From IMG/VR virus record IMGVR_UViG_3300024246_000004, positions 27,446 through 91,445 of that record: 64,000 nt of DNA; one strand, given 5' to 3'. The stretch is from a virus. Taxonomy: Duplodnaviria; Heunggongvirae; Uroviricota; Caudoviricetes. Positions 1-64,000 of this stretch are shown piece after piece (within the stretch, counting starts at the first letter, position 1; each line of letters begins with the position of its first letter). The notes under the pieces are model-generated. The model ran no database searches. It was not told the DNA's origin and saw nothing but the letters and a program-made list of their open reading frames with translations. Position numbers and translations under genes: made by a program.

Positions 1-1
1 A

Positions 2-298
2 GAGCAGAACCTGCCGGGTGTGCCGAGCTCCGGCATCCCGACGCTGGTGGACGGAACATCGGTCTCCAACACCTTGTGGCGTCCCGCGACGGTGTACCTC
101 AGCGGCGGCACGAACGTCACGACGGTGGCCGTCTCCCGGCTCGCTGGAGGCGTCAACACGGTCGCCGTGTCCACCGTGGTCAGCCAGGCCGCTGGCGCCC
201 TCCCCGCGAACACCCCGATCCGGCTCGGGCCGGGCCAATGGATCAAGGTCACGACGAGTACCGGGACCTTGCCGACCGCCGTGTGGGTCCTCGACTAA
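2..298 (+). CDS. C-terminal fragment of an ORF entering from upstream of the window, hypothetical (Thr/Val/Ala-rich, possibly structural)
   Basis: Open frame from nt 2 with no upstream stop; ends TAA 296-298; followed 10 nt later by the next gene. Confidence 0.45.
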   Translation, partial: EQNLPGVPSSGIPTLVDGTSVSNTLWRPATVYLSGGTNVTTVAVSRLAGGVNTVAVSTVVSQAAGALPANTPIRLGPGQWIKVTTSTGTLPTAVWVLD

Positions 299-307
299 GG
301 AGAGCGC

Positions 308-847
308 GTGGAATCGCTGCTGGGCCAGATCGAGCGTGTCGCGATCTCCTCGCTCCAGCTCTACCCCGGCAACCCGAACCAGGGCGACGTGGTGGGCATC
401 GCGGAGTCGCTACACGAGAACAAGCAGTTCCTCCCGGTGGTGGTGGACCGAGCGACGCGCAAGATCCTGTCCGGCAACCACACGGTGATCGCTGCCGCAG
501 GCCTGGGCTGGACGGAAATCGACGCGGTTCTGGTGGACGTGGACGAGGACGCCGGACGCCGGATCCTGCTGGCCGCCAACCGGTTGCGGGACCGGGCGAC
601 GACGGACACGGACGCGCTGGCCGAGTTCCTGTCCTACCTGGACGGCGACTACAGCGGCACCGGATATACAGAATATGACGTCAATGTCCTGCTGGACGTC
701 TCGGTGCTGGACCCCAAGGGTATCGTGACGATCGGCGACGACCTGGTGGACTTCGCGAATGCGCAGCCCGCGACGCAGCAGCGCGGGCACCTGTGTCCAA
801 AATGTGGGTACGACACCCGCAACGACCCCGAGGGTTTCCGGGTGTAG
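308..847 (+). CDS. ParB-like nuclease domain protein with C-terminal CxxC Zn-ribbon
   Basis: ParB N-terminal-domain-like segment (...PGNPNQGDV...LSGNHTVIAAAGLGW...LLAANRL...) plus CPKCGY motif. Confidence 0.6.
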   Translation: MESLLGQIERVAISSLQLYPGNPNQGDVVGIAESLHENKQFLPVVVDRATRKILSGNHTVIAAAGLGWTEIDAVLVDVDEDAGRRILLAANRLRDRATTDTDALAEFLSYLDGDYSGTGYTEYDVNVLLDVSVLDPKGIVTIGDDLVDFANAQPATQQRGHLCPKCGYDTRNDPEGFRV

Positions 848-1092
848 ACTGTTCCCGGCAGCCAACATCGTACCGTTCTCCAAAGTGTGGTCGCTGCCAG
901 CGTGTGGTGTGTCCTTCCGGCGGCCAGCCGTGCGGCGAACCCCATTGTATCTGCACCGTCGGTTGCGATACGTTAGTCTCGCTCGGGTAGCCGGTTCCCA
1001 CACGGCTCCGGCTACCTGGGCAGACCAACTCGCCAAAGGGAACTCGAAACCCTGGAGTTCAACGCGAGGATCTGGTAAAGTACCAAATACGA

Positions 1093-1166
1093 CGCGGGGT
1101 AGAGCAGCTCGGTAGCTCGTTGGGCTCATAACCCAAAAGTCGCAGGTTCAAATCCTGCCCCCGCTA
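1093..1166 (+). tRNA. tRNA-Met(CAT), initiator-like
   Basis: Cloverleaf with anticodon loop CTCATAA; GGG/CCC pairs closing the anticodon stem; unpaired 1:72 (C.U); T-arm GCAGG-TTCAAAT-CCTGC. Confidence 0.7.
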
Positions 1167-1215
1167 CTAACCGTCAGGTTCATAATCTGTCGGTGCGATC
1201 GAATACCTTGACCGC

Positions 1216-1566
1216 ATGCCGTACAAAGATCCAGAGGCCCGTAACGCCTATGCGCGAGCCTGGTACGCGAAGAATCAAGAAACGCATGCAGAGCTCGTGC
1301 GCCGTAACCGGGCGCGAGTAAAGGCTGAGGTGACGGAGTACCTCGGGAAGGTTAAGTCACATCCCTGCACAGATTGTGGCGGAACGTTCGACGCAGAGGT
1401 CATGGATTTCGATCATGTTTCGGGCGTGAAGTCGTTCAACATCAGCTCCGCGAAACAAGTTGGATACAGCCTGAGTCGCGTAAAAAAAGAAGTGGCGAAG
1501 TGCGAGCTAGTGTGCTCGAATTGTCATCGTCTACGCACGAAAGCCCGTAGAACGGCTACCGAATAG
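1216..1566 (+). CDS. HNH homing endonuclease
   Basis: HNH motif ...DFDHVSGVK...CELVCSNCH...; sits between tRNA genes. Confidence 0.75.
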   Translation: MPYKDPEARNAYARAWYAKNQETHAELVRRNRARVKAEVTEYLGKVKSHPCTDCGGTFDAEVMDFDHVSGVKSFNISSAKQVGYSLSRVKKEVAKCELVCSNCHRLRTKARRTATE

Positions 1567-1572
1567 CCTAAT

Positions 1573-1645
1573 TCCCCGTTGGAGTAACTGGCAACGTCAC
1601 CGCGCTCTGGACGCGGAGTTCGAGGTTCGAATCCTCGGCGGGGAG
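1573..1645 (+). tRNA. tRNA-Gln(CTG) (D-arm weak)
   Basis: Acceptor TCCCCGT/GCGGGGA, anticodon arm CCGCG-CTCTGGA-CGCGG, T-arm CGAGG-TTCGAAT-CCTCG. Confidence 0.5.
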
Positions 1646-1746
1646 CGAGTGCAGGGGCAAACGCCTGCCAGCGTGCGTCTCGGGTTCGGAGTAAGGATGG
1701 CAGTCCCCTCCGGATCAGGTGGGCGCCTCAATCAAAGCCCACCACA

Positions 1747-1821
1747 TGGCCCGGTATCCCAACGGAAGTAGGAGCTCGGCTCAGACCCGAGTAATGTGTG
1801 GGTTCGAATCCCACTCGGGCT
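1747..1821 (+). tRNA. Atypical tRNA with anticodon CAG (Leu-type anticodon, short variable arm, A73)
   Basis: Acceptor GGCCCGG/TCGGGCT, conserved D-region TATCCCAACGGAAGTAGGA, anticodon loop CTCAGAC, T-arm GTGGG-TTCGAAT-CCCAC. Confidence 0.5.
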
Positions 1822-1822
1822 A

Positions 1823-1907
1823 CGCGGTTGTGCTGGAATGGGAGACAGGCTGGCTTGAGGTGCCAGTGTCCCGCAAGGGGCGTGGGGGTTCGACTCCCCT
1901 CAACCGC
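1823..1907 (+). tRNA. tRNA-Leu(GAG), long variable arm
   Basis: Acceptor GCGGTTG/CAACCGC, anticodon loop TTGAGGT, variable-arm hairpin GTCCC-GCAA-GGGGC, T-loop TTCGACT. Confidence 0.75.
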
Positions 1908-1982
1908 ACTCCACGGCTAGATTCAGAACGAAACCCAGACACCACGCGCCGTGGCCACTGTCCGCCAACGAAAGGGGAGGTA

Positions 1983-2156
1983 ATGGCTAGGGAACATAAG
2001 GCCGACCTGACCGCCATCAAGGGCGCGCTTCAGGCGAACATCAACATCAAGCTCGCTGAAGCGGAGCTGGACGAGCGCAACGACAACCCCGTCGAGGCCA
2101 GGAACACTCGGCGTATCGCCGCCGAGTGGCAGAAGGTCCACGACGGCACCACCTGA
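1983..2156 (+). CDS. Small hypothetical protein (57 aa)
   Basis: Strong SD AAAGGGGAGG 6 nt before the ATG; the upstream part of the 145-aa track ORF overlaps tRNA genes and is discounted. Confidence 0.5.
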   Translation: MAREHKADLTAIKGALQANINIKLAEAELDERNDNPVEARNTRRIAAEWQKVHDGTT

Positions 2157-2209
2157 TCGGCTCGGCGGCCACATACAGCACGAAACCCAGATACGTGCGC
2201 CGCTGTCCG

Positions 2210-2282
2210 CCCGCATAGTCCAACCGGCAGAGGCACCCGATTTAAGTCCGGGGAGTTGTGCGTTCGAATCGCACTGCGGGCA
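2210..2282 (+). tRNA. Atypical tRNA with anticodon TAA (Leu-type, short variable arm, A73)
   Basis: Acceptor GCCCGCA/TGCGGGC perfect; D-region TAGTCCAACCGGCAGAGG; anticodon loop TTTAAGT closed by an A.C mismatch; T-arm GTGCG-TTCGAAT-CGCAC. Confidence 0.45.
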
Positions 2283-2283
2283 C

Positions 2284-2356
2284 GCCCAGGTATCCCAAGG
2301 GAAGAGGAAGCGGCTTCAAGTACCGCTAGTTGTGGGTTCGAATCCCACTCTGGGCA
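2284..2356 (+). tRNA. Atypical tRNA with anticodon CAA (Leu-type, short variable arm, A73)
   Basis: Acceptor GCCCAGG/TCTGGGC; D-region TATCCCAAGGGAAGAGGA; anticodon loop TTCAAGT closed by a C.A mismatch; T-arm identical to the 1747 element. Confidence 0.5.
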
Positions 2357-2357
2357 C

Positions 2358-2430
2358 GGCCGTGTAGCTCAGCTGGTAGAGCATCCCGCTCATAACGGGA
2401 AGGTCGCAGGATCAAGACCTGCCACGGCTA
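2358..2430 (+). tRNA. tRNA-Met(CAT) elongator-type (or Ile-lysidine)
   Basis: GGCCGTG-TA-GCTC-AGCTGGTAG-AGC; anticodon loop CTCATAA; unusual T-loop ATCAAGA. Confidence 0.65.
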
Positions 2431-2436
2431 CGGTGC

Positions 2437-2480
2437 GACAGCTAGGCTTCCCCCGGGCCCCACGCCCGCCTAGCTGTCGT
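2437..2480 (+). other. Stable hairpin (11-bp stem CGACAGCTAGG / CCTAGCTGTCG)
   Basis: Perfect inverted repeat seen directly in the sequence. Confidence 0.5.
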
Positions 2481-2550
2481 GCTACGCTAACACGGCACCG
2501 CCTGGCGGCCGAGAGTAGCTCGAAACCCGTATAAGTCCCGCCGCCAGTAC

Positions 2551-2575
2551 CGGCTTGTAGCTCAATGGCTCAACG
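2551..2575 (+). pseudogene. tRNA 5-prime-half fragment (acceptor plus D-arm, GGCTTGTAGCTCAATGG...)
   Basis: Matches the 5-prime half of tRNA-Thr-like genes in this array; no anticodon arm, T-arm or acceptor 3-prime strand follows; the HNH gene starts 19 nt downstream. Confidence 0.45.
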
Positions 2576-2593
2576 TTGTGGTAGGGTTGAGCT

Positions 2594-3178
2594 GTGAAGC
2601 AGAGCTGGAATGACGATGATCTGCGCCATGCAGTAGCTCAAGCAACTTCATGGCGTCAGGTCTCTCGTATTCTCGGCCTACAAGGGACCAATCCAACTCG
2701 GCTGCGCACAAGAGCTCAAGTTGCTGGCGTAGATTTCTCGCACTTCAAGGGGAGCAGATCCTTTTCCGATGAAGAGCTTCGGGATGCGGTCGCTGAGTCA
2801 GCAACTCCTTTCGAGGTGCAAAAGCGCCTAGGGAGGGGTGCGTGGCATTCAATTCAGAGGCGCATAAGGGAGTTGGGGCTAGAGTTTGGCCTGCCAGCAC
2901 CTGACTCGCGTCGAAAAAGTCTCAACCTAGTACTGACCCCCAACTCGACCTACCAGTCTGACAGGACACGCAAACGCCTCGTCGAAGCCGGACTAAAGGA
3001 GGAGAGGTGCGAGGGATGCGGCCTGGCGGAATGGCTAAATGGCCCGATACCCCTTCATCTCGACCACATTAATGGCGTGCACAATGATAACCGCCTAGAG
3101 AACCTTCGTATCCTCTGCCCCAACTGCCACTCCCTCACTCCCACGTGGGGAAACCGCAAGCGACCTTTGGCCTCCTAG
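2594..3178 (+). CDS. HNH homing endonuclease (paralog of 5554..6066)
   Basis: C-terminal CEGCG...HLDHINGVHNDNRLENLRILCPNCHSLT; about 50% identical to the 5554 ORF over its length. Confidence 0.75.
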   Translation: MKQSWNDDDLRHAVAQATSWRQVSRILGLQGTNPTRLRTRAQVAGVDFSHFKGSRSFSDEELRDAVAESATPFEVQKRLGRGAWHSIQRRIRELGLEFGLPAPDSRRKSLNLVLTPNSTYQSDRTRKRLVEAGLKEERCEGCGLAEWLNGPIPLHLDHINGVHNDNRLENLRILCPNCHSLTPTWGNRKRPLAS

Positions 3179-3240
3179 CTCAGTGGTAGAGCGCTTCTTT
3201 CACACAGAAGAGGTCCCGAGTCCGATTCTCGGGGAGGCTA
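3169..3240 (+). tRNA. tRNA-Val(CAC)
   Basis: Acceptor GGCCTCC/GGAGGCT; anticodon arm CTTCT-TTCACAC-AGAAG; T-arm CCGAG-TCCGATT-CTCGG; its 5-prime end overlaps the HNH stop codon TAG. Confidence 0.7.
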
Positions 3241-3348
3241 CGCGTCCGCCAACCCTAGAGAACTGCTGCAATGTGGCAGGGCACGGGAGAAGCAGCTCCC
3301 ACGCCCAGGCGGATGCCCCTGGGGCACCTAGGAAGGCCGCTGGGGTTA

Positions 3349-3423
3349 CAGCCTATGGCGCAGCTTGGCAGCGCGCCTGGTCGGGGACCAGGAGGTCGCC
3401 AGTTCAAATCTGGCTAGGCTGAC
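3349..3423 (+). tRNA. tRNA-Pro(GGG)
   Basis: C1-G72 acceptor CAGCCTA/TAGGCTG with A73 (bacterial Pro signature); D-arm GCGC-AGCTTGGCA-GCGC; anticodon loop TCGGGGA; T-arm GCCAG-TTCAAAT-CTGGC. Confidence 0.65.
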
Positions 3424-3476
3424 GTTGTGGTGGTCACGTAGCGTACGAGACCTATACCAAGCACACCGCCACGCAC

Positions 3477-3548
3477 CGCCTCGTAGCTCAGCGGCAGAGC
3501 GCCCGCCCGACACGCGGGAGGCCGGACGATCAACACGTCCCGAGGCGA
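3477..3548 (+). tRNA. tRNA-Val(GAC)
   Basis: CGCCTCG-TA-GCTC-AGCGGCA-GAGC; anticodon arm CCCGC-CCGACAC-GCGGG; unusual T-loop ATCAACA. Confidence 0.6.
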
Positions 3549-3583
3549 CGATCATCGGCAGGATGCGACAGGAGACGGACACC

Positions 3584-3760
3584 ATGGATACGGCAGCAGC
3601 CGAAACGAAGACCGCGCTTTCCACGGGGATCCTGGATGCGCGCGCCGTGCCGCTCGGGCGCCTTGCCCAGGAGGGCAACGGCTCGGAGGGAATGTCCCGC
3701 GTGCTGCCCGGCTTCGACGCCAAGAGGGTCGCGGTCGCGTCGTTCCAGTCCTCGGTCTAG
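3584..3760 (+). CDS. FxsA-like small protein with FXSXX-COOH C-terminus (...ASFQSSV)
   Basis: SD AGGAGA 7 nt upstream; C-terminal F-Q-S-S-V; paralogous to the next ORF. Confidence 0.55.
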   Translation: MDTAAAETKTALSTGILDARAVPLGRLAQEGNGSEGMSRVLPGFDAKRVAVASFQSSV

Positions 3761-3792
3761 CGGTCGCGATCCTCGACAGGAAGCAGTGGGAG

Positions 3793-3960
3793 ATGGACAG
3801 CACGGACGTGCTAGTGTCTGAGGTTCCCGACCTCAGGATGATGAGCCTCGCCGATCTTGCGCGGCTGCATTCGGGGAGGGCTCTGCAGAAGGTCGTCGCG
3901 GAGGCCCTGGAGCCCTCCGCCCGGCAGGTCTCCGTGGCGGCGTTCAACTCGTCCATCTAG
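3793..3960 (+). CDS. FxsA-like small protein with FXSXX-COOH C-terminus (...AAFNSSI)
   Basis: 55 aa; leader-like segment LPDLRMMSLADLARL...ALQKVVAEALE followed by AAFNSSI-COOH, the hallmark of the actinobacterial FXSXX-COOH (FxsA) family. Confidence 0.6.
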   Translation: MDSTDVLVSEVPDLRMMSLADLARLHSGRALQKVVAEALEPSARQVSVAAFNSSI

Positions 3961-3966
3961 TTTCAC

Positions 3967-4040
3967 GCGCCCGTAGCTCAGCGGATAGAGCGCCGCCGTC
4001 CTAAGGCGGGCCGTCGCTGGTTCGAATCCAGCCGGGCGCA
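3967..4040 (+). tRNA. tRNA-Arg(CCT)
   Basis: GCGCCCG-TA-GCTC-AGCGGATAG-AGC; anticodon loop GTCCTAA; T-arm GCTGG-TTCGAAT-CCAGC. Confidence 0.8.
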
Positions 4041-4159
4041 CCGTCTCTGGCCATTGTGGATGCGAAAACCTTGCGGTACCCGCCGGGGGCGTGATACGTT
4101 AATCGAGTCGGCAGCCGAAAAGGGTGCGGAAACCCGGATCTCATCGCCGCCGACGCACG

Positions 4160-4345
4160 ACCGATCGGATCCGCTCCAAGGTTGGACGTCTTCCTGTCTC
4201 GGCCCTTGGCGACCGACCGGCGTACCACAAGCACCACCCGGCGATCGTGGCTCGAACTCGAAGTGAGTCCCGAGTCGCCGGTAGCACGGATCGGCGGCTT
4301 CAAGGTTGGGTTTCTGGACTTCTTAGCCCTTGGCCGTCGATCATA
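4160..4345 (+). repeat. Two ~60-nt direct repeats (about 4160-4215 and 4285-4345) sharing GATCGG...CAAGGTTGG...GCCCTTGGC
   Basis: Seen by eye; each copy contains the CCAAGG/CCTTGG inverted pair; no cloverleaf could be folded. Confidence 0.4.
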
Positions 4346-4417
4346 GGTGGGTAGCTCAACTGGTAGAGCGCAGGTCTCCAAAACCTGTCGTTGGGGGTTC
4401 AAGTCCCTCCCCACCTG
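4345..4417 (+). tRNA. tRNA-Trp(CCA)
   Basis: AGGTGGG-TA-GCTC-AACTGGTAG-AGC; anticodon loop CTCCAAA; T-loop TTCAAGT. Confidence 0.8.
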
Positions 4418-4419
4418 CG

Positions 4420-4491
4420 GTGAGTATGGCCGAGCGGCTTAGGCACCGGTTTGTGGAACCGGGCAGACGGGTTCGACCCCCGTTACTCACA
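4420..4491 (+). tRNA. tRNA-His(GTG)
   Basis: Perfect acceptor GTGAGTA/TACTCAC; anticodon arm CCGGT-TTGTGGA-ACCGG; T-arm ACGGG-TTCGACC-CCCGT; a G at position -1. Confidence 0.65.
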
Positions 4492-4631
4492 CGTTCCGTA
4501 GCGTCAGCCTGGTGAGCGGCTACGGAGTTCGGCGAGCGGCACTGACCAACGTCCCAGTACCCAGAAATGGGGATAGAAACAGTCGCCGAATACACGAACG
4601 ACCTGCCCCGACGCGCACGCGGGCAGGCGGT

Positions 4632-4661
4632 CCGCCGAGCCCGATCACTCGGCGGACCGGG
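4632..4661 (+). other. Strong hairpin (11-bp stem GGTCCGCCGAG / CTCGGCGGACC)
   Basis: Perfect inverted repeat in a non-coding spacer of the tRNA array. Confidence 0.45.
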
Positions 4662-4735
4662 AAGTCTGGCGACGGAGTTGGGCCAGACCGGGCGGGCTGA
4701 CGTGGGTTAGGCCTTCCACAAAGTAAACTGAATAC

Positions 4736-4808
4736 GCGCCTGTAGCTCAGCGGAGAGAGCGCCTCACTACGGATGAGGAGGCCGGGGGTTCGAATCCCTC
4801 CAGGCGCA
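4736..4808 (+). tRNA. tRNA-Arg(ACG)
   Basis: GCGCCTG-TA-GCTC-AGCGGAGAG-AGC; anticodon arm CCTCA-CTACGGA-TGAGG; T-loop TTCGAAT. Confidence 0.85.
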
Positions 4809-4809
4809 C

Positions 4810-5545
4810 GAGCGATCGCCGTAGCTCAAAGGCCCGAGAGGACGCCTTATCGGGAGAGCCCCGCTGTACCCCATTAAGGGTGAACGACGGGAGATCCGGC
4901 CGAACCGGCGACGATCCTCCGGGTGTGCTGTACGCCCGGCCAAAAGAGGGACCATGGCCCTCGGCAGCGGCAAGGAGCGAAGGAAGCCTCATCGGGAGGT
5001 GTCTTGACGGCTGGTGATGTGAATGACGAGCCGTCACGTGGGCGAGGGAGCAGATCACACTGTAGCCCGAGCCCTGGAGGTTCGACCCCTCCCCTTTGCA
5101 CGGCAGGTGGCCGCCAGAACCCTTACCTGGCGGACGGAGAGGCCAACCCGGGACAGTGGTACGCGTAGCGGAATGCTCCCCGAGTAAGATCTCCGTACTC
5201 GTAGTAGCGGGCCCTGCGCTTTGACGGGTGGTCGGTTGAGGCAACCACACCGGAGCGTTTGGGGTCGCTCCCCCTCCGGAGATACTGGTTCGAATCCAGT
5301 CCCGTCAGCGCTCCGGCGATTGCAAGCGCCGGTGATGGACACGCGGGTGCGCACTCGTGTGGAATGGTGTACGTGGAGACGGTACGGATAGGGCCCCCTG
5401 AAGGGCCTGATTCCGGGACGGGCGGGTTCGAGTCCCGCAACACCGCGAACGACAGCCAAACAGGGCCCGGTATCCAACATGGGTGCGCTGTCGGTCATGG
5501 CGCCTTAGCTCAGTTGGAAGAGTCTGTCGGACCTGAGCTATATTG
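4810..5545 (+). ncRNA. Zone of tRNA-like elements and fragments that do not fold into standard cloverleaves
   Basis: Three canonical T-arm motifs (GGAGG-TTCGACC-CCTCC near 5085; ACTGG-TTCGAAT-CCAGT near 5295 with a perfect 7-bp acceptor TGACGGG/CCCGTCA spanning 5223-5313; GGCGGG-TTCGAGT-CCCGC near 5445), plus 5-prime fragments GGCCCGGTATCCAAC (5466) and GGCGCCTTAGCTCAGTTGGAAGAG (5499-5535). Confidence 0.35.
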
Positions 5546-5553
5546 TTTCCCGT

Positions 5554-6066
5554 ATGGCTCGATACAGCAAGAATCGGTGCAGATGGACGGATGAACAACT
5601 CAGGGAAGCGGTCGCCAGCAGTCAATCGATCCGCCAGGTCATCGGGATACTCGGCCTGTCGGTGACGGCGGCCGGGAACTGGGGTACGGTCAAAAAGCAT
5701 GTGAGTCGGCTCGGGCTGGACACCTCCCACTGGACGGGGCAATCCTGGGTGGGAACCCGCGAAAACCACCCGGCACGACTCCCTCTTGAACAGATATTGG
5801 TACCAGGTTCAACGTACAGAACTTCTGCGCTTCGAGACCGCCTCATCGGAGCTGGACTCAAAGAATGGCGATGCGAAAGGTGCTTGCGGATCGACTGGGA
5901 GGGGGATCGCATTCCCCTTGAGGTGGATCATGCGAATGGAGTGCCGGACGACCATAGGATCGAGAATCTGCGCTTGCTCTGCCCCAATTGCCATGCGTTA
6001 ACGCCGACATGGCGCGGGCGCAAGAACGCTAGATCATACCACGGCAACGTAGCTGAGAAGGATTAG
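5554..6066 (+). CDS. HNH homing endonuclease (paralog of 2594..3178)
   Basis: C-terminal CERCL...EVDHANGVPDDHRIENLRLLCPNCHALT; preceded directly by a tRNA 5-prime fragment. Confidence 0.75.
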   Translation: MARYSKNRCRWTDEQLREAVASSQSIRQVIGILGLSVTAAGNWGTVKKHVSRLGLDTSHWTGQSWVGTRENHPARLPLEQILVPGSTYRTSALRDRLIGAGLKEWRCERCLRIDWEGDRIPLEVDHANGVPDDHRIENLRLLCPNCHALTPTWRGRKNARSYHGNVAEKD

Positions 6067-6248
6067 CGAGGCTCTGAAAAAGCCTAGAGGCTGGATCGTT
6101 ACCAGTCGTTGCCACGCGGTACAAGCCTGCAAGAAGGCGAGTGCGCAGCTTCGTGTCATAGGCTGCCGAAGACCGATGGCCCTATCGGATGCCATGCTGG
6201 TCGGCTAAGCGAAGCCGCGTCCCCGGCTCGTACCCGGGGGCCGTACCT

Positions 6249-6339
6249 GGAGAGGTCGCCTAGTCCGGTCTATGGCGCCGACCTGCTAAGTCGGTGGGTT
6301 CCGCAAGGGGCCTCATGGGTTCGAATCCCATCCTCTCCG
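6249..6339 (+). tRNA. tRNA-Ser(GCT), long variable arm
   Basis: GGAGAGG/CCTCTCC; anticodon arm CCGAC-CTGCTAA-GTCGG; T-arm ATGGG-TTCGAAT-CCCAT. Confidence 0.8.
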
Positions 6340-6419
6340 CGCAAAACAGTTGGACAGCCCAGCGTGGATGAGATACGTTAGTTCTCGCAGGGGTTCGAGC
6401 CAGGGATAAGCTAGGCGGG

Positions 6420-6466
6420 CCTGTAAAGCCCTACCTTGGAGGTTCGAATCCTCCCGGGCCCACCAA
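6420..6466 (+). pseudogene. tRNA-like minihelix (acceptor GGGCCTG/CGGGCCC plus T-arm GGAGG-TTCGAAT-CCTCC) lacking D and anticodon arms
   Basis: Only 13 nt lie between the acceptor 5-prime strand and the T-arm. Confidence 0.35.
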
Positions 6467-6488
6467 ACCGAGCGAAAGGAGAGTACTG

Positions 6489-6671
6489 ATGGCCAGCAGA
6501 GAGACCAAGGAGCTCCTCGCGGCACTGGACCGGCACCGGGAGTACACGGCGGAGCAGGAACGGATCGCGCACGACAACCTGTTCCGCGTCACGGACCCCG
6601 TCGAGGGAGCCGTCTCGGTGAAGGACACCGGCAAGATCAAGAGGATCCTCAAGCGAACGCGGAACGGCTAG
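6489..6671 (+). CDS. Small hypothetical protein (60 aa)
   Basis: SD GAAAGGAGAG 7 nt upstream of the ATG. Confidence 0.55.
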   Translation: MASRETKELLAALDRHREYTAEQERIAHDNLFRVTDPVEGAVSVKDTGKIKRILKRTRNG

Positions 6672-6717
6672 CACTACCCGTAGTACGCTAATTGACAACT
6701 CCAGAGTGACGCGAAAT

Positions 6718-6788
6718 GCGGATGTAGCTCAATGGTAGAGCGCTACCTTGCCATGGTAGATACGCGAGTTCGATTCTCGTCATCCGCT
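6718..6788 (+). tRNA. tRNA-Gly(GCC)
   Basis: GCGGATG-TA-GCTC-AATGGTAG-AGC; anticodon loop TTGCCAT; U73. Confidence 0.85.
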
Positions 6789-6888
6789 CAACCCGGCGGC
6801 CAGTCTCAGCTCGAAACCCAGAGACCCAACGTCGCCGGACGAGGTGCCCAAGTACCCTCCGAGACTCAAACTCCTCGCGGCACCGCAT

Positions 6889-6963
6889 GTCCCCGTCGTC
6901 TAGCGGTTCCAGGACATCACCCTCTCAAGGTGAAAATCGCCGGTTCGAATCCGGTCGGGGATA
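6889..6963 (+). tRNA. tRNA-Glu(CTC)
   Basis: Glu-type D-arm GTCTAGCGGTTCCAGGAC; anticodon arm TCACC-CTCTCAA-GGTGA. Confidence 0.8.
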
Positions 6964-7017
6964 CTCTCCGGCAGCCAGAATGAGCAGGAAACCCAAGTAC
7001 AGTTCGCTGCCGGACAT

Positions 7018-7091
7018 GGCCCGTTCGTCTAGCGGCCGAGGATCCCACCCCTTCAAGGTGCGAGGCACGGGTTCGAATCCCGTACGGGCTA
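7018..7091 (+). tRNA. tRNA-Glu(TTC)
   Basis: Glu-type D-arm GTCTAGCGGCCGAGGAT; anticodon loop CCTTCAA; T-arm ACGGG-TTCGAAT-CCCGT. Confidence 0.75.
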
Positions 7092-7154
7092 CGGCGTCGC
7101 GGCCACGGCGACAATCGCGGTAGTGGGCGAGCAAGATGCCCGCACAGTGGCAGT

Positions 7155-7228
7155 GCTGTAGTGGCTCAATATGGCGGAGCGTCGCGCTTCCAACGCGAAG
7201 GTCGCAGGTTCGAACCCTGTCTACAGCG
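7155..7228 (+). tRNA. tRNA-Gly(TCC)
   Basis: GCTGTAG/CTACAGC; anticodon arm TCGCG-CTTCCAA-CGCGA. Confidence 0.8.
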
Positions 7229-7229
7229 C

Positions 7230-7301
7230 CGGAATGTGGGGTAATGGTCGCCCGCCTGCCTTGGGAGCAGGTCCACGCAGGTTCGATTCCTGTCATTCCG
7301 A
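7230..7301 (+). tRNA. tRNA-Pro(TGG)
   Basis: C1-G72 acceptor CGGAATG/CATTCCG with A73; anticodon arm CCTGC-CTTGGGA-GCAGG. Confidence 0.75.
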
Positions 7302-7416
7302 CGATCCAAGGGCAAGGATGAGAAGCGGGAACCCAAGGGTAGCGGACATGGTGAATGTATCTAGCCGAGCCGCTGAACTTTCCGTCGGCCAGATACGCCG
7401 GGGGAGCCGCAATCAA

Positions 7417-7490
<74 letters not shown>

Positions 7491-7500
7491 CGTACACTAT

Positions 7501-7573
7501 GCACCTGTGGCCGAGAGGCGAGGCGCTTCCCTGCAAAGGAAGAATGACCCCGGTTCAAATCCGGGCAGGTGCT
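7501..7573 (+). tRNA. tRNA-Cys(GCA)
   Basis: Perfect acceptor GCACCTG/CAGGTGC with U73; anticodon arm CTTCC-CTGCAAA-GGAAG. Confidence 0.8.
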
Positions 7574-7628
7574 CGATTCGGTGGCCATATACGGTACGAG
7601 ATCCACGCCAAGGCTCGCCACCGGACAC

Positions 7629-7699
7629 GCCCTTGTAGCTCAATGGCAGAGCACTCGTTTCGTAATCGAGGGACCGGCGTCCGATTCGTCGCAGGGGCT
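7629..7699 (+). tRNA. tRNA-Thr(CGT)
   Basis: GCCCTTG-TA-GCTC-AATGGCA-GAGC; anticodon loop TTCGTAA; T-loop TCCGATT. Confidence 0.65.
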
Positions 7700-7753
7700 C
7701 AGATCGGCAGCAATGTAGCTTTCGAAGACCATAACCGGCTCGCTGTCGGTCAT

Positions 7754-7826
7754 GGGGGTGTAGCTCAGGGGTTAGAGCGCTTCCCTGATAAGGAAGAGGT
7801 CGGAGGTTCAAATCCTCCCATCCCCA
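7754..7826 (+). tRNA. tRNA-Ile(GAT)
   Basis: GGGGGTG-TA-GCTC-AGGGGTTAG-AGC; anticodon arm CTTCC-CTGATAA-GGAAG. Confidence 0.85.
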
Positions 7827-7830
7827 CTTA

Positions 7831-7905
7831 GGGCCCGTAGCTCAGTCAGGTTAGAGCAGCTTCCTTTTAAGTAGCGGGTCGCAGGTTCGAATCCTGTCGG
7901 GCCCA
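7831..7905 (+). tRNA. tRNA-Lys(TTT)
   Basis: GGGCCCG/CGGGCCC; anticodon loop CTTTTAA; T-arm GCAGG-TTCGAAT-CCTGT. Confidence 0.75.
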
Positions 7906-7922
7906 CCCGCTAGACTCTTGCT

Positions 7923-8363
7923 GTGATCACCGGTAAGAGCTGTGGCAAGTGCGGTGAAGTGAAGAACCTTGAAGAATTCTCAAGGAACTCGCGTAGAAAA
8001 GATGGCCGCCAAACATGGTGCAAGAAATGTGCCCATGCACGCAGAAATGAATGGGCCAAAGAGAATCGCGATAAATGTCGGACTTACCGCCTCTACGACG
8101 CCCATGGAATCCGTATCGCCGACAAGCAGCGCATGTATGAAGAGCAAGGCGGCCTCTGTGCGGCCTGCCAGAAGAAGGAAGCTGTCGTAGTCGATCACGA
8201 CCATTCCTGCTGCCCCAACAACCGGGGCGGCTGTGGGAAGTGCGTGCGAGCGCTCCTTTGTAACCGCTGCAACCTCCTCGCGGGGTTCTTTGAGACCGAC
8301 CCGGAGGCTTGCGAGAGCGTCCAGGCGTATCTTTTGCGGTACAGTAAGACCAACCCTCCGTAA
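7923..8363 (+). CDS. Endonuclease VII-like (T4 gp49-type) nuclease
   Basis: N-terminal CGKCG Zn motif, central VVDHDHSCCP, then CNRCNLLAG: the signature of the Endonuclease_7 family. Confidence 0.7.
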   Translation: MITGKSCGKCGEVKNLEEFSRNSRRKDGRQTWCKKCAHARRNEWAKENRDKCRTYRLYDAHGIRIADKQRMYEEQGGLCAACQKKEAVVVDHDHSCCPNNRGGCGKCVRALLCNRCNLLAGFFETDPEACESVQAYLLRYSKTNPP

Positions 8364-8426
8364 CTCAGCGGCCAGAGTTGCGCCCTCTTAAGGCGAAGGT
8401 CGCCGGTTCGAATCCGGCCGGGGGGA
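8354..8426 (+). tRNA. tRNA-Lys(CTT)
   Basis: Acceptor CCCTCCG/CGGGGGG; D-arm ACTC-AGCGGCCA-GAGT; anticodon loop CTCTTAA; T-arm GCCGG-TTCGAAT-CCGGC; its 5-prime end overlaps the last codons of the endonuclease VII gene. Confidence 0.6.
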
Positions 8427-8529
8427 CGAGGCGTGCGGCACGCCGCGCGGAGATTAGGGCTAGCCCCCCAGGGGAGCCCCTCCAAAAAGCCAACTCCCTA
8501 TACTAGTTCGGGACGAGGCAGCCGCATAA

Positions 8530-8602
8530 GGGCCCGTAGCTCAGCTGGTAGAGCACTCGCCTCGCACGCGAGAGGTCCGGGGTTCGACTCCCCGCCGGTC
8601 CA
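8530..8602 (+). tRNA. tRNA-Ala(CGC)
   Basis: G3.U70 wobble in the acceptor (Ala identity element); anticodon arm CTCGC-CTCGCAC-GCGAG; T-loop TTCGACT. Confidence 0.75.
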
Positions 8603-8669
8603 CGATGCGTAGCGGCGCGCAACGGGCTAAGTAACCCGGAAGCCATGCTAGCCACTGGCAGCCGCGTAA

Positions 8670-8740
8670 GGGGTTGTAGCTCAACGGTGAGCACCTCGTT
8701 TGCATCGAGGCGGACGCGGGTTCGAATCCCGTCAACTCCA
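8670..8740 (+). tRNA. tRNA-Ala(TGC)
   Basis: G3.U70; anticodon arm CCTCG-TTTGCAT-CGAGG. Confidence 0.8.
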
Positions 8741-8876
8741 CTGGGCGGCATGCGGCATGCCGTGGGGAGCGCAGCTAGGAACTGCGCCGTCTGAATGAAG
8801 ACCACTCCCCGGAAGACGAAGGTAGGCAACCGCAAGGGTCCTAGCCTGAAGTGGGGAATCTGGAGTCAGCCGCATT

Positions 8877-8952
8877 GGGCCTATAGCTCAGCCCGGCAGA
8901 GCGCCCGCTCGGCAGGCGGGAGGTTTCGTCGGTTCGAATCCGACTAGGTCCA
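8877..8952 (+). tRNA. tRNA-Ala(GGC)
   Basis: G3.U70; anticodon arm CCCGC-TCGGCAG-GCGGG; T-arm GTCGG-TTCGAAT-CCGAC. Confidence 0.65.
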
Positions 8953-9160
8953 CTACCGCCGCGTGGTCGGCGGGGAGCGACGCATGTCGGAGATTGCGCG
9001 CTCGCAGGACAAGGCTTACCCGTGTTGGATTCCGACTAGGCACGGGAGGTAGCGTGTCCATCCGCACCGCCCCGCAACGGGCTGCCGGACCGGGTTGTGC
9101 CGGTTAGGCTGCAATACCGAGTGAGTCGCCCGGCACTCGTTAATCCCTACCGGCGAACCT

Positions 9161-9248
9161 GGAGAGGTCGGCCCCGCTGGCGGAGGCACTGTCCTGGAAT
9201 GGCAGCGGCCGTTGATTCGGTTCGTGGGTTCGATTCCCACTCTCTCCG
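9161..9248 (+). tRNA. tRNA-Ser(GGA), long variable arm
   Basis: GGAGAGG/TCTCTCC; anticodon arm CTGTC-CTGGAAT-GGCAG; T-loop TTCGATT. Confidence 0.7.
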
Positions 9249-9547
9249 CGAACTCGGCGACCAGTCTTGGAACGCAGCTCACTCTGCCTTCGTTGCCGAG
9301 TCTCACTGTCCGACAGCCAAGCGGTTCCGCGCACCATGTGCCGGGCGCTGTCGGGCTCCATGCGGGCCCTGGGGAGGTAACCTGACGGTCCACGGTGCAC
9401 CAGCGACCGTCAGCAGCTCCGTCCACTCGGAGCGCCCGCTCGATCGACAGCCATAGTGGCCTCGCACCCCGCGCTCCCTACGCTGTCGAGCTCAACCCGG
9501 TGGCCATAGCGAGAACCCTCCCACAGGACACTCCCGCCGCCGGTCGT

Positions 9548-9621
9548 GGTCCTGTAGAGCAGCTGGAGTGCTCGCCACCCTGTCAAGGTGGAGGTCGCGG
9601 GTTCAAGTCCCGTCAGGACCG
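9548..9621 (+). tRNA. tRNA-Asp(GTC)
   Basis: GGTCCTG/CAGGACC with G73; anticodon arm CCACC-CTGTCAA-GGTGG; T-loop TTCAAGT. Confidence 0.85.
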
Positions 9622-9625
9622 CTAA

Positions 9626-9698
9626 GGCGACGTAGCTCAGCGGATAGAGCGCTTCCCTCCGAAGGAAGAGGCCGTGGGTTCAAATCCCACCGTCGCCA
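9626..9698 (+). tRNA. tRNA-Arg(CCG)
   Basis: GGCGACG/CGTCGCC; anticodon arm CTTCC-CTCCGAA-GGAAG. Confidence 0.8.
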
Positions 9699-9699
9699 C

Positions 9700-9782
9700 G
9701 GAAGGTCCGACACTGGTGCGTCAAGCGTCTTCGAAAGGCGTGGCGGTGAAAGCCGTTAGCGGTTCGAGTCCGCTACCTTCCG
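9700..9782 (+). tRNA. tRNA-Ser(CGA), long variable arm
   Basis: GGAAGGT/ACCTTCC; anticodon loop TTCGAAA; T-arm AGCGG-TTCGAGT-CCGCT. Confidence 0.65.
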
Positions 9783-9834
9783 CTACCAGCAGCCGAGGTC
9801 AACGCGTATCCCAAAATCGTTCTGCTGCTGGTTT

Positions 9835-9918
9835 GGAGAGTTGCCGGAACGGTAACGGCGCCGCCTTGAAAGCGGACGGCAGGGAAACCTGGAGCAGGTT
9901 CGACCCCTGCACTCTCCG
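9835..9918 (+). tRNA. tRNA-Ser(TGA), long variable arm
   Basis: GGAGAGT/ACTCTCC; anticodon loop CTTGAAA; variable-arm hairpin CAGG-GAAA-CCTG; T-loop TTCGACC. Confidence 0.7.
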
Positions 9919-9923
9919 CGCGG

Positions 9924-9994
9924 TCCCCGCTAGTTCAATGGCAGAACGCTCGACTGTTAATCGAGAAGTACCTGGATCGATACCAGGGCGGGGA
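9924..9994 (+). tRNA. tRNA-Asn(GTT)
   Basis: TCCCCGC/GCGGGGA; anticodon arm CTCGA-CTGTTAA-TCGAG; unusual T-loop ATCGATA. Confidence 0.65.
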
Positions 9995-10012
9995 GCATGA
10001 AAGGGGGCGGTT

Positions 10013-10450
10013 GTGGCCCCCTCACATCTCAAGAAGATCGAGGAACTCGGCGCGGCGTGCCACCTGTGCGGCAAGACCGAGAAGCTCGTGCTCCAGGGCC
10101 GCGCTCCCGACGGCGCCCATGTGCATTGGAGTAAGCCGGGGAGCAAGTCTGCGGACGTCGCGTGGCGCGTGATCTGTTTGTTCTGCAAGAACGCTAGGCC
10201 GTCGGGGCCCGAGAAGCACAACTGGGCCGCTTACGTGCACGGTTGCCGGTGTGGTGTGTGCACGAAGGCGATGGCCGACTACGGCTACACACGGCAGCGG
10301 CACCTGAACGGTCCGCCTAAGCGGTACAGGCCGCGCCGGTTGTACGACGATACGGTTCCCCCACCTGAGGAGCGCCCGTTCTGGGGTGTTCCTTCGGACG
10401 TTATCCCGGTTCCGGCAACGGGATGGTGGACGGACCTCGGCAGGGAATGA
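10013..10450 (+). CDS. Cys/His-rich Zn-finger protein, possibly HNH-like
   Basis: GTG start preceded by AAAGGGGGCGG; CHLCGK...CLFCKNARP...HGCRCGVC motifs. Confidence 0.45.
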   Translation: MAPSHLKKIEELGAACHLCGKTEKLVLQGRAPDGAHVHWSKPGSKSADVAWRVICLFCKNARPSGPEKHNWAAYVHGCRCGVCTKAMADYGYTRQRHLNGPPKRYRPRRLYDDTVPPPEERPFWGVPSDVIPVPATGWWTDLGRE

Positions 10451-10519
10451 TACGTTAAGCTTTCGGTGCCCAGAGGACTAACGTCACCCGCTGAACACGC
10501 GGCACCGCGAGGAGCTTCC

Positions 10520-10849
10520 GTGCACGTCGTTATGGTAATGGGCGAGGGCGAGGTAGCCCTCCAGGTCTACGGGCCGTACACCACTGCGGGCGAGGCCGAG
10601 GGGGCACGCTCCACCATCGAGCAGCTGCTCGCCCCCTTCCATACTGGAGCCTCAGTGGAGGTCGTGCCGCTGCGCACGATCAACGTCTCGCCGGTGCAGG
10701 TGCCGCACATCTGCCCACCCGTGGTGGTGTTCCCGCAGTGGCAGTACCCGGCATCCCCATGGGTTTCCAACCCTTACGCCCCCTACCGCGTCACTCTGAG
10801 TGCAGGCCCAGGCAGCAGCCCAGGCCTCTACCTGGGAGACGCCGAATGA
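10520..10849 (+). CDS. Hypothetical protein
   Basis: GTG start with GAGGAG SD 8 nt upstream; stop overlaps the next start (ATGA). Confidence 0.45.
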   Translation: MHVVMVMGEGEVALQVYGPYTTAGEAEGARSTIEQLLAPFHTGASVEVVPLRTINVSPVQVPHICPPVVVFPQWQYPASPWVSNPYAPYRVTLSAGPGSSPGLYLGDAE

Positions 10850-11325
10850 TGCCGCAGGACGAGCAGGAGCGCCGCAAACTGGAGCTGGGCAACGCCGCCC
10901 TCCAGGCCCTCGCCGCCCTTCAACCGGTGCGCGACGGCTCGGCCCACTGGCTCGTCGCGGTGCGCTGCCTGAGCGAACTGGGGGACGCGGCGGCGCGCTT
11001 CATGGCCGACTACTACGACGCCATGACCGCCGAGGAGATGGACGTGGAGCTCACCGAGAGCGGGTCGGTACAGATCGAGGCGCCGCGCGGCGAGCCGAAG
11101 ATCGGTTTCTGGTGCGGCTTCACGCGGGCGGAGATGAGAGAGATCAAGGAGTGGGACAACAAGGCCTATACCGGCGACGTCGTGCATGACGCGGCGCTGC
11201 GATGGATCCGCGAGGCTGAGGGTATGCGAATTGCGCTGGCCAAACTCAAAGGTTCCGCGCCGACGCGCGCGGAGATCCTCACGGGCTTGATGCTGGACGA
11301 GACCCCTCCAGGTGCGGTGGAGTAA
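10846..11325 (+). CDS. Hypothetical protein (160 aa)
   Basis: ATGATG start coupled to the upstream stop; codon usage matches its neighbours. Confidence 0.5.
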   Translation: MMPQDEQERRKLELGNAALQALAALQPVRDGSAHWLVAVRCLSELGDAAARFMADYYDAMTAEEMDVELTESGSVQIEAPRGEPKIGFWCGFTRAEMREIKEWDNKAYTGDVVHDAALRWIREAEGMRIALAKLKGSAPTRAEILTGLMLDETPPGAVE

Positions 11326-11843
11326 TGCCGTCTTGGGCCCGCTACCGCGTATTCGCGTGGGATGAATTCCTGCGCCTGTGGTGCGAGGACTGCTACACCG
11401 AGGGCAACGAGCTGGGCTTTTGGTCGGAAGTCGAGCCGGTTCCCGTCAGCGAGATGATCGGCTTGATCGTCCAGCACGAGCTCGCCGTCCACCGGGACCC
11501 TCCTTCGTCGCCGACCAAACTGGTGCGAGACGGCGTGCCTGACGCGATCAGGGCCAACGGCCAGATTCCGATCACCCGTACCGCCGACACCGAGGAGTAC
11601 GTCAAGCTCCTGCGTGAGAAGCTGCTGGAGGAAGTCGGGGAGTTTCTGGACGCCGGGCCGGAGGGCGAGGCGGAGGAGCTGGCTGACGTACTTGAGGTGG
11701 TCTTCGCGCTTGCGCGGCTCACAGGCTTGGGTGCCGTCCTGGCGGCGCGCACTGAGAAGCGCAAGCGCCTTGGTACGTTCATGGACCGCGTGGTCTGGGA
11801 GGGCAACTTCGAAACCGCACGGAAGGAGGGTTCTGATGCTTGA
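11325..11843 (+). CDS. MazG-like nucleotide pyrophosphohydrolase domain protein
   Basis: C-terminal ...EEVGEFLDA...EELADVLEVVFALARLTGL...KRKRLG; start couples to the upstream stop (TAATG). Confidence 0.6.
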   Translation: MPSWARYRVFAWDEFLRLWCEDCYTEGNELGFWSEVEPVPVSEMIGLIVQHELAVHRDPPSSPTKLVRDGVPDAIRANGQIPITRTADTEEYVKLLREKLLEEVGEFLDAGPEGEAEELADVLEVVFALARLTGLGAVLAARTEKRKRLGTFMDRVVWEGNFETARKEGSDA

Positions 11844-11934
11844 GGGTTTGCAGGCGCTGTTCGACATGCTTGTGGAACTGTGCGCGAGCTGCCACGGATT
11901 CTGACGGTCACCCTCCTTCCCGGGCAGCTCCTTA

Positions 11935-12100
11935 AAGCTCGTCGGCCTAAGTCGTTCAAGGCTCCTTCGCGCGCGTTCGCCCATTTCATTCGAGGCTCCT
12001 TCAGTAATTCCTTGATTCAATTCAGTCGGGGCTCCTTCAGGCTCCTTCAGAATGTGTGCGTATCATTTGATTGAGGCTCCTTCTGGGCTCCTTCATGCAA
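11935..12100. repeat. Cluster of about 8 copies of GGCTCCTTC (minus-strand GAAGGAGCC) with irregular spacing
   Basis: Copies near 11957, 11991, 12032, 12041, 12075 and 12086, plus degenerate copies at 11915 and 11935; sits at the convergent junction of the rightward and leftward gene blocks. Confidence 0.6.
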
Positions 12101-12574
12101 TGTGCCCATATTATTCGCTCCGGCCCCCGTCCCTCCCGGCCGCCCCTCCATGATCGTCACGGGCTGTCGGCCGGTGCCGTCCCACGCCCATCCATGTCCG
12201 ATCATCAACCCGTTGACACGTAGGATGCTCGACGCCGCAGCAGCATGGCTGTGCGTCAACGGCAGTACATCCAGGCGGCGCGGTTCAGTGTCGTACATCC
12301 ACGCGCTCGGCCGGTAGCCCACCTGCGCCACGCGGTCTATGTAACCGAGTGGATGCGCGGTGCGTGATTCGAGCATGAGGAACCAGCGGGCCTGCCCGCC
12401 GCGACGCGTCTTGCGTACCGTGAGCCGTGGACCGTGCTCGGCGCACAAGTGCGCCACGGCAGCGTCATAGGCGCCGGAGAGCGAGCGGGAGCGTCCCCCG
12501 TGGGGGCGCGGAGCGGAGCATTTCCAGAACCACAGGACCCCGAACGGGTAGACGCGTGCGCGTTCGCGCGGCAT
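12047..12574 (-). CDS. Hypothetical protein; the C-terminus runs into the repeat cluster, so extent is uncertain
   Basis: Long open frame in the same orientation as the downstream block; no motif recognised. Confidence 0.3.
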   Translation of the reverse strand: MPRERARVYPFGVLWFWKCSAPRPHGGRSRSLSGAYDAAVAHLCAEHGPRLTVRKTRRGGQARWFLMLESRTAHPLGYIDRVAQVGYRPSAWMYDTEPRRLDVLPLTHSHAAAASSILRVNGLMIGHGWAWDGTGRQPVTIMEGRPGGTGAGANNMGTLHEGAQKEPQSNDTHTF

Positions 12575-12690
12575 GAGTTCGATCGGCGTGGGACTCCCCT
12601 TCCGTTGGACGGTTGGTTGACGGCTCGCACAGCGCCACAGAGCGCTGTTGACGGCCGGTTGGGCATCACCTTACCGGGGGACGCCCGGTA

Positions 12691-12716
12691 GCGCCGTAGG
12701 GACGTCCCTACGGCGC
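12691..12716. promoter_or_regulatory. 26-bp perfect palindrome GCGCCGTAGGGACGTCCCTACGGCGC next to a TTGACTAACGTAGCG promoter-like element
   Basis: Self-complementarity checked by hand. Confidence 0.55.
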
Positions 12717-12720
12717 TACG

Positions 12721-12954
12721 TTAGTCAAGCCTCCGGGCGAGCAGGCGCACGAACGCACGCAACTCGCCTGCTTCACGGCACCAAGTGGCATGCCGGAACA
12801 ACCCGGCCTTGCACCATGGTCCTGTATCGAACACGCATATAGCGCACATCTCGGTGTGCTCGACATAGTGTCTGCGAGACTCGGCGAGATGCGCCTTGAG
12901 AGCGGCGAGTTGCTCTAATGCTTGCTGACGCGTCATGCGCGGGGGTACGGCCAT
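12721..12954 (-). CDS. Hypothetical small protein (77 aa)
   Basis: ORF in operon orientation. Confidence 0.45.
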   Translation of the reverse strand: MAVPPRMTRQQALEQLAALKAHLAESRRHYVEHTEMCAICVFDTGPWCKAGLFRHATWCREAGELRAFVRLLARRLD

Positions 12955-13035
12955 ACACTCCCCTTCCGTTCGGTTCGGGTCCGGCGGACATGCCGCAACG
13001 CGCTCCGTGGAGCGCGCCGCAGCAAACCCGCCGGA

Positions 13036-13728
13036 CTACTGGCGGAACGCGACCCACGCGGCCCGGAAGCGCGCCGCGAGCCGCTTGTGCCACGCGGGCA
13101 CGGGGAGCGGCTCCGGCTCCGGCGGAGTCCACCCGTAGTCCATCACGCGGTACGTGCCCGGGTGCATCTCCGTGAGCGGCATGTGGGCCCACCCCATGCC
13201 GGGATAGGGCGTGTGCATGATCAGGTACGGGTCGCCTCCGTCCTCCGGCTCGATCTGCCGCACGGTGAACGCGAACGCGCCGCGCGGGTCGCCCACGCTG
13301 ATTGAAACGGTGACCGCGTCCGACTCCGCGTCGAGGTGGATACCGGCGCTGTTGACCCACGATAGGGGCGTGGACTCTGGGACGTGCACGGGCTTGACGG
13401 GCACGATGCCGTGGCACTGCAAGCTGTCGCACTCGTTCGCGGCGTTCGGGCAGTCATCGGCGCACAGGTGGACCCCGTCGCACTCTTCGCCGTCCGGGTC
13501 GCTGCCGTCCGCGTAGTCGTCCAGCGGACGGCCGCACTCGCCGCACCGGCTGTCGCACACCTCGGAGCCGTCCTCAGCCGTGCCGTCTTCGTCCACGTTC
13601 TCACGGCAGTGCACGCACTGGGACCGGTAGGTGTCGTCCGTGTCGAATTCCACGGTGACGTACTCCGGCGCTTCCGGGGAGTCGTCGTGCTCGACGCTGG
13701 TACCGTCTACGTTCACGCTTGCGTACAT
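13036..13728 (-). CDS. Cys-rich acidic hypothetical protein
   Basis: Start MYASVNVDG with SD GAGGAGAAACGATC-ATG; several CxxC motifs. Confidence 0.55.
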   Translation of the reverse strand: MYASVNVDGTSVEHDDSPEAPEYVTVEFDTDDTYRSQCVHCRENVDEDGTAEDGSEVCDSRCGECGRPLDDYADGSDPDGEECDGVHLCADDCPNAANECDSLQCHGIVPVKPVHVPESTPLSWVNSAGIHLDAESDAVTVSISVGDPRGAFAFTVRQIEPEDGGDPYLIMHTPYPGMGWAHMPLTEMHPGTYRVMDYGWTPPEPEPLPVPAWHKRLAARFRAAWVAFRQ

Positions 13729-13816
13729 GATCGTTTCTCCTCTGTTCGCCGTTCGGCTTGCCCGACCGGAGAGCGCGACCCACGGCCGTAACCGCGCGTC
13801 ACGCGAACCGTTCGGT

Positions 13817-14272
13817 TTACTTGACATCCCTGGTCTGTACGTAGTGCTGACGCTCGGCCGCGCGGCTCTTGACGCTGGCAATGAGCTTGCGGTCGGTAAA
13901 CGTCCGGCATCGTACGACGCCAACGACCCCACCTCTGTTGCCGACGTTGAACCCTGGCTCGTTACTGAATTCCCAGAGCTCGACCGTCGATTGAGCGACG
14001 CGGTATCTGCACTCGGTGCGGCTCAGAAAGCCGTACGTCTCGCTGTAAGACGTGTTCGCCCTTTCCAGGGCCACACCGTAGGTACGCTCTATCGCGCGCT
14101 TCAACGCGGATACTTCGGCTGCGCGGACGCGGCGGTTTTCGGTGCTGTCGCTACGCAGCACGACGAAATGCATGTCGCCAGCGAATGCCATATCCAGGCA
14201 ATCGGATACGGCCATGCTGCTTAGATGCGGCATGTAGGCGCAGTAATCGGTCTCGTTCAGTTCCGCCGTCAT
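13817..14272 (-). CDS. Hypothetical protein
   Basis: GAGGAG SD followed by tandem ATGs; exact start uncertain (14272-14299). Confidence 0.45.
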   Translation of the reverse strand: MTAELNETDYCAYMPHLSSMAVSDCLDMAFAGDMHFVVLRSDSTENRRVRAAEVSALKRAIERTYGVALERANTSYSETYGFLSRTECRYRVAQSTVELWEFSNEPGFNVGNRGGVVGVVRCRTFTDRKLIASVKSRAAERQHYVQTRDVK

Positions 14273-14352
14273 CGTCATCATCTCCTCGGCTTGTCTCATT
14301 CAGCGCCGTGCGCGCCACGCACGGTCAGACCGGCCGGAGCCGGTTTCGACGT

Positions 14353-15498
14353 TCAGGAGAGCTTGCAGCGGGTCAGGACGGTGGCCTTGACGCCGTTGTA
14401 CTCGTCAAGCTTCTTCACGGTGCCCGTGATCGTCACCATGACGCCCGTCTCTTCGCCGAGCGCGGGACGCGACGCAAACCACTTCACGATGTTGCCGGTC
14501 TCCGCGTTGCGCAGCATGTAGAGCGCCGTGCTGCCAAAGTCGGTGGAGATCCACCGGAGCGACTCAATCACGCCCGTGAAGGTGATCTTGTCCTTTTCCG
14601 CGCCGATCCACTCGGATGGCCGCGACCGCTCGGCGCGGCGAACCAAGTCACGCTCTTGGCTGCGGGCCCACGCCTGGGGCGCGGACGCCAGGATGCCGAT
14701 ATAGCGGGGGTTGACGGCTTGCGCACCGGCAAGCGACTTCAGGTTGAGCACGTAATCCGAATCGCCGCCAAACGCGTCAGAGAGCAGGAACGCCTGCAAT
14801 TCCCGTGCGCGCTCCGTGGCCTCCGCAGCAAGCGGCCGGATCATCGCGGCAAACTCGCGGGTCCACTTGTCGCGGCCCGGGTAGAGCGCCGTACGCACGT
14901 TCTGCGCCGTCGAATCGATCATGCGGCTAGGCCGGAAACCGTACGCCTTGACGACGGCCCACGCGACCGCGAGCACGGTTTCGGCGCTGTACTCGAAAAC
15001 GCCACCGGCTCCGCACCAATCGCCCAGTTCGGACTCTTCCGGGGCGTCCAGCCACGCGATGGAAGCCGACCAGCCCAGGAAGTCCTTAAGGCACGTGCCG
15101 CCCACCTGCAACTGACGGCCGGTGACATCGCTGCGTACCAGGTACGTGTTGTTGCGCACGCGCGCCGTCTTGCAGTGGTCGCACCATCCCTCACGCAGGG
15201 TGCTGCGGTCCACGCGGTCGATACCGGGCGCCGAGTTGACGATCAGTCCGGCGCTGGCGTCCCAGTCGAGCCGCGCGAGGAACGTCCACTCGCCGTACTT
15301 GGGCGCGTCGCCCGTGATCAGGCAGTCGAAAGCGTCGTACTCCACGGTGAAGCCGAGCGCGTTGGTCTCGACCACATGCACCGGCTCCGCCGTCAGGACG
15401 AGCCGACCGGCCAGACCGCGCTTTTCGGCCCGCGCGTTGATCTTGGCGAACTTCTCGCGTGTGGCCTCGACTTGCTCGGCGTTGAGTCGGACGGTCAT
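14353..15498 (-). CDS. Hypothetical protein (381 aa)
   Basis: SD AAAGGAACGATC-ATG; long clean frame; a leftward promoter sits just upstream. Confidence 0.55.
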   Translation of the reverse strand: MTVRLNAEQVEATREKFAKINARAEKRGLAGRLVLTAEPVHVVETNALGFTVEYDAFDCLITGDAPKYGEWTFLARLDWDASAGLIVNSAPGIDRVDRSTLREGWCDHCKTARVRNNTYLVRSDVTGRQLQVGGTCLKDFLGWSASIAWLDAPEESELGDWCGAGGVFEYSAETVLAVAWAVVKAYGFRPSRMIDSTAQNVRTALYPGRDKWTREFAAMIRPLAAEATERARELQAFLLSDAFGGDSDYVLNLKSLAGAQAVNPRYIGILASAPQAWARSQERDLVRRAERSRPSEWIGAEKDKITFTGVIESLRWISTDFGSTALYMLRNAETGNIVKWFASRPALGEETGVMVTITGTVKKLDEYNGVKATVLTRCKLS

Positions 15499-15526
15499 GA
15501 TCGTTCCTTTCGGGTAGCGGACTGAC

Positions 15527-15562
15527 ACGGGCTACGTTAGTCGCCTGCGCGTTATGCGTCAA
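15527..15562 (-). promoter_or_regulatory. Sigma70-like promoter TTGACGCATAAC-N-ACTAACGTAGC (-35 TTGACG, 17-nt spacer, -10 TAACGT)
   Basis: Member of a family of 6 near-identical elements upstream of leftward genes. Confidence 0.6.
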
Positions 15563-15936
15563 CTCCGCTTGCGCAGGCGCAGCCTGACCAGATCACCGTT
15601 GTCCGCTTGATACCGGCCGTACCAGCGCCGTCCGTCCGGAGTGACCGCGTAGACGCTGGTGAGGTGAAGCGGCAGGCCGTACGTGCTGTAACGCTTCCGG
15701 CTGGTCGCGGTGTCCGTCACGGTGGCCAGAGGTCCGCCGGTCCACGTCGTGATCCGGCCGTGCTGAACGTAACCGCCGAACACGGTGGTTTCGGGGCTGA
15801 GCACGTGCGCGAGTTCCCGCGCGTCGCAACAGGCGTAGCAGAGCCGCTCGCCCGTGGCCTCCCACGTGCCGTAGCCGGTGCCGATTCCCGCGTTGAGAGT
15901 CGGAGCGTGCCCGCAGTCCAGAATGATCTCAGTCAT
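15559..15936 (-). CDS. Hypothetical protein
   Basis: ORF; stop overlaps the downstream start. Confidence 0.45.
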   Translation of the reverse strand: MTEIILDCGHAPTLNAGIGTGYGTWEATGERLCYACCDARELAHVLSPETTVFGGYVQHGRITTWTGGPLATVTDTATSRKRYSTYGLPLHLTSVYAVTPDGRRWYGRYQADNGDLVRLRLRKRS

Positions 15937-16390
15937 TGTCGTTGCCTTCCATGCGTAGGTTGATCATGTAGTCTGTCGGGTACAGCGCTTCCCGGATGCG
16001 CTGCGGATTCGGCGTATACGGGCCATTGCAGAGTCCTGAGATCTCATCGCGGATCAGGCTGAGCGTCGCTTCCGCGCGCAGCGCGCGGGCCCGGTAGTCC
16101 TCCATGAGGCTGGTCGCTATGGACAGGTTGTCCTGCGCGCTGGCCAGCATGAGCGTGGTCGCAAGTGGCTGCACGTTCGCCGGAAGGTCCCAGATATCAA
16201 CGTCGGCCGTCCCGTCCCCGCTTTCGTTGTACGACTCCGCGCACAGTTCGCAGACGTACCCGCCGGGTACTCGGTACTTACGAGTGTTGGGAAGGTTCTG
16301 CATGCGGCACTCGGCGCACGTGAAGTGAGAAGTCGGCTCCGGCTCTGGCGCGCCATCCGGCCACGGCGGACCCACGTATTCGCTGGTCAC
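15929..16390 (-). CDS. Hypothetical Cys-containing protein
   Basis: ORF; coupled ATGACTGA junction. Confidence 0.45.
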   Translation of the reverse strand: MTSEYVGPPWPDGAPEPEPTSHFTCAECRMQNLPNTRKYRVPGGYVCELCAESYNESGDGTADVDIWDLPANVQPLATTLMLASAQDNLSIATSLMEDYRARALRAEATLSLIRDEISGLCNGPYTPNPQRIREALYPTDYMINLRMEGNDND

Positions 16391-16392
16391 GG

Positions 16393-16713
16393 TCAGTAGT
16401 CCTTTCCGTTGGCGCGGAGCCTGTCCGCGTACCGGTCAAGCACGGTGCCGAACGCCGCGAGATCTTCCACGGTGACCGTGCCGTCATCCAGCATGTCCTG
16501 AATGTCGCTGTCCGGGTAGTCAGCGCTGTTCCCGTCACATCCCGCGCCGTGGCGGAACTGCCACGCGTCCGGGACCATGTCCGGGTCGGCGTGCCAGAGC
16601 ACGTCCGCCACGCCGAACTGCCATCCCATGACGGACCCCCACGTGTCGGCGGGGTCGAACGCCATGTCGAAGTCTGCGCGCAGCGCTTGGTATCCCTCGG
16701 TGTGCATGTCCAT
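16393..16713 (-). CDS. Hypothetical acidic protein
   Basis: SD AGGAG then ATGATCATG. Confidence 0.45.
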   Translation of the reverse strand: MDMHTEGYQALRADFDMAFDPADTWGSVMGWQFGVADVLWHADPDMVPDAWQFRHGAGCDGNSADYPDSDIQDMLDDGTVTVEDLAAFGTVLDRYADRLRANGKDY

Positions 16714-16787
16714 GATCATCTCCTGTGTCAGAGCCCTGAGCGGGCACGGCCGGAGCCGGGTACGGGGCCCGGCTCCGCCGAATCGGC

Positions 16788-18041
16788 TCAGAACTCGTCG
16801 AGCGCGGACCGGTACGGCAGGCAGATACGGCACTGCTGCACGTGCTCTCCGATTTCGTCCCGGTCGGGGGTCGCGTTCACGTGCCGCGCTGTGTCGAAGA
16901 TCAAGAAGATCTCTTCGCAGTCACTCGTGGGGAGTGCATCCTCCAAACCCGCGAGGCAGAACCGCTCATATCGCGCGGTGAGAGCGTCCCACGCGAATTG
17001 CGCCGCCGCTTCGGTCCCGTACTGGTCCACGGTCACGAAACCCAGGCTGTCCGTGGCCAGAACGGCGCACTCGGCACGGAACAGCGAGTAGTGCCCGAAA
17101 CCGTCCGTGTCGCCCATGGTGTCATCCGGGAAATCGGAGTCGTGCAGCCGCTCGGCCAGGCCGTTGCTGAACTTCTCGGAGGTCGCAGGCCACTGCATCG
17201 CGTCCGCCAGCTTCCGCCACTCGTTATCTGTGACGATGATGCCCGTTCCGCCGTTCGCGCACGTCTCGGGACGGTATCCAGCCGCGTAGAGCGACAGACC
17301 GTCTTCCCATTCGACGAAATCGACTTGCGTACCGTCCGACGCGCGGTAGACAGCGCAACCGGCCGTCACTCCGTTGGAGACCTTGACCACGCGGGTATCG
17401 ACGTCGCCCCAGTAGGGATTGGGCGTGAAATCGTCCGTGACGGCCGGAGCCGGTGCGGGGGCGGCGTTGCCCGCCGGTACCTCGGAATGGGCCGCAGCGT
17501 CGCTCTGCGGCTCGCCCTGGGGCATGTGCGGGTCGGCCGGGCCGAACGGGTCACCCATCATCGCCCGGTACGCCTCGGACGCCGCCTGATCGGGCGACAG
17601 GTGACGCTGCGCATAGTGCTCGCGGGCCATGGCGTAAGCGTCGCGCGCCACGGCCGCAGCACCGATCAGCGCGCCGTTGAAGAAAGCGGCGCAACCTCCA
17701 CCGTTCACGGACTCGATCGAGTAGCGGCCGTCACCCTCGCGGGCAGACTCCCCCGTACCGACCACCGGCCGGATATCGATCCCGGTGCGGCCGTTGACGG
17801 TGACCCGGTCGGCCCGAGCGAGCAAGTACGGGCCGTCCAAGATCTTGAAATAGGCGATGCGGTTACGAACCCACCCGCCATGCTCGACGTAGCCGGACCT
17901 GATACCGGCCGTGGCGCCCATGCTCCACGTGATGACGCCGTAATCGTCCGAGATGGCGAAGCGGACGCTGTAACCGCCGCCCAGCATGCTGTAGTCATGC
18001 AGTTGCTCGCCGCGCGCGTTGAACGCGTGCAATTGGTACAT
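16788..18041 (-). CDS. Hypothetical protein (417 aa)
   Basis: SD AGGGAG 10 nt upstream of the ATG; long frame. Confidence 0.55.
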   Translation of the reverse strand: MYQLHAFNARGEQLHDYSMLGGGYSVRFAISDDYGVITWSMGATAGIRSGYVEHGGWVRNRIAYFKILDGPYLLARADRVTVNGRTGIDIRPVVGTGESAREGDGRYSIESVNGGGCAAFFNGALIGAAAVARDAYAMAREHYAQRHLSPDQAASEAYRAMMGDPFGPADPHMPQGEPQSDAAAHSEVPAGNAAPAPAPAVTDDFTPNPYWGDVDTRVVKVSNGVTAGCAVYRASDGTQVDFVEWEDGLSLYAAGYRPETCANGGTGIIVTDNEWRKLADAMQWPATSEKFSNGLAERLHDSDFPDDTMGDTDGFGHYSLFRAECAVLATDSLGFVTVDQYGTEAAAQFAWDALTARYERFCLAGLEDALPTSDCEEIFLIFDTARHVNATPDRDEIGEHVQQCRICLPYRSALDEF

Positions 18042-18122
18042 GGTGTCAACTCCCTGAGTTGTCTCGTTCAGCGCCGTGGGAATCACCCACGGACGGACGG
18101 GGGATCACTCCCCCGTTTCGAC

Positions 18123-18374
18123 CTAGCGGGAGAGATGCGCGGGGGCGGTCAGCGCGCGGTACTTGTCGAGCGCCGTCTCATACCAGCGCTCGGTGCGCTG
18201 GGTGATACCCGCGCCGTCCGCCAGTTGCGCCGCCACCTGCGCGCTGGTCTCCCACGCGCTCCCGGCCACGGCGGACACGGTGTCCTGCCACGCCTGCCGG
18301 AAGGTGCGGGTCGGGGCGCTGCTGCGGCGCGGCGCGTTGCCGCCGGTGAGGGCGTTGCCATTCCTGCGAACCAT
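18123..18374 (-). CDS. Hypothetical protein
   Basis: SD GAGGTAACGATC-ATG. Confidence 0.5.
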   Translation of the reverse strand: MVRRNGNALTGGNAPRRSSAPTRTFRQAWQDTVSAVAGSAWETSAQVAAQLADGAGITQRTERWYETALDKYRALTAPAHLSR

Positions 18375-18403
18375 GATCGTTACCTCTTTCGTGTCGGTGT
18401 GCT

Positions 18404-18441
18404 GTACGTACGCTAGTACCGGATGTGCGATGCGTCAACTA
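18404..18441 (-). promoter_or_regulatory. Sigma70-like promoter TTGACGCATCGCACATCCGGTACTAGCGTAC
   Basis: Same family; -35 TTGACG, 17-nt spacer, -10 TAGCGT. Confidence 0.6.
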
Positions 18442-18695
18442 CACCGGTCGAGCCAGTAGTTCAGCCCGAACGGCGTGGCCGTGGCGTCCGCCAGGTACTT
18501 GTGAGCCAGCTCTGACGTGTTGAACGGGCCCACGGCACCCAACCTGTCCACGGCGCCGTACCGGATTTCGATGATCTTGCGTACGGTTTCCTCGGTGTGC
18601 GGAGCGCGGTCGCCATCGGTCACGGTGACCGTTCCGGAACCCTCGGTTCCCCGGAGGAACAGAACGGCCCAGTAAGCCAACGTGTTGTCAGCCAT
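18435..18695 (-). CDS. Hypothetical protein
   Basis: ORF. Confidence 0.4.
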   Translation of the reverse strand: MADNTLAYWAVLFLRGTEGSGTVTVTDGDRAPHTEETVRKIIEIRYGAVDRLGAVGPFNTSELAHKYLADATATPFGLNYWLDRCS

Positions 18696-18912
18696 TGCGG
18701 AGCATCCTCTCCGTGTCGCCGGTGATCGCGTCCGTCCGTTCGGCTATCTCGCATACAATGCCTTCCGCGTAGAACGACGGCCCGAACCCTTCCCCGTCCC
18801 ACGCGCCGATAGCGTCAGAGGCCTGAGACTGCCAGTCCCGTAGCGCCCGTTCGATCTCGCATACGCCGTTCGCCAGACGTACCCGCGCGCGATCTTGCGG
18901 AGTGTCGCTCAC
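18688..18912 (-). CDS. Hypothetical protein
   Basis: ORF with an overlapping start/stop. Confidence 0.4.
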   Translation of the reverse strand: MSDTPQDRARVRLANGVCEIERALRDWQSQASDAIGAWDGEGFGPSFYAEGIVCEIAERTDAITGDTERMLRNG

Positions 18913-19133
18913 GACCCACCCCCGTAGGTTTCGACACGGGCCGCGTACTCATTGAGCGAGTCCGCGAGAGAGCGCGCCTGCGCGGGGGTGAACTGCGCGT
19001 GAATCCGCCGCCCCGCATTCGGCTCCGGTTGCCCGGTCACGGTGAGATCCAGATTCACGTAGTACGTACGGTCCCGCGAATCCCACCCCATGCCGCTCGC
19101 CGCGAGCACGGCCGTCCAGATCTTCCGGTACAT
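18909..19133 (-). CDS. Hypothetical protein (75 aa)
   Basis: Internal ATG chosen; upstream frame extension is Gly/Arg-rich. Confidence 0.35.
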   Translation of the reverse strand: MYRKIWTAVLAASGMGWDSRDRTYYVNLDLTVTGQPEPNAGRRIHAQFTPAQARSLADSLNEYAARVETYGGGS

Positions 19134-19135
19134 GC

Positions 19136-19567
19136 TCAGCCCTCCCGCCGGACATAGAGGGTGGTGAACTCTTCCACGGTGCGTGCGCCACGGTCGCAGG
19201 AACCGAATTCGTTGAACGTCACGCTGTAGGCCACACACGGGATGCCCGTACCGTCCAGATAGAGCGCGTCCACCCGCACACGCGTCGTATGTCCCGCGCG
19301 CTTCCATGATTCGCCCGGCAGGGGCGTACGGACCGGCTCCGGCCATTCGGGCGACGCGATCGCGAGGTACGGCGCGAACGGCGCGGTTCCCACCCGCAGA
19401 CTAGACAGGACCACCGTGTCCCGCTCGGCACTCGCAGCGCTTTGCAGTACGGGCACGCCGTCGCACGACTCGCGACGCCACACGGCGCCGTCATAGGCGC
19501 ACACGTGCGTCCCCTCGGGCAGGGCGAGCAACTCGCCGTAAGTCCACAGTTCACGCGGCTTGCTCAC
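19136..19567 (-). CDS. Hypothetical protein
   Basis: GTG start 2 nt after the upstream stop; the N-terminal part of the 244-aa track ORF is low-complexity. Confidence 0.35.
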   Translation of the reverse strand: MSKPRELWTYGELLALPEGTHVCAYDGAVWRRESCDGVPVLQSAASAERDTVVLSSLRVGTAPFAPYLAIASPEWPEPVRTPLPGESWKRAGHTTRVRVDALYLDGTGIPCVAYSVTFNEFGSCDRGARTVEEFTTLYVRREG

Positions 19568-19569
19568 GG

Positions 19570-19812
19570 TCAGGCTCCGAGCGCGGAGCGACCGGCGATC
19601 GTCAGCACGACGCGCCGACCGGCGCGGCCGTTGGACAGCCGGGTACGGGACGCGCCGTTGACCCGCACGACGCCGCGCGCCAGCAGGGACCGGAAGGTCT
19701 GCGCGGTGACCTGCGCGCCGTACACGCGTCCCGCGTTGTCCACGTAGACCTTGACGGTCCGGACGGCCGCGAGCGCGGAGGCCTGGACGGGGGACAGTTT
19801 GGTCGAGCTCAT
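19570..19812 (-). CDS. Hypothetical protein (80 aa)
   Basis: SD GGAG followed by ATGATGATCATG. Confidence 0.5.
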   Translation of the reverse strand: MSSTKLSPVQASALAAVRTVKVYVDNAGRVYGAQVTAQTFRSLLARGVVRVNGASRTRLSNGRAGRRVVLTIAGRSALGA

Positions 19813-19898
19813 GATCATCATCTCCAGGATTTAAGGGTGTTGTCCGGCTGAGTACCGGCGGGTAGAGCACGGGCTAGCCGCACTCCCCCGTCTGGCGA

Positions 19899-20600
19899 TC
19901 AGTAGGTCAGCAGGTTGCGCAAGCCGTCCAAACCGTCGTCTGCGTCGAAGGTGACGGGGTTCGCCGTGCCGTGTGCGGCCACCGTGGCGTCCGTGAGGGC
20001 ACCGGCGGCAACGTCCGCGTCCTGCGCCGCCATCTCGGCCTGGTGAGCCTCGTACGCGTCCGCGACCGCGTCGGCCGCAGTCTCATCGATCCACAGGCCG
20101 TCACGCATGATCCGGGTGACGGGGAAGGTACGCGAGCGGCGGGAAACCCACTCCTCAGCGTCCGCACGGCGGGCGAAATGCATGTCGTTGCGACCCTCGC
20201 TGCGGAACGTGCGCCACTCGCCTCCGGCCGTCCGGTACTGCGCGGTGAACGGCTTGAACGCGTTCTCGAAGGCCTCCGCCGTGTCGTACGCGTCGCCCAT
20301 GGCGTTGAACAACCGGTCGCAGGTGGCGCAGTCGTTGCCGGAGTCGAACCCCTTGCACCGCGACTGGTGGAGGTAGCGCTTGTCATCCGCCGCGCCGTGC
20401 TCGGCCCATAGCGCGGCGGACGCCTCGGCCCGGTCCACCCACACCCGGCCGGTGGTCAGGCTGCGATCGATCAGGCCACGGTCCAGCAGCGCCGTGAAGG
20501 TGGCGAACCGGATGTCGGCGGCCTTGACCCATTCGTCTGCGGCCTCGGCGCGCGCGAGCGTCATCAGGACTTTGAGCTGGGGTGCGGTGATCTTCGCCAT
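19899..20600 (-). CDS. Hypothetical protein (233 aa)
   Basis: SD GAGGAGACGGCC-ATG; a leftward promoter sits upstream. Confidence 0.55.
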   Translation of the reverse strand: MAKITAPQLKVLMTLARAEAADEWVKAADIRFATFTALLDRGLIDRSLTTGRVWVDRAEASAALWAEHGAADDKRYLHQSRCKGFDSGNDCATCDRLFNAMGDAYDTAEAFENAFKPFTAQYRTAGGEWRTFRSEGRNDMHFARRADAEEWVSRRSRTFPVTRIMRDGLWIDETAADAVADAYEAHQAEMAAQDADVAAGALTDATVAAHGTANPVTFDADDGLDGLRNLLTY

Positions 20601-20627
20601 GGCCGTCTCCTCGGTGGGTCGGTGCGT

Positions 20628-20668
20628 GGGGGATACGTTAGTCCCCGGGATGTGATGCGTCAACCCTG
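20628..20668 (-). promoter_or_regulatory. Sigma70-like promoter TTGACGCATCACATCCCGGGGACTAACGTATCC
   Basis: Same family. Confidence 0.6.
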
Positions 20669-20857
20669 GGAGTCGTGCTCTCCCATGGCCCAGCCGAGCG
20701 CGACCACGGCGAGCACGGTGAGCGCCGCGACCAGGACGCCCGCGCCGACGCAGAGCAGATAGAGCCAGTCCGCGCCGGTGAGCGGCGCGTGCGGGCACGG
20801 CGCGTGGCAGTAACCGCCGCCGCCCCCTTTGATCACAGGTCCGCGCGGGTTGGGCAT
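20660..20857 (-). CDS. Small membrane protein
   Basis: Hydrophobic C-terminal half; start uncertain. Confidence 0.35.
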   Translation of the reverse strand: MPNPRGPVIKGGGGGYCHAPCPHAPLTGADWLYLLCVGAGVLVAALTVLAVVALGWAMGEHDSQG

Positions 20858-21099
20858 CAGGACACCCGCCCGGTCTCGCGGTACGTCTCCCACGCGTCCG
20901 ACAGGGTCGGGCGGGTACGCAGGTCGCCTGCGTAGTACGCCGTGACCGCGTCCACGTAGGACTGCGCGAACTCGGTGGGCACCGGCGCGTCCATACGCGT
21001 CAGCTCCGGCATCGCGTCGCGCCGTCCGGACGCGTAGCCCAGCGCGAGCATGCGGGAACGGAATTCGTCGGGGGTGTCGGCAGGGTAGGCCTGGGCCAT
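20857..21099 (-). CDS. Hypothetical protein
   Basis: SD GAAAGGCCGTGACC-ATG. Confidence 0.45.
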   Translation of the reverse strand: MAQAYPADTPDEFRSRMLALGYASGRRDAMPELTRMDAPVPTEFAQSYVDAVTAYYAGDLRTRPTLSDAWETYRETGRVS

Positions 21100-21101
21100 G
21101 G

Positions 21102-21338
21102 TCACGGCCTTTCGATCAGCGATGCGGGAGCGTCCGCGCGCCATGCCCGGCAGGCCAGGCACGCACACGTCTCGGGGGTGTGGTCGCGTTCCACCGTGTC
21201 AATCAGGGTGTCCCACGCGGTTTGCTCGGCGCGGTCGAACCGGGCCCATTGCGCGGTGTCGCTCATGCGCTGTTGCGTGCGGTAGGCCACGGCCCACGCG
21301 TCGAACAGCGCGCGGCCTTCGGCGATCTTGCTCGGCAT
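21102..21338 (-). CDS. Hypothetical protein
   Basis: SD AAGGACACAGCC-ATG. Confidence 0.5.
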   Translation of the reverse strand: MPSKIAEGRALFDAWAVAYRTQQRMSDTAQWARFDRAEQTAWDTLIDTVERDHTPETCACLACRAWRADAPASLIERP

Positions 21339-21348
21339 GGCTGTGTCC

Positions 21349-21744
21349 TTAGATGTAGCGGGCGTGGGACGGGCGGCGGGCGGGCATCCGCAGGCGCGGC
21401 ATGCTCGGGCGGCTCGCCACCGGCAGGCGGCGGTACCAGCGCACGCCCAGGAACAGGTACACGGGCACGGAGAAGTAGAACGCGGGGAGGATCAGGAACA
21501 GCAGCGAGACTTTCAGCCGCTTCGCTGCGACCGCGTGGCGCTGATTGAACGTCGGGCGCGGCGGGGCCACGGCGAACAGTCCGCGCCCGCCGACCGCGTT
21601 CACCTGGTACCCGGCGGAGGCGAGCAGCATGTGCGCCTGCCCGCTGACCACCGTGTTGGGGAACGCGAGCACGTATCCGCCGTTGGGGGACAGGCTCGCC
21701 TGGTGTGCGATGCCGAGTTCCGCGAGGATCCTCATCTGGGCCAT
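21349..21744 (-). CDS. Membrane protein
   Basis: SD GGAAGGCAACGATC-ATG; hydrophobic segments. Confidence 0.5.
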   Translation of the reverse strand: MAQMRILAELGIAHQASLSPNGGYVLAFPNTVVSGQAHMLLASAGYQVNAVGGRGLFAVAPPRPTFNQRHAVAAKRLKVSLLFLILPAFYFSVPVYLFLGVRWYRRLPVASRPSMPRLRMPARRPSHARYI

Positions 21745-21774
21745 GATCGTTGCCTTCCGTGTGAGCGGTGCGTG

Positions 21775-21815
21775 AGCGCTACGTTAGTACCAGGTGTGTG
21801 ATGCGTCAAGCGTCA
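21775..21815 (-). promoter_or_regulatory. Sigma70-like promoter TTGACGCATCACACACCTGGTACTAACGTAGCG
   Basis: Same family. Confidence 0.6.
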
Positions 21816-22115
21816 GTTGGAGCCGGTGAACCATCCGGGGGTGCCGTACACCTCGTAGCCGAACGTCCAGTTCTCCGGCGTGAGCGGGGTGTGCCAGAAG
21901 TAGCCGCCGTTCAAGGCGGAGCCGTAGCCGTAGCGGTGCACCGACAGGGCGACCACGGCCAGAGCGACCGCCAGCGCGGCCCACAGCGCCACCGTGACGG
22001 CCTTGCGGTAGTCGCGCGCCGCACGGTGCCTGGGCTCGGCGGACGGGCGCCACACGGCGCTGTGCGCGGTCGCCGTGGTCGCGGCGTCGTTCAGGATCAT
22101 CTCGTCGCTCGGCAT
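21813..22115 (-). CDS. Membrane protein
   Basis: ORF with a hydrophobic core. Confidence 0.4.
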   Translation of the reverse strand: MPSDEMILNDAATTATAHSAVWRPSAEPRHRAARDYRKAVTVALWAALAVALAVVALSVHRYGYGSALNGGYFWHTPLTPENWTFGYEVYGTPGWFTGSN

Positions 22116-22210
22116 GGGGAAACCTCCAGGATCGGTAGGGACCGGCTGAGTACCGGACGCTGCGGCCCGTGCGAGACGGACCGCGCGCTCTGGCGATCAG
22201 AGATGGACGC

Positions 22211-22408
22211 CTACACCCGTGAGCGCGAGCCTTGAACGATGGCGACCAGGGACGCGGCGAACGCGAACAGCGCCATACCGAAGATCACACCGGCCCACAC
22301 GTCGGCCTGAGCGAGCACGGCCATTGCGGCGACCAGCGCCACGCCGGTGCACAGGAACAGCACGGCGACCAACATCATTTCAACCATCTGGACGACTGCG
22401 GCGACCAT
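22211..22408 (-). CDS. Small membrane protein (65 aa)
   Basis: SD GGAAGGTTTGGATC-ATG; two hydrophobic helices. Confidence 0.5.
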   Translation of the reverse strand: MVAAVVQMVEMMLVAVLFLCTGVALVAAMAVLAQADVWAGVIFGMALFAFAASLVAIVQGSRSRV

Positions 22409-22482
22409 GATCCAAACCTTCCGGTAGAGGGGTGTTGCCGAGTAGCCGCGCGCCGATCCGCGAGCGCACGCGCGGCCGGGTG

Positions 22483-22725
22483 CTACCGGACGGGAACGGT
22501 GAGCGCGATGCGGGGCAGGCGCGCCGCCACGTCCGCGTCGATCTCGGACTGCGGGCGCACGCGGTGCACGTCGAAACGCGCCATCCCGAGGCTCGCGGCC
22601 AGACGCCGCACCTCGCGCAGCGCTTCGGCGTCATCGGCCGCTTCGAACGGGATGTGCCGCACGGGGGCGTTGGACGGCATCAGGATGGCGACATAGTCCA
22701 CGGTGGGCCCGTATGCGTCGTTCAT
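22483..22725 (-). CDS. Hypothetical protein
   Basis: SD GAGAGGACCGACC-ATG. Confidence 0.5.
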   Translation of the reverse strand: MNDAYGPTVDYVAILMPSNAPVRHIPFEAADDAEALREVRRLAASLGMARFDVHRVRPQSEIDADVAARLPRIALTVPVR

Positions 22726-22754
22726 GGTCGGTCCTCTCGGTCGGGGGTGCGGGG

Positions 22755-22795
22755 GATACGCTAGCGCGGTACGTGTGATGCGTCAAGCTCACCAG
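22755..22795 (-). promoter_or_regulatory. Sigma70-like promoter TTGACGCATCACACGTACCGCGCTAGCGTATCC
   Basis: Same family. Confidence 0.6.
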
Positions 22796-23427
22796 CCCTG
22801 CCGAATCTCCTCATCCGTGGCGTAGTGCGCGGGGCCCATGCACAGCGCAAGCGACATGCCGTGCTCGCACTGCGGATACAGCCGCTTGACCAGCCGCCCG
22901 CAGGCGTCCGGAACCGGCTCCGATTCCACCTCGGCGAAGTAGCGCCCCGGGTGGGCATCCATGTACGCGAGCACCTGGTCTTGCGTGGCGAACCGGACAC
23001 GGTAGGACATCCACGGGCCGGAGCCGGAACCCCGAACGTCAAGGACGATCGGCGTAGCGGCATCCGAGGCGTCCAGCGCAGCGCGCTCGGCGGCGAGCCG
23101 GACGTCAAGCAAGCGGAAGTACTCGGCCCACAGGTGAGCGGCCGTGTCTTCCAAGATCTCGTCGTGCGGGAAAGCGTTCGCCGCGTCCTGCGCGTCCTGC
23201 GCTGCCACGTAAGCCGCGTGAGACGCATCGTAAGCCGCGACGTGCGCCGTGCGCAGTTCGGCCAGCACGGCGGCTTTGCCGGGCGTGTAAAGCCGGGAGA
23301 GAGCGTCGGTGCCGTTGCGCTCGGCCGTGCGGCGGCAGTTCAAGCACACGGGCACGTTGTAGTCGTACGCAGGCTGTCCGCAGTGCTTGCACGGGCCGCC
23401 GTAGCGGTGCGCGATGTCGCTTGCCAT
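22789..23427 (-). CDS. Cys-rich hypothetical protein (212 aa)
   Basis: SD GAAAGGCTGATC-ATG; CKHCGQ...CLNCRR motifs. Confidence 0.55.
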   Translation of the reverse strand: MASDIAHRYGGPCKHCGQPAYDYNVPVCLNCRRTAERNGTDALSRLYTPGKAAVLAELRTAHVAAYDASHAAYVAAQDAQDAANAFPHDEILEDTAAHLWAEYFRLLDVRLAAERAALDASDAATPIVLDVRGSGSGPWMSYRVRFATQDQVLAYMDAHPGRYFAEVESEPVPDACGRLVKRLYPQCEHGMSLALCMGPAHYATDEEIRQGW

Positions 23428-23451
23428 GATCAGCCTTTCGGTCGGAAGCGG

Positions 23452-23492
23452 AACAAGGGCGAGACTAGTACTCGGCGCGTGATGCGTCAACC
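23452..23492 (-). promoter_or_regulatory. Sigma70-like promoter TTGACGCATCACGCGCCGAGTACTAGTC
   Basis: Same family; first promoter of the leftward block, divergent from the terminase operon. Confidence 0.55.
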
Positions 23493-23512
23493 GTGCAGGT
23501 GGAAGGGAAGAA

Positions 23513-24031
23513 ATGGCAGCACTACCCGCCGACGCCAAAGCCATGACACAGGTCGAGCGGCGCCACAAAGCCATCGAGATGCGCCGCGTCGGCATCCCCT
23601 GGGAGAAAATCGCCGAAGAATGCGGCTACTCCACCCCCGCCGTCGCAGCGGCCGACATCTACAAAGTACTCAGCGACCGCGTCCGGGAAATGGGCGACGC
23701 CGTCTCCGCGCTGCGCTCTTTGGAAGCCGACAAACTCGACGCCATGGAACGCGTCATCATCAACGTGATGCGCAAACCCCATATCCTTGCGCAGCAAGGC
23801 CGCATCATCATCGACCCCGCCACCGGGAAACCGGCAGAGGATCCGGGCCCCGTCTTCCAATGCGTAGACCGGCTCCTGCGCATCGCCGAACGCAGAGCGA
23901 AACTCCTCGGAATCGACAACCCCGTCAAAACGCAAGTCGAAATCAAGGCGGTGGGCGTTGACGCCGAAATTGCCGGAATCCTGGCAGGAATGGTCACCGG
24001 AAGAGAAGAAGAAACTCCTCGCGACGCTTAA
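23513..24031 (+). CDS. Terminase small subunit (putative)
   Basis: Position directly upstream of the large terminase; HTH-like N-terminus, oligomerisation-like C-terminus. Confidence 0.55.
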   Translation: MAALPADAKAMTQVERRHKAIEMRRVGIPWEKIAEECGYSTPAVAAADIYKVLSDRVREMGDAVSALRSLEADKLDAMERVIINVMRKPHILAQQGRIIIDPATGKPAEDPGPVFQCVDRLLRIAERRAKLLGIDNPVKTQVEIKAVGVDAEIAGILAGMVTGREEETPRDA

Positions 24032-25379
24032 ATTCGCCCAATGGCGTCAAGCCGCCCGCACCGACCAGCTACCCCCGCGCGGCCCGTGGGTCACCCTCTA
24101 CCTGCGCGGCGGACGCGGAAGCGGCAAAACATGGTCCGGAGGCCATATCCTCCTGGAGCGCGTCCTAGCCGACCCCGAACCGGGAGAATGGGCGGTCGTC
24201 GCACCGACGTACGAAGATGCGTGGGCCACCTGCTGCGAAGGCCCCAGCGGCATCCTCGCGGCACTGGGAACCAACGCCGTGCAGGTCAAACAGCACGACT
24301 CGCCCCTCGTACGGTACTGGAACCGCACCATGGGCGAACTACGCATGCGCAACGGACACCTCATCCGGTTCGCCTCCGCCGACGACGGAGCGCTGAGGAT
24401 CCAGGGCAAGAACCTCAAAGGCGTATGGGCCGACGAAATCGGCCTCTGGGACAAATGGCAGACCGCCTGGGACGAATCCATCCAATACGCGGTACGCATG
24501 GGCGACGCGATCCGCATCGTCACCGGCACACCCAAATCGAGCCGCAAAGCCCGCGAACTGATCAAACGGCTCATGCTCGACCCCGCCGTACACGTGCAAG
24601 TCCTGCGCACCGTAGACAACGCCGCCAACCTGAGCCCCGCGTTCATGGCCTCCGTCGTCGCCGCCGCGAAAGGCACCCGGCTAGAGCGGCAAGAACTCGA
24701 AGGAGAACTCCTCGAAGATGTAGACGGCGCACTGTGGACCCTGGAGATGATCGAACGCGGACGCGTAGACGAACACCCCGAACTGAGCCGCATCGTCGTC
24801 GCCGTAGACCCCGCCGTCACCGGCAGCGAAACCAGCGACGAATCGGGAATCGTCGTCGTCGGAGAACACCAAGGCCACGGCTACGTACTCGCCGACTACT
24901 CCATGGTCGGCTCACCCCAAGAAGTCATGGAGAAAGTCGTCTGGGCCTACCACGAACACCAAGCGGATAGGGTGCTCGCCGAAGTCAACAACGGCGGCGA
25001 CTACATCGGCACCCTGCTGCGCGTCGTCGATTCCTCCGTGCCCTACCAGGCCGTGAGGGCGACCAGAGGCAAACTGCTGCGCGCCGAACCGGTAGCGGCG
25101 CTCTACGAACAAGGCCGCATGCACCACGTCGGACGGTACCTCGATCTTGAAGAACAGATGATCGTCTGGCACCCCGACAGCTCGAAAAGCCCCGACCGCC
25201 TAGACGCATTGGCATGGGCCGTAGCAGGACTACGCACCCTCACCGCAGGATCATGGGCACAAGCCCACGGCATCGTCTACTGCGACGAATGCCAACAGCC
25301 ATTCATGATCAAACTACACCCGCTGAACTGCCCCAACTGCCGCACAACACACGGAAAAGGCACCGAAATAGGGAGCTGA
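23958..25379 (+). CDS. Terminase large subunit
   Basis: Walker A-like GGRGSGKT near the N-terminus and a nuclease-type C-terminal half; TTG start overlaps terS by 74 nt. Confidence 0.7.
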   Translation: MTPKLPESWQEWSPEEKKKLLATLKFAQWRQAARTDQLPPRGPWVTLYLRGGRGSGKTWSGGHILLERVLADPEPGEWAVVAPTYEDAWATCCEGPSGILAALGTNAVQVKQHDSPLVRYWNRTMGELRMRNGHLIRFASADDGALRIQGKNLKGVWADEIGLWDKWQTAWDESIQYAVRMGDAIRIVTGTPKSSRKARELIKRLMLDPAVHVQVLRTVDNAANLSPAFMASVVAAAKGTRLERQELEGELLEDVDGALWTLEMIERGRVDEHPELSRIVVAVDPAVTGSETSDESGIVVVGEHQGHGYVLADYSMVGSPQEVMEKVVWAYHEHQADRVLAEVNNGGDYIGTLLRVVDSSVPYQAVRATRGKLLRAEPVAALYEQGRMHHVGRYLDLEEQMIVWHPDSSKSPDRLDALAWAVAGLRTLTAGSWAQAHGIVYCDECQQPFMIKLHPLNCPNCRTTHGKGTEIGS

Positions 25380-25640
25380 ATGGCCACCCTCACCTACAAC
25401 GGCGGACCCGCCCACGGCACCCAACACACCGTGCCCGGGAAACCACCCAACACCCGGTACTACGCACCCCCAGGCGACCGAGCACAAGCCGGGCAATGGT
25501 TACAACTAGGGCGTTATAGCCTGAAATGGAAACAAGCAGACGGAACGTATACGTATACGTTCAGCGGATATTCGGACGTCCTAGGACCCAAACCGGCCGT
25601 CGGAGCGAACGGGGGAGAGCCGATCGAGGGGTGGTCATAG
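25380..25640 (+). CDS. Hypothetical protein
   Basis: ATG abuts the terL stop (TGAATG). Confidence 0.45.
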   Translation: MATLTYNGGPAHGTQHTVPGKPPNTRYYAPPGDRAQAGQWLQLGRYSLKWKQADGTYTYTFSGYSDVLGPKPAVGANGGEPIEGWS

Positions 25641-26640
25641 TCGCACGTTTATGCAGGTGGCACTACATAAAGGCCTGTTTGGCAGTGTGTTGACTCACTG
25701 GGAAGTACGTCTATTCCGGGCATTGCGGGCGCGAATCAGGGTTCAACTACATGCGCCGACGGGGGGCGCGACGTCACGACCTGCGCAAAGTCACCTTCGC
25801 TCACCGGCGGGTAAGCAACGGAGGCGTGAGCGACTGGAGTAGGCCGGTGGCGGGCATCCCCTCAGTACCGCGTACGCGTGCCTGCGTTCCGCGCGTACGA
25901 ACGCAGGCACGCGAGACTGGGGTACTCCAGTAGGCGCCCCCCAAGGGCCCTCCCTGCGCTTGTGCTGCATAAGAGTGATTATGCATGAGATGGAATGCCC
26001 ACATAGGGCGCAATACGGGCATCACGTTCCATGATTCGCTCACATGTGCGACTGGCGCACTCCAGTGGAAGCCCCCTACGGGCCGCTGTGCCACTGGCAC
26101 ACCCCAGTAGGCGCTGTGTACCGAGGCACGGGTGTACGGCGCTCCACGGTGCCCTACAGGGCCAGGAATCGCACTCCACTGGGCTACTCCACTGGCACAC
26201 TCCAGTGGAAACACCCCCCACCCCACTGGAGTATTCCAGTATTGAGGTACTCCACTTGGGCACATACATGCAGGTGGGGCCACTGGTGTACCCCAGTAGG
26301 GGGCCTACATATAGGCATGCATACACACTGGGGTACCACAGTAGGGCCACCTGTGTACGTACGGGTGTGTGCACTGTGGGTGTACACACATAGGCCCCCA
26401 TGGGACAGGCACACGGGGGTCCTACGTACATCCATGCATGGGCATGCCGCCTAGGTGCGTGCACGTTCACGTGTGGGCATGCGGGGGTGGCACCGGCTCT
26501 CACCTGCATGTGCCCGTGCGTGTGTCAACCTGTGAGTTCGCGCACGTCAAGGGGATGATAACTCAACCTCAAGGGGCTGATGTGGGCACCGCGCGGCGTC
26601 CCCCCGTTCTACGTGGTTCCCCCATCCGCCCTTCAGCTTA
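25641..26640. repeat. About 1 kb non-coding, lower-GC, repeat-dense region (CCACTGG/CCAGTGG, CCCAGTAGG, TTATGCA motifs; 14-bp-stem hairpin at 25871-25908)
   Basis: More than 12 copies of (A/C)CTCCAGTGG / CCACTGG within 26040-26350; no credible ORF. Confidence 0.55.
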
Positions 26641-26664
26641 ACGTATCCGTGTTACACTTCCCCC

Positions 26665-26919
26665 GTGCCCGACTCCCAGATCCGCAGCGAGCTCATCACC
26701 CGCCTCGCGTACGCCATCCGCAACCGGATGCCCGACGCCCCGGATCCGGAGCTGCTGGCACGGGTGTCCCTGGATGCGTTGCCGGACGGCACGCAGTGGC
26801 TGATGCGCATGGCGGAGCACTACCAGGCGCGGGCGGATGCGGCGGAGGCGCTGCTGGTGGCGAGGGTTGAGCCTGTGAGGCACAATCCGCTGTGTCGGCT
26901 GTTGTTGCGGCGCCGCTAG
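26665..26919 (+). CDS. Hypothetical protein
   Basis: GTG start 17 nt downstream of a TTAACGTATCC motif. Confidence 0.4.
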   Translation: MPDSQIRSELITRLAYAIRNRMPDAPDPELLARVSLDALPDGTQWLMRMAEHYQARADAAEALLVARVEPVRHNPLCRLLLRRR

Positions 26920-26922
26920 GGC

Positions 26923-27123
26923 TTACCACCCTTGGGGCGTGCTGTGCCTGCGTGCACGCCTGCACACCGTGCATTCTACGGGCGCCAGCCCTCCGTAGGC
27001 CGCTGGCCGGTTCTCGTGCCCCCCGGTGCACTTCCACGCGGCTTTGGGGCAGTCGGGCAGGTGGTCGGCTTCCCCTTCGGCGAACCATTCCTCGCAGATG
27101 CAGTCGTTCCCCCAGATTCTCAC
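26923..27123 (-). CDS. Cys-rich small protein
   Basis: GTG directly after a GATACGTTAAGC motif (leaderless-like); CICEEW...CPKAAWKC...CTVC. Confidence 0.35.
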   Translation of the reverse strand: MRIWGNDCICEEWFAEGEADHLPDCPKAAWKCTGGHENRPAAYGGLAPVECTVCRRARRHSTPQGW

Positions 27124-27137
27124 GCTTAACGTATCCC

Positions 27138-27455
27138 CTACCCCAGTCTGCGGATCCCGGTGACGATGTCCACGGCGACGAGGTAGGTGATGCTGCCGTC
27201 TTCGCGTTCGCAGGTGTAGTACTCGGTGTCGCCTTCTTGGGCGGTCGTCACGTCGAGTTGGAAGCTTTTCGGGGAGTCCTCGGTGGCGTGTGCGTGCACG
27301 GTGACGCCCCTGGTCCAGGTGTGTCCGTGGACGCGCTGGGTGGAGGCGAGCAGTTCCCCTGTGGCGGCGTGTGTGGTGTGCAGGTAGACGTCGTACGCGG
27401 TGAGTTCCTGGTCGTCGTCGCGCCGGGGGTACCACAGGGATTGTACGGTGGGCAT
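27138..27455 (-). CDS. Hypothetical protein
   Basis: SD TAAGGAC-ATG preceded by GATACGTTAAAC. Confidence 0.5.
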   Translation of the reverse strand: MPTVQSLWYPRRDDDQELTAYDVYLHTTHAATGELLASTQRVHGHTWTRGVTVHAHATEDSPKSFQLDVTTAQEGDTEYYTCEREDGSITYLVAVDIVTGIRRLG

Positions 27456-27464
27456 GTCCTTAGT

Positions 27465-27632
27465 TTAACGTATCCGGTCTTCCGGCAGCACTGTCCAGCT
27501 CATCCCGTCGGGCACTTCGAGGACGTCCCGGTAGTCGCACCGGTGGCACCACCAGCTCCATACGGTGAACGCGAAACGCTTGTGGTTCGCGGTGAAGTGG
27601 GAGCGGTGCCCTGTGACTTTGACTTTGCTCAC
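27465..27632 (-). CDS. Hypothetical small protein
   Basis: SD GGAGAGGG then GTG; coupled GTGA with the upstream gene. Confidence 0.4.
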   Translation of the reverse strand: MSKVKVTGHRSHFTANHKRFAFTVWSWWCHRCDYRDVLEVPDGMSWTVLPEDRIR

Positions 27633-27823
27633 GCGTCCCTCTCCGGTTCCTCGCTGCGCGTCGAGGGCCCCAAGCACCAGGTGGTCTCCACCTTCGCCCA
27701 CAGCTGCCGCGTGTTCTCGCCTTCGGCGTCGGGCCAGCCGCAGGTGCAGGCTAGTTCGCCGCCGTCGCGGTACATGATCCCGACGGTGCCGTCCAGGTGC
27801 AGGGCGAGGGCTTCAAGGTCCAC
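27629..27823 (-). CDS. Hypothetical small protein
   Basis: ORF. Confidence 0.4.
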   Translation of the reverse strand: MDLEALALHLDGTVGIMYRDGGELACTCGWPDAEGENTRQLWAKVETTWCLGPSTRSEEPERDA

Positions 27824-28016
27824 GGCCGATCCATTCGTCCAGGATGATCATGACGAGCGAGTAGTCGTCGCAGGGCTGCGCCATGCAGTGCCACTGCCAG
27901 TTGCGTTCCCAGTCGATGCCCCCGGCGGGGTCGTCGCGGAACGCCAGCCGCCCGCCGATCTTGTGGACGCAGGCGTCCCAGCCGTGGCAGGGGCAGGTGG
28001 GCCGCTCGTTTTCCAT
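27813..28016 (-). CDS. Cys/His-rich small protein
   Basis: ORF; first gene of the leftward unit that starts at the 28.05-28.30 kb control region. Confidence 0.4.
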   Translation of the reverse strand: MENERPTCPCHGWDACVHKIGGRLAFRDDPAGGIDWERNWQWHCMAQPCDDYSLVMIILDEWIGRGP

Positions 28017-28089
28017 GGCTCCAGGGTAGCGCTCCGCGCCCGCTTAACGTAGCCGCCTGAAAGGCCCTTCGGGTTCGGCTCGGACAGGG

Positions 28090-28300
28090 GCCCTCTTTAT
28101 ATATAAGGAATTTGCCCGGAACGTGCCGTTGACCTGGGAACTTACGGTACCGTAAGTTACGACGTGGCGTAACAAATACTGCAACGGATCGTATATGCGG
28201 GCCTCGGTGGTTTAGGCCAGTATACACGGTGCCGCCCTCGCGCAGACATGCTCTAGACTGTATGCCAGTTTACGAATCCTCGTAAGTTGACGGCGGCGCG
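28090..28300. promoter_or_regulatory. Divergent AT-richer control region: 20-bp perfect palindrome AACTTACGGTACCGTAAGTT (28139-28158), a further CGTAAGTT copy at 28281, TTGACC at 28128, and CTTTATATATAAGG
   Basis: Palindrome checked by hand; leftward genes start at 28016 and the winged-helix gene at 28306. Confidence 0.6.
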
Positions 28301-28305
28301 GAGCG

Positions 28306-28779
28306 GTGATGGCGGAAGTCAACGAGAAGGACTACTATGTCGTCCTCAACCCACGCACCGGCGAACTGGCGAAGCCCAAGAAGAAGAAGCCGGGAAGGTA
28401 TGGTTATCGCATGGGCCAGTACGTCACGGTCGGCCAGTTGGACGCGGAGGCGCTGGCGGACCTGAACCTCACCGCGATGGAGTGGCGCACTTTCTGGCTG
28501 ATCGTCGCGAAGTGCGAGGTGCACGGCTGGACCCCCTTCGTGGCCACGAAGCTAGCCGAACGGCTGGGGACCACGCAGCCCTACATGTCCCGCGTCCTGA
28601 AGAGGCTTGTGGATGTCGGGCTGCTGCTGCGCGCGGAGTACGGGGACGGCCATTCGCACCGCTACCGCCTCAACCCCGCGCACGTCTTCAAGGGCGACAC
28701 CCAGCAGCACCAAGATGCCCTGCGCGAGACCGACGCACGCCCCGTCTCCGCACCGCGCCCGGCGGCCCCACCGGCTTAA
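28306..28779 (+). CDS. Winged-helix / HTH DNA-binding protein (candidate early regulator or replication-control protein)
   Basis: ...TKLAERLGTTQPYMSRVLKRLVDVGLLLR... has an HTH-like pattern; first gene after the palindromic control region. Confidence 0.5.
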   Translation: MMAEVNEKDYYVVLNPRTGELAKPKKKKPGRYGYRMGQYVTVGQLDAEALADLNLTAMEWRTFWLIVAKCEVHGWTPFVATKLAERLGTTQPYMSRVLKRLVDVGLLLRAEYGDGHSHRYRLNPAHVFKGDTQQHQDALRETDARPVSAPRPAAPPA

Positions 28780-28800
28780 CGTATCTGCTACACTCTCCCC

Positions 28801-28908
28801 ATGAAAACTCCCCGCACTCCCCTCGGCGCGTGGATGGCGTCCATCGCGGTCGCCGTCGTCGCCGCAGCGGTCGGCGCCGCCCTCCAGCTGACGGTCCTGA
28901 GCCGGTGA
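28801..28908 (+). CDS. Small membrane peptide (35 aa)
   Basis: TTAACGTATC motif 16 nt upstream; hydrophobic helix; stop overlaps the next GTG. Confidence 0.4.
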   Translation: MKTPRTPLGAWMASIAVAVVAAAVGAALQLTVLSR

Positions 28909-29768
28909 GCCGCCTCACCCGCTCCCAGATCGCGCAGATCGAGCAGCACCTTCAGGCCGCGATCAACGACTACCCCGTGGCCGCCGAGCACTACGCCTAC
29001 GTCTCCACCCTGCTGGCGCACATCCAGGCCGACTTCTCCCAGCTACTCGCGGAGTTCCCCTTCGACGCTCCGGCCGAGGCACAGATCCATTCCAGTTACT
29101 CCTTGATCGTCGCCGCCGTCCTGCGCACGCAGAACCCGTTCGAGCAGACCCCGGAGGAGCGCGCCGCGCAGATCGTCGAGGCTTTGCCCCGTGCCGAGGC
29201 GCAGGAGATCGCGCGCCTGAAGGCGGAGCTGAAGAAGGCCGGGAAGGCGTACGGCAGGGCCTCTGCCGCGATCGGGAGCCTGCGCCGCGATCTGGCGATG
29301 GCGCGCCTCTACAGCGTCTACTGGAGGCAGTGCCAGGAGTCCGAGTGCGTGCGCTGCCGCACCGTCTTCGCCGAGACCCCCTTCTACGAACGCCTGCCCA
29401 GCGCCGAGGAGATCGCCAACGCCCCCCGCCGGAAGATCAAGCTCCCGGACGCTCCGGTGGTCGGCAAGGGCCAGTTCGAGGACCCCGGCAGCCTGGAGGC
29501 CCTCCAGCGTGAACGCTCCCGCACGCGTCCATGGAGCACCTTCGCCGCCGCGATCGAGGATGACGCCGAGGCGGACGCGGTGATGGCGCAGGAGCTGGCC
29601 GACGACGGGGTGCGCATCTGCGCCGCCGCGTACACCGACTCCGGCCGCGACACCGGCCACGCCCTGTGCGGCTCTGCCGAGGGCCCGCTCGCGGTGGACA
29701 ACAACACGGTCAGCTGCCTGGACTGCGTGCGCCTGCTGGAGGACGGCTGGGCCGTGGAGGAGGACTGA
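28905..29768 (+). CDS. Hypothetical protein with C-terminal Cys cluster
   Basis: GTG coupled to the upstream stop; CVRCR...C...C...CLDC. Confidence 0.45.
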   Translation: MSRLTRSQIAQIEQHLQAAINDYPVAAEHYAYVSTLLAHIQADFSQLLAEFPFDAPAEAQIHSSYSLIVAAVLRTQNPFEQTPEERAAQIVEALPRAEAQEIARLKAELKKAGKAYGRASAAIGSLRRDLAMARLYSVYWRQCQESECVRCRTVFAETPFYERLPSAEEIANAPRRKIKLPDAPVVGKGQFEDPGSLEALQRERSRTRPWSTFAAAIEDDAEADAVMAQELADDGVRICAAAYTDSGRDTGHALCGSAEGPLAVDNNTVSCLDCVRLLEDGWAVEED

Positions 29769-29962
29769 TGCGCAACTGGCGTACGGGTACTTTGGGCTAC
29801 TGGGACAGGATGCCGAACGGCAACCATGTCTTTGAGCCGAACCTGAACGGCGCCGTGCAGATGGTCGAGGTGATGGATGACACGGGCAACGAGGCGACGG
29901 TCGTGCAGGAAGTAGACGAAGAGGGCTTCACGGTCCTCGTGTGGCGCGTCCAGATCGACTAG
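29768..29962 (+). CDS. Hypothetical small protein
   Basis: ATG overlaps the upstream stop (TGATG). Confidence 0.45.
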   Translation: MRNWRTGTLGYWDRMPNGNHVFEPNLNGAVQMVEVMDDTGNEATVVQEVDEEGFTVLVWRVQID

Positions 29963-30245
29963 CGTACCCCAAACCAGCCGTCCGCCATGGTGTCCGGGGA
30001 GAACCCGGAACGGGGTTCCTGGTGTACTGCCCCTCATGAAACAGCGGGCGGCGTTCTCATCTCCACGATGCGACAGCAACGGTTGCATGTACGCGCCTCG
30101 ACGACCCGCGCCCAGTTGAGGCTTCGCCAGTCGCCGGGGTCATGCCTGCGCGGGCACGGGTCAAGGCAGAGCCTGATCGCATGCATCCGCATCCGGTGCC
30201 AGCGGTTGTGCACCTGCTTGCGGCTGCCGCCCGTGAAGTACCTGA

Positions 30246-30755
30246 TCACCACTGCGCCAGCTCCTGGAGTGCCGTGTGGTCGTCGATCGCGTACTGCGGT
30301 TCGACCTCGCAGAGGTCTCCGTGGAAGCTCCAGCCGACCTCGAACAGCTCGATGCACTGCGCGCCAGGCCACTCGTCCGCCCGGAACCAGGGCATGATCA
30401 CGCGCGGGAGCCTGCCGCCGACCACCTTCCACGGGTTCTTCTCCTGCGGCGGCATGTTCGCCGGATCCTGGACGACGCTGACCTCGGTGACCTCCATGCG
30501 CCCACCCCGCTCGACGCCCCCCATGCTCAGTGACGGACAGACCATGAGCGTGAGCAGGCCGTTCCGGCTCACGACGATCTCCGTCGCGACCCCCAGCGCG
30601 CCGCCCGGCTCGTGGACCAGGGTGACGACCTTCCCGATGGGATACAGGCGTGGGCTGTGGTTGACGCGCAGCGTCGTGTCCGGCCAGAACATGGTCGAGA
30701 ATTCGCGCCCCCCGGGCGGTCGCACGCTCCCGAAGATGGTCAGCTCCCCGAACAT
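30246..30755 (-). CDS. Hypothetical protein (169 aa)
   Basis: SD GGGGGGTGG then ATG; protein-like composition. Confidence 0.45.
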   Translation of the reverse strand: MFGELTIFGSVRPPGGREFSTMFWPDTTLRVNHSPRLYPIGKVVTLVHEPGGALGVATEIVVSRNGLLTLMVCPSLSMGGVERGGRMEVTEVSVVQDPANMPPQEKNPWKVVGGRLPRVIMPWFRADEWPGAQCIELFEVGWSFHGDLCEVEPQYAIDDHTALQELAQW

Positions 30756-31068
30756 CAGCCCACCACCCCCCGGTGGATGCGTCGCCACGCGTACTGCCCG
30801 CACGCGAAACACGTCGAGCCGAGGATTCCCGGGCTTACCGGGGGGACCGTCCCGTGTCTCCACAGGTGCCGGTCCGACACGACGCTGTGCCGTCTGCGCC
30901 GCACGCAGTTGCCGTCGGTGCAGTGTTCGCGCACCGCGCGGCCGATCTCCTCCAGGATGACGTCCGCGCAGCAGTCGAACTCGTCGCGCGGCAACCCCTG
31001 CGGGTCAATGTGTGTAGGCGGCTGGTGCTCACGCAGCACTCTCGCCAGCCGCACTCTCAGATCCTGCA

Positions 31069-31464
31069 TCAGTCCTCTTCCACCCATTGCCCGTTACGGC
31101 GTATCTCGACCTTGATGTCTGTGGCCTGTGCGGGCTTGTCGTTGCGCACCCACCGGCCGCCCTCAAACTTCCAGGCGTATCCCCGGTTCGCGCCCTCGCC
31201 GCCCTCATGCAGTTGGCGGTTCAACCACAGCTTGAACTTCGGGTGCGCCGCCATCCGCTTGAACGCGGCCCTCCGGTTTTGCAGCTGGCTGCGTTCCTCC
31301 CGACTTTCGCCGACCGCACCAGAGGGCTCATGCACGATCCTGATGCCGGTGTTGCGCTTGTTCTGGTTCTGGCCGCCGGGACCGCCGGAGCGGAACTCGT
31401 CCACCCGGCAGTCGCTGATCTTGACACTGAGTACCAGTTTACGTTCGTTCACGCCGCCCATCAT
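31069..31464 (-). CDS. ArfB-like peptidyl-tRNA hydrolase (RF-1 domain, GGQ motif)
   Basis: FRSGGPGGQNQNKRNTGIRIVHEPSG matches the class-I release-factor / ArfB catalytic GGQ region; about 130 aa with a basic C-terminal tail, as in ArfB. Confidence 0.7.
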   Translation of the reverse strand: MMGGVNERKLVLSVKISDCRVDEFRSGGPGGQNQNKRNTGIRIVHEPSGAVGESREERSQLQNRRAAFKRMAAHPKFKLWLNRQLHEGGEGANRGYAWKFEGGRWVRNDKPAQATDIKVEIRRNGQWVEED

Positions 31465-31888
31465 CGCACGGGTGGTGGCCGTAGGCGAAGAACCACTTGT
31501 TGGCCTTGCGGAACTTCCCGTTCAGCCAGAAACCCCAGGAGCGCCTCGGGCGGCCGGTGACCAGGACCGTCCACGCCCCGCCCGCGTCCGGCACGACCGT
31601 GTGGCGGTGCAGTGCCGGGCGATACCGCACTGAGCCCGCCCGCAGGTGCTCGTCGCCGTCAGGGTTCTTATCTACGTACCCCCCGCGCAGCACTAGCGTA
31701 ACAAACCACCACGGGTGATCATGGAAGGCCCGGTCGTCGTCGGGACCCAGCCAGTGGTGGACGCGCAGCGAGCCGAGCGGCGTTTCCAGGCGCCAGCGGA
31801 TGACGTACGGGCATTCCGGCAGGCCGAGCTTCTCGGCCCACCTCACCAGTCCCAGGGGATGATTTCGAGTCACCGACCTCTGCTTCAT
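31439..31888 (-). CDS. Hypothetical protein
   Basis: ORF (HDHPWWF...); overlaps the ArfB start. Confidence 0.4.
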   Translation of the reverse strand: MKQRSVTRNHPLGLVRWAEKLGLPECPYVIRWRLETPLGSLRVHHWLGPDDDRAFHDHPWWFVTLVLRGGYVDKNPDGDEHLRAGSVRYRPALHRHTVVPDAGGAWTVLVTGRPRRSWGFWLNGKFRKANKWFFAYGHHPCDDGRRERT

Positions 31889-31956
31889 CTGAGCAGCGCT
31901 CTGCCTCTGAGCTACCCTGAGTCGCCGCACACCTCCGTGGCGCGTCGGCTCCCACC

Positions 31957-32319
31957 CTAGCACGGCTTGGCTGCCGCACGCCGCGAAGCCCAGTGCGCCA
32001 GGCAGTTCGGCCGTGCGCACACCACCGCGAGCAGCAGGTTGCCGTGGCTGGACGGCACCCATTGCACGATCGCGACGCTCGGGATGTCCGTGCCCAGCAC
32101 CTCGGACCCACAGGTCGCGCACTTCGTGTCGTCCACGGGCGCGGGCCAGCGCGTCCCCTCGTGCCGTGAGAGCCGGTGGGCGCGGCGTTCCTTCATTCGC
32201 TCCAGCCGCTGCTCGTCGGTGGGCTCGACGTACTGGTGCCAGCCGAGCCCCTGACTCCACAGGCCGGGATGGCTGCGCTTGAGCACCCCGCAGTGCCTGC
32301 ACCCGTTCGGCTCAGTCAC
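31957..32319 (-). CDS. Zn-finger-like hypothetical protein
   Basis: CRHCG...CATCG...CARPNC. Confidence 0.4.
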   Translation of the reverse strand: MTEPNGCRHCGVLKRSHPGLWSQGLGWHQYVEPTDEQRLERMKERRAHRLSRHEGTRWPAPVDDTKCATCGSEVLGTDIPSVAIVQWVPSSHGNLLLAVVCARPNCLAHWASRRAAAKPC

Positions 32320-32578
32320 CGTCCACCACCGCCCACCGCTTCATCCCCGCGAACCACTCGACTCCGGTGACGTGCCAGCGGTTGCCGCGCAGCCATGTCA
32401 GTTCGTAGCCGCCCTCGGGATCCACCTCGCTGGGGGTGATCTGGACGCCCAGCTCGTACGCCCTGTTCAGTAGGGCTGCGAAGTCGCGGGCGATCCCTTC
32501 TGCGGCCCTATCCACGAAGGCCTGGAACCGTGCTTCGAGTTCGAGTGCGGACGGCGCTGGTTTCACTGGCTTCTGCAT
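32312..32578 (-). CDS. Hypothetical protein
   Basis: GATCTACGTTAGG motif 13 nt upstream of the ATG on the coding strand. Confidence 0.45.
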   Translation of the reverse strand: MQKPVKPAPSALELEARFQAFVDRAAEGIARDFAALLNRAYELGVQITPSEVDPEGGYELTWLRGNRWHVTGVEWFAGMKRWAVVDGD

Positions 32579-32668
32579 GCGCCCAGCCTAACGTAGATCG
32601 TGCTACGCTGCCACAGCGCCCACGATGACACCGAAACCCATAATGCGTACGGCGCCCAAGGAGAACCT

Positions 32669-32983
32669 GTGGACCTCTTCGCGGACATCGCCGCAATCAA
32701 CGCCTGGCTGGACCGCAGCAACCCGCACGACGAGCACGAGGACTCGATGCGCGTCATGAAACTCGCGGAGGAATGCGGCGAGGCTATCGGCGCCTACATC
32801 GGCATGGTCGGCCAGAACCCCCGCAAGGGCAAGACACACACCATGGAGGACCTGCTGGGCGAGCTGGCGGACGTTGCGGTGACCGCGCTGTGCGCCATCC
32901 AGCACTTCACTCTCGACGCGGAGCTCGCCGAGCGCCTCGTGACGCACAAGGCGACCATGATCAAGGCGCGCGCAGGCCTCTAG
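32669..32983 (+). CDS. MazG-like nucleotide pyrophosphohydrolase (second copy)
   Basis: SD AAGGAGAACC then GTG; ...KLAEECGEA...DLLGELADVAVTAL... Confidence 0.55.
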   Translation: MDLFADIAAINAWLDRSNPHDEHEDSMRVMKLAEECGEAIGAYIGMVGQNPRKGKTHTMEDLLGELADVAVTALCAIQHFTLDAELAERLVTHKATMIKARAGL

Positions 32984-33230
32984 GCCTCCTCGCCGATCTG
33001 GCGCAGGTATTCCCGCGCCGTCGGCACGGTGCTGCGATGGTTCATGATGTCGCCCAGCACCGTGCCGCAGCGGTGCTCGCACGGGGCCTGTGGGTCGGCG
33101 CCCACGAACGCGTGGTACTGGCCGCGCGGGCACCGCACCGGGTCCAGTTCGTTCAGCCGCCGCATCCTGGTCGCCTGCCAGCAGTCGTACGGCTGCGTGT
33201 GCGCACCTGCGCACCATTCCTCGTGCCCCG

Positions 33231-33620
33231 TCACAGCAGCTCCTTGACTACCCGGAACGTCCCGCACGGCCACTCCACGGTCCCTTCGCCATAGTAGTCG
33301 CAGGCACAGCACTCGTTGCAGGTGATGGCGGTGCCGTTGTCCAGCACCGGCGCATGCAGGCCGAGGACGGCGAACGCCACGGTCTCCAGCTGCCGCTCGG
33401 CCTTGGCTCGCTGCTCGCGCCAGTCGGATTCGGCCGTCTCCAGGGCGTCCAGCATCGCCCGCTCGCGCCTTTCCCGCTCCAGCTGCCGGTCAGTGCGCGC
33501 CATGCGCTGGGCGTGCGTCTCCGGCGTTCCCGGCAGCGGCGCCGCGAAGGGCTGAAGGGCCGGGTACACCAGCTGTGCGGGCACTTCGAGGTCGAAAGGT
33601 GCAAAACCCTTGTCATCCAT
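33231..33620 (-). CDS. Hypothetical protein
   Basis: ORF. Confidence 0.45.
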   Translation of the reverse strand: MDDKGFAPFDLEVPAQLVYPALQPFAAPLPGTPETHAQRMARTDRQLERERRERAMLDALETAESDWREQRAKAERQLETVAFAVLGLHAPVLDNGTAITCNECCACDYYGEGTVEWPCGTFRVVKELL

Positions 33621-33885
33621 CGCACACCAACTCGTAGGTCTCGGCGAACACGCCCTCGTCGCAGGGGTAGAACTCGCCCCGCACGCCCTTGAGCACCCAG
33701 TCCCCGAGCTTCACCCTGATCCAGGTTCCGTGCAGCTCGTCGTAGATCCCTGCGACGCATCGGGGGTACTCAAGGAAGTGCTCCGGATAGAAGCACTTGT
33801 CAGCAAACCGCCAGACGTCCTCGGCGTTGTCGCCGGTCCACTGCACGGCTTCCACGTCCACGGGCTTCTTGCGGTAGAGGGCCAT
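33613..33885 (-). CDS. Hypothetical protein
   Basis: ORF; motif plus about 45-nt leader upstream. Confidence 0.45.
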   Translation of the reverse strand: MALYRKKPVDVEAVQWTGDNAEDVWRFADKCFYPEHFLEYPRCVAGIYDELHGTWIRVKLGDWVLKGVRGEFYPCDEGVFAETYELVCDG

Positions 33886-34002
33886 TCCCGGATTCTAGCG
33901 CGCCGCTGGACATCCCCACGAGACTAACGTATATTGTCCCCGGAGCCCATCGCACTCGCGGAACCCATGCGCGACCCGGCTCCCTCATCCGAAGGAGGCT
34001 TC

Positions 34003-34089
34003 ATGCGCAGTCGAGTTCTGTTGTGGATCGCCCGTACTTGCGAGGCGGGCGCCGGTGTGATTCTCGCCAACTGGCTGGTGCACCGATGA
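34003..34089 (+). CDS. Leader micro-ORF (28 aa, hydrophobic), translationally coupled to the next gene
   Basis: Strong SD GAAGGAGG 5 nt upstream; stop TGA overlaps the next ATG (ATGA). Confidence 0.45.
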   Translation: MRSRVLLWIARTCEAGAGVILANWLVHR

Positions 34090-34463
34090 CCGAGTGGTCC
34101 AAGTACGGTGCCCGGTCGGGCAACCATGCGCCCGACGTCATCCTGGTGGCCCGCGCCGACAGCGGCGCCATCACCTCCGCCGACCACGACGACCTGAAGA
34201 TGCGCTTGAACGCCGACGTCCCCGCCACGCTGGAGGTCGCGTCCCGGTTCGCCGGAATCGACGGGGACCACCACAAGCAGTGGGTCATCGACCAGATGGT
34301 CCGGCGCCTGACCGGCTGCCCCACCATCCTGGGCACCGCGATCCACGTCAACGGCCAGCCGTACACCTTCACCCGCCTCGGCGAATCCCCCGAGTACCTC
34401 GCCTGGATCGCCGAGTACAACCAGCCTGGCTACGACGACTGGGACGAAGGGATCGCTCCGTAG
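34086..34463 (+). CDS. Hypothetical protein
   Basis: ORF coupled to the leader peptide. Confidence 0.5.
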   Translation: MTEWSKYGARSGNHAPDVILVARADSGAITSADHDDLKMRLNADVPATLEVASRFAGIDGDHHKQWVIDQMVRRLTGCPTILGTAIHVNGQPYTFTRLGESPEYLAWIAEYNQPGYDDWDEGIAP

Positions 34464-34465
34464 TT

Positions 34466-34897
34466 TCACGGTGGCGGCGGAATTTCCTGTCGGGTGGTGA
34501 TCACCGGTGGCCGCACCGTCCAGCGTGGGTAGGCACCTCGGCCCTCCCACATCGCCTTGGACCGCTCGTTCTCGCGGTGCATCGGTGTGTCCTGCGGCAC
34601 CTTCGTGAGCGTGTACGCCAAACGCCACGTTGGCGGCCGTTCGGTACGCGAACGCCTCCAGCCGACGCCGTCCACCTCGTCCCAGAGGATCAGAACCCTG
34701 TTCCGGTGGGGGAGCTGCGCGGGCTCCACCTCTAGAACGGTCGCCAAGTCCCACGCCGCCTTCACCCGGTCGCCCGGCTGGAAGCTGTAGCGCTCCTGGC
34801 TCTGCCGCATACCGTCGGCCATCGCCTGTGGCATCCCCTCGGCGGCTTTGAGCAGCCTCTTCGATGGCGAACGCCACGGTAGCCAGTTCATCAGCAC
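34466..34897 (-). CDS. Hypothetical protein
   Basis: ORF. Confidence 0.45.
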   Translation of the reverse strand: MLMNWLPWRSPSKRLLKAAEGMPQAMADGMRQSQERYSFQPGDRVKAAWDLATVLEVEPAQLPHRNRVLILWDEVDGVGWRRSRTERPPTWRLAYTLTKVPQDTPMHRENERSKAMWEGRGAYPRWTVRPPVITTRQEIPPPP

Positions 34898-35370
34898 ACC
34901 GGGTACTTGAATGCGCGCGGTGAGCGCCGGAAGAACGGATGGCCTTCGTTCGGCATCTGCACGTCCACGGGTTTGATGTCGGCGAGCTCCCCGAAGAGGC
35001 TCGGGTTGACGTGCCGGTCGGTGAAGTCGCGCCGGTCCTCGTGCAGCCTCTTAGTCACGGCCCGCAGCCTCTCCCGGGCCAGCGCCGCCTCGGCACGCGC
35101 CTGCCCGATCTTCGCGGACATCTCGCCGTACATCTTGTTGTGCCGCTTGCCCGCGCCCTTCCAATACTCCAGCTCTTTGCGCAGCGTGGCGATACCGACC
35201 TCGTGCCACGCCAGAGCGTTCGCGGCGCCGGTGAGCTCCGCAGCGAGCCACGCCAGGTCGTCTTGTGCCTGCACCATCTCCTCGGCGCTCCACGGCCCGT
35301 CGTGCGCCGCCGCGACGCGTGCTTTGACCGCGTCGAAGCGCTCTTTGCGCATGGCTTCCGGGGTCGTCAT
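34891..35370 (-). CDS. Hypothetical protein
   Basis: GGTATACGTTAAGC motif 14 nt upstream. Confidence 0.5.
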   Translation of the reverse strand: MTTPEAMRKERFDAVKARVAAAHDGPWSAEEMVQAQDDLAWLAAELTGAANALAWHEVGIATLRKELEYWKGAGKRHNKMYGEMSAKIGQARAEAALARERLRAVTKRLHEDRRDFTDRHVNPSLFGELADIKPVDVQMPNEGHPFFRRSPRAFKYPVC

Positions 35371-35399
35371 GCCCCAAGCTTAACGTATACCCTCTGTGC

Positions 35400-35846
35400 A
35401 TGGATATCTTCGGCCGCGAGAACCTCGGCCTGAACTACACGGTTCAGACCAACCCCCACGGCTACCCGATGAGCTACTCGACGGCCACCGGTGAGTTCAC
35501 GATCCACGACGGCAAGACTCCGCTGGAGCCACGACCCGACTTCGGATTCTTCTACCTGCTGCCCTGGCTCGCCGGGTACGCGGGTCAGGGCTGGGAGAAG
35601 GTCATCCTGGTCGCCACCGACCACATCTACAGCAACCTGATCGAGCGGTTCGGCTTCTACGGCGACCTCACCGTGATCGCGATGCCCGTGATCGATGCGA
35701 CGTTCCTGTTCTACGCAATCCCCTTCCCTCGCGAGGAGCCGAAGCCCGAGCGGAAGCCTCGGCCCGCCCCCGGCTTCGTGGGCATCGCAAGGGAGAGCAC
35801 GTTCAGCACCCCGGTCGTGCCGACGACCTTCCTGCCGATGGACTAG
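35400..35846 (+). CDS. Hypothetical protein
   Basis: Divergent from 35370; shares the single motif at 35377-35390 (TAACGT is 16 nt upstream of the ATG). Confidence 0.5.
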   Translation: MDIFGRENLGLNYTVQTNPHGYPMSYSTATGEFTIHDGKTPLEPRPDFGFFYLLPWLAGYAGQGWEKVILVATDHIYSNLIERFGFYGDLTVIAMPVIDATFLFYAIPFPREEPKPERKPRPAPGFVGIARESTFSTPVVPTTFLPMD

Positions 35847-36040
35847 CCGCCGCAGTCGATCAGCATGCCGTCGCCGGTACCACATACGAAGCACCACCGG
35901 ATCTTGGTGCACAGCAGGTGGTTGTTCTCGGTATCGTGCCGGAGGGTGACGTTGAGCGGTTCGTCGCGTCCATGCCGCGCACACTCGGCGCACTTGTCGT
36001 CGTCGGGCGCTGCCAGGGCCGTCTTTTTCTTCACCGCCAT
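35843..36040 (-). CDS. Zn-ribbon small protein
   Basis: CAEC...C..C pattern; start uncertain. Confidence 0.35.
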   Translation of the reverse strand: MAVKKKTALAAPDDDKCAECARHGRDEPLNVTLRHDTENNHLLCTKIRWCFVCGTGDGMLIDCGG

Positions 36041-36076
36041 CGTACTAACATAACGTAGCTGTAGTATCATGTCCAC

Positions 36077-36160
36077 ATGACAGATACTCATAAGATCGCC
36101 GTCTTCTGCGCCGCCGTGGTGGCCTGCGCGACCGCCTTCGCGGAACTGATGGGCCGCTGA
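36077..36160 (+). CDS. Leader micro-ORF (27 aa, hydrophobic), coupled to the next gene
   Basis: Stop TGA overlaps the ATG of 36160 (TGATG). Confidence 0.35.
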   Translation: MTDTHKIAVFCAAVVACATAFAELMGR

Positions 36161-36630
36161 TGGATCTCACTGTGACCCTCGACGACGGCACCACCCTCCC
36201 CCTGGCCGAATGCGACTGGGCGTTGCTGCGGCCCTGCGGATGCGCCGAAGCGATCAGCCTGGCAGTGGTGGACGACGACGAGGTGCTCGCCACCGCGCAG
36301 ATGGCCTTCGCCGGGTTCGAGCCGACCGCCCGCAAGCGCGAGAGCATGATCGGGAACGGCTACACGGTCAAGCTCATGCGCCGCCACGAGGCATCAGACC
36401 TCTTCCTGGCGAAGTGCGTACACGAAAGCATCTTCCGCTCCGTCGTCACCTGCACGGGGCCCGACGGCAGCAGCTGGACGAACGTCTACGGCCCCTATCG
36501 TACCCGCAACACGGCCCGGGGCGTGGCGACGCTGAAAAACCGATCGCGCAATCGCTGGGGGATTGAGGACCCGGTGAAGCGCGAGACTGTGATCCAGCGT
36601 GCCACGGTCTCCTGGGAAGACCTTCCGTGA
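36160..36630 (+). CDS. Hypothetical protein
   Basis: ORF; followed by three translationally coupled genes. Confidence 0.5.
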   Translation: MDLTVTLDDGTTLPLAECDWALLRPCGCAEAISLAVVDDDEVLATAQMAFAGFEPTARKRESMIGNGYTVKLMRRHEASDLFLAKCVHESIFRSVVTCTGPDGSSWTNVYGPYRTRNTARGVATLKNRSRNRWGIEDPVKRETVIQRATVSWEDLP

Positions 36631-36833
36631 CGGAGATCAAAGCGCGGTTCGCAGTCGGCGACCGTGTGGCGCTTACCGAGTGCCCCTCGGTCGGCACGAT
36701 CGTGGACGCCGAGCTGGAGGACCGCCCGGTGCGCCCCGGCGTCCGTGCGCAGCGATGGTTCTACCTGATCGACTGGCCCGAGTTCACCAACGACCACGGC
36801 TGGCATCCCGAAGACGAGCTGGTGACGCCGTGA
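36627..36833 (+). CDS. Hypothetical protein
   Basis: GTG overlaps the upstream stop (GTGA). Confidence 0.45.
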   Translation: MTEIKARFAVGDRVALTECPSVGTIVDAELEDRPVRPGVRAQRWFYLIDWPEFTNDHGWHPEDELVTP

Positions 36834-37171
36834 CCGACGAGGACTTCGAGGAGCGCGTCCAGCGCAACATCGAGCGCGTGCGTCCAGCTTTGGAGCGCAT
36901 GGCACGCGGCCCGTATCCGCTGGAGCAGCAGTGCCCGCACTGGCTGACGCGCCAGCCGAGGAAAGGGCTGGTGACGCGGTACCTGTGCCGCCGTTGCGAG
37001 GGCTACCACGATCAGTGGTGGGATCCAGCCTTCAAGACCATGGAGGGTATGGACGTGCACGTGGAGGCCGTCACCGGCGGCGAGGTGCTGTCCATGCGGG
37101 TACGGCCCCTGGGGGAGGGTGAGATCGACCCGACGTGGGATCAGGGGCCCGGAAAAGAACCCTTGGCATAA
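36830..37171 (+). CDS. Hypothetical Cys-containing protein
   Basis: GTG overlaps the upstream stop. Confidence 0.45.
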   Translation: MTDEDFEERVQRNIERVRPALERMARGPYPLEQQCPHWLTRQPRKGLVTRYLCRRCEGYHDQWWDPAFKTMEGMDVHVEAVTGGEVLSMRVRPLGEGEIDPTWDQGPGKEPLA

Positions 37172-37222
37172 CGTATCCTGCACGCTATGCTGACCCCACG
37201 AACCTAGCGAAAGGGGTCAGCC

Positions 37223-37372
37223 ATGCAGATCTTCATCTCCGGCGTAGTGATCGTCGTGTCCTACCTGGGCGCCGACGCCCTGCACGACCGCTTCCCGCGC
37301 CCCGCACCCTACGACTGGCCGGTGTGGGTCTACCGCCTGCGGCTCGCGGTGCGCTCCCGGCTCTCGCGCTAA
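37223..37372 (+). CDS. Small membrane peptide (49 aa)
   Basis: SD GAAAGGGG 7 nt upstream of the ATG. Confidence 0.4.
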   Translation: MQIFISGVVIVVSYLGADALHDRFPRPAPYDWPVWVYRLRLAVRSRLSR

Positions 37373-37659
37373 CCCTCGCTCTTGTCGTCGTGCCCGCACG
37401 GCTGGTTGAAGAACCACACGAACCCGCCGACCAGCGGCACGACCACCAGCTTCGAAGCGCGCTCGCCGTCGCAGGCGTCCATCCAGGCGAACTTCCAGGG
37501 ACTGCTACACGCCCACGGCGGCCAGTACTGCCAGCGCTCCATGTAGACCGTCATCCAGCCACCCCAGCTGTACGGCCTACACCACTCGTAGTTCTCGTAG
37601 TCATGGTTCGGCCGCTTCCACATCACCGCGCGCCGGAACGGCTCCTCGTCCCCGATCAT
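37369..37659 (-). CDS. Trp-rich hypothetical protein
   Basis: SD GGAGGGAAGA then ATG. Confidence 0.4.
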   Translation of the reverse strand: MIGDEEPFRRAVMWKRPNHDYENYEWCRPYSWGGWMTVYMERWQYWPPWACSSPWKFAWMDACDGERASKLVVVPLVGGFVWFFNQPCGHDDKSEG

Positions 37660-38102
37660 TCTTCCCTCCATTTGATCCGGCAGCGTTTGCGGCCCTTCGC
37701 GTGCGCGAGCCACAGGTGCCGGGGGAAGACCGCCCACGTGGCCGAAACTGTTTCGTGGTACTTGCCATGCACCGCAGTGCACCCCTCTACGTCGTGCAGG
37801 CACACCACGCAGTACGCCGTGCGTGGAGGGCGGTAGAGCCCGCGAGCCTCCCAGGATCCCTGGACGGATGTCCAGATCCTCGGATTCTCGTCGTCCAGGA
37901 GCCACTTGGCCGAACGCTCATAGTCGTGGAAGTCGGTCATGCCCCGAGTGTTGCCGCCTTGGGCGAAACTGGAGAACGGCCGCACCATCAGGCCCCAGGT
38001 CGGGGTGTGGAGGGTGATCTGGATCGGGCAGCCGTACATGTGGTGGTCCACGTCCCACCAGGGGATCCAGAAGATGTGCGCTTGAACGAAGGGGATCTTC
38101 AC
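37656..38102 (-). CDS. Hypothetical protein
   Basis: GTG coupled to the upstream stop. Confidence 0.4.
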   Translation of the reverse strand: MKIPFVQAHIFWIPWWDVDHHMYGCPIQITLHTPTWGLMVRPFSSFAQGGNTRGMTDFHDYERSAKWLLDDENPRIWTSVQGSWEARGLYRPPRTAYCVVCLHDVEGCTAVHGKYHETVSATWAVFPRHLWLAHAKGRKRCRIKWREE

Positions 38103-38509
38103 TCGTCGTGGTTCTCCGGGTGGCAGCAGTTCGCGCCGTCGCAGGTGCATGTCTCCATGTGGTTGCCGAACACGCAGCACTGGCAGGTGGCTGCGTCGAG
38201 TTCTCCGCTCAGCCGCTGGACCTCCTCCAGCTCCTCGGTAGCGCCCTCGTGGTCGTCGATCCATTGCTCCAGGCCGGTGGACTCGATGAGACGCTCGTAG
38301 GCCACGATCAGGCGCATCTGGAGCTCGCCGAGCGCCCGCTCGTGCCGGTGCAGAGCCCGAACACCCTCCACTACCTCCGTCCACGTCCCCCCGTAGACCG
38401 TGAGAACCTCTGCGAGCGCGGTCATCACCGAGCCGGTCGCCGAGTGCTCTTTCCCGGCGGCGCGGTCGATGATCTCTTTGATCTCCGCCGGGATCATCTC
38501 GGGCTTCAC
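38099..38509 (-). CDS. Hypothetical acidic, Cys-containing protein
   Basis: ORF. Confidence 0.4.
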   Translation of the reverse strand: MKPEMIPAEIKEIIDRAAGKEHSATGSVMTALAEVLTVYGGTWTEVVEGVRALHRHERALGELQMRLIVAYERLIESTGLEQWIDDHEGATEELEEVQRLSGELDAATCQCCVFGNHMETCTCDGANCCHPENHDE

Positions 38510-38871
38510 AGGTCGAGAGCCTTCCGTGCCCGCTCCACACGCTTCCCGGCCTCCTGGTAGCGATGAGCCCATTCGACGTCACCACTCGGGATCATCCCGG
38601 TGGCGTATGCCAGCTGCGCCCACGCCTCGTCGAGTTCCTCGATCAAGCTGCTGGGATAGCACTTCTCGCCGTTGATCCAGACTTCGCCGTCGCTGATCAC
38701 AGTGCCGGAGTTGCTGCTGATCGAAATACTGCGCGCCGCCTGGATGTTGGTGCCGCCGCCACTGGCACGCTGGCTGGTCCCCACCCCGCCGAGCGCCACC
38801 CGCACGGAGTCCAGTGCCCGCAGCCCCGCCGCCAGCGCCGCGCTGGCGTCGCCACCGTGCTTCTCTTTCAC
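38506..38871 (-). CDS. Hypothetical protein
   Basis: SD GGAGGA then GTG. Confidence 0.4.
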   Translation of the reverse strand: MKEKHGGDASAALAAGLRALDSVRVALGGVGTSQRASGGGTNIQAARSISISSNSGTVISDGEVWINGEKCYPSSLIEELDEAWAQLAYATGMIPSGDVEWAHRYQEAGKRVERARKALDL

Positions 38872-39191
38872 TCGCCGTCCTCCGGCTCGTAGGGCGCCCA
38901 TACCTGGTAGTCCGTGGGCACGCGCAGCGCCCGCCGAGGATGCGCGTGGGCGATGACGGCCGCCTGGGCCTTCGCGCGCATGCAGCGGTCGCAGACGTTA
39001 ATCATCAGGTATTGACCGCTCATCTCGTCGAATACCGTGGAGCCGTACTGTCCGTGGGACGTGAAAGCCGTGGCACCGTAAGGCTGCCAGTTCATGTCGT
39101 CTTCGGGAAAGCCGGTGGGGAAGACCAGCTCCGGCTTGTGGCCGCAGACGATGCAGGGCAGCGGGAACTCCGGCTCTGCGGGTTCACTCAC
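38868..39191 (-). CDS. Zn-finger-like hypothetical protein
   Basis: CIVCGH...CDRC. Confidence 0.45.
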   Translation of the reverse strand: MSEPAEPEFPLPCIVCGHKPELVFPTGFPEDDMNWQPYGATAFTSHGQYGSTVFDEMSGQYLMINVCDRCMRAKAQAAVIAHAHPRRALRVPTDYQVWAPYEPEDGE

Positions 39192-39420
39192 AGTCGAGTT
39201 CCCCTTCCCCGTCCAGCCACCGGTCCAGGTTGTCCACGGACTTCTTGGCAGTGTCGAAGTCCAGGACCCACACCCACGGCCCGTTCTCGTGGAACTTGTC
39301 GGGTTTGGCCTTCGTGACGCGGTAGATGTCGTCCAGGGGGCCGTCCAGGCGCGGGTCCCAGGCGACGACTTCGCGCTCGGGGTCGCGCTTCAGGATCTCG
39401 ATCAGTTCAGACGCTTTCAC
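39184..39420 (-). CDS. Hypothetical protein
   Basis: SD GGAGGCACC then GTG. Confidence 0.45.
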   Translation of the reverse strand: MKASELIEILKRDPEREVVAWDPRLDGPLDDIYRVTKAKPDKFHENGPWVWVLDFDTAKKSVDNLDRWLDGEGELDCE

Positions 39421-39442
39421 GGTGCCTCCGGCTTGGCGTTGG

Positions 39443-39892
39443 TTAGCGCTTACTGTACTGCGGGGCCTTGCGCGCCTTCTTGAGACCGGCCTTCTTGCGC
39501 TCGATGACGCGCGAGTCGCGGGTCAGCAGCCCCGCCGCCTTGAGCGCGGGCCGGTTCGCGTCACGGTCCGCCGCGTTCAGCGCGCGGGCGATGCCGAGGC
39601 GCAGGGCGTCCGCCTGGCCGGAGATGCCGCCGCCGTCGATCCGGGCGACGACGTGGCATGTGCCGTCCAGCCCGAGCAGGCGCAGCGCGGTGCGGGCGCT
39701 CTGCTGGTGCACCTTGTTCGGGAAGTACTCCTCCAGGGAGCGCCCGTTGATCTTCCAGGTGCCGTAGCCGGGCATCACCCAGACGCGGGCCACGGCCTCC
39801 TTGCGGCGGCCCGTGCCGTACGACGCGGTGAGCAGCGAGCCGGTCGGCGTCGCGGCGTCCTCGACGGGGGTTTCAGTGACGTAAGTTTCCAT
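39443..39892 (-). CDS. rpsI: Ribosomal protein uS9 homolog
   Basis: ...[18 protein letters not shown]...C-terminal ...[18 protein letters not shown] is the canonical S9 pattern; SD AGTAAGGATGATC-ATG. Confidence 0.8.
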
Positions 39893-39900
39893 GATCATCC

Positions 39901-40320
39901 TTACTGCGCGACCTGGGACAGCTGGTACGGCTCGGGGCGCTGTGCGGCGTGCGGGTGCTCCGGGCCGCCGTAGACCTTGAGCTTCTTCAGCACCTGGCGG
40001 CCGAGGGTGTTCTTGGGGAGCATGCCGCGCACGGCCTTCTCGACGGCCTTGCGGGAGTCCTTGTCGATCAGCTCGCCGTACTTGACCGAGCGCAGACCGC
40101 CCGGGTAGCCGGAGTGCCGGTAGGCCAGCTTGTCCTCGCGCTTGTTGCCGGACAGGTAGACCTTGTCGGCGTTGATGATGACCACGAAGTCGCCGGTGTC
40201 CACGTGCGGGGCGAACTGCGGCTTGTGCTTTCCGCGCAGCAGGATGGCAGTCTGGCTGGCCAAGCGGCCGAGCGGGATGTCGGCGGCGTCGATGACGCGC
40301 CAGGTCTGTTCGGCAGACAT
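39901..40320 (-). CDS. rplM: Ribosomal protein uL13 homolog
   Basis: [54 protein letters not shown]... is the canonical L13 pattern; SD GGAAGGAAGATC-ATG; stop abuts the rpsI start, as in the bacterial rplM-rpsI operon. Confidence 0.8.
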
Positions 40321-40354
40321 GATCTTCCTTCCGGATTGTCGGACTAACGTATCA

Positions 40355-40525
40355 CTAGTCGTGGAAGATCGCAGCCAGCAGGACCATGGCGAAGATCCAG
40401 GTGACGAAGAGTCCGACGGCCAGGCCACCGAGGACCGCGAGCGCCATCGCGGGCGCCGACAGGTGGAACAGCACCAGCGGCAGCATCGTGCACACCCCGA
40501 TGAACACCCCGGCCAATACGATCAT
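40355..40525 (-). CDS. Small membrane protein (56 aa)
   Basis: SD AAAGGAG; two hydrophobic helices. Confidence 0.5.
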
Positions 40526-40586
40526 GGGCCTACTCCTTTCGAGTCCCGACTTGCCAAGCGGCTGACGTCTATGTCTACATGGTTAT

Positions 40587-41099
40587 ATGAACGAGACACG
40601 GGAGACCGCACTGAACGCCGCGATCGGCGTCTGGGCGATCGAGCGCGGCCCGGCCGACGCTTCGCGTGCCGACGTCCGGCGCATCCTGCGTATCGCGGAC
40701 CGGTTCGCCGCATGGCTGGACTGGCCCAACCCCGCAGTGGCTCTCGCCTTCGCCGTCGGCGAGGTTCGGCCCATCACTGAAAGGCACTCCAGCATGGCAC
40801 TCCAGGTTCCCGTCGGCTACGAGTTCGACATCGTGGTCTCGCCGACCGACATCGAGGGCAACGCGGTCCCGGACGCCCTCACGTGGACGATCTCCGACAC
40901 GACCAACACGACCCTCGCGGTGGACGACGCCACCACGCTGAAGGTCACCATCCAGGTTCTCGCGCCGTCCACCGGCGTCGTGGTCACCGCCACCGACGCG
41001 ACCGGCCTGACGGGCACGCTCGACTTCGACGCAGTGCCGGACGTCGTCACGGCGCTGGCGCTCGCCCCCTCCACGCCGGTCAAGATCCCGGCCGCCTGA
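40587..41099 (+). CDS. Hypothetical protein with Ig-like (Thr/Val-rich beta) C-terminal half
   Basis: ORF; the opposite-strand frame is Gly/Arg-rich junk. Confidence 0.45.
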   Translation: MNETRETALNAAIGVWAIERGPADASRADVRRILRIADRFAAWLDWPNPAVALAFAVGEVRPITERHSSMALQVPVGYEFDIVVSPTDIEGNAVPDALTWTISDTTNTTLAVDDATTLKVTIQVLAPSTGVVVTATDATGLTGTLDFDAVPDVVTALALAPSTPVKIPAA

Positions 41100-41143
41100 T
41101 GCGCAGCCGCCCCGGAGGCCGGGCAACCTCCGGGGCGGCCCGC

Positions 41144-41392
41144 TCATTCGCCGTTCCAGTCCAGCCCGGGGGACCCCACGCCCGCGCACTCATAGGGCTT
41201 GCCACTTCCGTCGGCCTTCACGGTCTCGTGCCAGAGGACGACGCGTTCCGCAGTCGCGCAGCGCGGCGTGCCGCAGGTTTCGCACAGCAGCGTAAGCGGG
41301 GCGTGACGGGCGATGGGCGGCGCGAGGGGTGTGGTTTCCCAGACGCGCCGGGTGCGCCGTGCGGAACCCTCGATGTTGGATAGTGCTGCCAC
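41144..41392 (-). CDS. Cys-containing hypothetical protein
   Basis: SD AAAGGAGGAG then GTG, preceded by GATACGTTAATC. Confidence 0.5.
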   Translation of the reverse strand: MAALSNIEGSARRTRRVWETTPLAPPIARHAPLTLLCETCGTPRCATAERVVLWHETVKADGSGKPYECAGVGSPGLDWNGE

Positions 41393-41420
41393 CGCTCCTC
41401 CTTTTGTTGCGATTAACGTA

Positions 41421-41831
41421 TCATATCTTGGTGCAGTTCTGGAGCGCCAGAGTCCCCAGGACCTCCCTCAAGTCGGCGCGGTCGTACCACGTGCCCACCA
41501 GGACGTACTTCTGGCCACGGAAGCCGCGCACCCGCCACACGTCGCTCACGTACACCGCGTCGTGGTAACGGTTCAAGCCGAGCTCGGCGCAATACTGCTC
41601 GTATTGGCGGTACGTGCCCGCCACCACCAGGAGCTTGAACCTCGGCTCCTGGTACTTCGGGATGCGTTCGGTGACCTGTTCGTCGGGGAGTCTCCTGCGT
41701 GGCCGCCAGCCGAAGATCATACGCCAGCTGCCCCATAAGGCCGTGACGCCACCCAGGCCCCCGAAGATCAGCGCGCCCAACTGCTCCGTGTTCGCATTCA
41801 CCGGCGCTCCAGCCCGCAGTAGCCCCAGCAC
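41421..41831 (-). CDS. Hypothetical protein
   Basis: ORF. Confidence 0.45.
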   Translation of the reverse strand: MLGLLRAGAPVNANTEQLGALIFGGLGGVTALWGSWRMIFGWRPRRRLPDEQVTERIPKYQEPRFKLLVVAGTYRQYEQYCAELGLNRYHDAVYVSDVWRVRGFRGQKYVLVGTWYDRADLREVLGTLALQNCTKI

Positions 41832-41986
41832 ATGCGGTTATGCTTCTGGCAGTAGCCGTCGTAGGCCATGCCGCGCAAGCAGCTGCGCCGGTGCGTCCAG
41901 TGTCCACGGTGGCGGCAGCGCCGCCAGTACCCGCGCCGCAGGAGCATGTCGATGAGGTTCACGGCGACCTCGTGGGTACCGTGCAT
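41798..41986 (-). CDS. Cys/His-rich small protein
   Basis: ORF. Confidence 0.35.
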   Translation of the reverse strand: MHGTHEVAVNLIDMLLRRGYWRRCRHRGHWTHRRSCLRGMAYDGYCQKHNRMCWGYCGLERR

Positions 41987-42153
41987 ACGTTCGCCTTACG
42001 GGCTGCGCTATAGGACCAGGTACCCCCCTTGGCGTTGCAGGCGTGCTTCTGCGAGTTCTCCTCGCTACCTAGCCAAATGAGGAACGCGGCGAATCCGGCG
42101 GCAAACGCCACCAGCACGGCAGCGGCTCCAAAATCGAGCAGCTTTTCCCTCAC
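41959..42153 (-). CDS. Small membrane protein
   Basis: ORF with a hydrophobic helix. Confidence 0.4.
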   Translation of the reverse strand: MREKLLDFGAAAVLVAFAAGFAAFLIWLGSEENSQKHACNAKGGTWSYSAARKANVCTVPTRSP

Positions 42154-42572
42154 ACCGCCCTGCCGATCCCCGCCAGCGCCGCAGGGGGCGCTTCTCCGCG
42201 TGTCGCGGCCACCGGGTACCAGCCCTGCTGGCGGGCATCAAGCCCCACCTGGCCCAGGAACGCGTACTTCCTCGGCGGCAGGTACACGACCAGCGACCGT
42301 GCGTAGCGCAGGCTCTCCAACCATACGCAGCTAGGATCCCCGACGTAATCGCCCGGCGATTTCGCGGTGCACAGCAATGGCGTATTGGCGCGGATCCAGA
42401 GCAATCCCCAGGGGTCGGCCGCGAGGTTGTAGTCGGCGACTCCGTGCCCGTCGGACCAGAACCAGCCCCAGCTGTCCTCGAAGGAGACACCGCCCAGGCC
42501 GTACTGGAGCTGCGCCACCGTAGGGGCTTTCTTCCACTCCGGAAGATTCCACATGTATGCTTGATCGCTCAT
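42150..42572 (-). CDS. Trp-rich hypothetical protein
   Basis: ORF. Confidence 0.45.
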   Translation of the reverse strand: MSDQAYMWNLPEWKKAPTVAQLQYGLGGVSFEDSWGWFWSDGHGVADYNLAADPWGLLWIRANTPLLCTAKSPGDYVGDPSCVWLESLRYARSLVVYLPPRKYAFLGQVGLDARQQGWYPVAATRGEAPPAALAGIGRAV

Positions 42573-42575
42573 CGT

Positions 42576-42788
42576 TCAACCTCCGTAGCTGTTGGCGACC
42601 CCCCAATACATGCGGTGGAGGAGCGCGACGATCGTCTTTTCGGGTATTCCGGATTGCACTAACAAAAGGGCGGTTTGTTCGAATACCGCATGGCCGTCTT
42701 GTGTGAGCCAGCCGTTTTCGCCGGGGATTTCTTCGATTTTCCACTGCAACCCCGGGCTGATGCGCTGAGGGGCGCTTCCCTGTTCCAT
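42576..42788 (-). CDS. Hypothetical protein
   Basis: ORF. Confidence 0.4.
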   Translation of the reverse strand: MEQGSAPQRISPGLQWKIEEIPGENGWLTQDGHAVFEQTALLLVQSGIPEKTIVALLHRMYWGVANSYGG

Positions 42789-42822
42789 GACTCTCCCTAC
42801 GAACCGAAGGGGGTCTAAAGTA

Positions 42823-43158
42823 TCACGGAACGCGGGGTTTCCGGTCCCTGCCTACGGGGTTGCGCCGATTCTTGACCACCGATTCGGGGTCGTATCCGAG
42901 AGCCGCGATCTCTCCCAGATAAATCTGCTCGTACTCCTCGTAATGGCGCCGCCGCAGGATACCCAGCGCCCGGTCGCGCGCCTGGCACAGCGCTTGCGTC
43001 CGCGCCATGCGGGCTTGGACGACTGCGGCGCCTGGGCCCTTGCGTTCCTTGAGGCGGCACTCGTAGCAGAGGGTCTGGTCCCCCTGGTACTCGCGCAGCG
43101 GCCGGTCGGCGAAGCACCTGCTGCACGACTGGGTCTGCGGCTCCCCGCGCCCCTGCAT
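42823..43158 (-). CDS. Zn-finger-like hypothetical protein
   Basis: CSRCF...CYEC; start uncertain. Confidence 0.35.
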   Translation of the reverse strand: MQGRGEPQTQSCSRCFADRPLREYQGDQTLCYECRLKERKGPGAAVVQARMARTQALCQARDRALGILRRRHYEEYEQIYLGEIAALGYDPESVVKNRRNPVGRDRKPRVP

Positions 43159-43838
43159 CACGCCGCCCCCCAGTAGTGCCTGCGCACCCGCAGCAGCCAC
43201 GCCTGAGCCGCCAGCGCGTCCGGCTCAGGCGGCAGCGCCGGTGTAGCGCTGTCGAACAGCATGCTGTAGGCCTCGACCATCTTGCGCGCCTTCTCGATGT
43301 CGCCCCCCGCCACGGCATCGCCGAACGCGTGATAGTCCTGCGGGTTCTCCAGCCTGATCGGCAGGCTGCCGGTCGTGTACAGGTGGAGGCCCTGGTGGCA
43401 CAGCCGCATCAGGTGCCGGGCGTGCTTCGCGACCCGGCGCTCCGGGATGTCCGCGTCGAGAGACGTGCCGCCGCGCTGCTCCAGCCGGTGGAACTGCGCT
43501 CTGGCGTACCCGAGGTACCGGTAGCGCACCTGCCCGGCGCTCAGGAACGCCTCCCGAATGTCCACCAGATCGGCGCCCAGCGGGTTGATGATCTCGTACT
43601 CCCCGAGGAACATCAGCTCCAGGACGGTGGGGTTGCACTCCAGGGCGAGCCGCACGTACTTCGCGGCCTCGTGGAACGCGACGTCCGGGTTATGGCCGTC
43701 CAGCGTCTCCTTGGGCCTGCCCAGACCGAGGATCAGCTGGGTGGGGTAGGCGAACACCCCGAGCCGGTCCACATCCGAACCCGGTCCGGCCAGGCCGTAT
43801 GCGGTCGAGCCCACGACCCCCGAGAGCAGGACCTTCAT
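43158..43838 (-). CDS. Pol-beta-superfamily nucleotidyltransferase
   Basis: N-terminal GSTAYGLAGPGSDVDRLGVF fits the hG[GS]...[DE]h[DE] minimal NTase motif; the upstream 120 codons of the track ORF are low-complexity and excluded. Confidence 0.5.
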   Translation of the reverse strand: MKVLLSGVVGSTAYGLAGPGSDVDRLGVFAYPTQLILGLGRPKETLDGHNPDVAFHEAAKYVRLALECNPTVLELMFLGEYEIINPLGADLVDIREAFLSAGQVRYRYLGYARAQFHRLEQRGGTSLDADIPERRVAKHARHLMRLCHQGLHLYTTGSLPIRLENPQDYHAFGDAVAGGDIEKARKMVEAYSMLFDSATPALPPEPDALAAQAWLLRVRRHYWGAA

Positions 43839-43840
43839 GT

Positions 43841-44383
43841 CTAGTTCGTTGGACACCCGGTCACCCCCACCTCGGTCCCGATCACGGGGTAGTCGATGCT
43901 GCGGCCGTCGGACGTGAGGCCGGTGATCAGGTAGTCCAGTTCGTACGTTCCGTTCGTGCAGGTCGGGGCGTTCACGATGTACTGCCACGCGGCGCCCGGA
44001 CCCACGCCCGGCGGGTACTCGACCGTGGAACTGGCGATTTCCGTCAGCTTCTTGCCCTCGATCTTGGCCAGGGTCAGTTCGGTCGTCTGCTGGCCCGGGA
44101 TCTGGGCCGGGGTGTCGCAGTAGATGTCCACGCGCCCTTGGATCTGCGGGTACACGTCCGTGGTGACGGAGATCCCCGAAGGGAACGGAACGGGTTTGTC
44201 GTGGCACTCGTAGTGCGGGTCCGGTCCGGGCGCGGCGTCTGCTTTGGTCACCGGCGCGGGAGCGGCCCCGCCGACGGTGGCGTGCGCACTGGCGCTAGCC
44301 CCGGAGTGGTTGACGAGTTGGCTGGTGCAGCCGGTCAGCGCCAGAGCCAACGCGACCGCCATGATCTTGGTCCTGATCTTCAT
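43841..44383 (-). CDS. Lipoprotein (signal peptide plus lipobox LTGC)
   Basis: SD AAGGAGGACC then ATG; MKIRTKIMAVALALALTGCTS... Confidence 0.6.
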   Translation of the reverse strand: MKIRTKIMAVALALALTGCTSQLVNHSGASASAHATVGGAAPAPVTKADAAPGPDPHYECHDKPVPFPSGISVTTDVYPQIQGRVDIYCDTPAQIPGQQTTELTLAKIEGKKLTEIASSTVEYPPGVGPGAAWQYIVNAPTCTNGTYELDYLITGLTSDGRSIDYPVIGTEVGVTGCPTN

Positions 44384-44391
44384 GGTCCTCC

Positions 44392-44772
44392 TTAGTCCCA
44401 CCAGCGTGGGAAGTGTTCGGCGAAGCGCATCATCGCGTCCTTCGCCTCCTCGCGGACCCGCAACTGGGTCTCCACGTCGCGCTTGAACTTGTCCTGGGCG
44501 TATTCCATGAGCGGCCGGGCGATGCCGATGAAGTATTCCCGGGTGCCCTCCTCGCCCATCTCCTCGAAGTAGCCGGAGCCCTCGTGGGCGAACTTGAGAG
44601 CCGCCCGCGCGACGACCTCGGCGATGTACTGGTCGAAGGCCCACCAGTCGAAGACGGAGAACCCGTCCTCGGCCCGCTGGGTGCGATGTTTCGCCACGTC
44701 GGCCGCAGTCCAGTCTTCGGGCTGCTCGCGGTCGCCGTGGAAGTCGGGCACGCCGTACAGGGTGTCGGTCAC
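44392..44772 (-). CDS. Hypothetical protein
   Basis: SD AAGGAGAACGAGAGGCC then GTG. Confidence 0.45.
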   Translation of the reverse strand: MTDTLYGVPDFHGDREQPEDWTAADVAKHRTQRAEDGFSVFDWWAFDQYIAEVVARAALKFAHEGSGYFEEMGEEGTREYFIGIARPLMEYAQDKFKRDVETQLRVREEAKDAMMRFAEHFPRWWD

Positions 44773-45209
44773 GGCCTCTCGTTCTCCTTGGCCATCTCGC
44801 CCAGCTGCTTCTCCAGGTCCGCGACGTACGCGGCGTCGGCAGCGGCTTTCTTCTTGCGGGCTGCTTCGACCTCGGCCGGAGCTAGCGGCGGATCGTCGGT
44901 GACGAACACGTAGATGCCGTAGCCGACCAGCGCGACCGGCCAGAAGAACCCGTGGAAGATGGCGATCCTCGTCAGGGCGTCGTTGCTGTAAACGCGGCCC
45001 GATTCGACGCCGTCCTTCTCCTCCCACCACAGGACGTTGTAGCGGCACTTCGTGCAGTTGCCGTTGTGGTTGCGCATGGTCTGGCGCTTCGGGCAGGCCG
45101 ACTTCTTGGCTTCGTGGAGTCGGTAGCGGCGGTAGAGCAGCCGGGACGCGTAGGCCCAGAGCACCAGGTCGAGCAGCGGGATTGCGACCCCCAGTACGGC
45201 TGCGACCAT
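44769..45209 (-). CDS. Membrane protein with Cys cluster
   Basis: ORF; hydrophobic segments. Confidence 0.45.
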   Translation of the reverse strand: MVAAVLGVAIPLLDLVLWAYASRLLYRRYRLHEAKKSACPKRQTMRNHNGNCTKCRYNVLWWEEKDGVESGRVYSNDALTRIAIFHGFFWPVALVGYGIYVFVTDDPPLAPAEVEAARKKKAAADAAYVADLEKQLGEMAKENERP

Positions 45210-45424
45210 TATCGCACCCCCTTTTCTTCCAGTTCGCGGATATTGCGCCTGATCGATGAGAGCGTGTTCAAGCTGCTGCGCACGTCGGAGGGTGACGTGG
45301 ATATAGGCCCCACGTAGACCCCCTTGAAGGTTACGCGCAGGTGCTTGCCGCGTTTGTGGTGCGTGATCTCGCAGCCCATCTCTCTGATGGTTGCAACGAG
45401 GTCGCGATCGATGTGACGGGACAT
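45209..45424 (-). CDS. Small basic protein, possibly HicA-like
   Basis: ...GCEITHHKRGKHLRVTFKG... loosely resembles HicA/YcfA mRNA-interferase folds. Confidence 0.3.
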   Translation of the reverse strand: MSRHIDRDLVATIREMGCEITHHKRGKHLRVTFKGVYVGPISTSPSDVRSSLNTLSSIRRNIRELEEKGVR

Positions 45425-45436
45425 GGGCCTGCCCTT

Positions 45437-45478
45437 CTCGGGTGGGGTGTACGGGACTAACGTATCACGTACACCCCA
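45437..45478 (-). terminator. 13-bp-stem hairpin GGTGGGGTGTACG / CGTACACCCCACC enclosing the ACTAACGTATCAC motif in its loop
   Basis: Seen directly; lies between the pnkp stop and the next leftward gene. Confidence 0.5.
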
Positions 45479-45490
45479 CCAGCGCCAGGC

Positions 45491-46390
45491 CTAGAAGGCT
45501 CCGAAAGCCACCTGCGGACAGAAGATGCCCATGCCGCGCCACAGCCTGACCAGTCGGTTGCGGTCGTCCAGCATCGCCTGGAAGTTGTAGCGGTGCCGCA
45601 CGAACTTGTCAAACATCTCCAACTTCACCACGTCGTCAGGTCGGTCGTCGCCCGGCTCGCGTGTGTGGAACTCGCGGTAGAACAGGCCGTTTTTCGCCAA
45701 CCAGCGTTCGCGCTGCTCCTTGAACTCGCCCTTGCCGCCCGACAGGAGCAATACGTCGAAACCCGCGTCGCGGTACAGCCCCAGCAGGTGCGCCACCGGC
45801 ACGTTGACCGCGTCCGTCTCGATCTTGTCGAACTCGAAAGGCCCGCGCGCCACATGTAGCGCCAGCGTCCCGTCGAGGTCGCAGCCGACCGCCTTGGGCA
45901 GCGACTCGTCGGGCACGTACGGCAGCGCCACCGGCCGGTCGTTCATCCACTCGGTGGTCAGCCGCCAGCCGCCCTTGCGAGCGCCTTCCATATCCTTGGC
46001 GAGCTTATGGATCACATCCCTGCCGACGGTGCCGGTCCGACGCATCATGTCGCGTCGGACGCACTCCTCGACCGGCACATCCGTCAAGTCGTGCACCTCG
46101 AAGCGCGCCTCGGGCAGCAGGATGAAGTTGTCCTTGTAGAGCCGGGGCAGCTTGCGGTTCAGGTGCGTATTGTCGAGCACGATGTCGCTTCCCGCGCGGG
46201 CGACCGCCAGCGCGCCCTCCAGCATCGCTGTGACGGCCAGGCGCTCCCGGTCCCTCGACCAGTTTTCGCCGGTGAAACCGAGCATCGCCCTGTACTCGTC
46301 CAGGTTGAAACGCGGCACGCCCAGCGACCGCGCTAGAGTGGTCTTCCCGGACGCCGGGAGCCCTGTCGTCACATGCAGAGTTTGTGCCAT
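45491..46390 (-). CDS. Polynucleotide kinase-phosphatase (Pnkp: P-loop 5-prime kinase plus HAD 3-prime phosphatase)
   Basis: N-terminal Walker A GLPASGKTT; C-terminal HAD motif I DLDGTLA; SD GAAGGAGAGTG-ATG. Confidence 0.75.
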   Translation of the reverse strand: MAQTLHVTTGLPASGKTTLARSLGVPRFNLDEYRAMLGFTGENWSRDRERLAVTAMLEGALAVARAGSDIVLDNTHLNRKLPRLYKDNFILLPEARFEVHDLTDVPVEECVRRDMMRRTGTVGRDVIHKLAKDMEGARKGGWRLTTEWMNDRPVALPYVPDESLPKAVGCDLDGTLALHVARGPFEFDKIETDAVNVPVAHLLGLYRDAGFDVLLLSGGKGEFKEQRERWLAKNGLFYREFHTREPGDDRPDDVVKLEMFDKFVRHRYNFQAMLDDRNRLVRLWRGMGIFCPQVAFGAF

Positions 46391-47517
46391 CACTCTCCTT
46401 CGGTGGACGAGAACGTCGCGGTGCCGCTCGGCTTGACCATCTTCCACGCCATCTCCTCGATACTCTTGCCGTCGTACAGCCGGAACAGCATGGAGCTCAG
46501 GCCGGTCGGAATCGCCTCCTGCGCGAACTCCTTGCGCAGCGCCTTGTTCGTGATCGCCGCGTAGGCCACGTTCGCGGCCAGCACCTTCTCGGCGTGCGCC
46601 TGCCGCAGCCGGTCCGCGACGTCCTGCACCCAGCGCATGAACTCGTCCGGCACGTTGGCGAGCAGGTCGTCCAGCGAACCGCCGTTGGCGAGCACCTCCC
46701 AGATGGTGCGCTCGTTCATGCCGGTCAAGATCGCATGCATGCGGATGTACTCCGTGAGTTTGATCTTCACTCGCCGACCCGAGCGGTATCGCAGGACGTA
46801 GCCCTCCATGTCCGTGCCGGTGCGTACCATGCCGTGGATGTCGGCGCTGCGACCCGCGAGCTCGACCAGGACATCCAGCGGCATCTGCGGCCAGCTGCGC
46901 ACCACGGAGCCGATCGACATCCAGTCCACCATCAGGGCGTCCAGCGGGAGCTCGTCGCCCAGCCTGCCGTACACGCCGAGCAGGACCAGGTCGCGCCTGT
47001 TGCCGTGGTTGACGACGATCCGGTTTTCCGGGTAGACAATCTCGGCGAGGTAGGTGCTGCCCACACACAGGCGACTGGAGACCGGACGCCCGAACTCGTC
47101 GGCCCGGTCGATCCACGCCTGCGCCCACTGGGCCTGCTCGGAGGCGAACGAGCCGCGCGAAGCGGCGCGCCAGCGCTCCTGGCGGCGGTCCCAGAAGACG
47201 ATGCCCAGCGACCCGTCCACCTTGTCGTAGACCGTGAACGGCTCGTCCGGCAGGTCCGGCGCCCACGGGTTGCCGTGGCCGTGCTCCGAATGGTTGAAGA
47301 ACTTCGGGAACGGCCACGCGAGGATCTCGCCAGTCACGTCGTCCGCGATCAGGCCCCGGCAGCGCAGCGTCACCTCGTTCCAGTGGTGGCCGTACTGGCA
47401 GGTCTCCGTGTAGTTGAAGATCGACAGGCCGTCGCCGGAGCGTCCGCGCCGGACGCGGCCCGCGTCGATCTCCTCCTGGAGCCGTCCAGGGCCGAACAGC
47501 TCGTCGAGCGTGGTCAT
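46390..47517 (-). CDS. RNA ligase (Rnl1-like, KxDG nucleotidyltransferase)
   Basis: Motif I YDKVDGSLG; SD GAAGGGGGCAGTC-ATG; stop overlaps the pnkp start (TGATG). Confidence 0.6.
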   Translation of the reverse strand: MTTLDELFGPGRLQEEIDAGRVRRGRSGDGLSIFNYTETCQYGHHWNEVTLRCRGLIADDVTGEILAWPFPKFFNHSEHGHGNPWAPDLPDEPFTVYDKVDGSLGIVFWDRRQERWRAASRGSFASEQAQWAQAWIDRADEFGRPVSSRLCVGSTYLAEIVYPENRIVVNHGNRRDLVLLGVYGRLGDELPLDALMVDWMSIGSVVRSWPQMPLDVLVELAGRSADIHGMVRTGTDMEGYVLRYRSGRRVKIKLTEYIRMHAILTGMNERTIWEVLANGGSLDDLLANVPDEFMRWVQDVADRLRQAHAEKVLAANVAYAAITNKALRKEFAQEAIPTGLSSMLFRLYDGKSIEEMAWKMVKPSGTATFSSTEGE

Positions 47518-47597
47518 GACTGCCCCCTTCATGGATTGCGGCGTGAGGATCATGGGTTTCGAGAGTACTGTGGCCGCAATGGGGACTAACGTATACC

Positions 47598-47632
47598 AGA
47601 AAGGAGCTGGACGCTACACGATATCGTCCAGC
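47598..47632 (-). terminator. 11-bp-stem hairpin GGAGCTGGACG / CGTCCAGCTCC, followed on the coding strand by GGTATACGTTAGTCC
   Basis: Seen directly; a terminator-then-promoter arrangement between the HTH gene and the rnl-pnkp operon. Confidence 0.5.
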
Positions 47633-47814
47633 TCCTCGCCCCGCGCCATGCCCTTCACGAGAAGACCCATGATCATTGAGCGGGCGAAGCGGTACTGGCC
47701 GCCTGGAGTCAAACACGTCGGCTCAAGCTGGCCGCGCTTCACCCACGCGCACACGGTCTTCGTGCTCACGCCGAACAGCTCCGCCACCTCGCCGGAGCGC
47801 ATGAGCTTATCCAC
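47614..47814 (-). CDS. MerR/Xis-family HTH DNA-binding protein
   Basis: GEVAELFGVSTKTVCAWVKRGQL helix-turn-helix. Confidence 0.6.
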   Translation of the reverse strand: MDKLMRSGEVAELFGVSTKTVCAWVKRGQLEPTCLTPGGQYRFARSMIMGLLVKGMARGEELDDIV

Positions 47815-47820
47815 CGTCGC

Positions 47821-48129
47821 CTACTCTCCAGGGTGGATGGCCGCAGCAGCATCCCTCAGCTTGCGCGCCAGACCGCTGCGCACCGCCGTCAGGTCGCTCG
47901 CCAGCTGCTCCTTGACCAGGCGCCCCTGCTCGCGCAGGTCGTCCATGGCGGACGGCGCGGCGTCCTGGGGCTGGATCTCCGCCAACCGCCTCTCCAGCTC
48001 CTCGACCTCGGGGATCAAGGTCTTGAGGGACACGGCGATGGCCCTGAGGGTGCTGGCGGGCGCGGTGCTCGGTCCATCGGCCAGTTCCAGGACGATCTCA
48101 AGCTTCGCGCTTGTCGTAACGAGTCCCAC
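47821..48129 (-). CDS. Hypothetical protein
   Basis: ORF. Confidence 0.45.
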   Translation of the reverse strand: MGLVTTSAKLEIVLELADGPSTAPASTLRAIAVSLKTLIPEVEELERRLAEIQPQDAAPSAMDDLREQGRLVKEQLASDLTAVRSGLARKLRDAAAAIHPGE

Positions 48130-48147
48130 GACAACTCCTTTCGATAG

Positions 48148-48199
48148 GGCCCGGCGGCGGGGCGAGGTAGGTCGTCGAGTCCTCCTTGGCCGCCGGGCC
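48148..48199 (-). terminator. 11-bp GC-rich hairpin GGCCCGGCGGC / GCCGCCGGGCC adjacent to a CTTCTAACGTACTAC motif
   Basis: Seen directly. Confidence 0.45.
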
Positions 48200-48211
48200 G
48201 CTTCTAACGTA

Positions 48212-48523
48212 CTACGAGACGTTCAAGTGGGCCGCTTCCACGGCCGCGTCCGACTTCGCCTGGAGGAGGTCTTCCTCCCAGGCGAATGTCGGTCTGTGCG
48301 CCGTGGAGACGAACCGGAAGTTCTGGCGGCCGACACGGCTGCCCTGCACATCACGGTACAGGTACACCATGACGCCGCCCTCCACCGGCTCGCTGGCCGC
48401 CTTCCATAGCGCGCGGTCGGTTTCCTTGCGCATCCTGTCTTGGCGTGAACCCCGGATGACCAGCATCATGGCGAACACCACGATGCCGATCACCGGGACC
48501 GCCACGATGACGGCGTCGCCCAT
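48212..48523 (-). CDS. Membrane protein
   Basis: N-terminal hydrophobic helix. Confidence 0.45.
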   Translation of the reverse strand: MGDAVIVAVPVIGIVVFAMMLVIRGSRQDRMRKETDRALWKAASEPVEGGVMVYLYRDVQGSRVGRQNFRFVSTAHRPTFAWEEDLLQAKSDAAVEAAHLNVS

Positions 48524-48526
48524 GGC

Positions 48527-49570
48527 TTACTGAGTCGCCAGATTCAGGCCGCTGCCGCTACCGAGAGATAGCAGCCCCTTCGGGAGCGCGCCCAGTTCGT
48601 CGATCGTCTGGCACGCCGGGCAGTTCTTGTAGCCCGCCTCCTTGGCCGCGTTCGCCTCGGCCTGGAGCTGCGCCTGCTTGACCAGGGCCTGCTGCTTCGA
48701 GACCTCCGCGTACGCCGCCTGTGCGTCGTTGACCGCGCCCTGCACGTTGCTCGGCAGCGAGACGCGCACGATCGTGAACCGCACGCCGGTCAGGAACTGG
48801 AACGGCTTGCCGCCGTGCTTGGCGAGGTCCGAAGCGTCCACCGCCGTGTTCAGCTGAGTGTCCAAGTCCTGCTGCAACGTGGCGTTGATCTTGTCCTGCA
48901 CGGCCGCGATGTTGCCGTTGTTGTTCACGCCGCCGGTGACCACGGCCGCCTGCTGCGTCGAGTTCTGCACCAGCGCACACGCGCTGTCCAGCTCGGCGCA
49001 GGACGTCTGCGCCACGAGCTCGCGCAGGTCGTTGTTCAGGATCGGCCGTACCGCCACGTCGATGAACGCGCCCCACCCCTGGTCACCGTCGTAGGCGTGG
49101 AACGCGTTGCCGTTGTCGGTGTAGGTGCGGGTGCCGTACAGATTGTCGAACACGCCGAGGGTCTGGTGGTCGAGGTTCAGGCTGTAGTACAGAGTGCCCT
49201 CGATGCCCATCTCCACGCCGTCGGAGCTCGGCGTCTGCACGACGTCCACGCCCACCTTGTCGCCCTGGTTCGGGTCGGCCGAGATCGTGTACGTACGCTG
49301 CTGCGCCGGGTACGTGTGGATCGTGGAGTAGATGCCCGTGTTGGTCATGCTGCTCTGCGGATCCAGGAAGCCGCGCTCGTTGGAGTTCGAGAACCAGCCT
49401 CCGTTGCGCTCCACGCCGATGTGTCCCGCGTCCATGCTCTGGAACGCACCGATCCACGGGAACAGGAAGATCATCCCGACGGTGACGCCGACGACGCCCA
49501 GCAGGCCGCAGCCGACGAGCTTCGCCGAAACCTCCGGCACGCCGGACGTGTTGCGCGAGTAACCGCTCAT
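48527..49570 (-). CDS. Membrane-anchored protein, possibly SPFH/band-7-like, with C-terminal coiled coil
   Basis: N-terminal TM helix, beta-rich middle, Ala/Gln-rich C-terminus; SD GGAGGGGTGT-ATG. Confidence 0.4.
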   Translation of the reverse strand: MSGYSRNTSGVPEVSAKLVGCGLLGVVGVTVGMIFLFPWIGAFQSMDAGHIGVERNGGWFSNSNERGFLDPQSSMTNTGIYSTIHTYPAQQRTYTISADPNQGDKVGVDVVQTPSSDGVEMGIEGTLYYSLNLDHQTLGVFDNLYGTRTYTDNGNAFHAYDGDQGWGAFIDVAVRPILNNDLRELVAQTSCAELDSACALVQNSTQQAAVVTGGVNNNGNIAAVQDKINATLQQDLDTQLNTAVDASDLAKHGGKPFQFLTGVRFTIVRVSLPSNVQGAVNDAQAAYAEVSKQQALVKQAQLQAEANAAKEAGYKNCPACQTIDELGALPKGLLSLGSGSGLNLATQ

Positions 49571-49598
49571 ACACCCCTCCATTCATTCGATGCTTCTC

Positions 49599-50498
49599 TT
49601 ATCCCCCGGGCGCGTTCACCGTGACTTTCGCGCTGAATAAGGCCCGGAAGTTCAATCGCGGCGGCTGGATGATGGGTTCCGGTTCACCTTTGGCCGCGAA
49701 GCCTGTGTGCCAGCCGTGGAACTCGCTGGGGCGCGGCTCCTGCACGGCTGGGGCCTCCTCGAACGAGGGCAGCGGCGGAATGTGCCTCGCCAGCCACGCA
49801 TCCGGAGCGGCGGTCATCGAGGGAGCGTCCTGCATGAGCCACCGGACATCGACGCTGCCGAGTTCCTGGCGTACACAGACCCGGCCGTAGCGGAACGCCT
49901 TCGGCTCGTCGATCCAGTAGACGCCCTTCTCCTGCTCCAGTTTGTCCTCCAGTTCGACCCCGCCGAGGCCCTGGATCTCGCCGTGGGGGAAGTGTGCCCG
50001 TGCCAACATGATCTTGGAGTTGCGCTCCGTGTCGCGCTGCCGCCACGCGAAGTAGTTTGCGACTTCGACGGCGTTCGGAAGCGGGAAGACCCGTGCGTCG
50101 AACATGCCGGGGCGGCGCAGGATGACGCCGGGTTCGCGCGAGTAGCCGAGGAACGCCAGGGTGGCGATGGCGGAGCTGATGGACGCGATCTTCTGGACGC
50201 GTCCGCCGAACCACGGCTGGGTGCGGTAGTCCTCGTACCCACATACCAGGACACTGACTTCGTCGGACTGCTGGTAGGCGAATACCGCGCCGCCGATCTC
50301 GGCGCACAGCGCCTGGGCGACGTATCCCATGTACCGGGCCACGACCGTGTCGAACGGCTTGTCGGCACCGCGCAGCAGGGTGTGGAACGCCCGGCCGTCC
50401 ACGCGGATGATCGCAGGCAGGTAGCGGGGCAGGATGCTGCCGGTTGCGGCCTCGTAGGCCTTCATCCGGTCACCGAGACCAGTTCCGTCGCTCGCCAT
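49599..50498 (-). CDS. Thg1-like protein (tRNA-His guanylyltransferase family; 3-prime-5-prime polymerase for tRNA 5-prime end repair)
   Basis: MKAYEAATGSILPRYLPAIIRVDGRAFHTLLRG...FAYQQSDEVSVLV matches the Thg1/TLP N-terminal catalytic core; SD GAATGGAGGCGCT-ATG. Confidence 0.65.
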   Translation of the reverse strand: MASDGTGLGDRMKAYEAATGSILPRYLPAIIRVDGRAFHTLLRGADKPFDTVVARYMGYVAQALCAEIGGAVFAYQQSDEVSVLVCGYEDYRTQPWFGGRVQKIASISSAIATLAFLGYSREPGVILRRPGMFDARVFPLPNAVEVANYFAWRQRDTERNSKIMLARAHFPHGEIQGLGGVELEDKLEQEKGVYWIDEPKAFRYGRVCVRQELGSVDVRWLMQDAPSMTAAPDAWLARHIPPLPSFEEAPAVQEPRPSEFHGWHTGFAAKGEPEPIIQPPRLNFRALFSAKVTVNAPGG

Positions 50499-50569
50499 AG
50501 CGCCTCCATTCGTGAGCCGGGGACCGACGGCGGTCCGATCATGGGAATCGCAGTTCCTTGGGCCGTCGG

Positions 50570-50725
50570 TGTGCATAACGTATCACGTTCACTTCAGTTC
50601 TCGCAACCGCCCCCGGACGCACAGTGCACTGGGCTTCGGGTCGTCGATGGTCCGGGAGCGGCCGGTCGCGGAGGAGGGCTGGGTCTCGCTTGACCTCTGG
50701 TGACCGGCATAACGTATCACGCCTG
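50570..50725 (+). promoter_or_regulatory. Two direct copies of GGCATAACGTATCACG (50575 and 50708) in the divergent region between the Thg1-like gene and a rightward 4-gene unit
   Basis: Seen directly; 133 bp apart. Confidence 0.5.
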
Positions 50726-50834
50726 TACGCCCAAAGGAATGAACCTCCTACTATCCACACACGAAAGAGCGTATGTTGGTCGCGTAACGACGACAGGAGG
50801 CACGGTGGAGCGGGAAGAACCCGAACAGGAAGAC

Positions 50835-50972
50835 ATGATCACTCCGGCGATGCAGACCGCCATCTCGACCCACGAGATGTTCACGGCGCTGCGCCAGGCC
50901 GGGTTCTCGCGCAGCGAGGCGCTCACCATCGTCATCGGCATGCTCTCCGCGAACAGCGGATCAGGCGATTGA
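50835..50972 (+). CDS. Small hypothetical protein (45 aa)
   Basis: SD GAACAGGAAGAC-ATG. Confidence 0.4.
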   Translation: MITPAMQTAISTHEMFTALRQAGFSRSEALTIVIGMLSANSGSGD

Positions 50973-50973
50973 C

Positions 50974-51210
50974 ATGTGGCCCAACGACCTCGCCGAGGCG
51001 CAGAACCCGATCACCCGCAGCCTGGTGCGCTTCCATCCGTCAGTGCACATCGAGAACGCCGCGCAGTTCGACTACTTCTACGCCGCCTTCAAGGAATACT
51101 GCGAGGTCGCCTACCGCCTCGCGCACCTCGATCCCGGTCATATCGACGCACCTTACGGCTGGGTGCTGCCTCGTGAACCCCACATGCTTCCGGAGGAAAC
51201 CCGTGGATGA
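50974..51210 (+). CDS. Hypothetical protein
   Basis: ATG overlaps the upstream stop. Confidence 0.45.
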   Translation: MWPNDLAEAQNPITRSLVRFHPSVHIENAAQFDYFYAAFKEYCEVAYRLAHLDPGHIDAPYGWVLPREPHMLPEETRG

Positions 51211-51391
51211 GCCGATCTCCGCTTTCGGACGCCCCTATCACGCCGACGACACCCGCGTGCTGTTCTGCGGTGCCGCCGGTCCCTGGTGCGGCTGGCTGCG
51301 CACGAGCAACAACGAAGCGCAGCACACGCGGTTCGTCGCCGAGCGCGAGGAGCACCAGGACGGCTGCAAGAGCGGCCTGGTACGCCTGTGA
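51203..51391 (+). CDS. Cys-containing small protein
   Basis: SD GGAGGAAACCC then GTG. Confidence 0.45.
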   Translation: MDEPISAFGRPYHADDTRVLFCGAAGPWCGWLRTSNNEAQHTRFVAEREEHQDGCKSGLVRL

Positions 51392-51855
51392 CGACTTGGA
51401 GCAATCTGGCGCGGGTCGTCGAGGCCCGCGCTACACTCCCCAGTCCGGCCGAGCGCAGGCGGTTGCGCATCGACGCGGGCATCACGGTCAAGTCGCTGGC
51501 CCAGGTCCTCGGCATTTCCGTGAGCGCCATGAACTCGCTGGAGCGCGCGGAGAACCCCGGCGAGAAGTACCTGGTGGACTATGTTAACGCGCTCAATACG
51601 ATGCGCCGCCCCGCGCCGGAACCCGCACTCACCACGCAAGAGGCCGCTGAACTGCGCGAGCAGTGGGAGAAGTCCCCCTGCGGGGCCTGCGGAGGCCTAC
51701 ACGTCACGGCCCTGAAAACTCCCGGGGCGTGCCCGCGCATCAAGCGGATCGCCTACGACGCCCAGGGCCGTATGCTCGAAGTCGAATACTGGCCGGACGG
51801 CAAATGGCCGAAAGACGGCATCATCTGGCCGGACGGGATCATGGCGGAAGAGTAG
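51388..51855 (+). CDS. XRE-family HTH transcriptional regulator
   Basis: LRIDAGITVKSLAQVLGISVSAMNSLERAEN HTH; GTG coupled to the upstream stop. Confidence 0.6.
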   Translation: MTTWSNLARVVEARATLPSPAERRRLRIDAGITVKSLAQVLGISVSAMNSLERAENPGEKYLVDYVNALNTMRRPAPEPALTTQEAAELREQWEKSPCGACGGLHVTALKTPGACPRIKRIAYDAQGRMLEVEYWPDGKWPKDGIIWPDGIMAEE

Positions 51856-51861
51856 CCCCGG

Positions 51862-51911
51862 CGCCGCGAGCGCCCTGGTTATCGTTTTTGTCTCGGGCGC
51901 CGGGACGACTA
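51862..51911 (+). terminator. Hairpin CCCGGCGCC...GGCGCCGGG with an internal CGTTTTTGTC
   Basis: Seen directly, after the XRE gene. Confidence 0.4.
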
Positions 51912-51977
51912 AAGTAGCAGGGTCACGTGACATTGACGAGTTCTGGCGCTACGATAACCACGATGGGAGCACTGGCG

Positions 51978-52166
51978 ATGGAAATCCCCCTGCGCCGCAA
52001 GTACAAGTCCGCGAGCGCCAAGAACACGCGTTCGACCAGTAGCACCTCCGGCTCCTCGAAGCAGAAGCGCAAGGGTCAGAGCGTGAAGAACGCGCCGACC
52101 CGTATCCGCGTGCTCGTCTTGGTGGATGGACGCCGCCGCTCCTGGACTTGGCGGGACGTAAACTGA
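51978..52166 (+). CDS. Small basic Lys/Ser/Arg-rich protein (62 aa)
   Basis: SD GGGAGCACTGGCG-ATG. Confidence 0.45.
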   Translation: MEIPLRRKYKSASAKNTRSTSSTSGSSKQKRKGQSVKNAPTRIRVLVLVDGRRRSWTWRDVN

Positions 52167-52168
52167 GC

Positions 52169-52212
52169 GAACCGGCCGCCGCGCTGACCCCCGGCGGCCG
52201 GTTCTATTCTGC
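52169..52212. terminator. Strong bidirectional rho-independent terminator (12-bp stem GAACCGGCCGCC / GGCGGCCGGTTC followed by TATTCT)
   Basis: Seen directly, between convergent genes. Confidence 0.7.
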
Positions 52213-52262
52213 GGCGGATCTTGATATGGGCTACGCGCCTGTTATGGCCGCCAGGCCGCTGC

Positions 52263-53390
52263 TCACTCGTACTCCGTGCCGCCCTTGCGCTCCAGGTAGG
52301 CGTCACTCACGAACTTCAGGATGGCCCGGCCGCCGAGGATGCCCGAACGCCGCTCCGCCATCGAACGGACCACGACCCCCTCGCGCAGGGTGTCCGGGTC
52401 GAGCATGCTCTGCTTGACCTCGGCGAACGCGGCGAGCAGCCCGTAGTCGTACGGCCCCTGATACACCAAGGGTGCGCGGGGAACGCCGGTGCGGTTGGCG
52501 AACGCCCCCAGGTATCCCTCGGAAAGCCAGAACGGCTCGCCCTCCACCGGCACGAGGTACGCGTCGAACAGGGCGTAACCGAGCGTCTCGTTCCGGCTGG
52601 CGTCCGCGCCGTAATGCAAGTCCTGCACGCCTTTGCCGTACACCTCCCCGAACAAGCCGACCGCGCGCACGCCGTAGAACTCTTTGGCCGCCAGCGCGGC
52701 CTCGCGCAGCCGGTACTGGCGCGCGGCGCGCCAGTAGAGGTTGGTCTCCGACTCCTTGAGCGCCAGGCTCTTGCCGCCGAAACCCTTCGAGGAGACGTAC
52801 TCGCGGCCATCCTCGGCCAGCGTGTACAGGCAGCACGTACCGTGGATCTTCTCCGTGGCGACCACCATCTCGCCGGGCGTGAAGACCTCCGGGTAGCGCT
52901 TGACGTTCTCGATCTCGATCCAGCGGATCAAATCCGGTGCCGACTCCACTTCACCAGCCATGCCGACGGGGATTGGCGGAATCCACTTGGTGATGCCGAG
53001 GGCTTCAGCGAAGTCGCTCTCGGGCGTCCAGGGCCCCTCCGATTCCGGCATGGCGTTGGCGGCCCACTCCCACACCTCCCGCATCGCACCCCACTCGAAG
53101 GGGACGCCTTTCGGGCGGCAGACGATGCCCTGGGATAGCTCGCCGCGCAGTCGCACCGCCTTGACGCGGTTCTTCGCCGGGCCCGCGAGCCTGCCGGTCA
53201 GGCCGAGCTCCTCGATGAGCGCATCCGGCAGAACCGCCTGCTCCGGGATGTACAACGCAAGCTCGCCGTCCTTATAGACGCCCTTCGGTACGACGGCGCG
53301 GAACAGGCCCACCTGGGCGAGTTCCAGCAGATCGGCGTTGGGGTGCGGGAAGATCCGCAGCTTCTCGACTTTGACCTCGAACCCTGACAT
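52263..53390 (-). CDS. Rnl2-family RNA ligase with an N-terminal extension
   Basis: Motif I ATEKIHGTCC (KIHGT, as in T4 Rnl2-type ligases); the N-terminal 160 aa are an additional domain. Confidence 0.5.
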   Translation of the reverse strand: MSGFEVKVEKLRIFPHPNADLLELAQVGLFRAVVPKGVYKDGELALYIPEQAVLPDALIEELGLTGRLAGPAKNRVKAVRLRGELSQGIVCRPKGVPFEWGAMREVWEWAANAMPESEGPWTPESDFAEALGITKWIPPIPVGMAGEVESAPDLIRWIEIENVKRYPEVFTPGEMVVATEKIHGTCCLYTLAEDGREYVSSKGFGGKSLALKESETNLYWRAARQYRLREAALAAKEFYGVRAVGLFGEVYGKGVQDLHYGADASRNETLGYALFDAYLVPVEGEPFWLSEGYLGAFANRTGVPRAPLVYQGPYDYGLLAAFAEVKQSMLDPDTLREGVVVRSMAERRSGILGGRAILKFVSDAYLERKGGTEYE

Positions 53391-53400
53391 AAACCCCTAC

Positions 53401-54231
53401 TTACTCGTCGGTGAACGGCAGGTCCACCACCGTCCACGAGCCTTCCTTCGTGTAGCCCGCCCACTGCGCGCCGCTCGGATCGCAGTCCAGGCCGAACACC
53501 CAAGCGTGCCCACCGTCATAGGTGGGAATGCGGTCGGTGTACGGGAAGTGCAGGTGCCCGTGATACAGGCGCTTGGCCTGGAGTTCCGCCAGCGCGTGCT
53601 GGATGCGGCGCTGATTCGGCAGGCAATCGGCCAGGGCCTTGCGGTTCCACGGCGGGTTGGACCCGAACGGTTTGTCGTGACTGAAGATCACGTCCACCGG
53701 CGACGAGTCGGCGTCCATGATCGCCATGAACTGCTCGTCGGTCATCTCCTCCTCGGGGAACCACAGGGTGCCTGAGAAGTCTTTCGGGACGCCCGCCCAC
53801 TGAGCGGCGCGCTTCTCCGACTTCAGCGTGTTGACGTACTCCTCGGTGACGCGCCAGTCCTTGTCCACCGAATACGCCCCGCCGAGGGCGATGAACCGGG
53901 TGTCGGCCCACGTCCACCGGTGCCCGCGCGGCGCATAGCGGACATGCTTGCGGCAGACGAGGAAGCCCTCGTCGTCGCGGTTGTCCCCGTACTTCTCCAG
54001 CACCAGCGATGTCTTGTCGTGGTTGCCGTCGAGAAAGTACAGGATGACGCCGCTGTGCGCGGCGTGCCGCTCCACGTCGTCGAAGAACTTCACGCCGTCG
54101 GCGGTGTGTTCCCAGGCCCCGAAGTCGCCGAGCTGGAAGATCCGGTCGGCGCCAGCTTTCTTGGCCCGGCCCAGCAGGGTGATCACGTGTGTGCAATTGC
54201 CATGAACATCGCCAGCTATCAACAACTTCAC
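53401..54231 (-). CDS. Calcineurin-like metallophosphoesterase
   Basis: GDVHGN, GNHD and GHLH metal-binding motifs; SD GAAAGGGTTGCT then GTG. Confidence 0.7.
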   Translation of the reverse strand: MKLLIAGDVHGNCTHVITLLGRAKKAGADRIFQLGDFGAWEHTADGVKFFDDVERHAAHSGVILYFLDGNHDKTSLVLEKYGDNRDDEGFLVCRKHVRYAPRGHRWTWADTRFIALGGAYSVDKDWRVTEEYVNTLKSEKRAAQWAGVPKDFSGTLWFPEEEMTDEQFMAIMDADSSPVDVIFSHDKPFGSNPPWNRKALADCLPNQRRIQHALAELQAKRLYHGHLHFPYTDRIPTYDGGHAWVFGLDCDPSGAQWAGYTKEGSWTVVDLPFTDE

Positions 54232-54335
54232 AGCAACCCTTTCGTGTCGATGCCCAATGACGTTTTCTGCGTGTGCCTTGCACGGATTGTGGTCATCGAG
54301 CCGGACTAACGTATCACACGAGAAGCGGGGTGTCC

Positions 54336-57300
54336 ATGTCGAACTCCGCGCGCCGCGTACTCCAGTCGGTCAAGGCCGTGAAGCCGTCACCGGCGGTTCC
54401 GGGCTCCGGCTACGGCGTGCCCGGCGGTTCGTACGGATCCGGCATGTCCCCGCTCGTGGCCTCCTACGCCATGCCCGGCATGCCCTACGGCGAGCGGACC
54501 TACGGCACCGCGCTGCCCCGCGACCCGATGGAATTCCTGTCGGGTATGTTCTCGCCGCTCTCCCCGATCCAGCCAGTCGCCATCGACCAGCCGAAGCCCG
54601 GGTTCGATCGGCCCGAGCCGCGCCAGTTCGAGTATCCCGTCAGCTGGAACATGCCGATAGGAGTTCCCGGCTCCGAAGGCCTCAAGCTCGCTAGTTTCGC
54701 CAACCTGCGCTCCATCGCGGACATCTACTCCGTGGCGCGCGCCTGCATCAAACTGCGCATCCAGGAAATCCTCGGCCTGGAGTGGGACATCATCCCCACG
54801 AAAGACGCCGAGAAGAACATGCGCGGCGACGACAAGAAGCACTCGAATTTCCAGAAGCGCCGCAACGAGGCCATGGAATTCTGGCGCAACCCGGACCCGA
54901 ACTACGGCTCGTTCGAGTCCTGGCTCAGCGCCGTCCTTGAGGACATCCTCGTCGTCGATGCGCTCTCGCTCTACGTCCACCCGACGCGGATGCGCGGCAA
55001 GGGCCTGCTCGGCTCCGACGTGGCGTCCCTCGAAGTGATCGCGGGCGAAACCATCAGGCCCCTGCTGGACGTGTCCGGCGGACGGCCCAAGCCACCCAAC
55101 CCCGCGTTCCAGCAGTATATGTACGGGGTTCCGCGCACCGACCTGATGACGGTCATCAACGAAGAGGACCTCGACGGCCTCTCGGACGCGATGGTGGCCG
55201 AATACCGGGGCGACCAGCTGCTTTACCTGCCATATTTCCGCCGTTCTTGGACGCCGTACGGCTTCTCCCCCGTGGAGCAGGCCCTTATTCCGGCCATGAT
55301 GGGAATCCAGCGGCAGAGCTGGCAGCTGGACACCTACTCCGAGGGCACCGTCCCTGCGGTATTCATTTCCGCCGGTGACACGAATTCCACGCCGAACCAG
55401 CTGCGCGAATTGCAGGATGCACTCAACGCCATGGCCGGGGACCCGGCCTGGAAGCACAAGATCATTGTCCTGCCGGGCGGCTCGAAGATCGACCCGATGA
55501 AGCCGCAGGCCCTGGCCGACGCCTTCGATGAGATCATGATGACCCAGATGTGCATGGCGTTCGACGTCATGCCGATGGAGCTGGGCATCGCGCCGAAAGT
55601 CTCGACGACGCAGAGCCCCGGCGCCGCCAACCAGATGGCTAAGGCGAGCGAGCAGGTCAACCAGCGCAAGGCCCTGCGTCCCATGCTCAAGTGGTTGAAG
55701 GCAAGCGTCTTCGACTTCCTCTTGCAGAAGGTATGCAAGCAGGACGACATGCAGTGGATGTGGGAGGGCCTGGAGGAGGGCGTTGACGAGGAGTCCCAGG
55801 TCGGCCTCCTGATCCAGGAGATCAGCTTCGGCCTGCGCTCGATCGACGAAGCGCGCATCTCTCGCGGCGAACAGCCGTGGGGCCTGCCGCTGACCTCCGA
55901 CCCGGTCTACGCCACCCCCAACGGCCTGATGCCCATCGGTTCCATCGATCCCGCCACCGGCATGCCCGCCGCCCTCCAGCCCGAAGTCGCCCCCGGCTCC
56001 GCGCTGCCCGGCGCGAACATGCCCAACGGCGCGTTGGCCGGTACGACGCCGAGCGGCAACCAGTCCTCGACGCGCACCGTCAAGCCGGGCAAGCCGGTGC
56101 GGCTGCCGACCGCCTCCGTGCCGGGCCCCAAGGCCAAGCCGAAGCCGACCAAGCCGTCCGCCGGACCGCGCGTCTCCCCGTCGCACACCGCCCGGGGGTC
56201 CGCGTCGAAAGGTATCGACGGGAAGGCGGCCCTCAAAGAGCTCGACCTGATCCGCAGGCAGCTCAAGAGGGACCGCTCGATCGAGGACTGGCAGCCCAAG
56301 GACGTGCCGCAGCAGGTCATGGACATGCTGCGCGCCGACCTGTGGCGGATGGACGCCGCTGAGGCGATCATGAAGGCCCGCGATGGCGTGTACAAGCTGC
56401 TCAAGGAGCGCGCCGGACAGGGCACCGCCGACCGCGAGAGCGCGATCATGCACGTGCAGTCCCGCGTCGCCACCGACCTGCGCACCCTCGCAGACCAGGT
56501 GGAGAACGGGAAACTGTCCACGGCCGACTTCCTCCAGCGGGCCACCGACACGATGCGAGCCGGAATCCGCGCCGGTCTCCAGGCCGGTGCATACGCCGCT
56601 ATAGATCAGGGCCGCACCGAGAAGCACACCCAGCTGCGCATCCAGGGCGAGACGTGGTCCAACATCGTCAAGGACGACGGCGACGAGGGCGACGGCTACG
56701 ACGAGGCGCTGCACGGCGACTCGCCCTACAACGCCTACCTCGACCAGCTGGCCAGCACGGAAGCCGACCGGCAGTCCGGCTACCTCAGCGGCCTGCTGCG
56801 CGACATCCTTGGCGCGCTGGGCATGAAGGACTGGCTGGACAAGCTCGGCTCGCGCCTGGACCTGTACGCCGCCCAGGTGCGCTCCGCGTACGAACAGGGC
56901 TACGGCTACACGTACGCGGCGATGAACCCGTCCGGCTCGGTGGTCTACACCTGGTTCACCACGTCCGCCAAGCCGTGCGCACTGTGCTCGGCGAAGGACG
57001 GCCAGCAGTTCAGCGAAGACCAGCTGCCCGGTTTCCCGGGTCAGGGCGGCTTCGGCGACCCCGGCGACATCGCGGGGGCCGAACTCGCCATCTGCATGGG
57101 CGGCGTGAACTGCAAATGCTACCTCAGTGCCACCACCATCCCCGACGGAACCGGGGGCGGTGGGTTCTTCAGCGCGGCCCGCAACGCCTGGAACGCCGCG
57201 CTCAGCAGCATCCTGGGCAAATCCGCCCAGGAGATCACCAGCCACGACCACATCAGCCATTCCCACGCGGATGAGACGCACGAGGTCTATGCATACCTCG

Positions 57301-57695
57301 CGCGCCACTACCCGGCGGGTTCGCTGGAGTGGGTCAAGGCAGCGCGTTGGCATGGACCGGTGGAGATCAAGCTGGACCGGATCAACATGGGCCGCCGCGC
57401 TGGCGGGGCGAGGGATCCGAACAAGGTCAGGATGATCTCCTTCGCGATCGAGGACGGCCACAAGATCGACCCGATCGTGGTCGTGCGGGTGCCCGGGAAG
57501 AACAAGTACCAGGTCGCCGACGGCTGGCACCGCACGCTCGCCGTCAAGGACAGCGGGCGCAAGTCGATCATGGCCTGGGTCGGCGACGTGGACAGCGACT
57601 CCACCTTCTCCCCCGAGGAGATGGGCTCCGAGAAGCTGAACACCGACAAGAAGTCTCCGGGCCTTGAGAACAACCGCAAGGACTCCGGTGGCTAA
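54336..57695 (+). CDS. Portal protein fused to a MuF-like head-morphogenesis region and a C-terminal ParB-like nuclease domain (1119 aa)
   Basis: About 500-aa portal-like N-terminus first in the structural unit; Pro/Ala-rich linker; Cys-containing MuF-like segment (CALCSAKDG); C-terminal ...IVVVRVPGKNKYQVADGWHRTLAV... is ParB-N-like. Confidence 0.6.
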   Translation: MSNSARRVLQSVKAVKPSPAVPGSGYGVPGGSYGSGMSPLVASYAMPGMPYGERTYGTALPRDPMEFLSGMFSPLSPIQPVAIDQPKPGFDRPEPRQFEYPVSWNMPIGVPGSEGLKLASFANLRSIADIYSVARACIKLRIQEILGLEWDIIPTKDAEKNMRGDDKKHSNFQKRRNEAMEFWRNPDPNYGSFESWLSAVLEDILVVDALSLYVHPTRMRGKGLLGSDVASLEVIAGETIRPLLDVSGGRPKPPNPAFQQYMYGVPRTDLMTVINEEDLDGLSDAMVAEYRGDQLLYLPYFRRSWTPYGFSPVEQALIPAMMGIQRQSWQLDTYSEGTVPAVFISAGDTNSTPNQLRELQDALNAMAGDPAWKHKIIVLPGGSKIDPMKPQALADAFDEIMMTQMCMAFDVMPMELGIAPKVSTTQSPGAANQMAKASEQVNQRKALRPMLKWLKASVFDFLLQKVCKQDDMQWMWEGLEEGVDEESQVGLLIQEISFGLRSIDEARISRGEQPWGLPLTSDPVYATPNGLMPIGSIDPATGMPAALQPEVAPGSALPGANMPNGALAGTTPSGNQSSTRTVKPGKPVRLPTASVPGPKAKPKPTKPSAGPRVSPSHTARGSASKGIDGKAALKELDLIRRQLKRDRSIEDWQPKDVPQQVMDMLRADLWRMDAAEAIMKARDGVYKLLKERAGQGTADRESAIMHVQSRVATDLRTLADQVENGKLSTADFLQRATDTMRAGIRAGLQAGAYAAIDQGRTEKHTQLRIQGETWSNIVKDDGDEGDGYDEALHGDSPYNAYLDQLASTEADRQSGYLSGLLRDILGALGMKDWLDKLGSRLDLYAAQVRSAYEQGYGYTYAAMNPSGSVVYTWFTTSAKPCALCSAKDGQQFSEDQLPGFPGQGGFGDPGDIAGAELAICMGGVNCKCYLSATTIPDGTGGGGFFSAARNAWNAALSSILGKSAQEITSHDHISHSHADETHEVYAYLARHYPAGSLEWVKAARWHGPVEIKLDRINMGRRAGGARDPNKVRMISFAIEDGHKIDPIVVVRVPGKNKYQVADGWHRTLAVKDSGRKSIMAWVGDVDSDSTFSPEEMGSEKLNTDKKSPGLENNRKDSGG

Positions 57696-57702
57696 GAAGT
57701 GG

Positions 57703-57927
57703 ATGCGCCCTGCCCCGTGGCAGGCGACAGCGGAGCTGATCGAGAGGATCGGCCGCTGCGCGAGCTGCGGGGCCACCGCCGTCTGGTGCCTGGTCTCGGA
57801 GGACACCGCGTTCGCGTTCTGCGGCCCGTGCTGCTGCCGCTGGTCGCACCCCTCCTCGCCGTCCATGGACGAGGACGACCCCTACCAGTCATGCCCCGAG
57901 TGCTCCAAAGCCGAGGTCACTGCATGA
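57703..57927 (+). CDS. Cys-rich Zn-ribbon small protein
   Basis: CASCG...CGPCCC...CPEC. Confidence 0.45.
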   Translation: MRPAPWQATAELIERIGRCASCGATAVWCLVSEDTAFAFCGPCCCRWSHPSSPSMDEDDPYQSCPECSKAEVTA

Positions 57928-58133
57928 ACGTATTCAAGGTCACCTATGTCGAGAAGGACGCCTCCACGACGTCCGACCAGCAGATGGCCGTCGATTCCAT
58001 CGCAGCCCTCGACTACGAGGTGGGCACGGACTTCGTGGCCTTCCTCGGCGACAACCACCAGGTCGTTGCGGCGTACGCGGTCCACCGCGTCGTCTCCATC
58101 CTCACTGAAACCTCCGGCGCGCAGGCGTCGTAA
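57924..58133 (+). CDS. Hypothetical small protein
   Basis: ATG overlaps the upstream stop. Confidence 0.45.
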   Translation: MNVFKVTYVEKDASTTSDQQMAVDSIAALDYEVGTDFVAFLGDNHQVVAAYAVHRVVSILTETSGAQAS

Positions 58134-58163
58134 CCCATTCCCGACAGCCACCGGAGGAGATGT

Positions 58164-60875
58164 GTGGCAGTAACCGACAAGATTTACGCCTCGTTCCCCA
58201 TTGTGAAGTCCGAGACCGACGCCGACGGCAACCTGGTCGTCTACGGCAAGGCCACCAGCGGACTGGTCGATTCCGACCGCCAGATCATCGACCCCGCGTG
58301 GTCGGCCAGTGCCCTCCAGAAGTGGATGTCCAGCGGCGCGAACCTGCGGGTTCAGCACCAGGCGCGGCGGGACCCTGCGGGTAAAGGCCTGGTGGTCGAG
58401 CCGGACCGCGACGGCGACGGCGGCCACTGGCTCAAGGCCCTCGTGGTCGAGCCGGTTGCCCAGAAGCTCGTCCAGCACGGTGTGCTGCGCGCGTTCAGCG
58501 TCGGCATCTCGAACCCGGTGATCAACCGGGACATGACCGGCAAGGCCGCTGGCGGCATCATCACCGGCAACGACGAGACCGAGATCTTCGAGGTCTCCCT
58601 CGTGGACCGGCCCGCCAACAAGGAGTGCGGCTTCACGCTGGCCAAGTCGGCGGGCGACGAAGGCGACTGGGGCGACGTCGGCGACTTCGACAAGCTCCTG
58701 TTCGACGCCCAGGCCGCCAAGCTGGCCAAGAGCGAGTCGGGCGCGGCGCCGGATTCCGAGGACGACTCCACGGGCACCGACACGGACGACGGCAGCATCG
58801 CGGACGACGAGAAGGACGACGAGGAGACTCAGAAGGCTTACCAGGCCGCTCACCGCACCTGGAAGTCCGTCGAGCCGTCGCTGGCGAAGGCCGCCGGGCC
58901 CACCGAGTACCTCCAGGCCCGCGCCGCGTACCAGCGGTGGCTAGCCGAGGGTGAAGGCGAAGGCCTGGTCGAGGGCACGTACGGCACCCAGGCCGGTCTC
59001 GCGCAGTTCGTGGCGAAGCGCAACTTCGACATGGGTGTGGGCGGCGGCGTGGACCGCGACAAGATCCCGGCCGAGGACTTCGGCGACCCGGCGAACCGCA
59101 AGTACCCGATCGTTACACCAGGCGACGTGAAGGACGCGGGTGGGCTGATCGGCCACGCCGCCGACCCGGACGCCGTCAAGGCCCGGATCATCGCCATCGC
59201 CAAGCGCAAGGGCGCCGCGTTCGTCGCCCAGCTCCCGAAGGCCTGGAACGTGAAGACCGAGGAGCACGAGGACGCGCTAGAGAAGGCCAAGGGCAAGGGC
59301 AAGAAGAAGCCAGCCTTCAACGGAGCCGCCAAGCCGTTCGACGGCCAGGACGACGACGGCGACGGCAAGGACGCCGACAAGCCTGCCGAGAAGTCCGTGG
59401 ATACCGCCGAGAAGGCGGGCGGCAAGACGTGCCCGAAGTGCGGCAAGGTCTTCCACATGGACACGAAGGTCAAGGCCTGTACTTCGTGTGGCACCAAGCT
59501 GCCCAAGGGCAAGGCGATCAAGGCCGCCGAGATCGCGAACCTGATCGTGGACCTTAAGGGGCAGTCGTTCATGTCCGAGGCCGAGATGACCGACCTGGTC
59601 AAGCAGATCGGCGAACAGCTCGGCAAGAAGAAGCGCCCGCTTCCCGCCGACACCAAGCCCGCTGGCACGCACCGCGAGCCCGACGGCACCCTCGTGGAAG
59701 GACTGGAGCACATGGCGGGCATGCCCACGACGCCGGACTCCACGGCCGACCACACCCCGGCCTCCGTCAAGGACGCCGAGCCGGTCTCGTACTCGGTCAA
59801 GCGCATGCACGACGTGTTCTGTGCCGCTTACCACGAGGACGACGTGCGCGCCGAGTACCCATCCCTCAAGGGCCTGGGCGATGCGGCGGACGAGGCGTAC
59901 TGGTCGCGCGAGCTGGCCAAGGCCAACGCCGCCGGGGACGCCGAAGCCACAGCTGAACTGTCCTACATGGTGCAGGCCGCGCAGCACCTCAAGGGCGCCG
60001 ACCCGTTGGCCGTGGCCGACGGCCGCGCGCTGCTGCACAAGGCGTTCGCGGACCTCTACCCGAACACCGCCAAGCCGACGCCGACCGACATGTCCCCGGG
60101 CAAGTTCCAGCGCCCGTACCTGTCCGCCGGACGTGCGCCGCTCACCGCGACGGGCGCTTCGCCCCGAGTTCCCCCGAGCACGCACACCCCGGAGCCGCAG
60201 GACTTCCAGCGCGGCCTGATCACCTCGGGCCACCAGGCGACTCCTCCGGCCGCCAAGGGCGGCAACAACCCGAACGGCTACAACGCCCGGGACTACTACG
60301 GCCCGGCAGCCCGCGAGGCCGCGAAGAACGCCATGCAGTCGCAGCACGACCGCCTGGTGGGCTCGCAGCCGGACCTGTGCCCGATGTCCCCCAGCCGTTC
60401 CGTCATGCCGCCGGACCTGTCCGCCGGTTCCGTCCCGACGCCCGTCACGCCTCCCGCGACCAACACCGCCCCCGGCGAGAAGTCGGTGGACGGCGGCGGC
60501 GAAGTCGTCACCTTGCTCAAGGCTCTGCTCACGCAGACCGAGAAGCAGAACAAGAAGATCACCAAGGCCCTCGACGCTCAGCTCGCCGAGGCCAACGAGA
60601 AGATCGTCGAACTGTCCAAGCAGATCGATCAGCTGGGAAGCCAGCCAGATCCAGCCCAGGCCCCAGTGCGGGGAGTGGTTCGGAAGTCGGCTGTCCACGG
60701 CGAGCCCGCTCCGGTGGAGCGTCGCAGCCTCGTGGACGAGGCACAGCAGCACGTCGAGCAGGAGCGCCAGGAGCGTCTGGCCTACCTCACGCGCCTGACC
60801 AAGTCGGGAGACCCGGCCATGCGCCAGAAGGCCGAAGACGCCATCGAGCGTCTCGTGCTCGAAAAGGCCGAATAA
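58164..60875 (+). CDS. Prohead protease (HK97/S78-like) fused to a scaffold-like coiled-coil region (903 aa)
   Basis: The N-terminal 170 aa resemble caudoviral prohead proteases; the middle is acidic and Lys-rich; the C-terminal coiled coil ...LLKALLTQTEKQNKKITKALDAQLAEANEKIVELSKQIDQL is scaffold-like. Confidence 0.55.
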   Translation: MAVTDKIYASFPIVKSETDADGNLVVYGKATSGLVDSDRQIIDPAWSASALQKWMSSGANLRVQHQARRDPAGKGLVVEPDRDGDGGHWLKALVVEPVAQKLVQHGVLRAFSVGISNPVINRDMTGKAAGGIITGNDETEIFEVSLVDRPANKECGFTLAKSAGDEGDWGDVGDFDKLLFDAQAAKLAKSESGAAPDSEDDSTGTDTDDGSIADDEKDDEETQKAYQAAHRTWKSVEPSLAKAAGPTEYLQARAAYQRWLAEGEGEGLVEGTYGTQAGLAQFVAKRNFDMGVGGGVDRDKIPAEDFGDPANRKYPIVTPGDVKDAGGLIGHAADPDAVKARIIAIAKRKGAAFVAQLPKAWNVKTEEHEDALEKAKGKGKKKPAFNGAAKPFDGQDDDGDGKDADKPAEKSVDTAEKAGGKTCPKCGKVFHMDTKVKACTSCGTKLPKGKAIKAAEIANLIVDLKGQSFMSEAEMTDLVKQIGEQLGKKKRPLPADTKPAGTHREPDGTLVEGLEHMAGMPTTPDSTADHTPASVKDAEPVSYSVKRMHDVFCAAYHEDDVRAEYPSLKGLGDAADEAYWSRELAKANAAGDAEATAELSYMVQAAQHLKGADPLAVADGRALLHKAFADLYPNTAKPTPTDMSPGKFQRPYLSAGRAPLTATGASPRVPPSTHTPEPQDFQRGLITSGHQATPPAAKGGNNPNGYNARDYYGPAAREAAKNAMQSQHDRLVGSQPDLCPMSPSRSVMPPDLSAGSVPTPVTPPATNTAPGEKSVDGGGEVVTLLKALLTQTEKQNKKITKALDAQLAEANEKIVELSKQIDQLGSQPDPAQAPVRGVVRKSAVHGEPAPVERRSLVDEAQQHVEQERQERLAYLTRLTKSGDPAMRQKAEDAIERLVLEKAE

Positions 60876-60902
60876 CGAATCCCTCGGGGCCGCCACCTGA
60901 CC

Positions 60903-62774
60903 GTGGCGGCCCCTCACCCCGTAAGGAGGGGTATGGCAGTCAACGAAGTCGTCAGGGCGCTCGGAGCAGCCCCCGACGAGCGCTGGGTCGCGTCGGACAC
61001 CGACGCCACGCGCTACAGCTACGCCGCCGAGATGCTCGGCGAGAAGATGCCCACCCTGGTCAAGGGCGCCGGTTACGCCCGTCCCGGCGGCAACAAGCCG
61101 CTGAGCGACGACGACCAGATCTTCAAGGCGTCGATGAAGGCTGAGACGGCCTTCATGAAGTCGATGAAGAACGGCATCGACAACCCCGAGGGCGTCATCA
61201 AGTCGTTCTCCCCCGAGTTCGCCGGACACTTCGGCGCGTTCATGGCGGCCTCGCCGCAGAACCAGCAGATGGCCCGCATGGTGGACTCCCTGTCCGCCCA
61301 GCTGTCCACCATCCTGGACAAGTCCGTCACGCTGACAAGCCCTCTGGGCTCGGGTTTCGTGCCGTTCAACCTGGTCAGCCCCTCCCGGCTGATCTACCCG
61401 GTCTACTCGCCGATCCGCAACAAGATGCCCCGCACCCAGGGCCAGGGCACCTCGTACCGCGCGAAGGTGATCACGGGTGTCAGCGGCTCGCAGACCGGCC
61501 CGTCCGGCGGCAAGTTCCTCGACCTCGCCATCCCGGAGCTCGTGCAGGGCGGCGGCTCGTTCTCCAACTGGCCCCTGAACCTGCCCGGTGCGGGCACTCA
61601 GGACGCTGTTGACCTCAACATCCCGTACAAGTTCTTCGGCCAGTCCGAGAACCTGTCCTGGCTGGCCCAGTTCTCGGGCCAGGGCTTCGAGGACATCAGC
61701 GCGCTGGCGAACCTCCTGCTGCTCCAGGAGTTCATGCTCAACGAGGAGGCGATGTTCCTCGAAGGAACGTCCGTCGCCTACGTCGCGCCGACCAACCCGA
61801 CGCTGACGGCCCGCGCCGCGAACGCCGGTGAGACCGCCCTGACCGGCGTGACCACCAACGTGTTCGTCAAGGTCACCGGCGTCAACTACTTCGGCGAGAC
61901 GGTCGCGCAGGCCTCCGGCGCTTCCGTCGCCTGGTCCGCTGGCCAGGTCGTGGACGTCAGCCTGGTGCCGGAGTCCGGCGTCGTGTCCTACAACATCTAT
62001 GTGACCACCGGTGCGTCTGCGGGCACGTACTTCATCATGGCCTCCGGCGTCGGCGGCCTGAACTTCACCCTCCAGGGCGCGCTGCCGACCTCCGGCGCGA
62101 ACCCGCCGTCCTCGGACACCACGTCCTCGACGACGTACCGCCTCGAAGGCATCATCCCGACGCTGACCGGCCACTCCGCCGGTTCGTCCAACCCGTACCC
62201 GAGCAACTGGCAGGGCGGCTACGTCAACCAGTCGGTCGGCGACACCCTCAAGACGTCGGTCATCAACAACGCCCTCCAGGCGATGTGGGACGGCACCGGC
62301 GCGGGCATCAGCACCTACGGTTCGTTCCGCGCGGACCCGGCCGAGCTGATCGCCGAGGGCGGCGACGTCATGCGCCTGTCCAACGACATCGTGCAGACCG
62401 GCGCCAACACGAACTACCGCCTGTTCATCGACCAGGGCGAGGTCCCGGGCACGCGCCTCGGCGCGGCGGTGAGCGAGTTCCAGAACCCGATCACCCGCTC
62501 CGTCGTGCGCATCGTCGTGCACCCGTGGCTCACGCAGGGCACCGCCCTGCTCATGAGCTACACCCTGCCGATGGCGTGGTCGAACGTCAGCAACTGCTGG
62601 GAGTTCAACACCGTTCAGGACTACCTGAGCATCTCCTGGCCCGTGATCGACGCGACCTTCCGGTACTCGCTGTTCACGTACGGCGCCATGATCGCCAACG
62701 CGCCGCAGTACTCCGGTCTGCTGTCCGGCATCCAGAAGACCGACCGTTCCGGCTCTACCGGAACCTGGTCGTAA
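60903..62774 (+). CDS. Major capsid protein (putative, 623 aa)
   Basis: Sits directly after the protease-scaffold gene; large Gly/Ser/Thr-rich beta protein. Confidence 0.5.
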   Translation: MAAPHPVRRGMAVNEVVRALGAAPDERWVASDTDATRYSYAAEMLGEKMPTLVKGAGYARPGGNKPLSDDDQIFKASMKAETAFMKSMKNGIDNPEGVIKSFSPEFAGHFGAFMAASPQNQQMARMVDSLSAQLSTILDKSVTLTSPLGSGFVPFNLVSPSRLIYPVYSPIRNKMPRTQGQGTSYRAKVITGVSGSQTGPSGGKFLDLAIPELVQGGGSFSNWPLNLPGAGTQDAVDLNIPYKFFGQSENLSWLAQFSGQGFEDISALANLLLLQEFMLNEEAMFLEGTSVAYVAPTNPTLTARAANAGETALTGVTTNVFVKVTGVNYFGETVAQASGASVAWSAGQVVDVSLVPESGVVSYNIYVTTGASAGTYFIMASGVGGLNFTLQGALPTSGANPPSSDTTSSTTYRLEGIIPTLTGHSAGSSNPYPSNWQGGYVNQSVGDTLKTSVINNALQAMWDGTGAGISTYGSFRADPAELIAEGGDVMRLSNDIVQTGANTNYRLFIDQGEVPGTRLGAAVSEFQNPITRSVVRIVVHPWLTQGTALLMSYTLPMAWSNVSNCWEFNTVQDYLSISWPVIDATFRYSLFTYGAMIANAPQYSGLLSGIQKTDRSGSTGTWS

Positions 62775-62862
62775 TAAGGGCACGGGGCCGCGTCGGCGCA
62801 AGTCGATCGACGCGGCCCTTCCCTGTTCACACCTCAAAGAAAGGTCCTGAAAGGGAACCCTT

Positions 62863-63396
62863 ATGCCTACCAACACGAACTTCAACCCGCAGGGCGCCAG
62901 CACGGTACCCGGCGGTTTCGCCCAGCCGTCCCCCGGCGTCACCGAGCAGATCGAGACTCCGGCCGACCCGTCCGGCAACGCCTACGCCACGGTGCTCGCG
63001 GCGAGCGGCACCGCGATCCTGGAGACCGCGAACTACCGCGACTCCGGTGTCACGGTCCAGGTCGCCACGGCGACCACCGGCCCAGCGGCGGCGGCGGTGC
63101 TCGCGACGGTCACCCCTGGCACGGCGGGTCTCTGGGAGGTCACCGGCGAGATCTCGATCACCGGCACCAGCGTGGTGGCCGTCGAGTCGAACAACGCCGC
63201 GCTGTATCAGACCAGCACCGCGAAGCTCAACCCGATCCCGATGCCCGCGACGACCGCCGGTGTCAACCCGCCGGTCGCCATCGGTCCGGTCGTGCTGAAC
63301 CTGTCCGCTGCGGACACCGTGAACATCAAGGCCCTGGCGAACGCGACCGGCACCGCGATCTACGCGGCGTCGATCATCGCCCGCCGGGTCGGCTGA
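62863..63396 (+). CDS. Structural protein (head decoration or auxiliary capsid, putative)
   Basis: SD AAAGGGAACCCTT-ATG; Ala/Thr/Gly-rich. Confidence 0.45.
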   Translation: MPTNTNFNPQGASTVPGGFAQPSPGVTEQIETPADPSGNAYATVLAASGTAILETANYRDSGVTVQVATATTGPAAAAVLATVTPGTAGLWEVTGEISITGTSVVAVESNNAALYQTSTAKLNPIPMPATTAGVNPPVAIGPVVLNLSAADTVNIKALANATGTAIYAASIIARRVG

Positions 63397-63400
63397 TCCC

Positions 63401-63676
63401 ATGGCCGTTGGCTCACAGCAGTACACCGTGGCCACCGGCCCCACGCTGATCGCCTCTGCCCCCGGGGACGCGCTTCCCGGGGGCACGCCGTCGCCGTCGG
63501 CGTGGGTGACCGTCAACAACACCGGCGCGACTGCTTACCTCGGCGGCTCGAACGTGTCGGCTTCCAACGGGATGCCGATGCTCACCGCCACCACGCAGTC
63601 TTTCGCCCTGTTCCCCGGCGACCAGCTGTACGCGTTCTGCGCGACCAGCTCAGTGGTCTCCGTCCTCCAGACGTAG
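63401..63676 (+). CDS. Hypothetical structural protein
   Basis: ORF in the structural unit. Confidence 0.45.
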   Translation: MAVGSQQYTVATGPTLIASAPGDALPGGTPSPSAWVTVNNTGATAYLGGSNVSASNGMPMLTATTQSFALFPGDQLYAFCATSSVVSVLQT

Positions 63677-63685
63677 GAGTCGCTT

Positions 63686-63982
63686 GTGACGCGAGTTCAG
63701 CTGCCGCCCGGTTGTTACGGCGTCGAAGGAGTCAACGGCCAGAAGTACTCGGCGAGGCCCGGCGGGACGCTCGACGTCCCGCAGCACGTCGCCGACCGCA
63801 TCAGCAAGTCAACCGCTGGCGCAACCGGTGTCCTTCGCGGCGGCGAGCTGCTCTCGCTGGGCACCAAGCGCGGGCGGCTGTGCCGCGACTGCCGCCGCAT
63901 GTGGCAGGCGTGGAGCACTACCTGTCCGCGCTGCGGTGAACCCACCGAGGCGGACCACGAATCCGAAGAGGTGGAAGTATGA
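63686..63982 (+). CDS. Hypothetical protein with C-terminal Zn-ribbon
   Basis: SD AGGAGTCGCTT then GTG; CRDCRR...CPRCG. Confidence 0.45.
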   Translation: MTRVQLPPGCYGVEGVNGQKYSARPGGTLDVPQHVADRISKSTAGATGVLRGGELLSLGTKRGRLCRDCRRMWQAWSTTCPRCGEPTEADHESEEVEV

Positions 63983-64000
63983 CTATTTACGCCCCCACGG
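63979..64000 (+). CDS. 5-prime end of an ORF running out of the window
   Basis: ATG overlaps the upstream stop (ATGA). Confidence 0.3.

What the first reader, a model, noticed from the sequence alone, without database searches (positions are those of the whole stretch)
11935..12100. GGCTCCTTC repeat cluster (8 copies) at the convergent junction of the rightward and leftward blocks
Eight copies of GGCTCCTTC (or GAAGGAGCC on the other strand) lie within about 170 bp with irregular spacing. They sit exactly where the rightward MazG operon and the leftward 12-23 kb block converge. On the minus strand each copy is a perfect Shine-Dalgarno core (AAGGAG). Possibilities: iterons for a DNA-binding protein (origin or partition site), a terminator/anti-terminator platform, or an RNA element that sequesters ribosomes or 16S-like sequence.
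Basis: seen in the sequence. Interest (0 to 1): 0.6.

Follow-up and report, generated by a model that had tools for sequence, protein, structure and literature searches.

The report
Oriented GGCTCCTTC repeat array, phage junction
A short DNA word (GGCTCCTTC) is repeated six to eight times, always on the same strand, where two converging gene blocks meet in an uncultivated tRNA-rich actinophage; related phages keep the word and its spacing, so it is a real signal, but what reads it is unknown.

Summary
The repeat cluster is real, but there are six exact copies of GGCTCCTTC, not eight. All six lie on the + strand at 11960-12094. Two 2-mismatch copies lie at 11911 and 11926. There is no other exact copy in the 64 kb (0.62 expected). 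The array fills the AT-richer gap between a short rightward operon (paralog-MazG gene) and a leftward 175-aa gene.

Five related uncultivated phage contigs carry the same 9-mer at the same junction. The spacing is conserved (pairs 10-11 bp apart, then 34-36 or 46 bp) although the spacers have diverged. Motif columns are 83-100% identical between genomes, against 40-66% for the rest of the array. All 32 copies in six genomes lie on the sense strand of the rightward operon. In relatives, single copies sit 14-20 nt upstream of the start codons of small metal-binding paralog genes, and a few lie inside coding sequence in all three frames.

I found no RNA structure, Rfam family, hairpin terminator, host-type promoter, ParB, Rep or integrase.

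My best reading (confidence 0.35) is a set of oriented binding sites for a sequence-specific factor, stoperator-like. Single sites would act as operators, and the cluster as a roadblock that ends the operon. The rivals are an anti-SD/SD RNA decoy, a Rho loading site, a duplication relic, origin or partition iterons, and a packaging site.

The parts
11896..11919 (+). Conserved left-boundary block GGATTCTGACGGTCACCCTCCTTC, ending in the degenerate copy CCCTCCTTC (11911-11919)
   Evidence: The block CCGATTCCGACGGTCACC(C)TCC precedes the array in all six genomes, whether or not it is coding. The copy has 2 mismatches.
11926..11934 (+). Degenerate copy AGCTCCTTA (2 mismatches)
11960..11968 (+). Exact copy 1 (single)
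   Evidence: It is homologous to the GGCTCCTTA copy of L073, which has the same GCGCGCGTT spacer.
11994..12002 (+). Exact copy 2 (single); the position is shared by all four aligned genomes
12030..12048 (+). Exact copies 3 and 4, a pair 10 bp apart (GGCTCCTTCaGGCTCCTTC); the pair is shared by all four aligned genomes
12075..12094 (+). Exact copies 5 and 6, a pair 11 bp apart (GGCTCCTTCtgGGCTCCTTC). In L073 and L074 the first member of this pair is degenerate; in L064 it is absent.
11905..12110 (+). The whole array region. It is non-coding on the rightward side and AT-richer. It contains the most pyrimidine-rich 200 nt on the + strand of the window. It is built of 46-bp (pair) and 34-35-bp (single) tandem units.
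11325..11843 (+). Last large gene of the rightward operon. An N-terminal 65-aa metal-binding paralog domain (C-x2-C ... HExxxH) is fused to a MazG-like domain. A variant copy CCCTCCTTC lies at 11498-11506, at the domain junction.
11836..11904 (+). Tiny 22-codon ORF with a GGAAGGAGG ribosome-binding site; last rightward reading frame before the array
12047..12574 (-). Leftward 175-aa gene (fast-evolving, C-x4-C ... H-x4-H motif in relatives). Its non-conserved tail reads through copies 5 and 6, and its stop codon TGA overlaps copy 4.
10479..10484 (+). -10-like TAACGT (ggacTAACGTcac) of the phage's recurrent promoter type, upstream of the rightward operon
12718..12723 (-). -10-like TAACGT (cttgacTAACGTag) upstream of the 175-aa gene, followed by a palindrome

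Best explanation
The array is a set of oriented recognition sites, about 11-12 bp each (Y-S-R-GGCTCCTTC-W), for one sequence-specific factor. The factor is probably phage-encoded, and it reads the sites in the direction of the rightward operon. A single site placed 14-20 nt upstream of a start codon would act as an operator for that gene; in relatives these genes are the small metal-binding paralogs. The cluster of 6-8 sites after the last stop codon would load many copies of the factor. That would end or insulate the rightward transcription unit where it meets the convergent 175-aa gene, standing in for the missing hairpin terminator. I lean towards action on DNA, as a polar roadblock like the stoperators of cluster A mycobacteriophages. 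What is shown: the sites exist, they are conserved under selection, their orientation is strict, their spacing is conserved, and they lie close to start codons. What is inferred: that a protein binds them, which protein it is, whether it acts on DNA or RNA, and the terminating or insulating effect.
For: (1) The motif is non-random and confined to this locus: 6 exact copies against 0.62 expected, and none elsewhere in 64 kb. (2) It is conserved in every relative that covers the locus: L064/L025, L073, L074, L320 and L321. Motif columns are 83-100% identical between genomes, against 40-66% for the other array columns; L073 against L064 gives 35/35 against 44%. (3) Spacing is conserved (10-11 bp, then 34-36 or 46 bp) while spacer sequences differ between the window/L073 type and the L064/L074 type. 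The 10-11 bp pair spacing equals one DNA helical turn. (4) All 32 copies in six genomes lie on the sense strand of the rightward operon, and flanking positions are also biased: T-C-S-R before the motif and W-G after it. (5) All 6 free-standing paralog genes have a copy 15-20 nt upstream of their ATG. MazG in L320 has one at 14 nt. The intervening sequences have diverged. (6) Copies inside coding sequence use all three reading frames (A-P-S, G-S-F, G-L-L), so selection acts on nucleotides and not on a peptide. (7) The junction lacks a hairpin terminator and a sigma-70-type promoter. Both flanking units carry the phage's own TAACGT-type promoters, so both are expected to be transcribed into the array. 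(8) The array, the 175-aa family and the paralog family occur together in this subclade. All three are absent from the more distant relatives examined: L065-L070, L318, L319 and L322.
Confidence: 0.35

Rival explanations
1. RNA-level Shine-Dalgarno interplay. Either the rightward transcript carries 6-8 exposed CUCCUU(C) anti-SD-like seeds that pair with the SD sequences of mRNAs, or the leftward transcript's 3' tail carries 6-8 strong SD cores (GAAGGAG) that hold 30S subunits. Either would modulate translation in a phage that also brings its own tRNAs and ribosomal proteins.
For: Each copy is a perfect AAGGAG on the minus strand, and 7 of the window's 15 GAAGGAG heptamers are here. Both strands fold no better than shuffles (z +0.55 and +1.14), so the motifs would be single-stranded. 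Strand bias is strict, at 32/32. The first, degenerate copy GGTCACCCTCCTTC resembles the 16S 3' end as I recall it, GGATCACCTCCTTTC (own knowledge). The phage encodes S9, L13, an RF-1 domain protein, Thg1, RNA ligases and 36 tRNAs in one array, plus two isolated calls.
Against: The invariant flanking bases (GG at the 5' end, and the final C) are not explained by SD:anti-SD pairing. No conserved start codon or mini-ORF follows the minus-strand SD cores in relatives. Local folds of seven gene-proximal copies show no consistent motif:SD hairpin (z -1.2 to +1.1). There is no Rfam match. The phage's own genes use ordinary GGAG-type SDs and would be hit too.
Confidence: 0.15
2. Rho loading (rut) platform. 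The untranslated, C-rich, G-poor, unstructured RNA after the last rightward stop codon recruits Rho and terminates the rightward operon before it runs antisense into the leftward genes.
For: The array contains the most pyrimidine-rich 200-nt stretch on the + strand in the 64 kb (0.66, against a median of 0.51). The C/G ratio is 1.2-2.1 and reaches the top 1-5% of windows at 12071-12131. There is no stable structure and no intrinsic terminator. Copies inside ORFs would be masked by translation.
Against: Rho has loose sequence specificity, so it cannot explain 35 of 35 identical motif columns while spacers are 44% identical. It also cannot explain the fixed 14-20 nt distance to start codons. C/G inside the core of the array (11991-12051) is only 1.0-1.2.
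Confidence: 0.12
3. By-product of local duplication and recombination. The units are relics of the 5' junction of the small paralog gene (motif + about 15-20 nt + AT-rich start region), multiplied by slippage or unequal crossing-over. They may serve as short homologies that drive gain and loss of the small genes, in the manner of the PeSL cassettes of T4-type phages.
For: Array units are homologous to gene-proximal units. Compare GGCTCCTTCAGAAT...ATG in L073 and L320 with GGCTCCTTCAGAATGTGTGCGTATCATT in the window. The gene content between MazG and the array differs in every genome: a fusion in the window, two paralogs in L073, one with an in-frame stop in L074, and no MazG in L064. In L321 the copy at 586 lies between a duplicated TTCCGACGGTCACC block. 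Two short contigs break at the array (L075, L321).
Against: Neutral relics would decay at the same rate as the spacers, yet the 9-mers are kept intact across genomes whose spacers are only 40-66% identical. Copy number and spacing of the core (single, pair, single or pair) are conserved in four genomes.
Confidence: 0.12
4. Iterons of a replication origin, or a plasmid-like partition (centromere) site bound by an initiator or a ParB/ParR-type protein.
For: Direct repeats lie in a low-GC intergenic stretch. Pairs are one helical turn apart. The cumulative GC skew of the window peaks at 11888. A fast-evolving small protein gene with its own promoter lies next to the array.
Against: No Rep, DnaA-like, helicase-loader, ParA, ParB or ParR domain appears in the window census. 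ORF 308-847 has no ParB hit. The skew maximum corresponds to a terminus rather than an origin in the usual convention, and it is confounded by the G-rich tRNA array to the left. Copies inside neighbouring ORFs and in front of start codons are not a feature of origins.
Confidence: 0.08
5. Packaging or genome-end signal: a terminase small-subunit binding array, or a boundary of terminal repeats, comparable to the hexamer repeats of the P1 pac site or the short-repeat arrays next to the T7 terminal repeat. The 'convergent junction' would then be the joined genome ends.
For: The array is a cluster of short, one-orientation repeats spanning about 180 bp. Transcription units point towards it from both sides. 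Two short metagenome contigs end at it.
Against: The large terminase gene is 12 kb away, at 23958-25379. Three contigs of 119-121 kb and the window's own contig read straight through the junction. There is no second array in the window. Contigs may also break at repeats for purely technical reasons.
Confidence: 0.05

Closest known systems
Stoperators of cluster A mycobacteriophages (L5 repressor gp71 sites; named from my own knowledge and mentioned in PMC3203893)
   Same: Both are short asymmetric sites in an actinobacteriophage. Both are present in one orientation relative to transcription and lie in or at very short intergenic spaces close to gene starts.
   Different: Stoperators are 13 bp, number about 24-36, and are dispersed over both genome arms of temperate phages with a known repressor. 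Here the sites are confined to about 0.7 kb, most are stacked in one array at an operon end, no repressor is known, and the sequence is unrelated.
Start-associated sequences (SAS, GGGATAGGAGCCC) of cluster K mycobacteriophages (PMC3203893)
   Same: Both are asymmetric repeats in one orientation, tied to start codons of non-structural genes. Both are conserved although the downstream genes differ, and the function of both is unknown. The reverse complement of the present motif (GAAGGAGCC) shares AGGAGCC with the SAS.
   Different: The SAS lies 3-7 bp upstream of the start on the sense strand and contains the SD itself. Here the sense strand carries the complement (CTCCTT), 14-20 nt upstream, with a separate SD in between. 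SAS copies number 11-19, are dispersed, and are never arrayed.
Iteron and centromere arrays bound by small dimeric proteins (R1 parC/ParR 11-bp repeats, pSM19035 omega heptads, P1 incA; own knowledge)
   Same: Both consist of several direct repeats of a short word. Some neighbours are one helical turn apart. Both lie next to a small, fast-evolving gene.
   Different: Those arrays are contiguous or regularly phased and are paired with recognisable ParM/ParA or Rep genes. Here units are 46/35 bp, no such genes were found, and extra copies precede start codons.
Multi-site sponge RNAs such as CsrB/RsmZ, and C/U-rich anti-SD seed sRNAs of Gram-positive bacteria (own knowledge)
   Same: Both show irregularly spaced repeats of an SD-like (minus strand) or anti-SD-like (plus strand) word in a poorly structured stretch of about 200 nt.
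   Different: There is no hairpin-loop presentation, no promoter or terminator defining an sRNA, no Rfam match, and, to my knowledge, no CsrA homologue in actinobacteria. The conserved word is 9-12 nt rather than 4-5 nt.
PeSL regulatory cassettes of T4-type phages (promoter-early plus stem-loop repeats flanking small variable ORFs; own knowledge)
   Same: Both are repeated short regulatory units that flank small, variable, fast-turnover genes and could mediate their shuffling.
   Different: PeSLs contain a recognisable early promoter and a stem-loop. Neither is present here.

Membership tests
Replication-origin iterons | Several direct repeats next to an AT-rich unwinding region | tested here: met
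   There are 6 exact and 2 degenerate direct repeats in a 47-53% GC stretch of a 65.8% GC genome.
Replication-origin iterons | A cognate initiator (Rep or DnaA-type) or replication genes at or near the site | tested here: not met
   The Pfam census of 76 ORFs shows no Rep, DnaA, helicase or primase domain. The neighbouring genes have no family assignment.
Replication-origin iterons | Replication starts at the site | not testable with these tools
   This needs marker-frequency or 2D-gel data. The GC-skew maximum at 11888 is ambiguous.
parS / ParB or parC / ParR partition site | A ParA/ParM and ParB/ParR gene pair in the genome | tested here: not met
   No such domains were found. ORF 308-847 has no Pfam hit at E<=0.05. 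Only about half of the genome is in the window.
parS / ParB or parC / ParR partition site | Palindromic parS, or contiguous repeats phased with the helix | tested here: not met
   The sites are asymmetric and all direct. Spacing is 10-11 bp, then 34-36 or 46 bp.
Stoperator-type oriented operator (cluster A mycobacteriophages) | Asymmetric site in one orientation relative to transcription | tested here: met
   All 32 copies lie on the sense strand of the rightward operon in six genomes.
Stoperator-type oriented operator (cluster A mycobacteriophages) | Located in short intergenic spaces near gene starts, dispersed through the genome | tested here: inconclusive
   Of 13 dispersed copies, 7-8 lie 14-20 nt before a start codon. 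All copies, however, lie within about 0.7 kb, and most are in one array.
Stoperator-type oriented operator (cluster A mycobacteriophages) | Bound by the phage repressor, which blocks elongation | not testable with these tools
   No repressor was identified. This needs EMSA, ChIP or a reporter assay.
Start-associated sequence (cluster K) | 13-bp GGGATAGGAGCCC on the sense strand, 3-7 bp upstream of the start codon | tested here: not met
   The sense strand reads GGCTCCTTC, 14-20 nt upstream, with a separate SD. SAS features were taken from PMC3203893.
Intrinsic (hairpin) terminator | G+C-rich stem-loop followed by a U tract | tested here: not met
   No sites were found in 11000-13000. The folds are no more stable than shuffles.
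Rho utilisation site | Untranslated, C-rich, G-poor, unstructured RNA of about 80 nt or more | tested here: met
   Pyrimidine fraction is 0.62-0.66, the maximum of the window. C/G is 1.41 over 206 nt. Fold z-score is +0.55.
Rho utilisation site | Rho-dependent 3' ends downstream | not testable with these tools
   This needs Term-seq with and without bicyclomycin.
CsrB/RsmZ-type sponge RNA | A discrete sRNA gene with its own promoter and terminator, with GGA motifs in hairpin loops | tested here: not met
   There is no promoter or terminator, no stable hairpins and no Rfam hit.
attP with integrase arm-type sites | An integrase gene, and a core site flanked by arm sites in both arms | tested here: not met
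   No integrase domain was found in the window. All sites are in one orientation, with no recognisable core.
Coding tandem repeat | Period a multiple of 3 inside an ORF | tested here: not met
   Spacings of 34, 36, 10, 35 and 11 put the copies in different frames. This contrasts with about 55 unrelated IMG/VR hits whose periods are multiples of 3.

The most novel reading that the evidence does not exclude
The array is a translation-directed RNA decoy, used by a phage that brings its own tRNAs and ribosomal proteins S9 and L13. One transcript would display 6-8 anti-SD-like seeds and the convergent transcript 6-8 strong SD cores. Together they would titrate SD-led initiation (host mRNAs or 30S subunits). 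The single copies, 14-20 nt upstream of start codons, would mark the genes that escape or depend on this control. This would be a new kind of viral take-over of translation initiation.
Probability: 0.1. Interest if true: 0.85.

Novelty: new variant of a known kind. Interest (0 to 1): 0.5.

Why it matters
Short oriented repeats such as stoperators and start-associated sequences are among the few cis-regulatory codes known in actinobacteriophages, and the function of the SAS is still unknown. This is a third, unrelated word with a new layout: single copies placed in front of start codons, plus a stacked array at a convergent operon end. It occurs in an uncultivated lineage of about 120 kb whose large terminase is at most 43% identical to that of any cultured phage, and which carries an unusually rich translation toolkit. 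If a protein reads the word, it defines a new operator/roadblock pair and gives a handle on two orphan metal-binding protein families. If the word acts as RNA against the Shine-Dalgarno interaction, it would be a new viral strategy. Either way the element is small, sharply defined and easy to test with a probe of 9-12 nt.

Tried and rejected
- **Close DNA relatives in GenBank phages:** none found by megablast or blastn.
- **Three-copy pattern scan of IMG/VR:** it gave 63 loci, of which only L025 is related. The rest are in-frame coding repeats or 10/11-bp microsatellites.
- **Two-copy pattern scans:** scans of the metagenome, genome and viral collections gave more than 240 loci, none related to the window. 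The Streptomyces hits are chance or simple tandem repeats; L263 matched only the rplM-rpsI genes.
- **Protein-guided metagenome scan with the 175-aa family:** nothing found.
- **Homologues of the 175-aa protein:** the word-indexed search found only the protein itself.
- **More distant relatives (42-57% identity in the 391-aa neighbouring protein, or the 46% GC paralog context):** no array. These have ordinary hairpins or unrelated repeats.
- **Rfam:** no family matched.
- **RNA structure on either strand:** none.
- **Motif:SD hairpin for translational coupling:** not supported.
- **Sigma-70-type promoter inside the units:** rejected. The scan found none. In L064 the AT-rich hexamer overlaps the real start codon. 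The phage's true promoters have a different, well-defined form, TTGACG-17-TAACGT.
- **Hidden 11-12 bp periodic degenerate copies in the spacers:** none.
- **Homology between the two flanking protein families:** hhalign E = 0.25 over 19 columns, not significant.
- **Structure of the 175-aa protein:** prediction failed, pLDDT 33.
- **BoxA/Nus-factor site:** the actinobacterial boxA as I recall it (TGTTCTTTGA) does not match the array within 2 mismatches.
- **Literature search for the 9-mer:** only primer sequences turned up.
- **CRISPR, attP, coding repeat:** excluded by anatomy.

Full report
**What is there.** The window is a 65.8% GC phage sequence. It has an array of 36 tRNA genes on the + strand at 1.1-10 kb, and ARAGORN also calls two isolated tRNAs on the minus strand. 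It carries a T4-type large terminase at 23958-25379 and genes for ribosomal proteins S9 and L13, an RF-1 domain protein, Thg1 and two RNA ligases. It has no DNA relative among GenBank phages, and its terminase is at most 43% identical to that of any cultured phage. The same sequence is found in a 91-kb metagenome contig and in an independent Logan contig.

**The observation.** Exact GGCTCCTTC occurs six times, all on the + strand, at 11960, 11994, 12030, 12040, 12075 and 12086. It occurs nowhere else in the 64 kb on either strand; 0.62 copies are expected, and no shuffle reaches 6. Two copies with two mismatches lie just to the left: CCCTCCTTC at 11911 and AGCTCCTTA at 11926. One-mismatch variants are not enriched elsewhere. 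The spacings are 34, 36, 10, 35 and 11 bp, which puts the copies in different reading frames, so this is not a coding repeat. The stretch 11905-12110 is one of the two lowest-GC spots of the window. On the + strand it contains the most pyrimidine-rich 200 nt of the whole window.

**Setting.** The phage has a clear promoter type of its own: TTGACG, about 17 nt, then (ac)TAACGT(atc). It recurs more than 20 times. One such -10 element lies at 10479-10484 (+), ahead of the short rightward operon that ends with the paralog-MazG gene (11325-11843) and a 22-codon ORF (to 11904). Another lies at 12723-12718 (-), ahead of the leftward 175-aa gene (12574-12047). Two short transcription units therefore run into the array from opposite sides. 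There is no hairpin terminator, no sigma-70-type promoter, no stable RNA fold on either strand and no Rfam family in or around it.

**Relatives.** I used the neighbouring 391-aa protein (phrog_2319) and the 65-aa N-terminal domain of ORF 11325-11843 as handles. With them I recovered five related uncultivated contigs:
- L064/L025: IMG/VR, 119 kb, 74-75% aa identity
- L073: JGI, 121 kb, 86%
- L074: Logan, 81%
- L320
- L321

. Every one that covers the locus has the same 9-mer on the same strand.

The aligned arrays share a core of single, pair, then single-or-pair. Start-to-start distances are 10-11 bp, then 34-36 or 46 bp. This amounts to 3-4 tandem units of 46 bp (pair) or about 35 bp (single), with degenerate copies at the operon-proximal end. 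Spacer sequences have diverged into two types. Motif columns are 83-100% identical between genomes, against 40-66% for the remaining array columns. This is strong evidence for selection on the word itself. More distant relatives lack both the array and the two flanking protein families. These relatives are 42-57% identical in the 391-aa protein, or belong to the 46% GC lineage.

**New anatomy.** In the relatives, extra copies lie outside the array but within about 0.7 kb of it, and always on the sense strand of the rightward operon. In total, 32 of 32 copies in six genomes are on that strand. All six free-standing genes of the small paralog family have a copy 15-20 nt upstream of their ATG, with a Shine-Dalgarno sequence in between. 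MazG of L320 has one at 14 nt. The intervening bases are not conserved. Often the copy lies in the last codons of the upstream ORF. Copies inside coding sequence occur in all three frames (A-P-S, G-S-F, G-L-L), so the constraint is on nucleotides. The consensus extends to about 12 nt: T-C-S-R-GGCTCCTTC-W-G. Array units resemble the gene-proximal units (GGCTCCTTCAGAAT ... AT-rich start region), and the number of small genes between MazG and the array differs in every genome. A further block, CCGATTCCGACGGTCACC(C)TCC, precedes the array in all genomes, whether or not it is translated.

**Interpretation.** The data require a sequence-specific, orientation-dependent reader. My best-supported model (confidence 0.35) is an oriented protein-binding site, used singly as an operator just upstream of the ribosome-binding region of a few genes. 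Stacked at the end of the operon, it would act as a multi-site roadblock or insulator where a hairpin terminator is missing. This is stoperator-like in logic (PMC3203893 contrasts stoperators with SAS). I cannot decide between action on DNA and action on RNA. The one-turn pair spacing favours DNA. The strict sense orientation, the position 5' of the SD and the unstructured pyrimidine-rich transcript fit RNA equally well.

The rivals are:
- An SD/anti-SD RNA decoy (0.15). This is attractive given the phage's translation genes, but the invariant flanking bases are unexplained and no motif:SD hairpin is seen.
- A Rho loading site (0.12). The composition fits, but Rho cannot explain exact 9-mers.
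- A duplication or recombination relic (0.12). Unit homology and gene flux fit, but conservation argues for function.
- Origin or partition iterons (0.08). No partner genes were found.
- A packaging or genome-end signal (0.05). The terminase is 12 kb away, and long contigs read through the junction.

**Verdict.** It belongs to no described family. It works most like the short oriented repeats of other actinophages, but with a new word and a new array-plus-singles layout. The mechanism remains open, and a 12-nt probe would test it directly.

Noticed in passing
window 18429, 20654, 21800, 22777, 23481, 15541, 12725 (minus strand); 26640-54308 (11 sites on the plus strand); 967, 4093, 6372, 10449, 20632 (minus strand): A recurrent phage promoter-like motif: TTGACGCATCAC, about 10 nt, then (g)acTAACGTATC(a). 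That is, a -35 TTGACG, a 17-nt spacer and a -10 TAACGT. Many copies have only the extended -10. It is unrelated to GGCTCCTTC.
   Followed up: partly
window 39443-39898 (-) and 39901-40428 (-): Phage-encoded ribosomal proteins S9 and L13 (Pfam E about 1e-44), adjacent as in the bacterial rplM-rpsI operon. They are 76% nucleotide-identical to a Streptomyces sp. contig (L263), which also hints at the host.
   Followed up: partly
window 1093-9996 (+); also 21554-21655 (-) and 31849-31921 (-): An array of 36 tRNA genes on one strand, plus two isolated tRNA calls on the minus strand. One of these is a 102-nt 'tRNA-Gly' that may be an artefact. Several minus-strand TAACGT promoter-like sites lie inside the tRNA array.
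   Followed up: no
window 46390-47553 (-), 49599-50576 (-), 52263-53390 (-), and unlocated ORFs: An RNA repair and translation toolkit: a T4 Rnl1-type ligase, Thg1 (tRNA-His guanylyltransferase), a second RNA ligase with a PHA02142 OB fold, and an RlaP and an RF-1 domain protein somewhere in the window.
   Followed up: partly
window about 12690-12716: A near-perfect 26-bp palindrome, GCGCCGTAGGGACGTCCCTACGGCGC, immediately downstream of the -10 element of the 175-aa gene promoter. It could be an operator or a leader hairpin.
   Followed up: no
window 11896-11919; L073, L074, L064 and L321 at the homologous place: The block CCGATTCCGACGGTCACC(C)TCC is conserved at the DNA level in all six genomes, although it is translated in different frames or not at all. 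It is duplicated in L321 and partly repeated in L073 and L074. In L064 and L074 it forms the palindrome GGAGGGTGACCCTCC.
   Followed up: partly
window 11325-11519 (+) and relatives: A rare family of small domains (C-x2-C/H ... HExxxH, beta-beta-beta-alpha, pLDDT 87.6). It is present as 1-2 free-standing genes in relatives but fused to MazG in the window. One library hit (P0123, 994 aa) contains 14 repeats of its C-terminal half.
   Followed up: partly
window 12047-12110 (-): The 175-aa ORF reads through two motif copies (..HEGAQKEPQ..) and stops at a TGA that overlaps copy 4. In L064 and L073 the homologous ORF stops at a TGA overlapping the first motif it meets, and in L074 at a TAG just before it.
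   Followed up: partly
L067 13100-13330 and 13990-14300: A distant relative (128-kb IMG/VR contig) has dense clusters of CGAGACGAGA / GTCTCG repeats in both orientations around small genes downstream of the 391-aa homologue. This is a different word in a roughly comparable place.
   Followed up: no
window about 26091 and about 22241: Two minor local clusters of short words: CCACTGG five times within 300 bp, and GGCGACCA four times within 300 bp.
   Followed up: no
window 11888: The cumulative GC skew of the window has its maximum exactly at the junction, rising over 0-12 kb and falling over most of 12-64 kb whatever the gene orientation. The G-rich tRNA array confounds this.
   Followed up: partly

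What the first reader, a model, noticed from the sequence alone, without database searches (positions are those of the whole stretch)
12700..23492. Six near-identical sigma70-like promoters (TTGACGCATCAC - 17 nt - TA[A/G]CGT) driving the leftward 12-23.5 kb block
On the coding (minus) strand, elements at about 15560, 18440, 20665, 21812, 22790 and 23490 read TTGACGCAT(C/A)AC, then a spacer, then (T)ACTA(A/G)CGTA. The -35 hexamer is perfect, the spacer is 17 nt, and the -10 is TANNNT-like. This fits the HrdB/sigma70 consensus of high-GC actinomycetes. Conservation extends 6 nt beyond the -35 (GCATCAC), which suggests an additional factor-binding site. Each element sits 30-45 nt upstream of an SD-ATG.
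Basis: seen in the sequence. Interest (0 to 1): 0.6.

Follow-up and report, generated by a model that had tools for sequence, protein, structure and literature searches.

The report
Six stereotyped early promoters in an actinophage
Six almost identical bacterial-type promoters head six consecutive operons of unknown-function genes in a large uncultivated phage of high-GC actinobacteria; this is an ordinary kind of phage feature, but part of each promoter differs between related phages and another part belongs to a genome-wide motif.

Summary
Six minus-strand sites (first T at 23490, 22786, 21809, 20663, 18438, 15562) read TTGACGCAT(C/A)(A/G)C, with exactly 17 nt between the hexamers, then TA(A/G)CGT (TAGTCT at the first). 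An SD-ATG follows 32-36 nt later. They are the only TTGACR-N16-18-TANNNT matches in 64 kb (0.43 expected).

The window is part of a large phage (91-kb contig; a relative's contig is 119 kb). It has a 36-tRNA array, RNA-repair genes and ribosomal proteins L13/S9. The host is probably in the Catenulisporales. The sites head six operons (22 genes), which end at a strong hairpin at about 12.7 kb.

Two syntenic relatives carry five such promoters each in the same block. TTGACR, TARCGT and the leader CCGAAAGG..GATCATG are conserved. The bases after the -35 differ between phages: CATCAC, GGGCGCCAGT or AYGGTCC. This fits a phage-specific factor or concerted evolution.

The "-10" is one instance of a lineage-wide core, TA(A/G)CGTA. 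It has 33 copies against 3.5 expected, nearly all intergenic, with a strand polarity that flips at 24-26 kb.

Verdict: primary-sigma-type, probably early promoters, a new member of a known kind. No transcription data exist.

The parts
23428..23490 (-). Promoter module P1. The -35 TTGACG is at 23490-23485, followed by the extension CATCAC; the -10 TAGTCT is at 23467-23462. The leader has SD GAAAGG and the ATG is at 23427 (212-aa gene, 23427-22789). P1 is divergent from the TerS-like gene (ATG 23513).
   Evidence: an orthologous promoter with the same TAGTCT -10 is present in relative 1
22726..22786 (-). Promoter module P2. The -35 is at 22786-22781 and the -10 TAGCGT at 22763-22758; the ATG is at 22725. 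It heads an operon of 80, 65 and 100 aa.
21745..21809 (-). Promoter module P3. The -35 is at 21809-21804 and the -10 TAACGT at 21786-21781; the ATG is at 21744. It heads an operon of 131, 78, 80 and 65 aa.
20601..20663 (-). Promoter module P4. The -35 is at 20663-20658 and contains the TGA stop of the upstream 65-aa gene. The -10 TAACGT is at 20640-20635 and the ATG at 20600. It heads an operon of 233, 80, 143, 74 and 86 aa.
18375..18438 (-). Promoter module P5. The -35 is at 18438-18433 and contains the TGA stop of the 86-aa gene; the extension is CATCGC. The -10 TAGCGT is at 18415-18410 and the ATG at 18374. It heads an operon of 83, 417, 106, 124 and 125 aa.
   Evidence: the ortholog in relative 1 has its own promoter
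15499..15562 (-). Promoter module P6. The -35 is at 15562-15557 and contains the TGA stop of the 125-aa gene; the extension is CATAAC. The -10 TAACGT is at 15539-15534 and the ATG at 15498. It heads an operon of 381 aa (phrog_2319), 151, 230 and an uncalled 77-aa ORF.
   Evidence: the promoter is conserved upstream of the 381-aa ortholog in both relatives
12661..12719 (-). Two hairpins at the end of the leftward block, a likely factor-independent terminator without a U-tract. The first has a 14-bp stem (12719-12688) and starts 2 nt after the TAA stop of the 77-aa ORF. The second is at 12686-12661.
   Evidence: minimum free energy -44.7 kcal/mol, z = -5.2, 0 of 200 shuffles as stable
12721..23427 (-). 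The block that these promoters transcribe: 22 minus-strand genes with no Pfam match. Only the 381-aa protein matches a PHROG family, of unknown function.

Best explanation
The six elements are promoters for the host RNA polymerase carrying its primary sigma factor (HrdB/SigA type). Each is a compact expression module of about 63 bp: a -35 TTGACG, a 17-bp spacer, a -10 TA(A/G)CGT, a predicted leader of about 25-29 nt with a GAAAGG-type ribosome-binding site, and an ATG. The modules sit directly against the stop codon of the preceding gene or overlap it, so there is no terminator between operons. Transcription from successive promoters should therefore add up along the block until the strong hairpin at about 12.7 kb. 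Three features make an early, host-polymerase-only class most likely: a perfect -35, the lack of any phage sigma or RNA polymerase gene in the annotated 45 kb, and a cargo of small genes of unknown function beside the terminase and palindrome region. The 6-8 bp after the -35 (CATCAC(A/G)C) are not a known polymerase contact. They are conserved within each phage and replaced between related phages. I read them most probably (about 0.45) as the site of a phage-specific regulator that controls the whole early class together, for example by shutting it off. The sequence and comparisons establish the motif, its spacing, uniqueness, position, orientation, cross-phage conservation and the hairpin. 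Polymerase recognition, transcription start sites, early timing and the role of the extension are inferred.
For: The motif and spacing are far above chance. All six sites are sense-oriented, intergenic or overlapping a stop codon, and lie 32-36 nt from an SD-ATG of a called gene. Relative 1 (IMGVR_UViG_3300044706_000074; TerL 85% aa identity) has five such sites and relative 2 (Logan SRR15167843_90943) has five, in the same block divergent from TerS. Both keep TTGACR, a 16-18 nt spacer, TARCGT and the CCGAAAGG..GATCATG leader, while the other spacer and leader bases differ. Promoters stand before orthologous genes: the 381-aa gene in all three phages, the 83-aa gene in relative 1, and the first gene next to TerS. 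P1 keeps TANNNT without the ACG core (TAGTCT) in both the window and relative 1, as expected if the hexamer works as a -10. The host is an actinomycete: phage L13 is 89-91% identical to Actinocrinis L13, and the best phage protein hits are to Streptomyces and Arthrobacter phages. No sigma or RNA polymerase Pfam hit appears among the called genes of 12.5-57.5 kb. A strong hairpin closes the block. Multiple strongly predicted SigA-like promoters in a leftward block are already documented for Cluster O mycobacteriophages (PMC4351075).
Against: There are no transcription start, expression or binding data for this uncultivated phage. The generic E. coli-consensus scan finds nothing here because TAACGT matches TATAAT at only 3 of 6 positions. 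The central ACG of the -10 is far more constrained genome-wide than a TANNNT reader requires: 28 of 43 non-genic TANNNTA sites are TA(A/G)CGTA. This leaves room for a phage factor at the -10. About 55 kb of the genome was not seen, so a phage sigma factor cannot be excluded. Early timing is argued only by analogy.
Confidence: 0.75

Rival explanations
1. The near-identity of the six modules, including the bases after the -35, is kept up by recombination or gene conversion between copies. The modules would then act as exchange points for shuffling small early genes, like the PeSL promoter cassettes in the plastic regions of T4-like phages. On this view the extension needs no binding factor. This adds to the promoter function rather than replacing it.
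For: The extension is uniform within a genome and different between genomes. Gene content and order in the block are mosaic among the three phages. The 124-aa and 106-aa genes sit on the other side of a promoter in the relatives, the 131-aa gene is second in its operon there, and only about half the genes are shared. PeSL precedent: PMC2839356 and PMC4122927.
Against: Conservation is patchy. The distal half of each spacer and most of each leader differ between copies in the same genome, which is not what wholesale conversion of a cassette produces. There is no stem-loop partner upstream of the promoters, because the upstream stop codons abut or overlap the -35. The identical stretches are only about 12-14 bp, which is short for homologous recombination.
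Confidence: 0.3
2. The promoters are not read by the unmodified host holoenzyme. A phage-encoded sigma-like or polymerase-modifying factor would recognise the lineage-specific TA(A/G)CGTA core, and the six sites would be one sub-class of a phage-specific promoter system.
For: TA(A/G)CGTA occurs 33 times against 3.5 expected, and 28 times against 1.6 expected in non-genic DNA. Its central triplet is nearly fixed. The motif is shared by the three related phages but absent from more distant relatives and from host rplM upstream regions.
Against: The six sites have a perfect primary-sigma -35 at the canonical 17 bp. P1 works without the ACG core. No sigma or RNA polymerase domain appears in the 45 kb with gene calls. 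More distant phages also show their own single dominant TANNNTA heptamer, such as TAGCCTA, TACCGTA or TAAACTA. Stereotyped -10 boxes are therefore common and need no special factor.
Confidence: 0.15
3. TTGACGCATCAC is mainly an operator for a phage repressor, as with the asymmetric 13-bp 'stoperator' sites of mycobacteriophage L5 that overlap the -35 of Pleft. Its resemblance to a -35 would be secondary.
For: It is an asymmetric 12-14 bp motif that contains TTGAC, lies in short intergenic gaps and has a single orientation. The L5 comparison is from my own knowledge and was not checked here.
Against: The motif never occurs away from a correctly spaced -10. There are only six copies, all in one block rather than spread over both arms. 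No integrase or repressor was seen in the window. A phage with 36 tRNAs and RNA-repair genes looks lytic. Across the three phages TTGACR is conserved while the rest of the 'operator' is not.
Confidence: 0.05

Closest known systems
[quoted passage not shown]
   Same: Both are actinobacteriophages with several near-consensus -35/17 bp/-10 promoters. Several of these are spaced along a long leftward block of small genes and divide it into operons. Both were predicted from sequence alone. Both phages also carry a separate many-copy repeat with dyad symmetry.
   Different: The hexamers differ (for example TGTCAA-17-TAGAAT in Corndog), and some Cluster O promoters are leaderless. A conserved extension next to the -35 that varies between phages is not described there. 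The host lineage is also different: mycobacteria there, probably Catenulisporales here.
PeSL (promoter-early stem-loop) cassettes of T4-like phages (PMC2839356, PMC4122927)
   Same: Both are many nearly identical early sigma70-type promoters between small genes of unknown function in a plastic genome region. Gene content around them differs between related phages.
   Different: A PeSL is a composite of a terminator stem-loop and a promoter. No stem-loop precedes the promoters here, and upstream stop codons overlap the -35. Recombination between copies has not been shown here.
Symmetric bidirectional promoters with overlapping -10 elements (Warman et al., bioRxiv 10.1101/2020.01.31.928960)
   Same: The lineage-wide core TA(A/G)CGTA has the form TANNNTA. 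This places a TANNNT hexamer on each strand, offset by 1 bp, which is the arrangement that gives divergent starts 18 bp apart. Eight copies lie in divergent intergenic regions, and eleven lie upstream only of genes on the strand opposite to TAACGTA.
   Different: The six promoters of the finding are made directional by their -35. A fixed central triplet and a strand polarity by genome arm are not features of the described bidirectional promoters.
Stoperator sites and Pleft of mycobacteriophage L5
   Same: Both are asymmetric motifs of about 13 bp that include a TTGAC -35, are repeated in intergenic gaps and have one orientation.
   Different: L5 has about 30 sites over both arms, most without a promoter, bound by the gp71 repressor of a temperate phage. 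Here there are six sites, each with a -10 at 17 bp, in a phage with no visible lysogeny genes.

Membership tests
Primary-sigma (sigma70/HrdB/SigA) dependent promoter | A -35 hexamer close to TTGACA and a -10 hexamer of the form TANNNT, separated by 16-19 bp | tested here: met
   TTGACG (5 of 6 positions), exactly 17 bp, then TAACGT, TAGCGT or TAGTCT at all six sites
Primary-sigma (sigma70/HrdB/SigA) dependent promoter | Located upstream of a gene, in sense orientation, at a distance compatible with a 5' UTR | tested here: met
   All six sites are on the coding strand, 32-36 nt from an SD-ATG of a called gene
Primary-sigma (sigma70/HrdB/SigA) dependent promoter | The hexamers are under selection: conserved in relatives while neighbouring bases drift | tested here: met
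   TTGACR and TARCGT are kept in 10 promoters of two relatives whose spacers and leaders differ
Primary-sigma (sigma70/HrdB/SigA) dependent promoter | Transcription starts 6-9 nt downstream of the -10, and the holoenzyme binds or forms an open complex | not testable with these tools
   No RNA or biochemical data exist; the phage is known only from metagenome assemblies
PeSL-type mobile promoter cassette | A terminator stem-loop immediately upstream of the early promoter | tested here: not met
   Upstream stop codons abut or overlap the -35, and the six upstream flanks share no hairpin
PeSL-type mobile promoter cassette | Gene gains, losses or swaps between related phages are bounded by the cassettes | tested here: inconclusive
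   Gene content and order are mosaic, and genes change sides of a promoter. The relatives are too diverged to locate break points.
L5-type stoperator | Many copies spread through the genome, mostly without an associated promoter | tested here: not met
   The 12-mer occurs only at the six promoters. GCATCAC alone occurs at 12 sites: four lie in the promoters and the other eight are scattered, with no shared context noted; no chance expectation for the 7-mer was computed
L5-type stoperator | A cognate repressor and a temperate lifestyle | tested here: inconclusive
   No integrase or repressor hit appears in the window, but about 55 kb of the genome was not seen
Symmetric bidirectional promoter (overlapping -10 elements) | A TANNNTA core that gives a TANNNT hexamer on both strands | tested here: met
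   Five of the six sites read TA(A/G)CGTA; P1 reads TAGTCTC and does not
Symmetric bidirectional promoter (overlapping -10 elements) | A divergent gene or transcript on the other strand | tested here: not met
   For P2-P6 the opposite direction runs into the 3' end of the upstream minus-strand gene. Only P1 faces a divergent gene (TerS), and it lacks the symmetric core.

The most novel reading that the evidence does not exclude
This phage lineage may build all its promoters on one asymmetric core, (GGAC)TAACGTA(TCAC), which can be read in both directions. Read as TAACGT with a -35 and a phage-specific operator-like extension, it would give the early class (the six sites). Read as TAACGT alone, it precedes the portal and other genes that point away from the terminase region. 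Read on the other strand as the extended -10 GTGATACGTT, it precedes the tRNA array, the ribosomal-protein genes and the RNA-repair genes, all of which point towards that region. The fixed orientation of the core in each genome arm (32 of 33 copies, conserved in two relatives), together with the replaceable extension, would then encode the temporal programme and would be read by one or more phage-encoded factors that co-evolve with it.
Probability: 0.2. Interest if true: 0.6.

Novelty: new member of a known kind. Interest (0 to 1): 0.35.

Why it matters
If confirmed, the six modules would be compact (about 63 bp), probably strong promoter-plus-RBS parts for high-GC actinomycetes. They would also define the early regulon of an uncultivated lineage of large phages (relative's contig 119 kb) that carry 36 tRNAs and host-derived ribosomal proteins. 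The swap of the extension between phages is a clean natural experiment for finding a phage regulator that controls a whole promoter class. Taken alone, repeated consensus promoters in a phage early region are expected and would not surprise a specialist.

Tried and rejected
- DNA searches of the block against 50,697 phage records, both near and distant, found nothing. One call failed on a length limit.
- An exact scan of IMG/VR for the promoter pattern found nothing. My first spacing guess for a combined pattern was wrong and also returned nothing.
- Pfam gave no hit for ten proteins of the block. PHROGs matched only the 381-aa protein, to a family of unknown function. No candidate regulator emerged.
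- The 417-aa protein has no relative in IMG/VR.
- The JGI metagenome scan with TerL gave only one short contig, which is not syntenic.
- The 212-aa protein has only one homolog among 5.8 billion proteins. That homolog did lead to relative 2.
- The E. coli-consensus promoter scan finds none of the six sites. Its terminator scan is at background level.
- Rfam has no family in 10-64 kb, so nothing points to an RNA element.
- I considered an ECF-sigma reading (AAC...CGT). The spacing does not fit, and only P6 has AAC.
- I considered a 10-bp pseudo-palindrome, TGACGCATCA. It is broken in P5 and P6 and absent in the relatives.
- I considered that the relative's extension (GCGCCAGT) is a half-site of the ACTGG-N6-CCAGT palindromes. 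This rests on five bases, and the window's extension shows no such link.
- Host rplM upstream regions carry neither motif.
Full report
**1. The observation**

A search for TTGACGCATMAC with one mismatch allowed returns six matches. All are on the minus strand, ending at 15562, 18438, 20663, 21809, 22786 and 23490. The expectation is 0.40, and none of 100 shuffles reaches six.

Reading the sites in register shows the following:
- TTGACG is invariant.
- The next bases are CATCAC at four sites, CATCGC at 18438 and CATAAC at 15562, followed by (A/G)C.
- The spacer is exactly 17 nt at all six sites.
- The second hexamer is TAACGT at three sites, TAGCGT at two and TAGTCT at 23490.
- An ATG follows 32-36 nt later, preceded by an SD of the GAAAGG type. 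Four of the six sites have GATCATG.

The generic composite TTGACR-N16-18-TANNNT occurs nowhere else on either strand of the window. The count is 6 observed against 0.43 expected, with a maximum of 3 in 200 second-order Markov sequences.

**2. What the window is**

The window is phage DNA. It carries:
- a portal gene (54336-57695), a weak, below-cutoff match to the SU10 major capsid family (60876-62774), and a TerS-like HTH gene (23513-24031) with TerL (23970-25379);
- two RNA ligases, PNKP, Thg1 and RlaP;
- an array of 36 tRNA genes at 1093-9996.

It has no DNA-level relative among 50,697 deposited phage genomes.

The window is the reverse complement of positions 1-64000 of ENA contig ERZ27256701 k141_554652, which is 91,433 bp. 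The phage also appears in Logan assemblies of SRR7687014.

The phage encodes ribosomal proteins L13 and S9. Its L13 is 89-91% identical to L13 of Actinocrinis MAGs, 86% to Actinospica and 82-83% to Catenulispora, against 72-78% for Streptomyces. The host is therefore very probably a member of the Catenulisporales.

**3. Anatomy of the block**

Gene calls attached to the assembly place all six ATGs at the starts of called genes. They divide the minus-strand block into six operons:

| Promoter | Genes (aa) |
|---|---|
| P1 | 212 |
| P2 | 80, 65, 100 |
| P3 | 131, 78, 80, 65 |
| P4 | 233, 80, 143, 74, 86 |
| P5 | 83, 417, 106, 124, 125 |
| P6 | 381, 151, 230, plus an uncalled 77-aa ORF (12954-12721) |

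Upstream stop codons lie 2-3 nt before the -35 at P2 and P3. At P4, P5 and P6 the stop is the TGA inside TTGACG. There is therefore no room for terminators between operons, and transcription from successive promoters should accumulate along the block.

Two nucleotides after the stop of the last ORF there is a 14-bp-stem hairpin, followed by a second one. Together they fold at -44.7 kcal/mol, with z = -5.2.

None of the ten block proteins I scanned has a Pfam hit, and none of the called genes has a precomputed one. Only the 381-aa protein matches a PHROG family, phrog_2319, of unknown function. P1 is divergent from TerS, whose ATG is 23 nt beyond the -35.

**4. Comparative test**

Two syntenic relatives were recovered.

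- Relative 1 is IMGVR_UViG_3300044706_000074 (118,920 bp, with overlapping contig ends). Its TerL is 85% identical and its 381-aa protein 74% identical.
- Relative 2 is Logan SRR15167843_90943. It was found through the only homolog of the 212-aa protein.

Each has five promoters of the same design in the block divergent from TerS.

| Phage | -35 | Bases after the -35 | Spacer | -10 | Downstream |
|---|---|---|---|---|---|
| Window | TTGACG | CATCAC(A/G)C | 17 | TA(A/G)CGT (TAGTCT at P1) | ..CCGAAAGG..GATCATG (consensus) |
| Relative 1 | TTGACG | (G/C)(G/C/A)GCGCCAGT | 17-18 | TA(A/G)CGT (TAGTCT next to TerS) | ..GAAGGG..GATCATG |
| Relative 2 | TTGAC(G/A) | (A/G)(C/T)(A/C/G)GTCC | 16-17 | TA(A/G)CGT | AAGCACTCCG ... 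CCGAAAGGCACCGATCATG |

TTGACR, TARCGT and the ribosome-binding and start context are shared across the three phages. The rest of the spacer and leader is not. This is the signature of functional promoter hexamers.

Promoters precede orthologous genes in several cases:
- the 381-aa gene in all three phages;
- the 83-aa gene in the window and relative 1;
- the first gene next to TerS, where the window and relative 1 both have the unusual TAGTCT -10.

The gene content is otherwise mosaic, and some genes lie on different sides of a promoter in different phages.

**5. The extension after the -35**

These bases, at about -29 to -22, are not a known contact of the holoenzyme (established knowledge). 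In each of the three phages they are nearly invariant among that phage's own promoters, yet they differ between phages. Two explanations fit.

- A phage-specific DNA-binding factor recognises them and has co-evolved with them. This would allow all early operons to be controlled together.
- Recombination between copies keeps them uniform, as proposed for the PeSL cassettes of T4-like phages (PMC2839356, PMC4122927).

I favour the first explanation moderately, because conservation is patchy. The distal spacer and most of the leader differ between copies within one genome, and there is no upstream stem-loop. I found no candidate regulator.

The 12-mer does not occur away from a promoter. This argues against an L5-style dispersed operator.

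One curiosity is unexplained. In the window, TTGACGCATCAC matches the lineage core CTAACGTATCAC at 10 of 12 positions. The relatives' extensions show no such match.

**6. The -10 is part of something larger**

TA(A/G)CGTA occurs 33 times in the window against 3.5 expected (maximum 6). In DNA outside called genes it occurs 28 times against 1.6 expected. TAACGTATC is the most frequent 9-mer in the window, tied with two GC-rich words. Of the 34 sites (33 motif copies plus the P1 variant), 33 are intergenic. Among all non-genic TANNNTA heptamers, 28 of 43 are TAACGTA or TAGCGTA.

The heptamer has the form TANNNTA. This puts a TANNNT hexamer on each strand, which is the configuration that gives divergent starts 18 bp apart in other bacteria (bioRxiv 10.1101/2020.01.31.928960). 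Only the six sites of the finding add a -35.

The other copies fall into recognisable groups.

- GGACTAACGTATCAC reads on the other strand as GTGATACGTTAGTCC, an extended -10 of the form TGnTANNNT. In that orientation it lies 21-34 nt upstream of several minus-strand genes, including L13 (ATG 40320), the 41392 and 45424 genes and an RNA ligase (47553). At Thg1 the copy lies 33 nt before an alternative in-frame ATG at 50542 (77 nt before the called start at 50498). Copies also lie upstream of parts of the plus-strand tRNA array.
- GCTTAACGTATC precedes plus-strand genes.
- Four copies (27466, 32589, 35381, 36051) lie exactly 10 nt from a minus-strand ATG. This gives TACGT-TANNNT-N6-ATG, a leaderless geometry.

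A strand polarity is unexplained. Every copy left of 23.5 kb except one is on the minus strand, and all 20 copies right of 26.6 kb are on the plus strand, whatever the direction of the neighbouring genes. The same polarity holds in both relatives. The one exception in relative 1 is a full TTGACA-17-TAACGT promoter in the sense of its gene.

The core is lineage-specific. More distant phages lack it but often have their own dominant TANNNTA heptamer. A stereotyped -10 is therefore common and does not by itself require a special factor.

**7. Comparison with what is known**

Several near-consensus SigA-like promoters that subdivide a leftward block of small genes are already described for Cluster O mycobacteriophages, also from sequence alone (PMC4351075). 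Near-identical early promoters in plastic regions are known from T4-like phages as PeSLs. The six sites meet every sequence-level criterion of a primary-sigma promoter. They fail the PeSL criterion of an attached stem-loop and the stoperator criterion of dispersed, promoter-free copies.

I file them as a new member of a known kind. The features that go beyond the known cases are the phage-specific extension and the arm-polar, two-way core. Both are observations without a tested mechanism.

**8. Verdict**

My confidence is about 0.75 that these are working promoters for the host primary-sigma holoenzyme, and about 0.6 that they are early promoters. The factor-site suggestion is plausible and now better defined, but it is unproven. 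Interest is modest at 0.35. The broader promoter grammar of this phage lineage is the part that deserves follow-up.

Noticed in passing
whole window; for example 975(-), 4101(-), 10457(-), 26639(+), 40345(+), 45458(+), 47587(+), 54307(+): TA(A/G)CGTA has 33 copies against 3.5 expected, almost all intergenic. Copies are on the minus strand left of 23.5 kb and on the plus strand right of 26.6 kb (32 of 33), whatever the gene direction. The pattern is conserved in two relatives, and its cause is unknown.
   Followed up: partly
window 25900-26350 (also L009 10490-10920): An array of at least 8 palindromes, ACTGG-N6-CCAGT (perfect form ACTGGAGTACTCCAGT), lies within the roughly 1-kb stretch without called genes (25641-26664) downstream of TerL. 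It sits at the point where the TAACGTA polarity flips. Candidates are a packaging site bound by TerS, a replication origin, or a regulator array.
   Followed up: partly
window 39443-40320 (-): The phage encodes ribosomal proteins L13 and S9 as a pair. L13 is 89-91% identical to L13 of Actinocrinis MAGs, which suggests recent capture from a Catenulisporales host. The phage copy has its own GTGATACGTTAGTCC element instead of the host upstream region.
   Followed up: partly
window 1093-9996 (+): An array of 36 tRNA genes covers nearly all amino acids, with TACGTTA-oriented copies of the core motif interspersed.
   Followed up: no
window 31069-31464 (-), 43158-54186 (-): There is a dense set of translation and RNA-repair genes: an RF-1-domain protein, RlaP, PNKP (AAA_33/HAD), a T4 Rnl1-like ligase, a second RNA ligase, Thg1 and a Band_7 protein. 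This suggests a defence against host attack on tRNAs.
   Followed up: no
window 27466, 32589, 35381, 36051 (+): Four motif copies lie exactly 10 nt from minus-strand ATGs. On that strand they read TACGT-TANNNT-N6-ATG, the geometry of leaderless mRNAs. At 35381 the whole divergent intergenic region is only 29 nt.
   Followed up: partly
window 12721-12954 (-): A 77-aa ORF with a good SD is not called in the public assemblies. Its TAA stop is part of a TAACGTA copy and is followed directly by the terminator hairpin.
   Followed up: partly
window 21554-21655 (-), 31849-31921 (-): Two ARAGORN tRNA calls lie outside the array. The first is 102 nt long and overlaps the 131-aa gene (21349-21744). Rfam's tRNA model does not hit either at its gathering score, so they are probably false positives.
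   Followed up: partly
window 54336-57695 (+): The portal protein is unusually long (1119 aa). The portal domain covers only about residues 158-532, and a faint ParB_N hit is on record for the same protein.
   Followed up: no
L002, L003, L004, L036: More distant phages that share the 381-aa protein or TerL also carry several near-identical TTGACA-type promoters. Each has its own spacer signature and its own dominant TANNNTA heptamer (TACCGTA, TAGCCTA or TAAACTA).
   Followed up: partly
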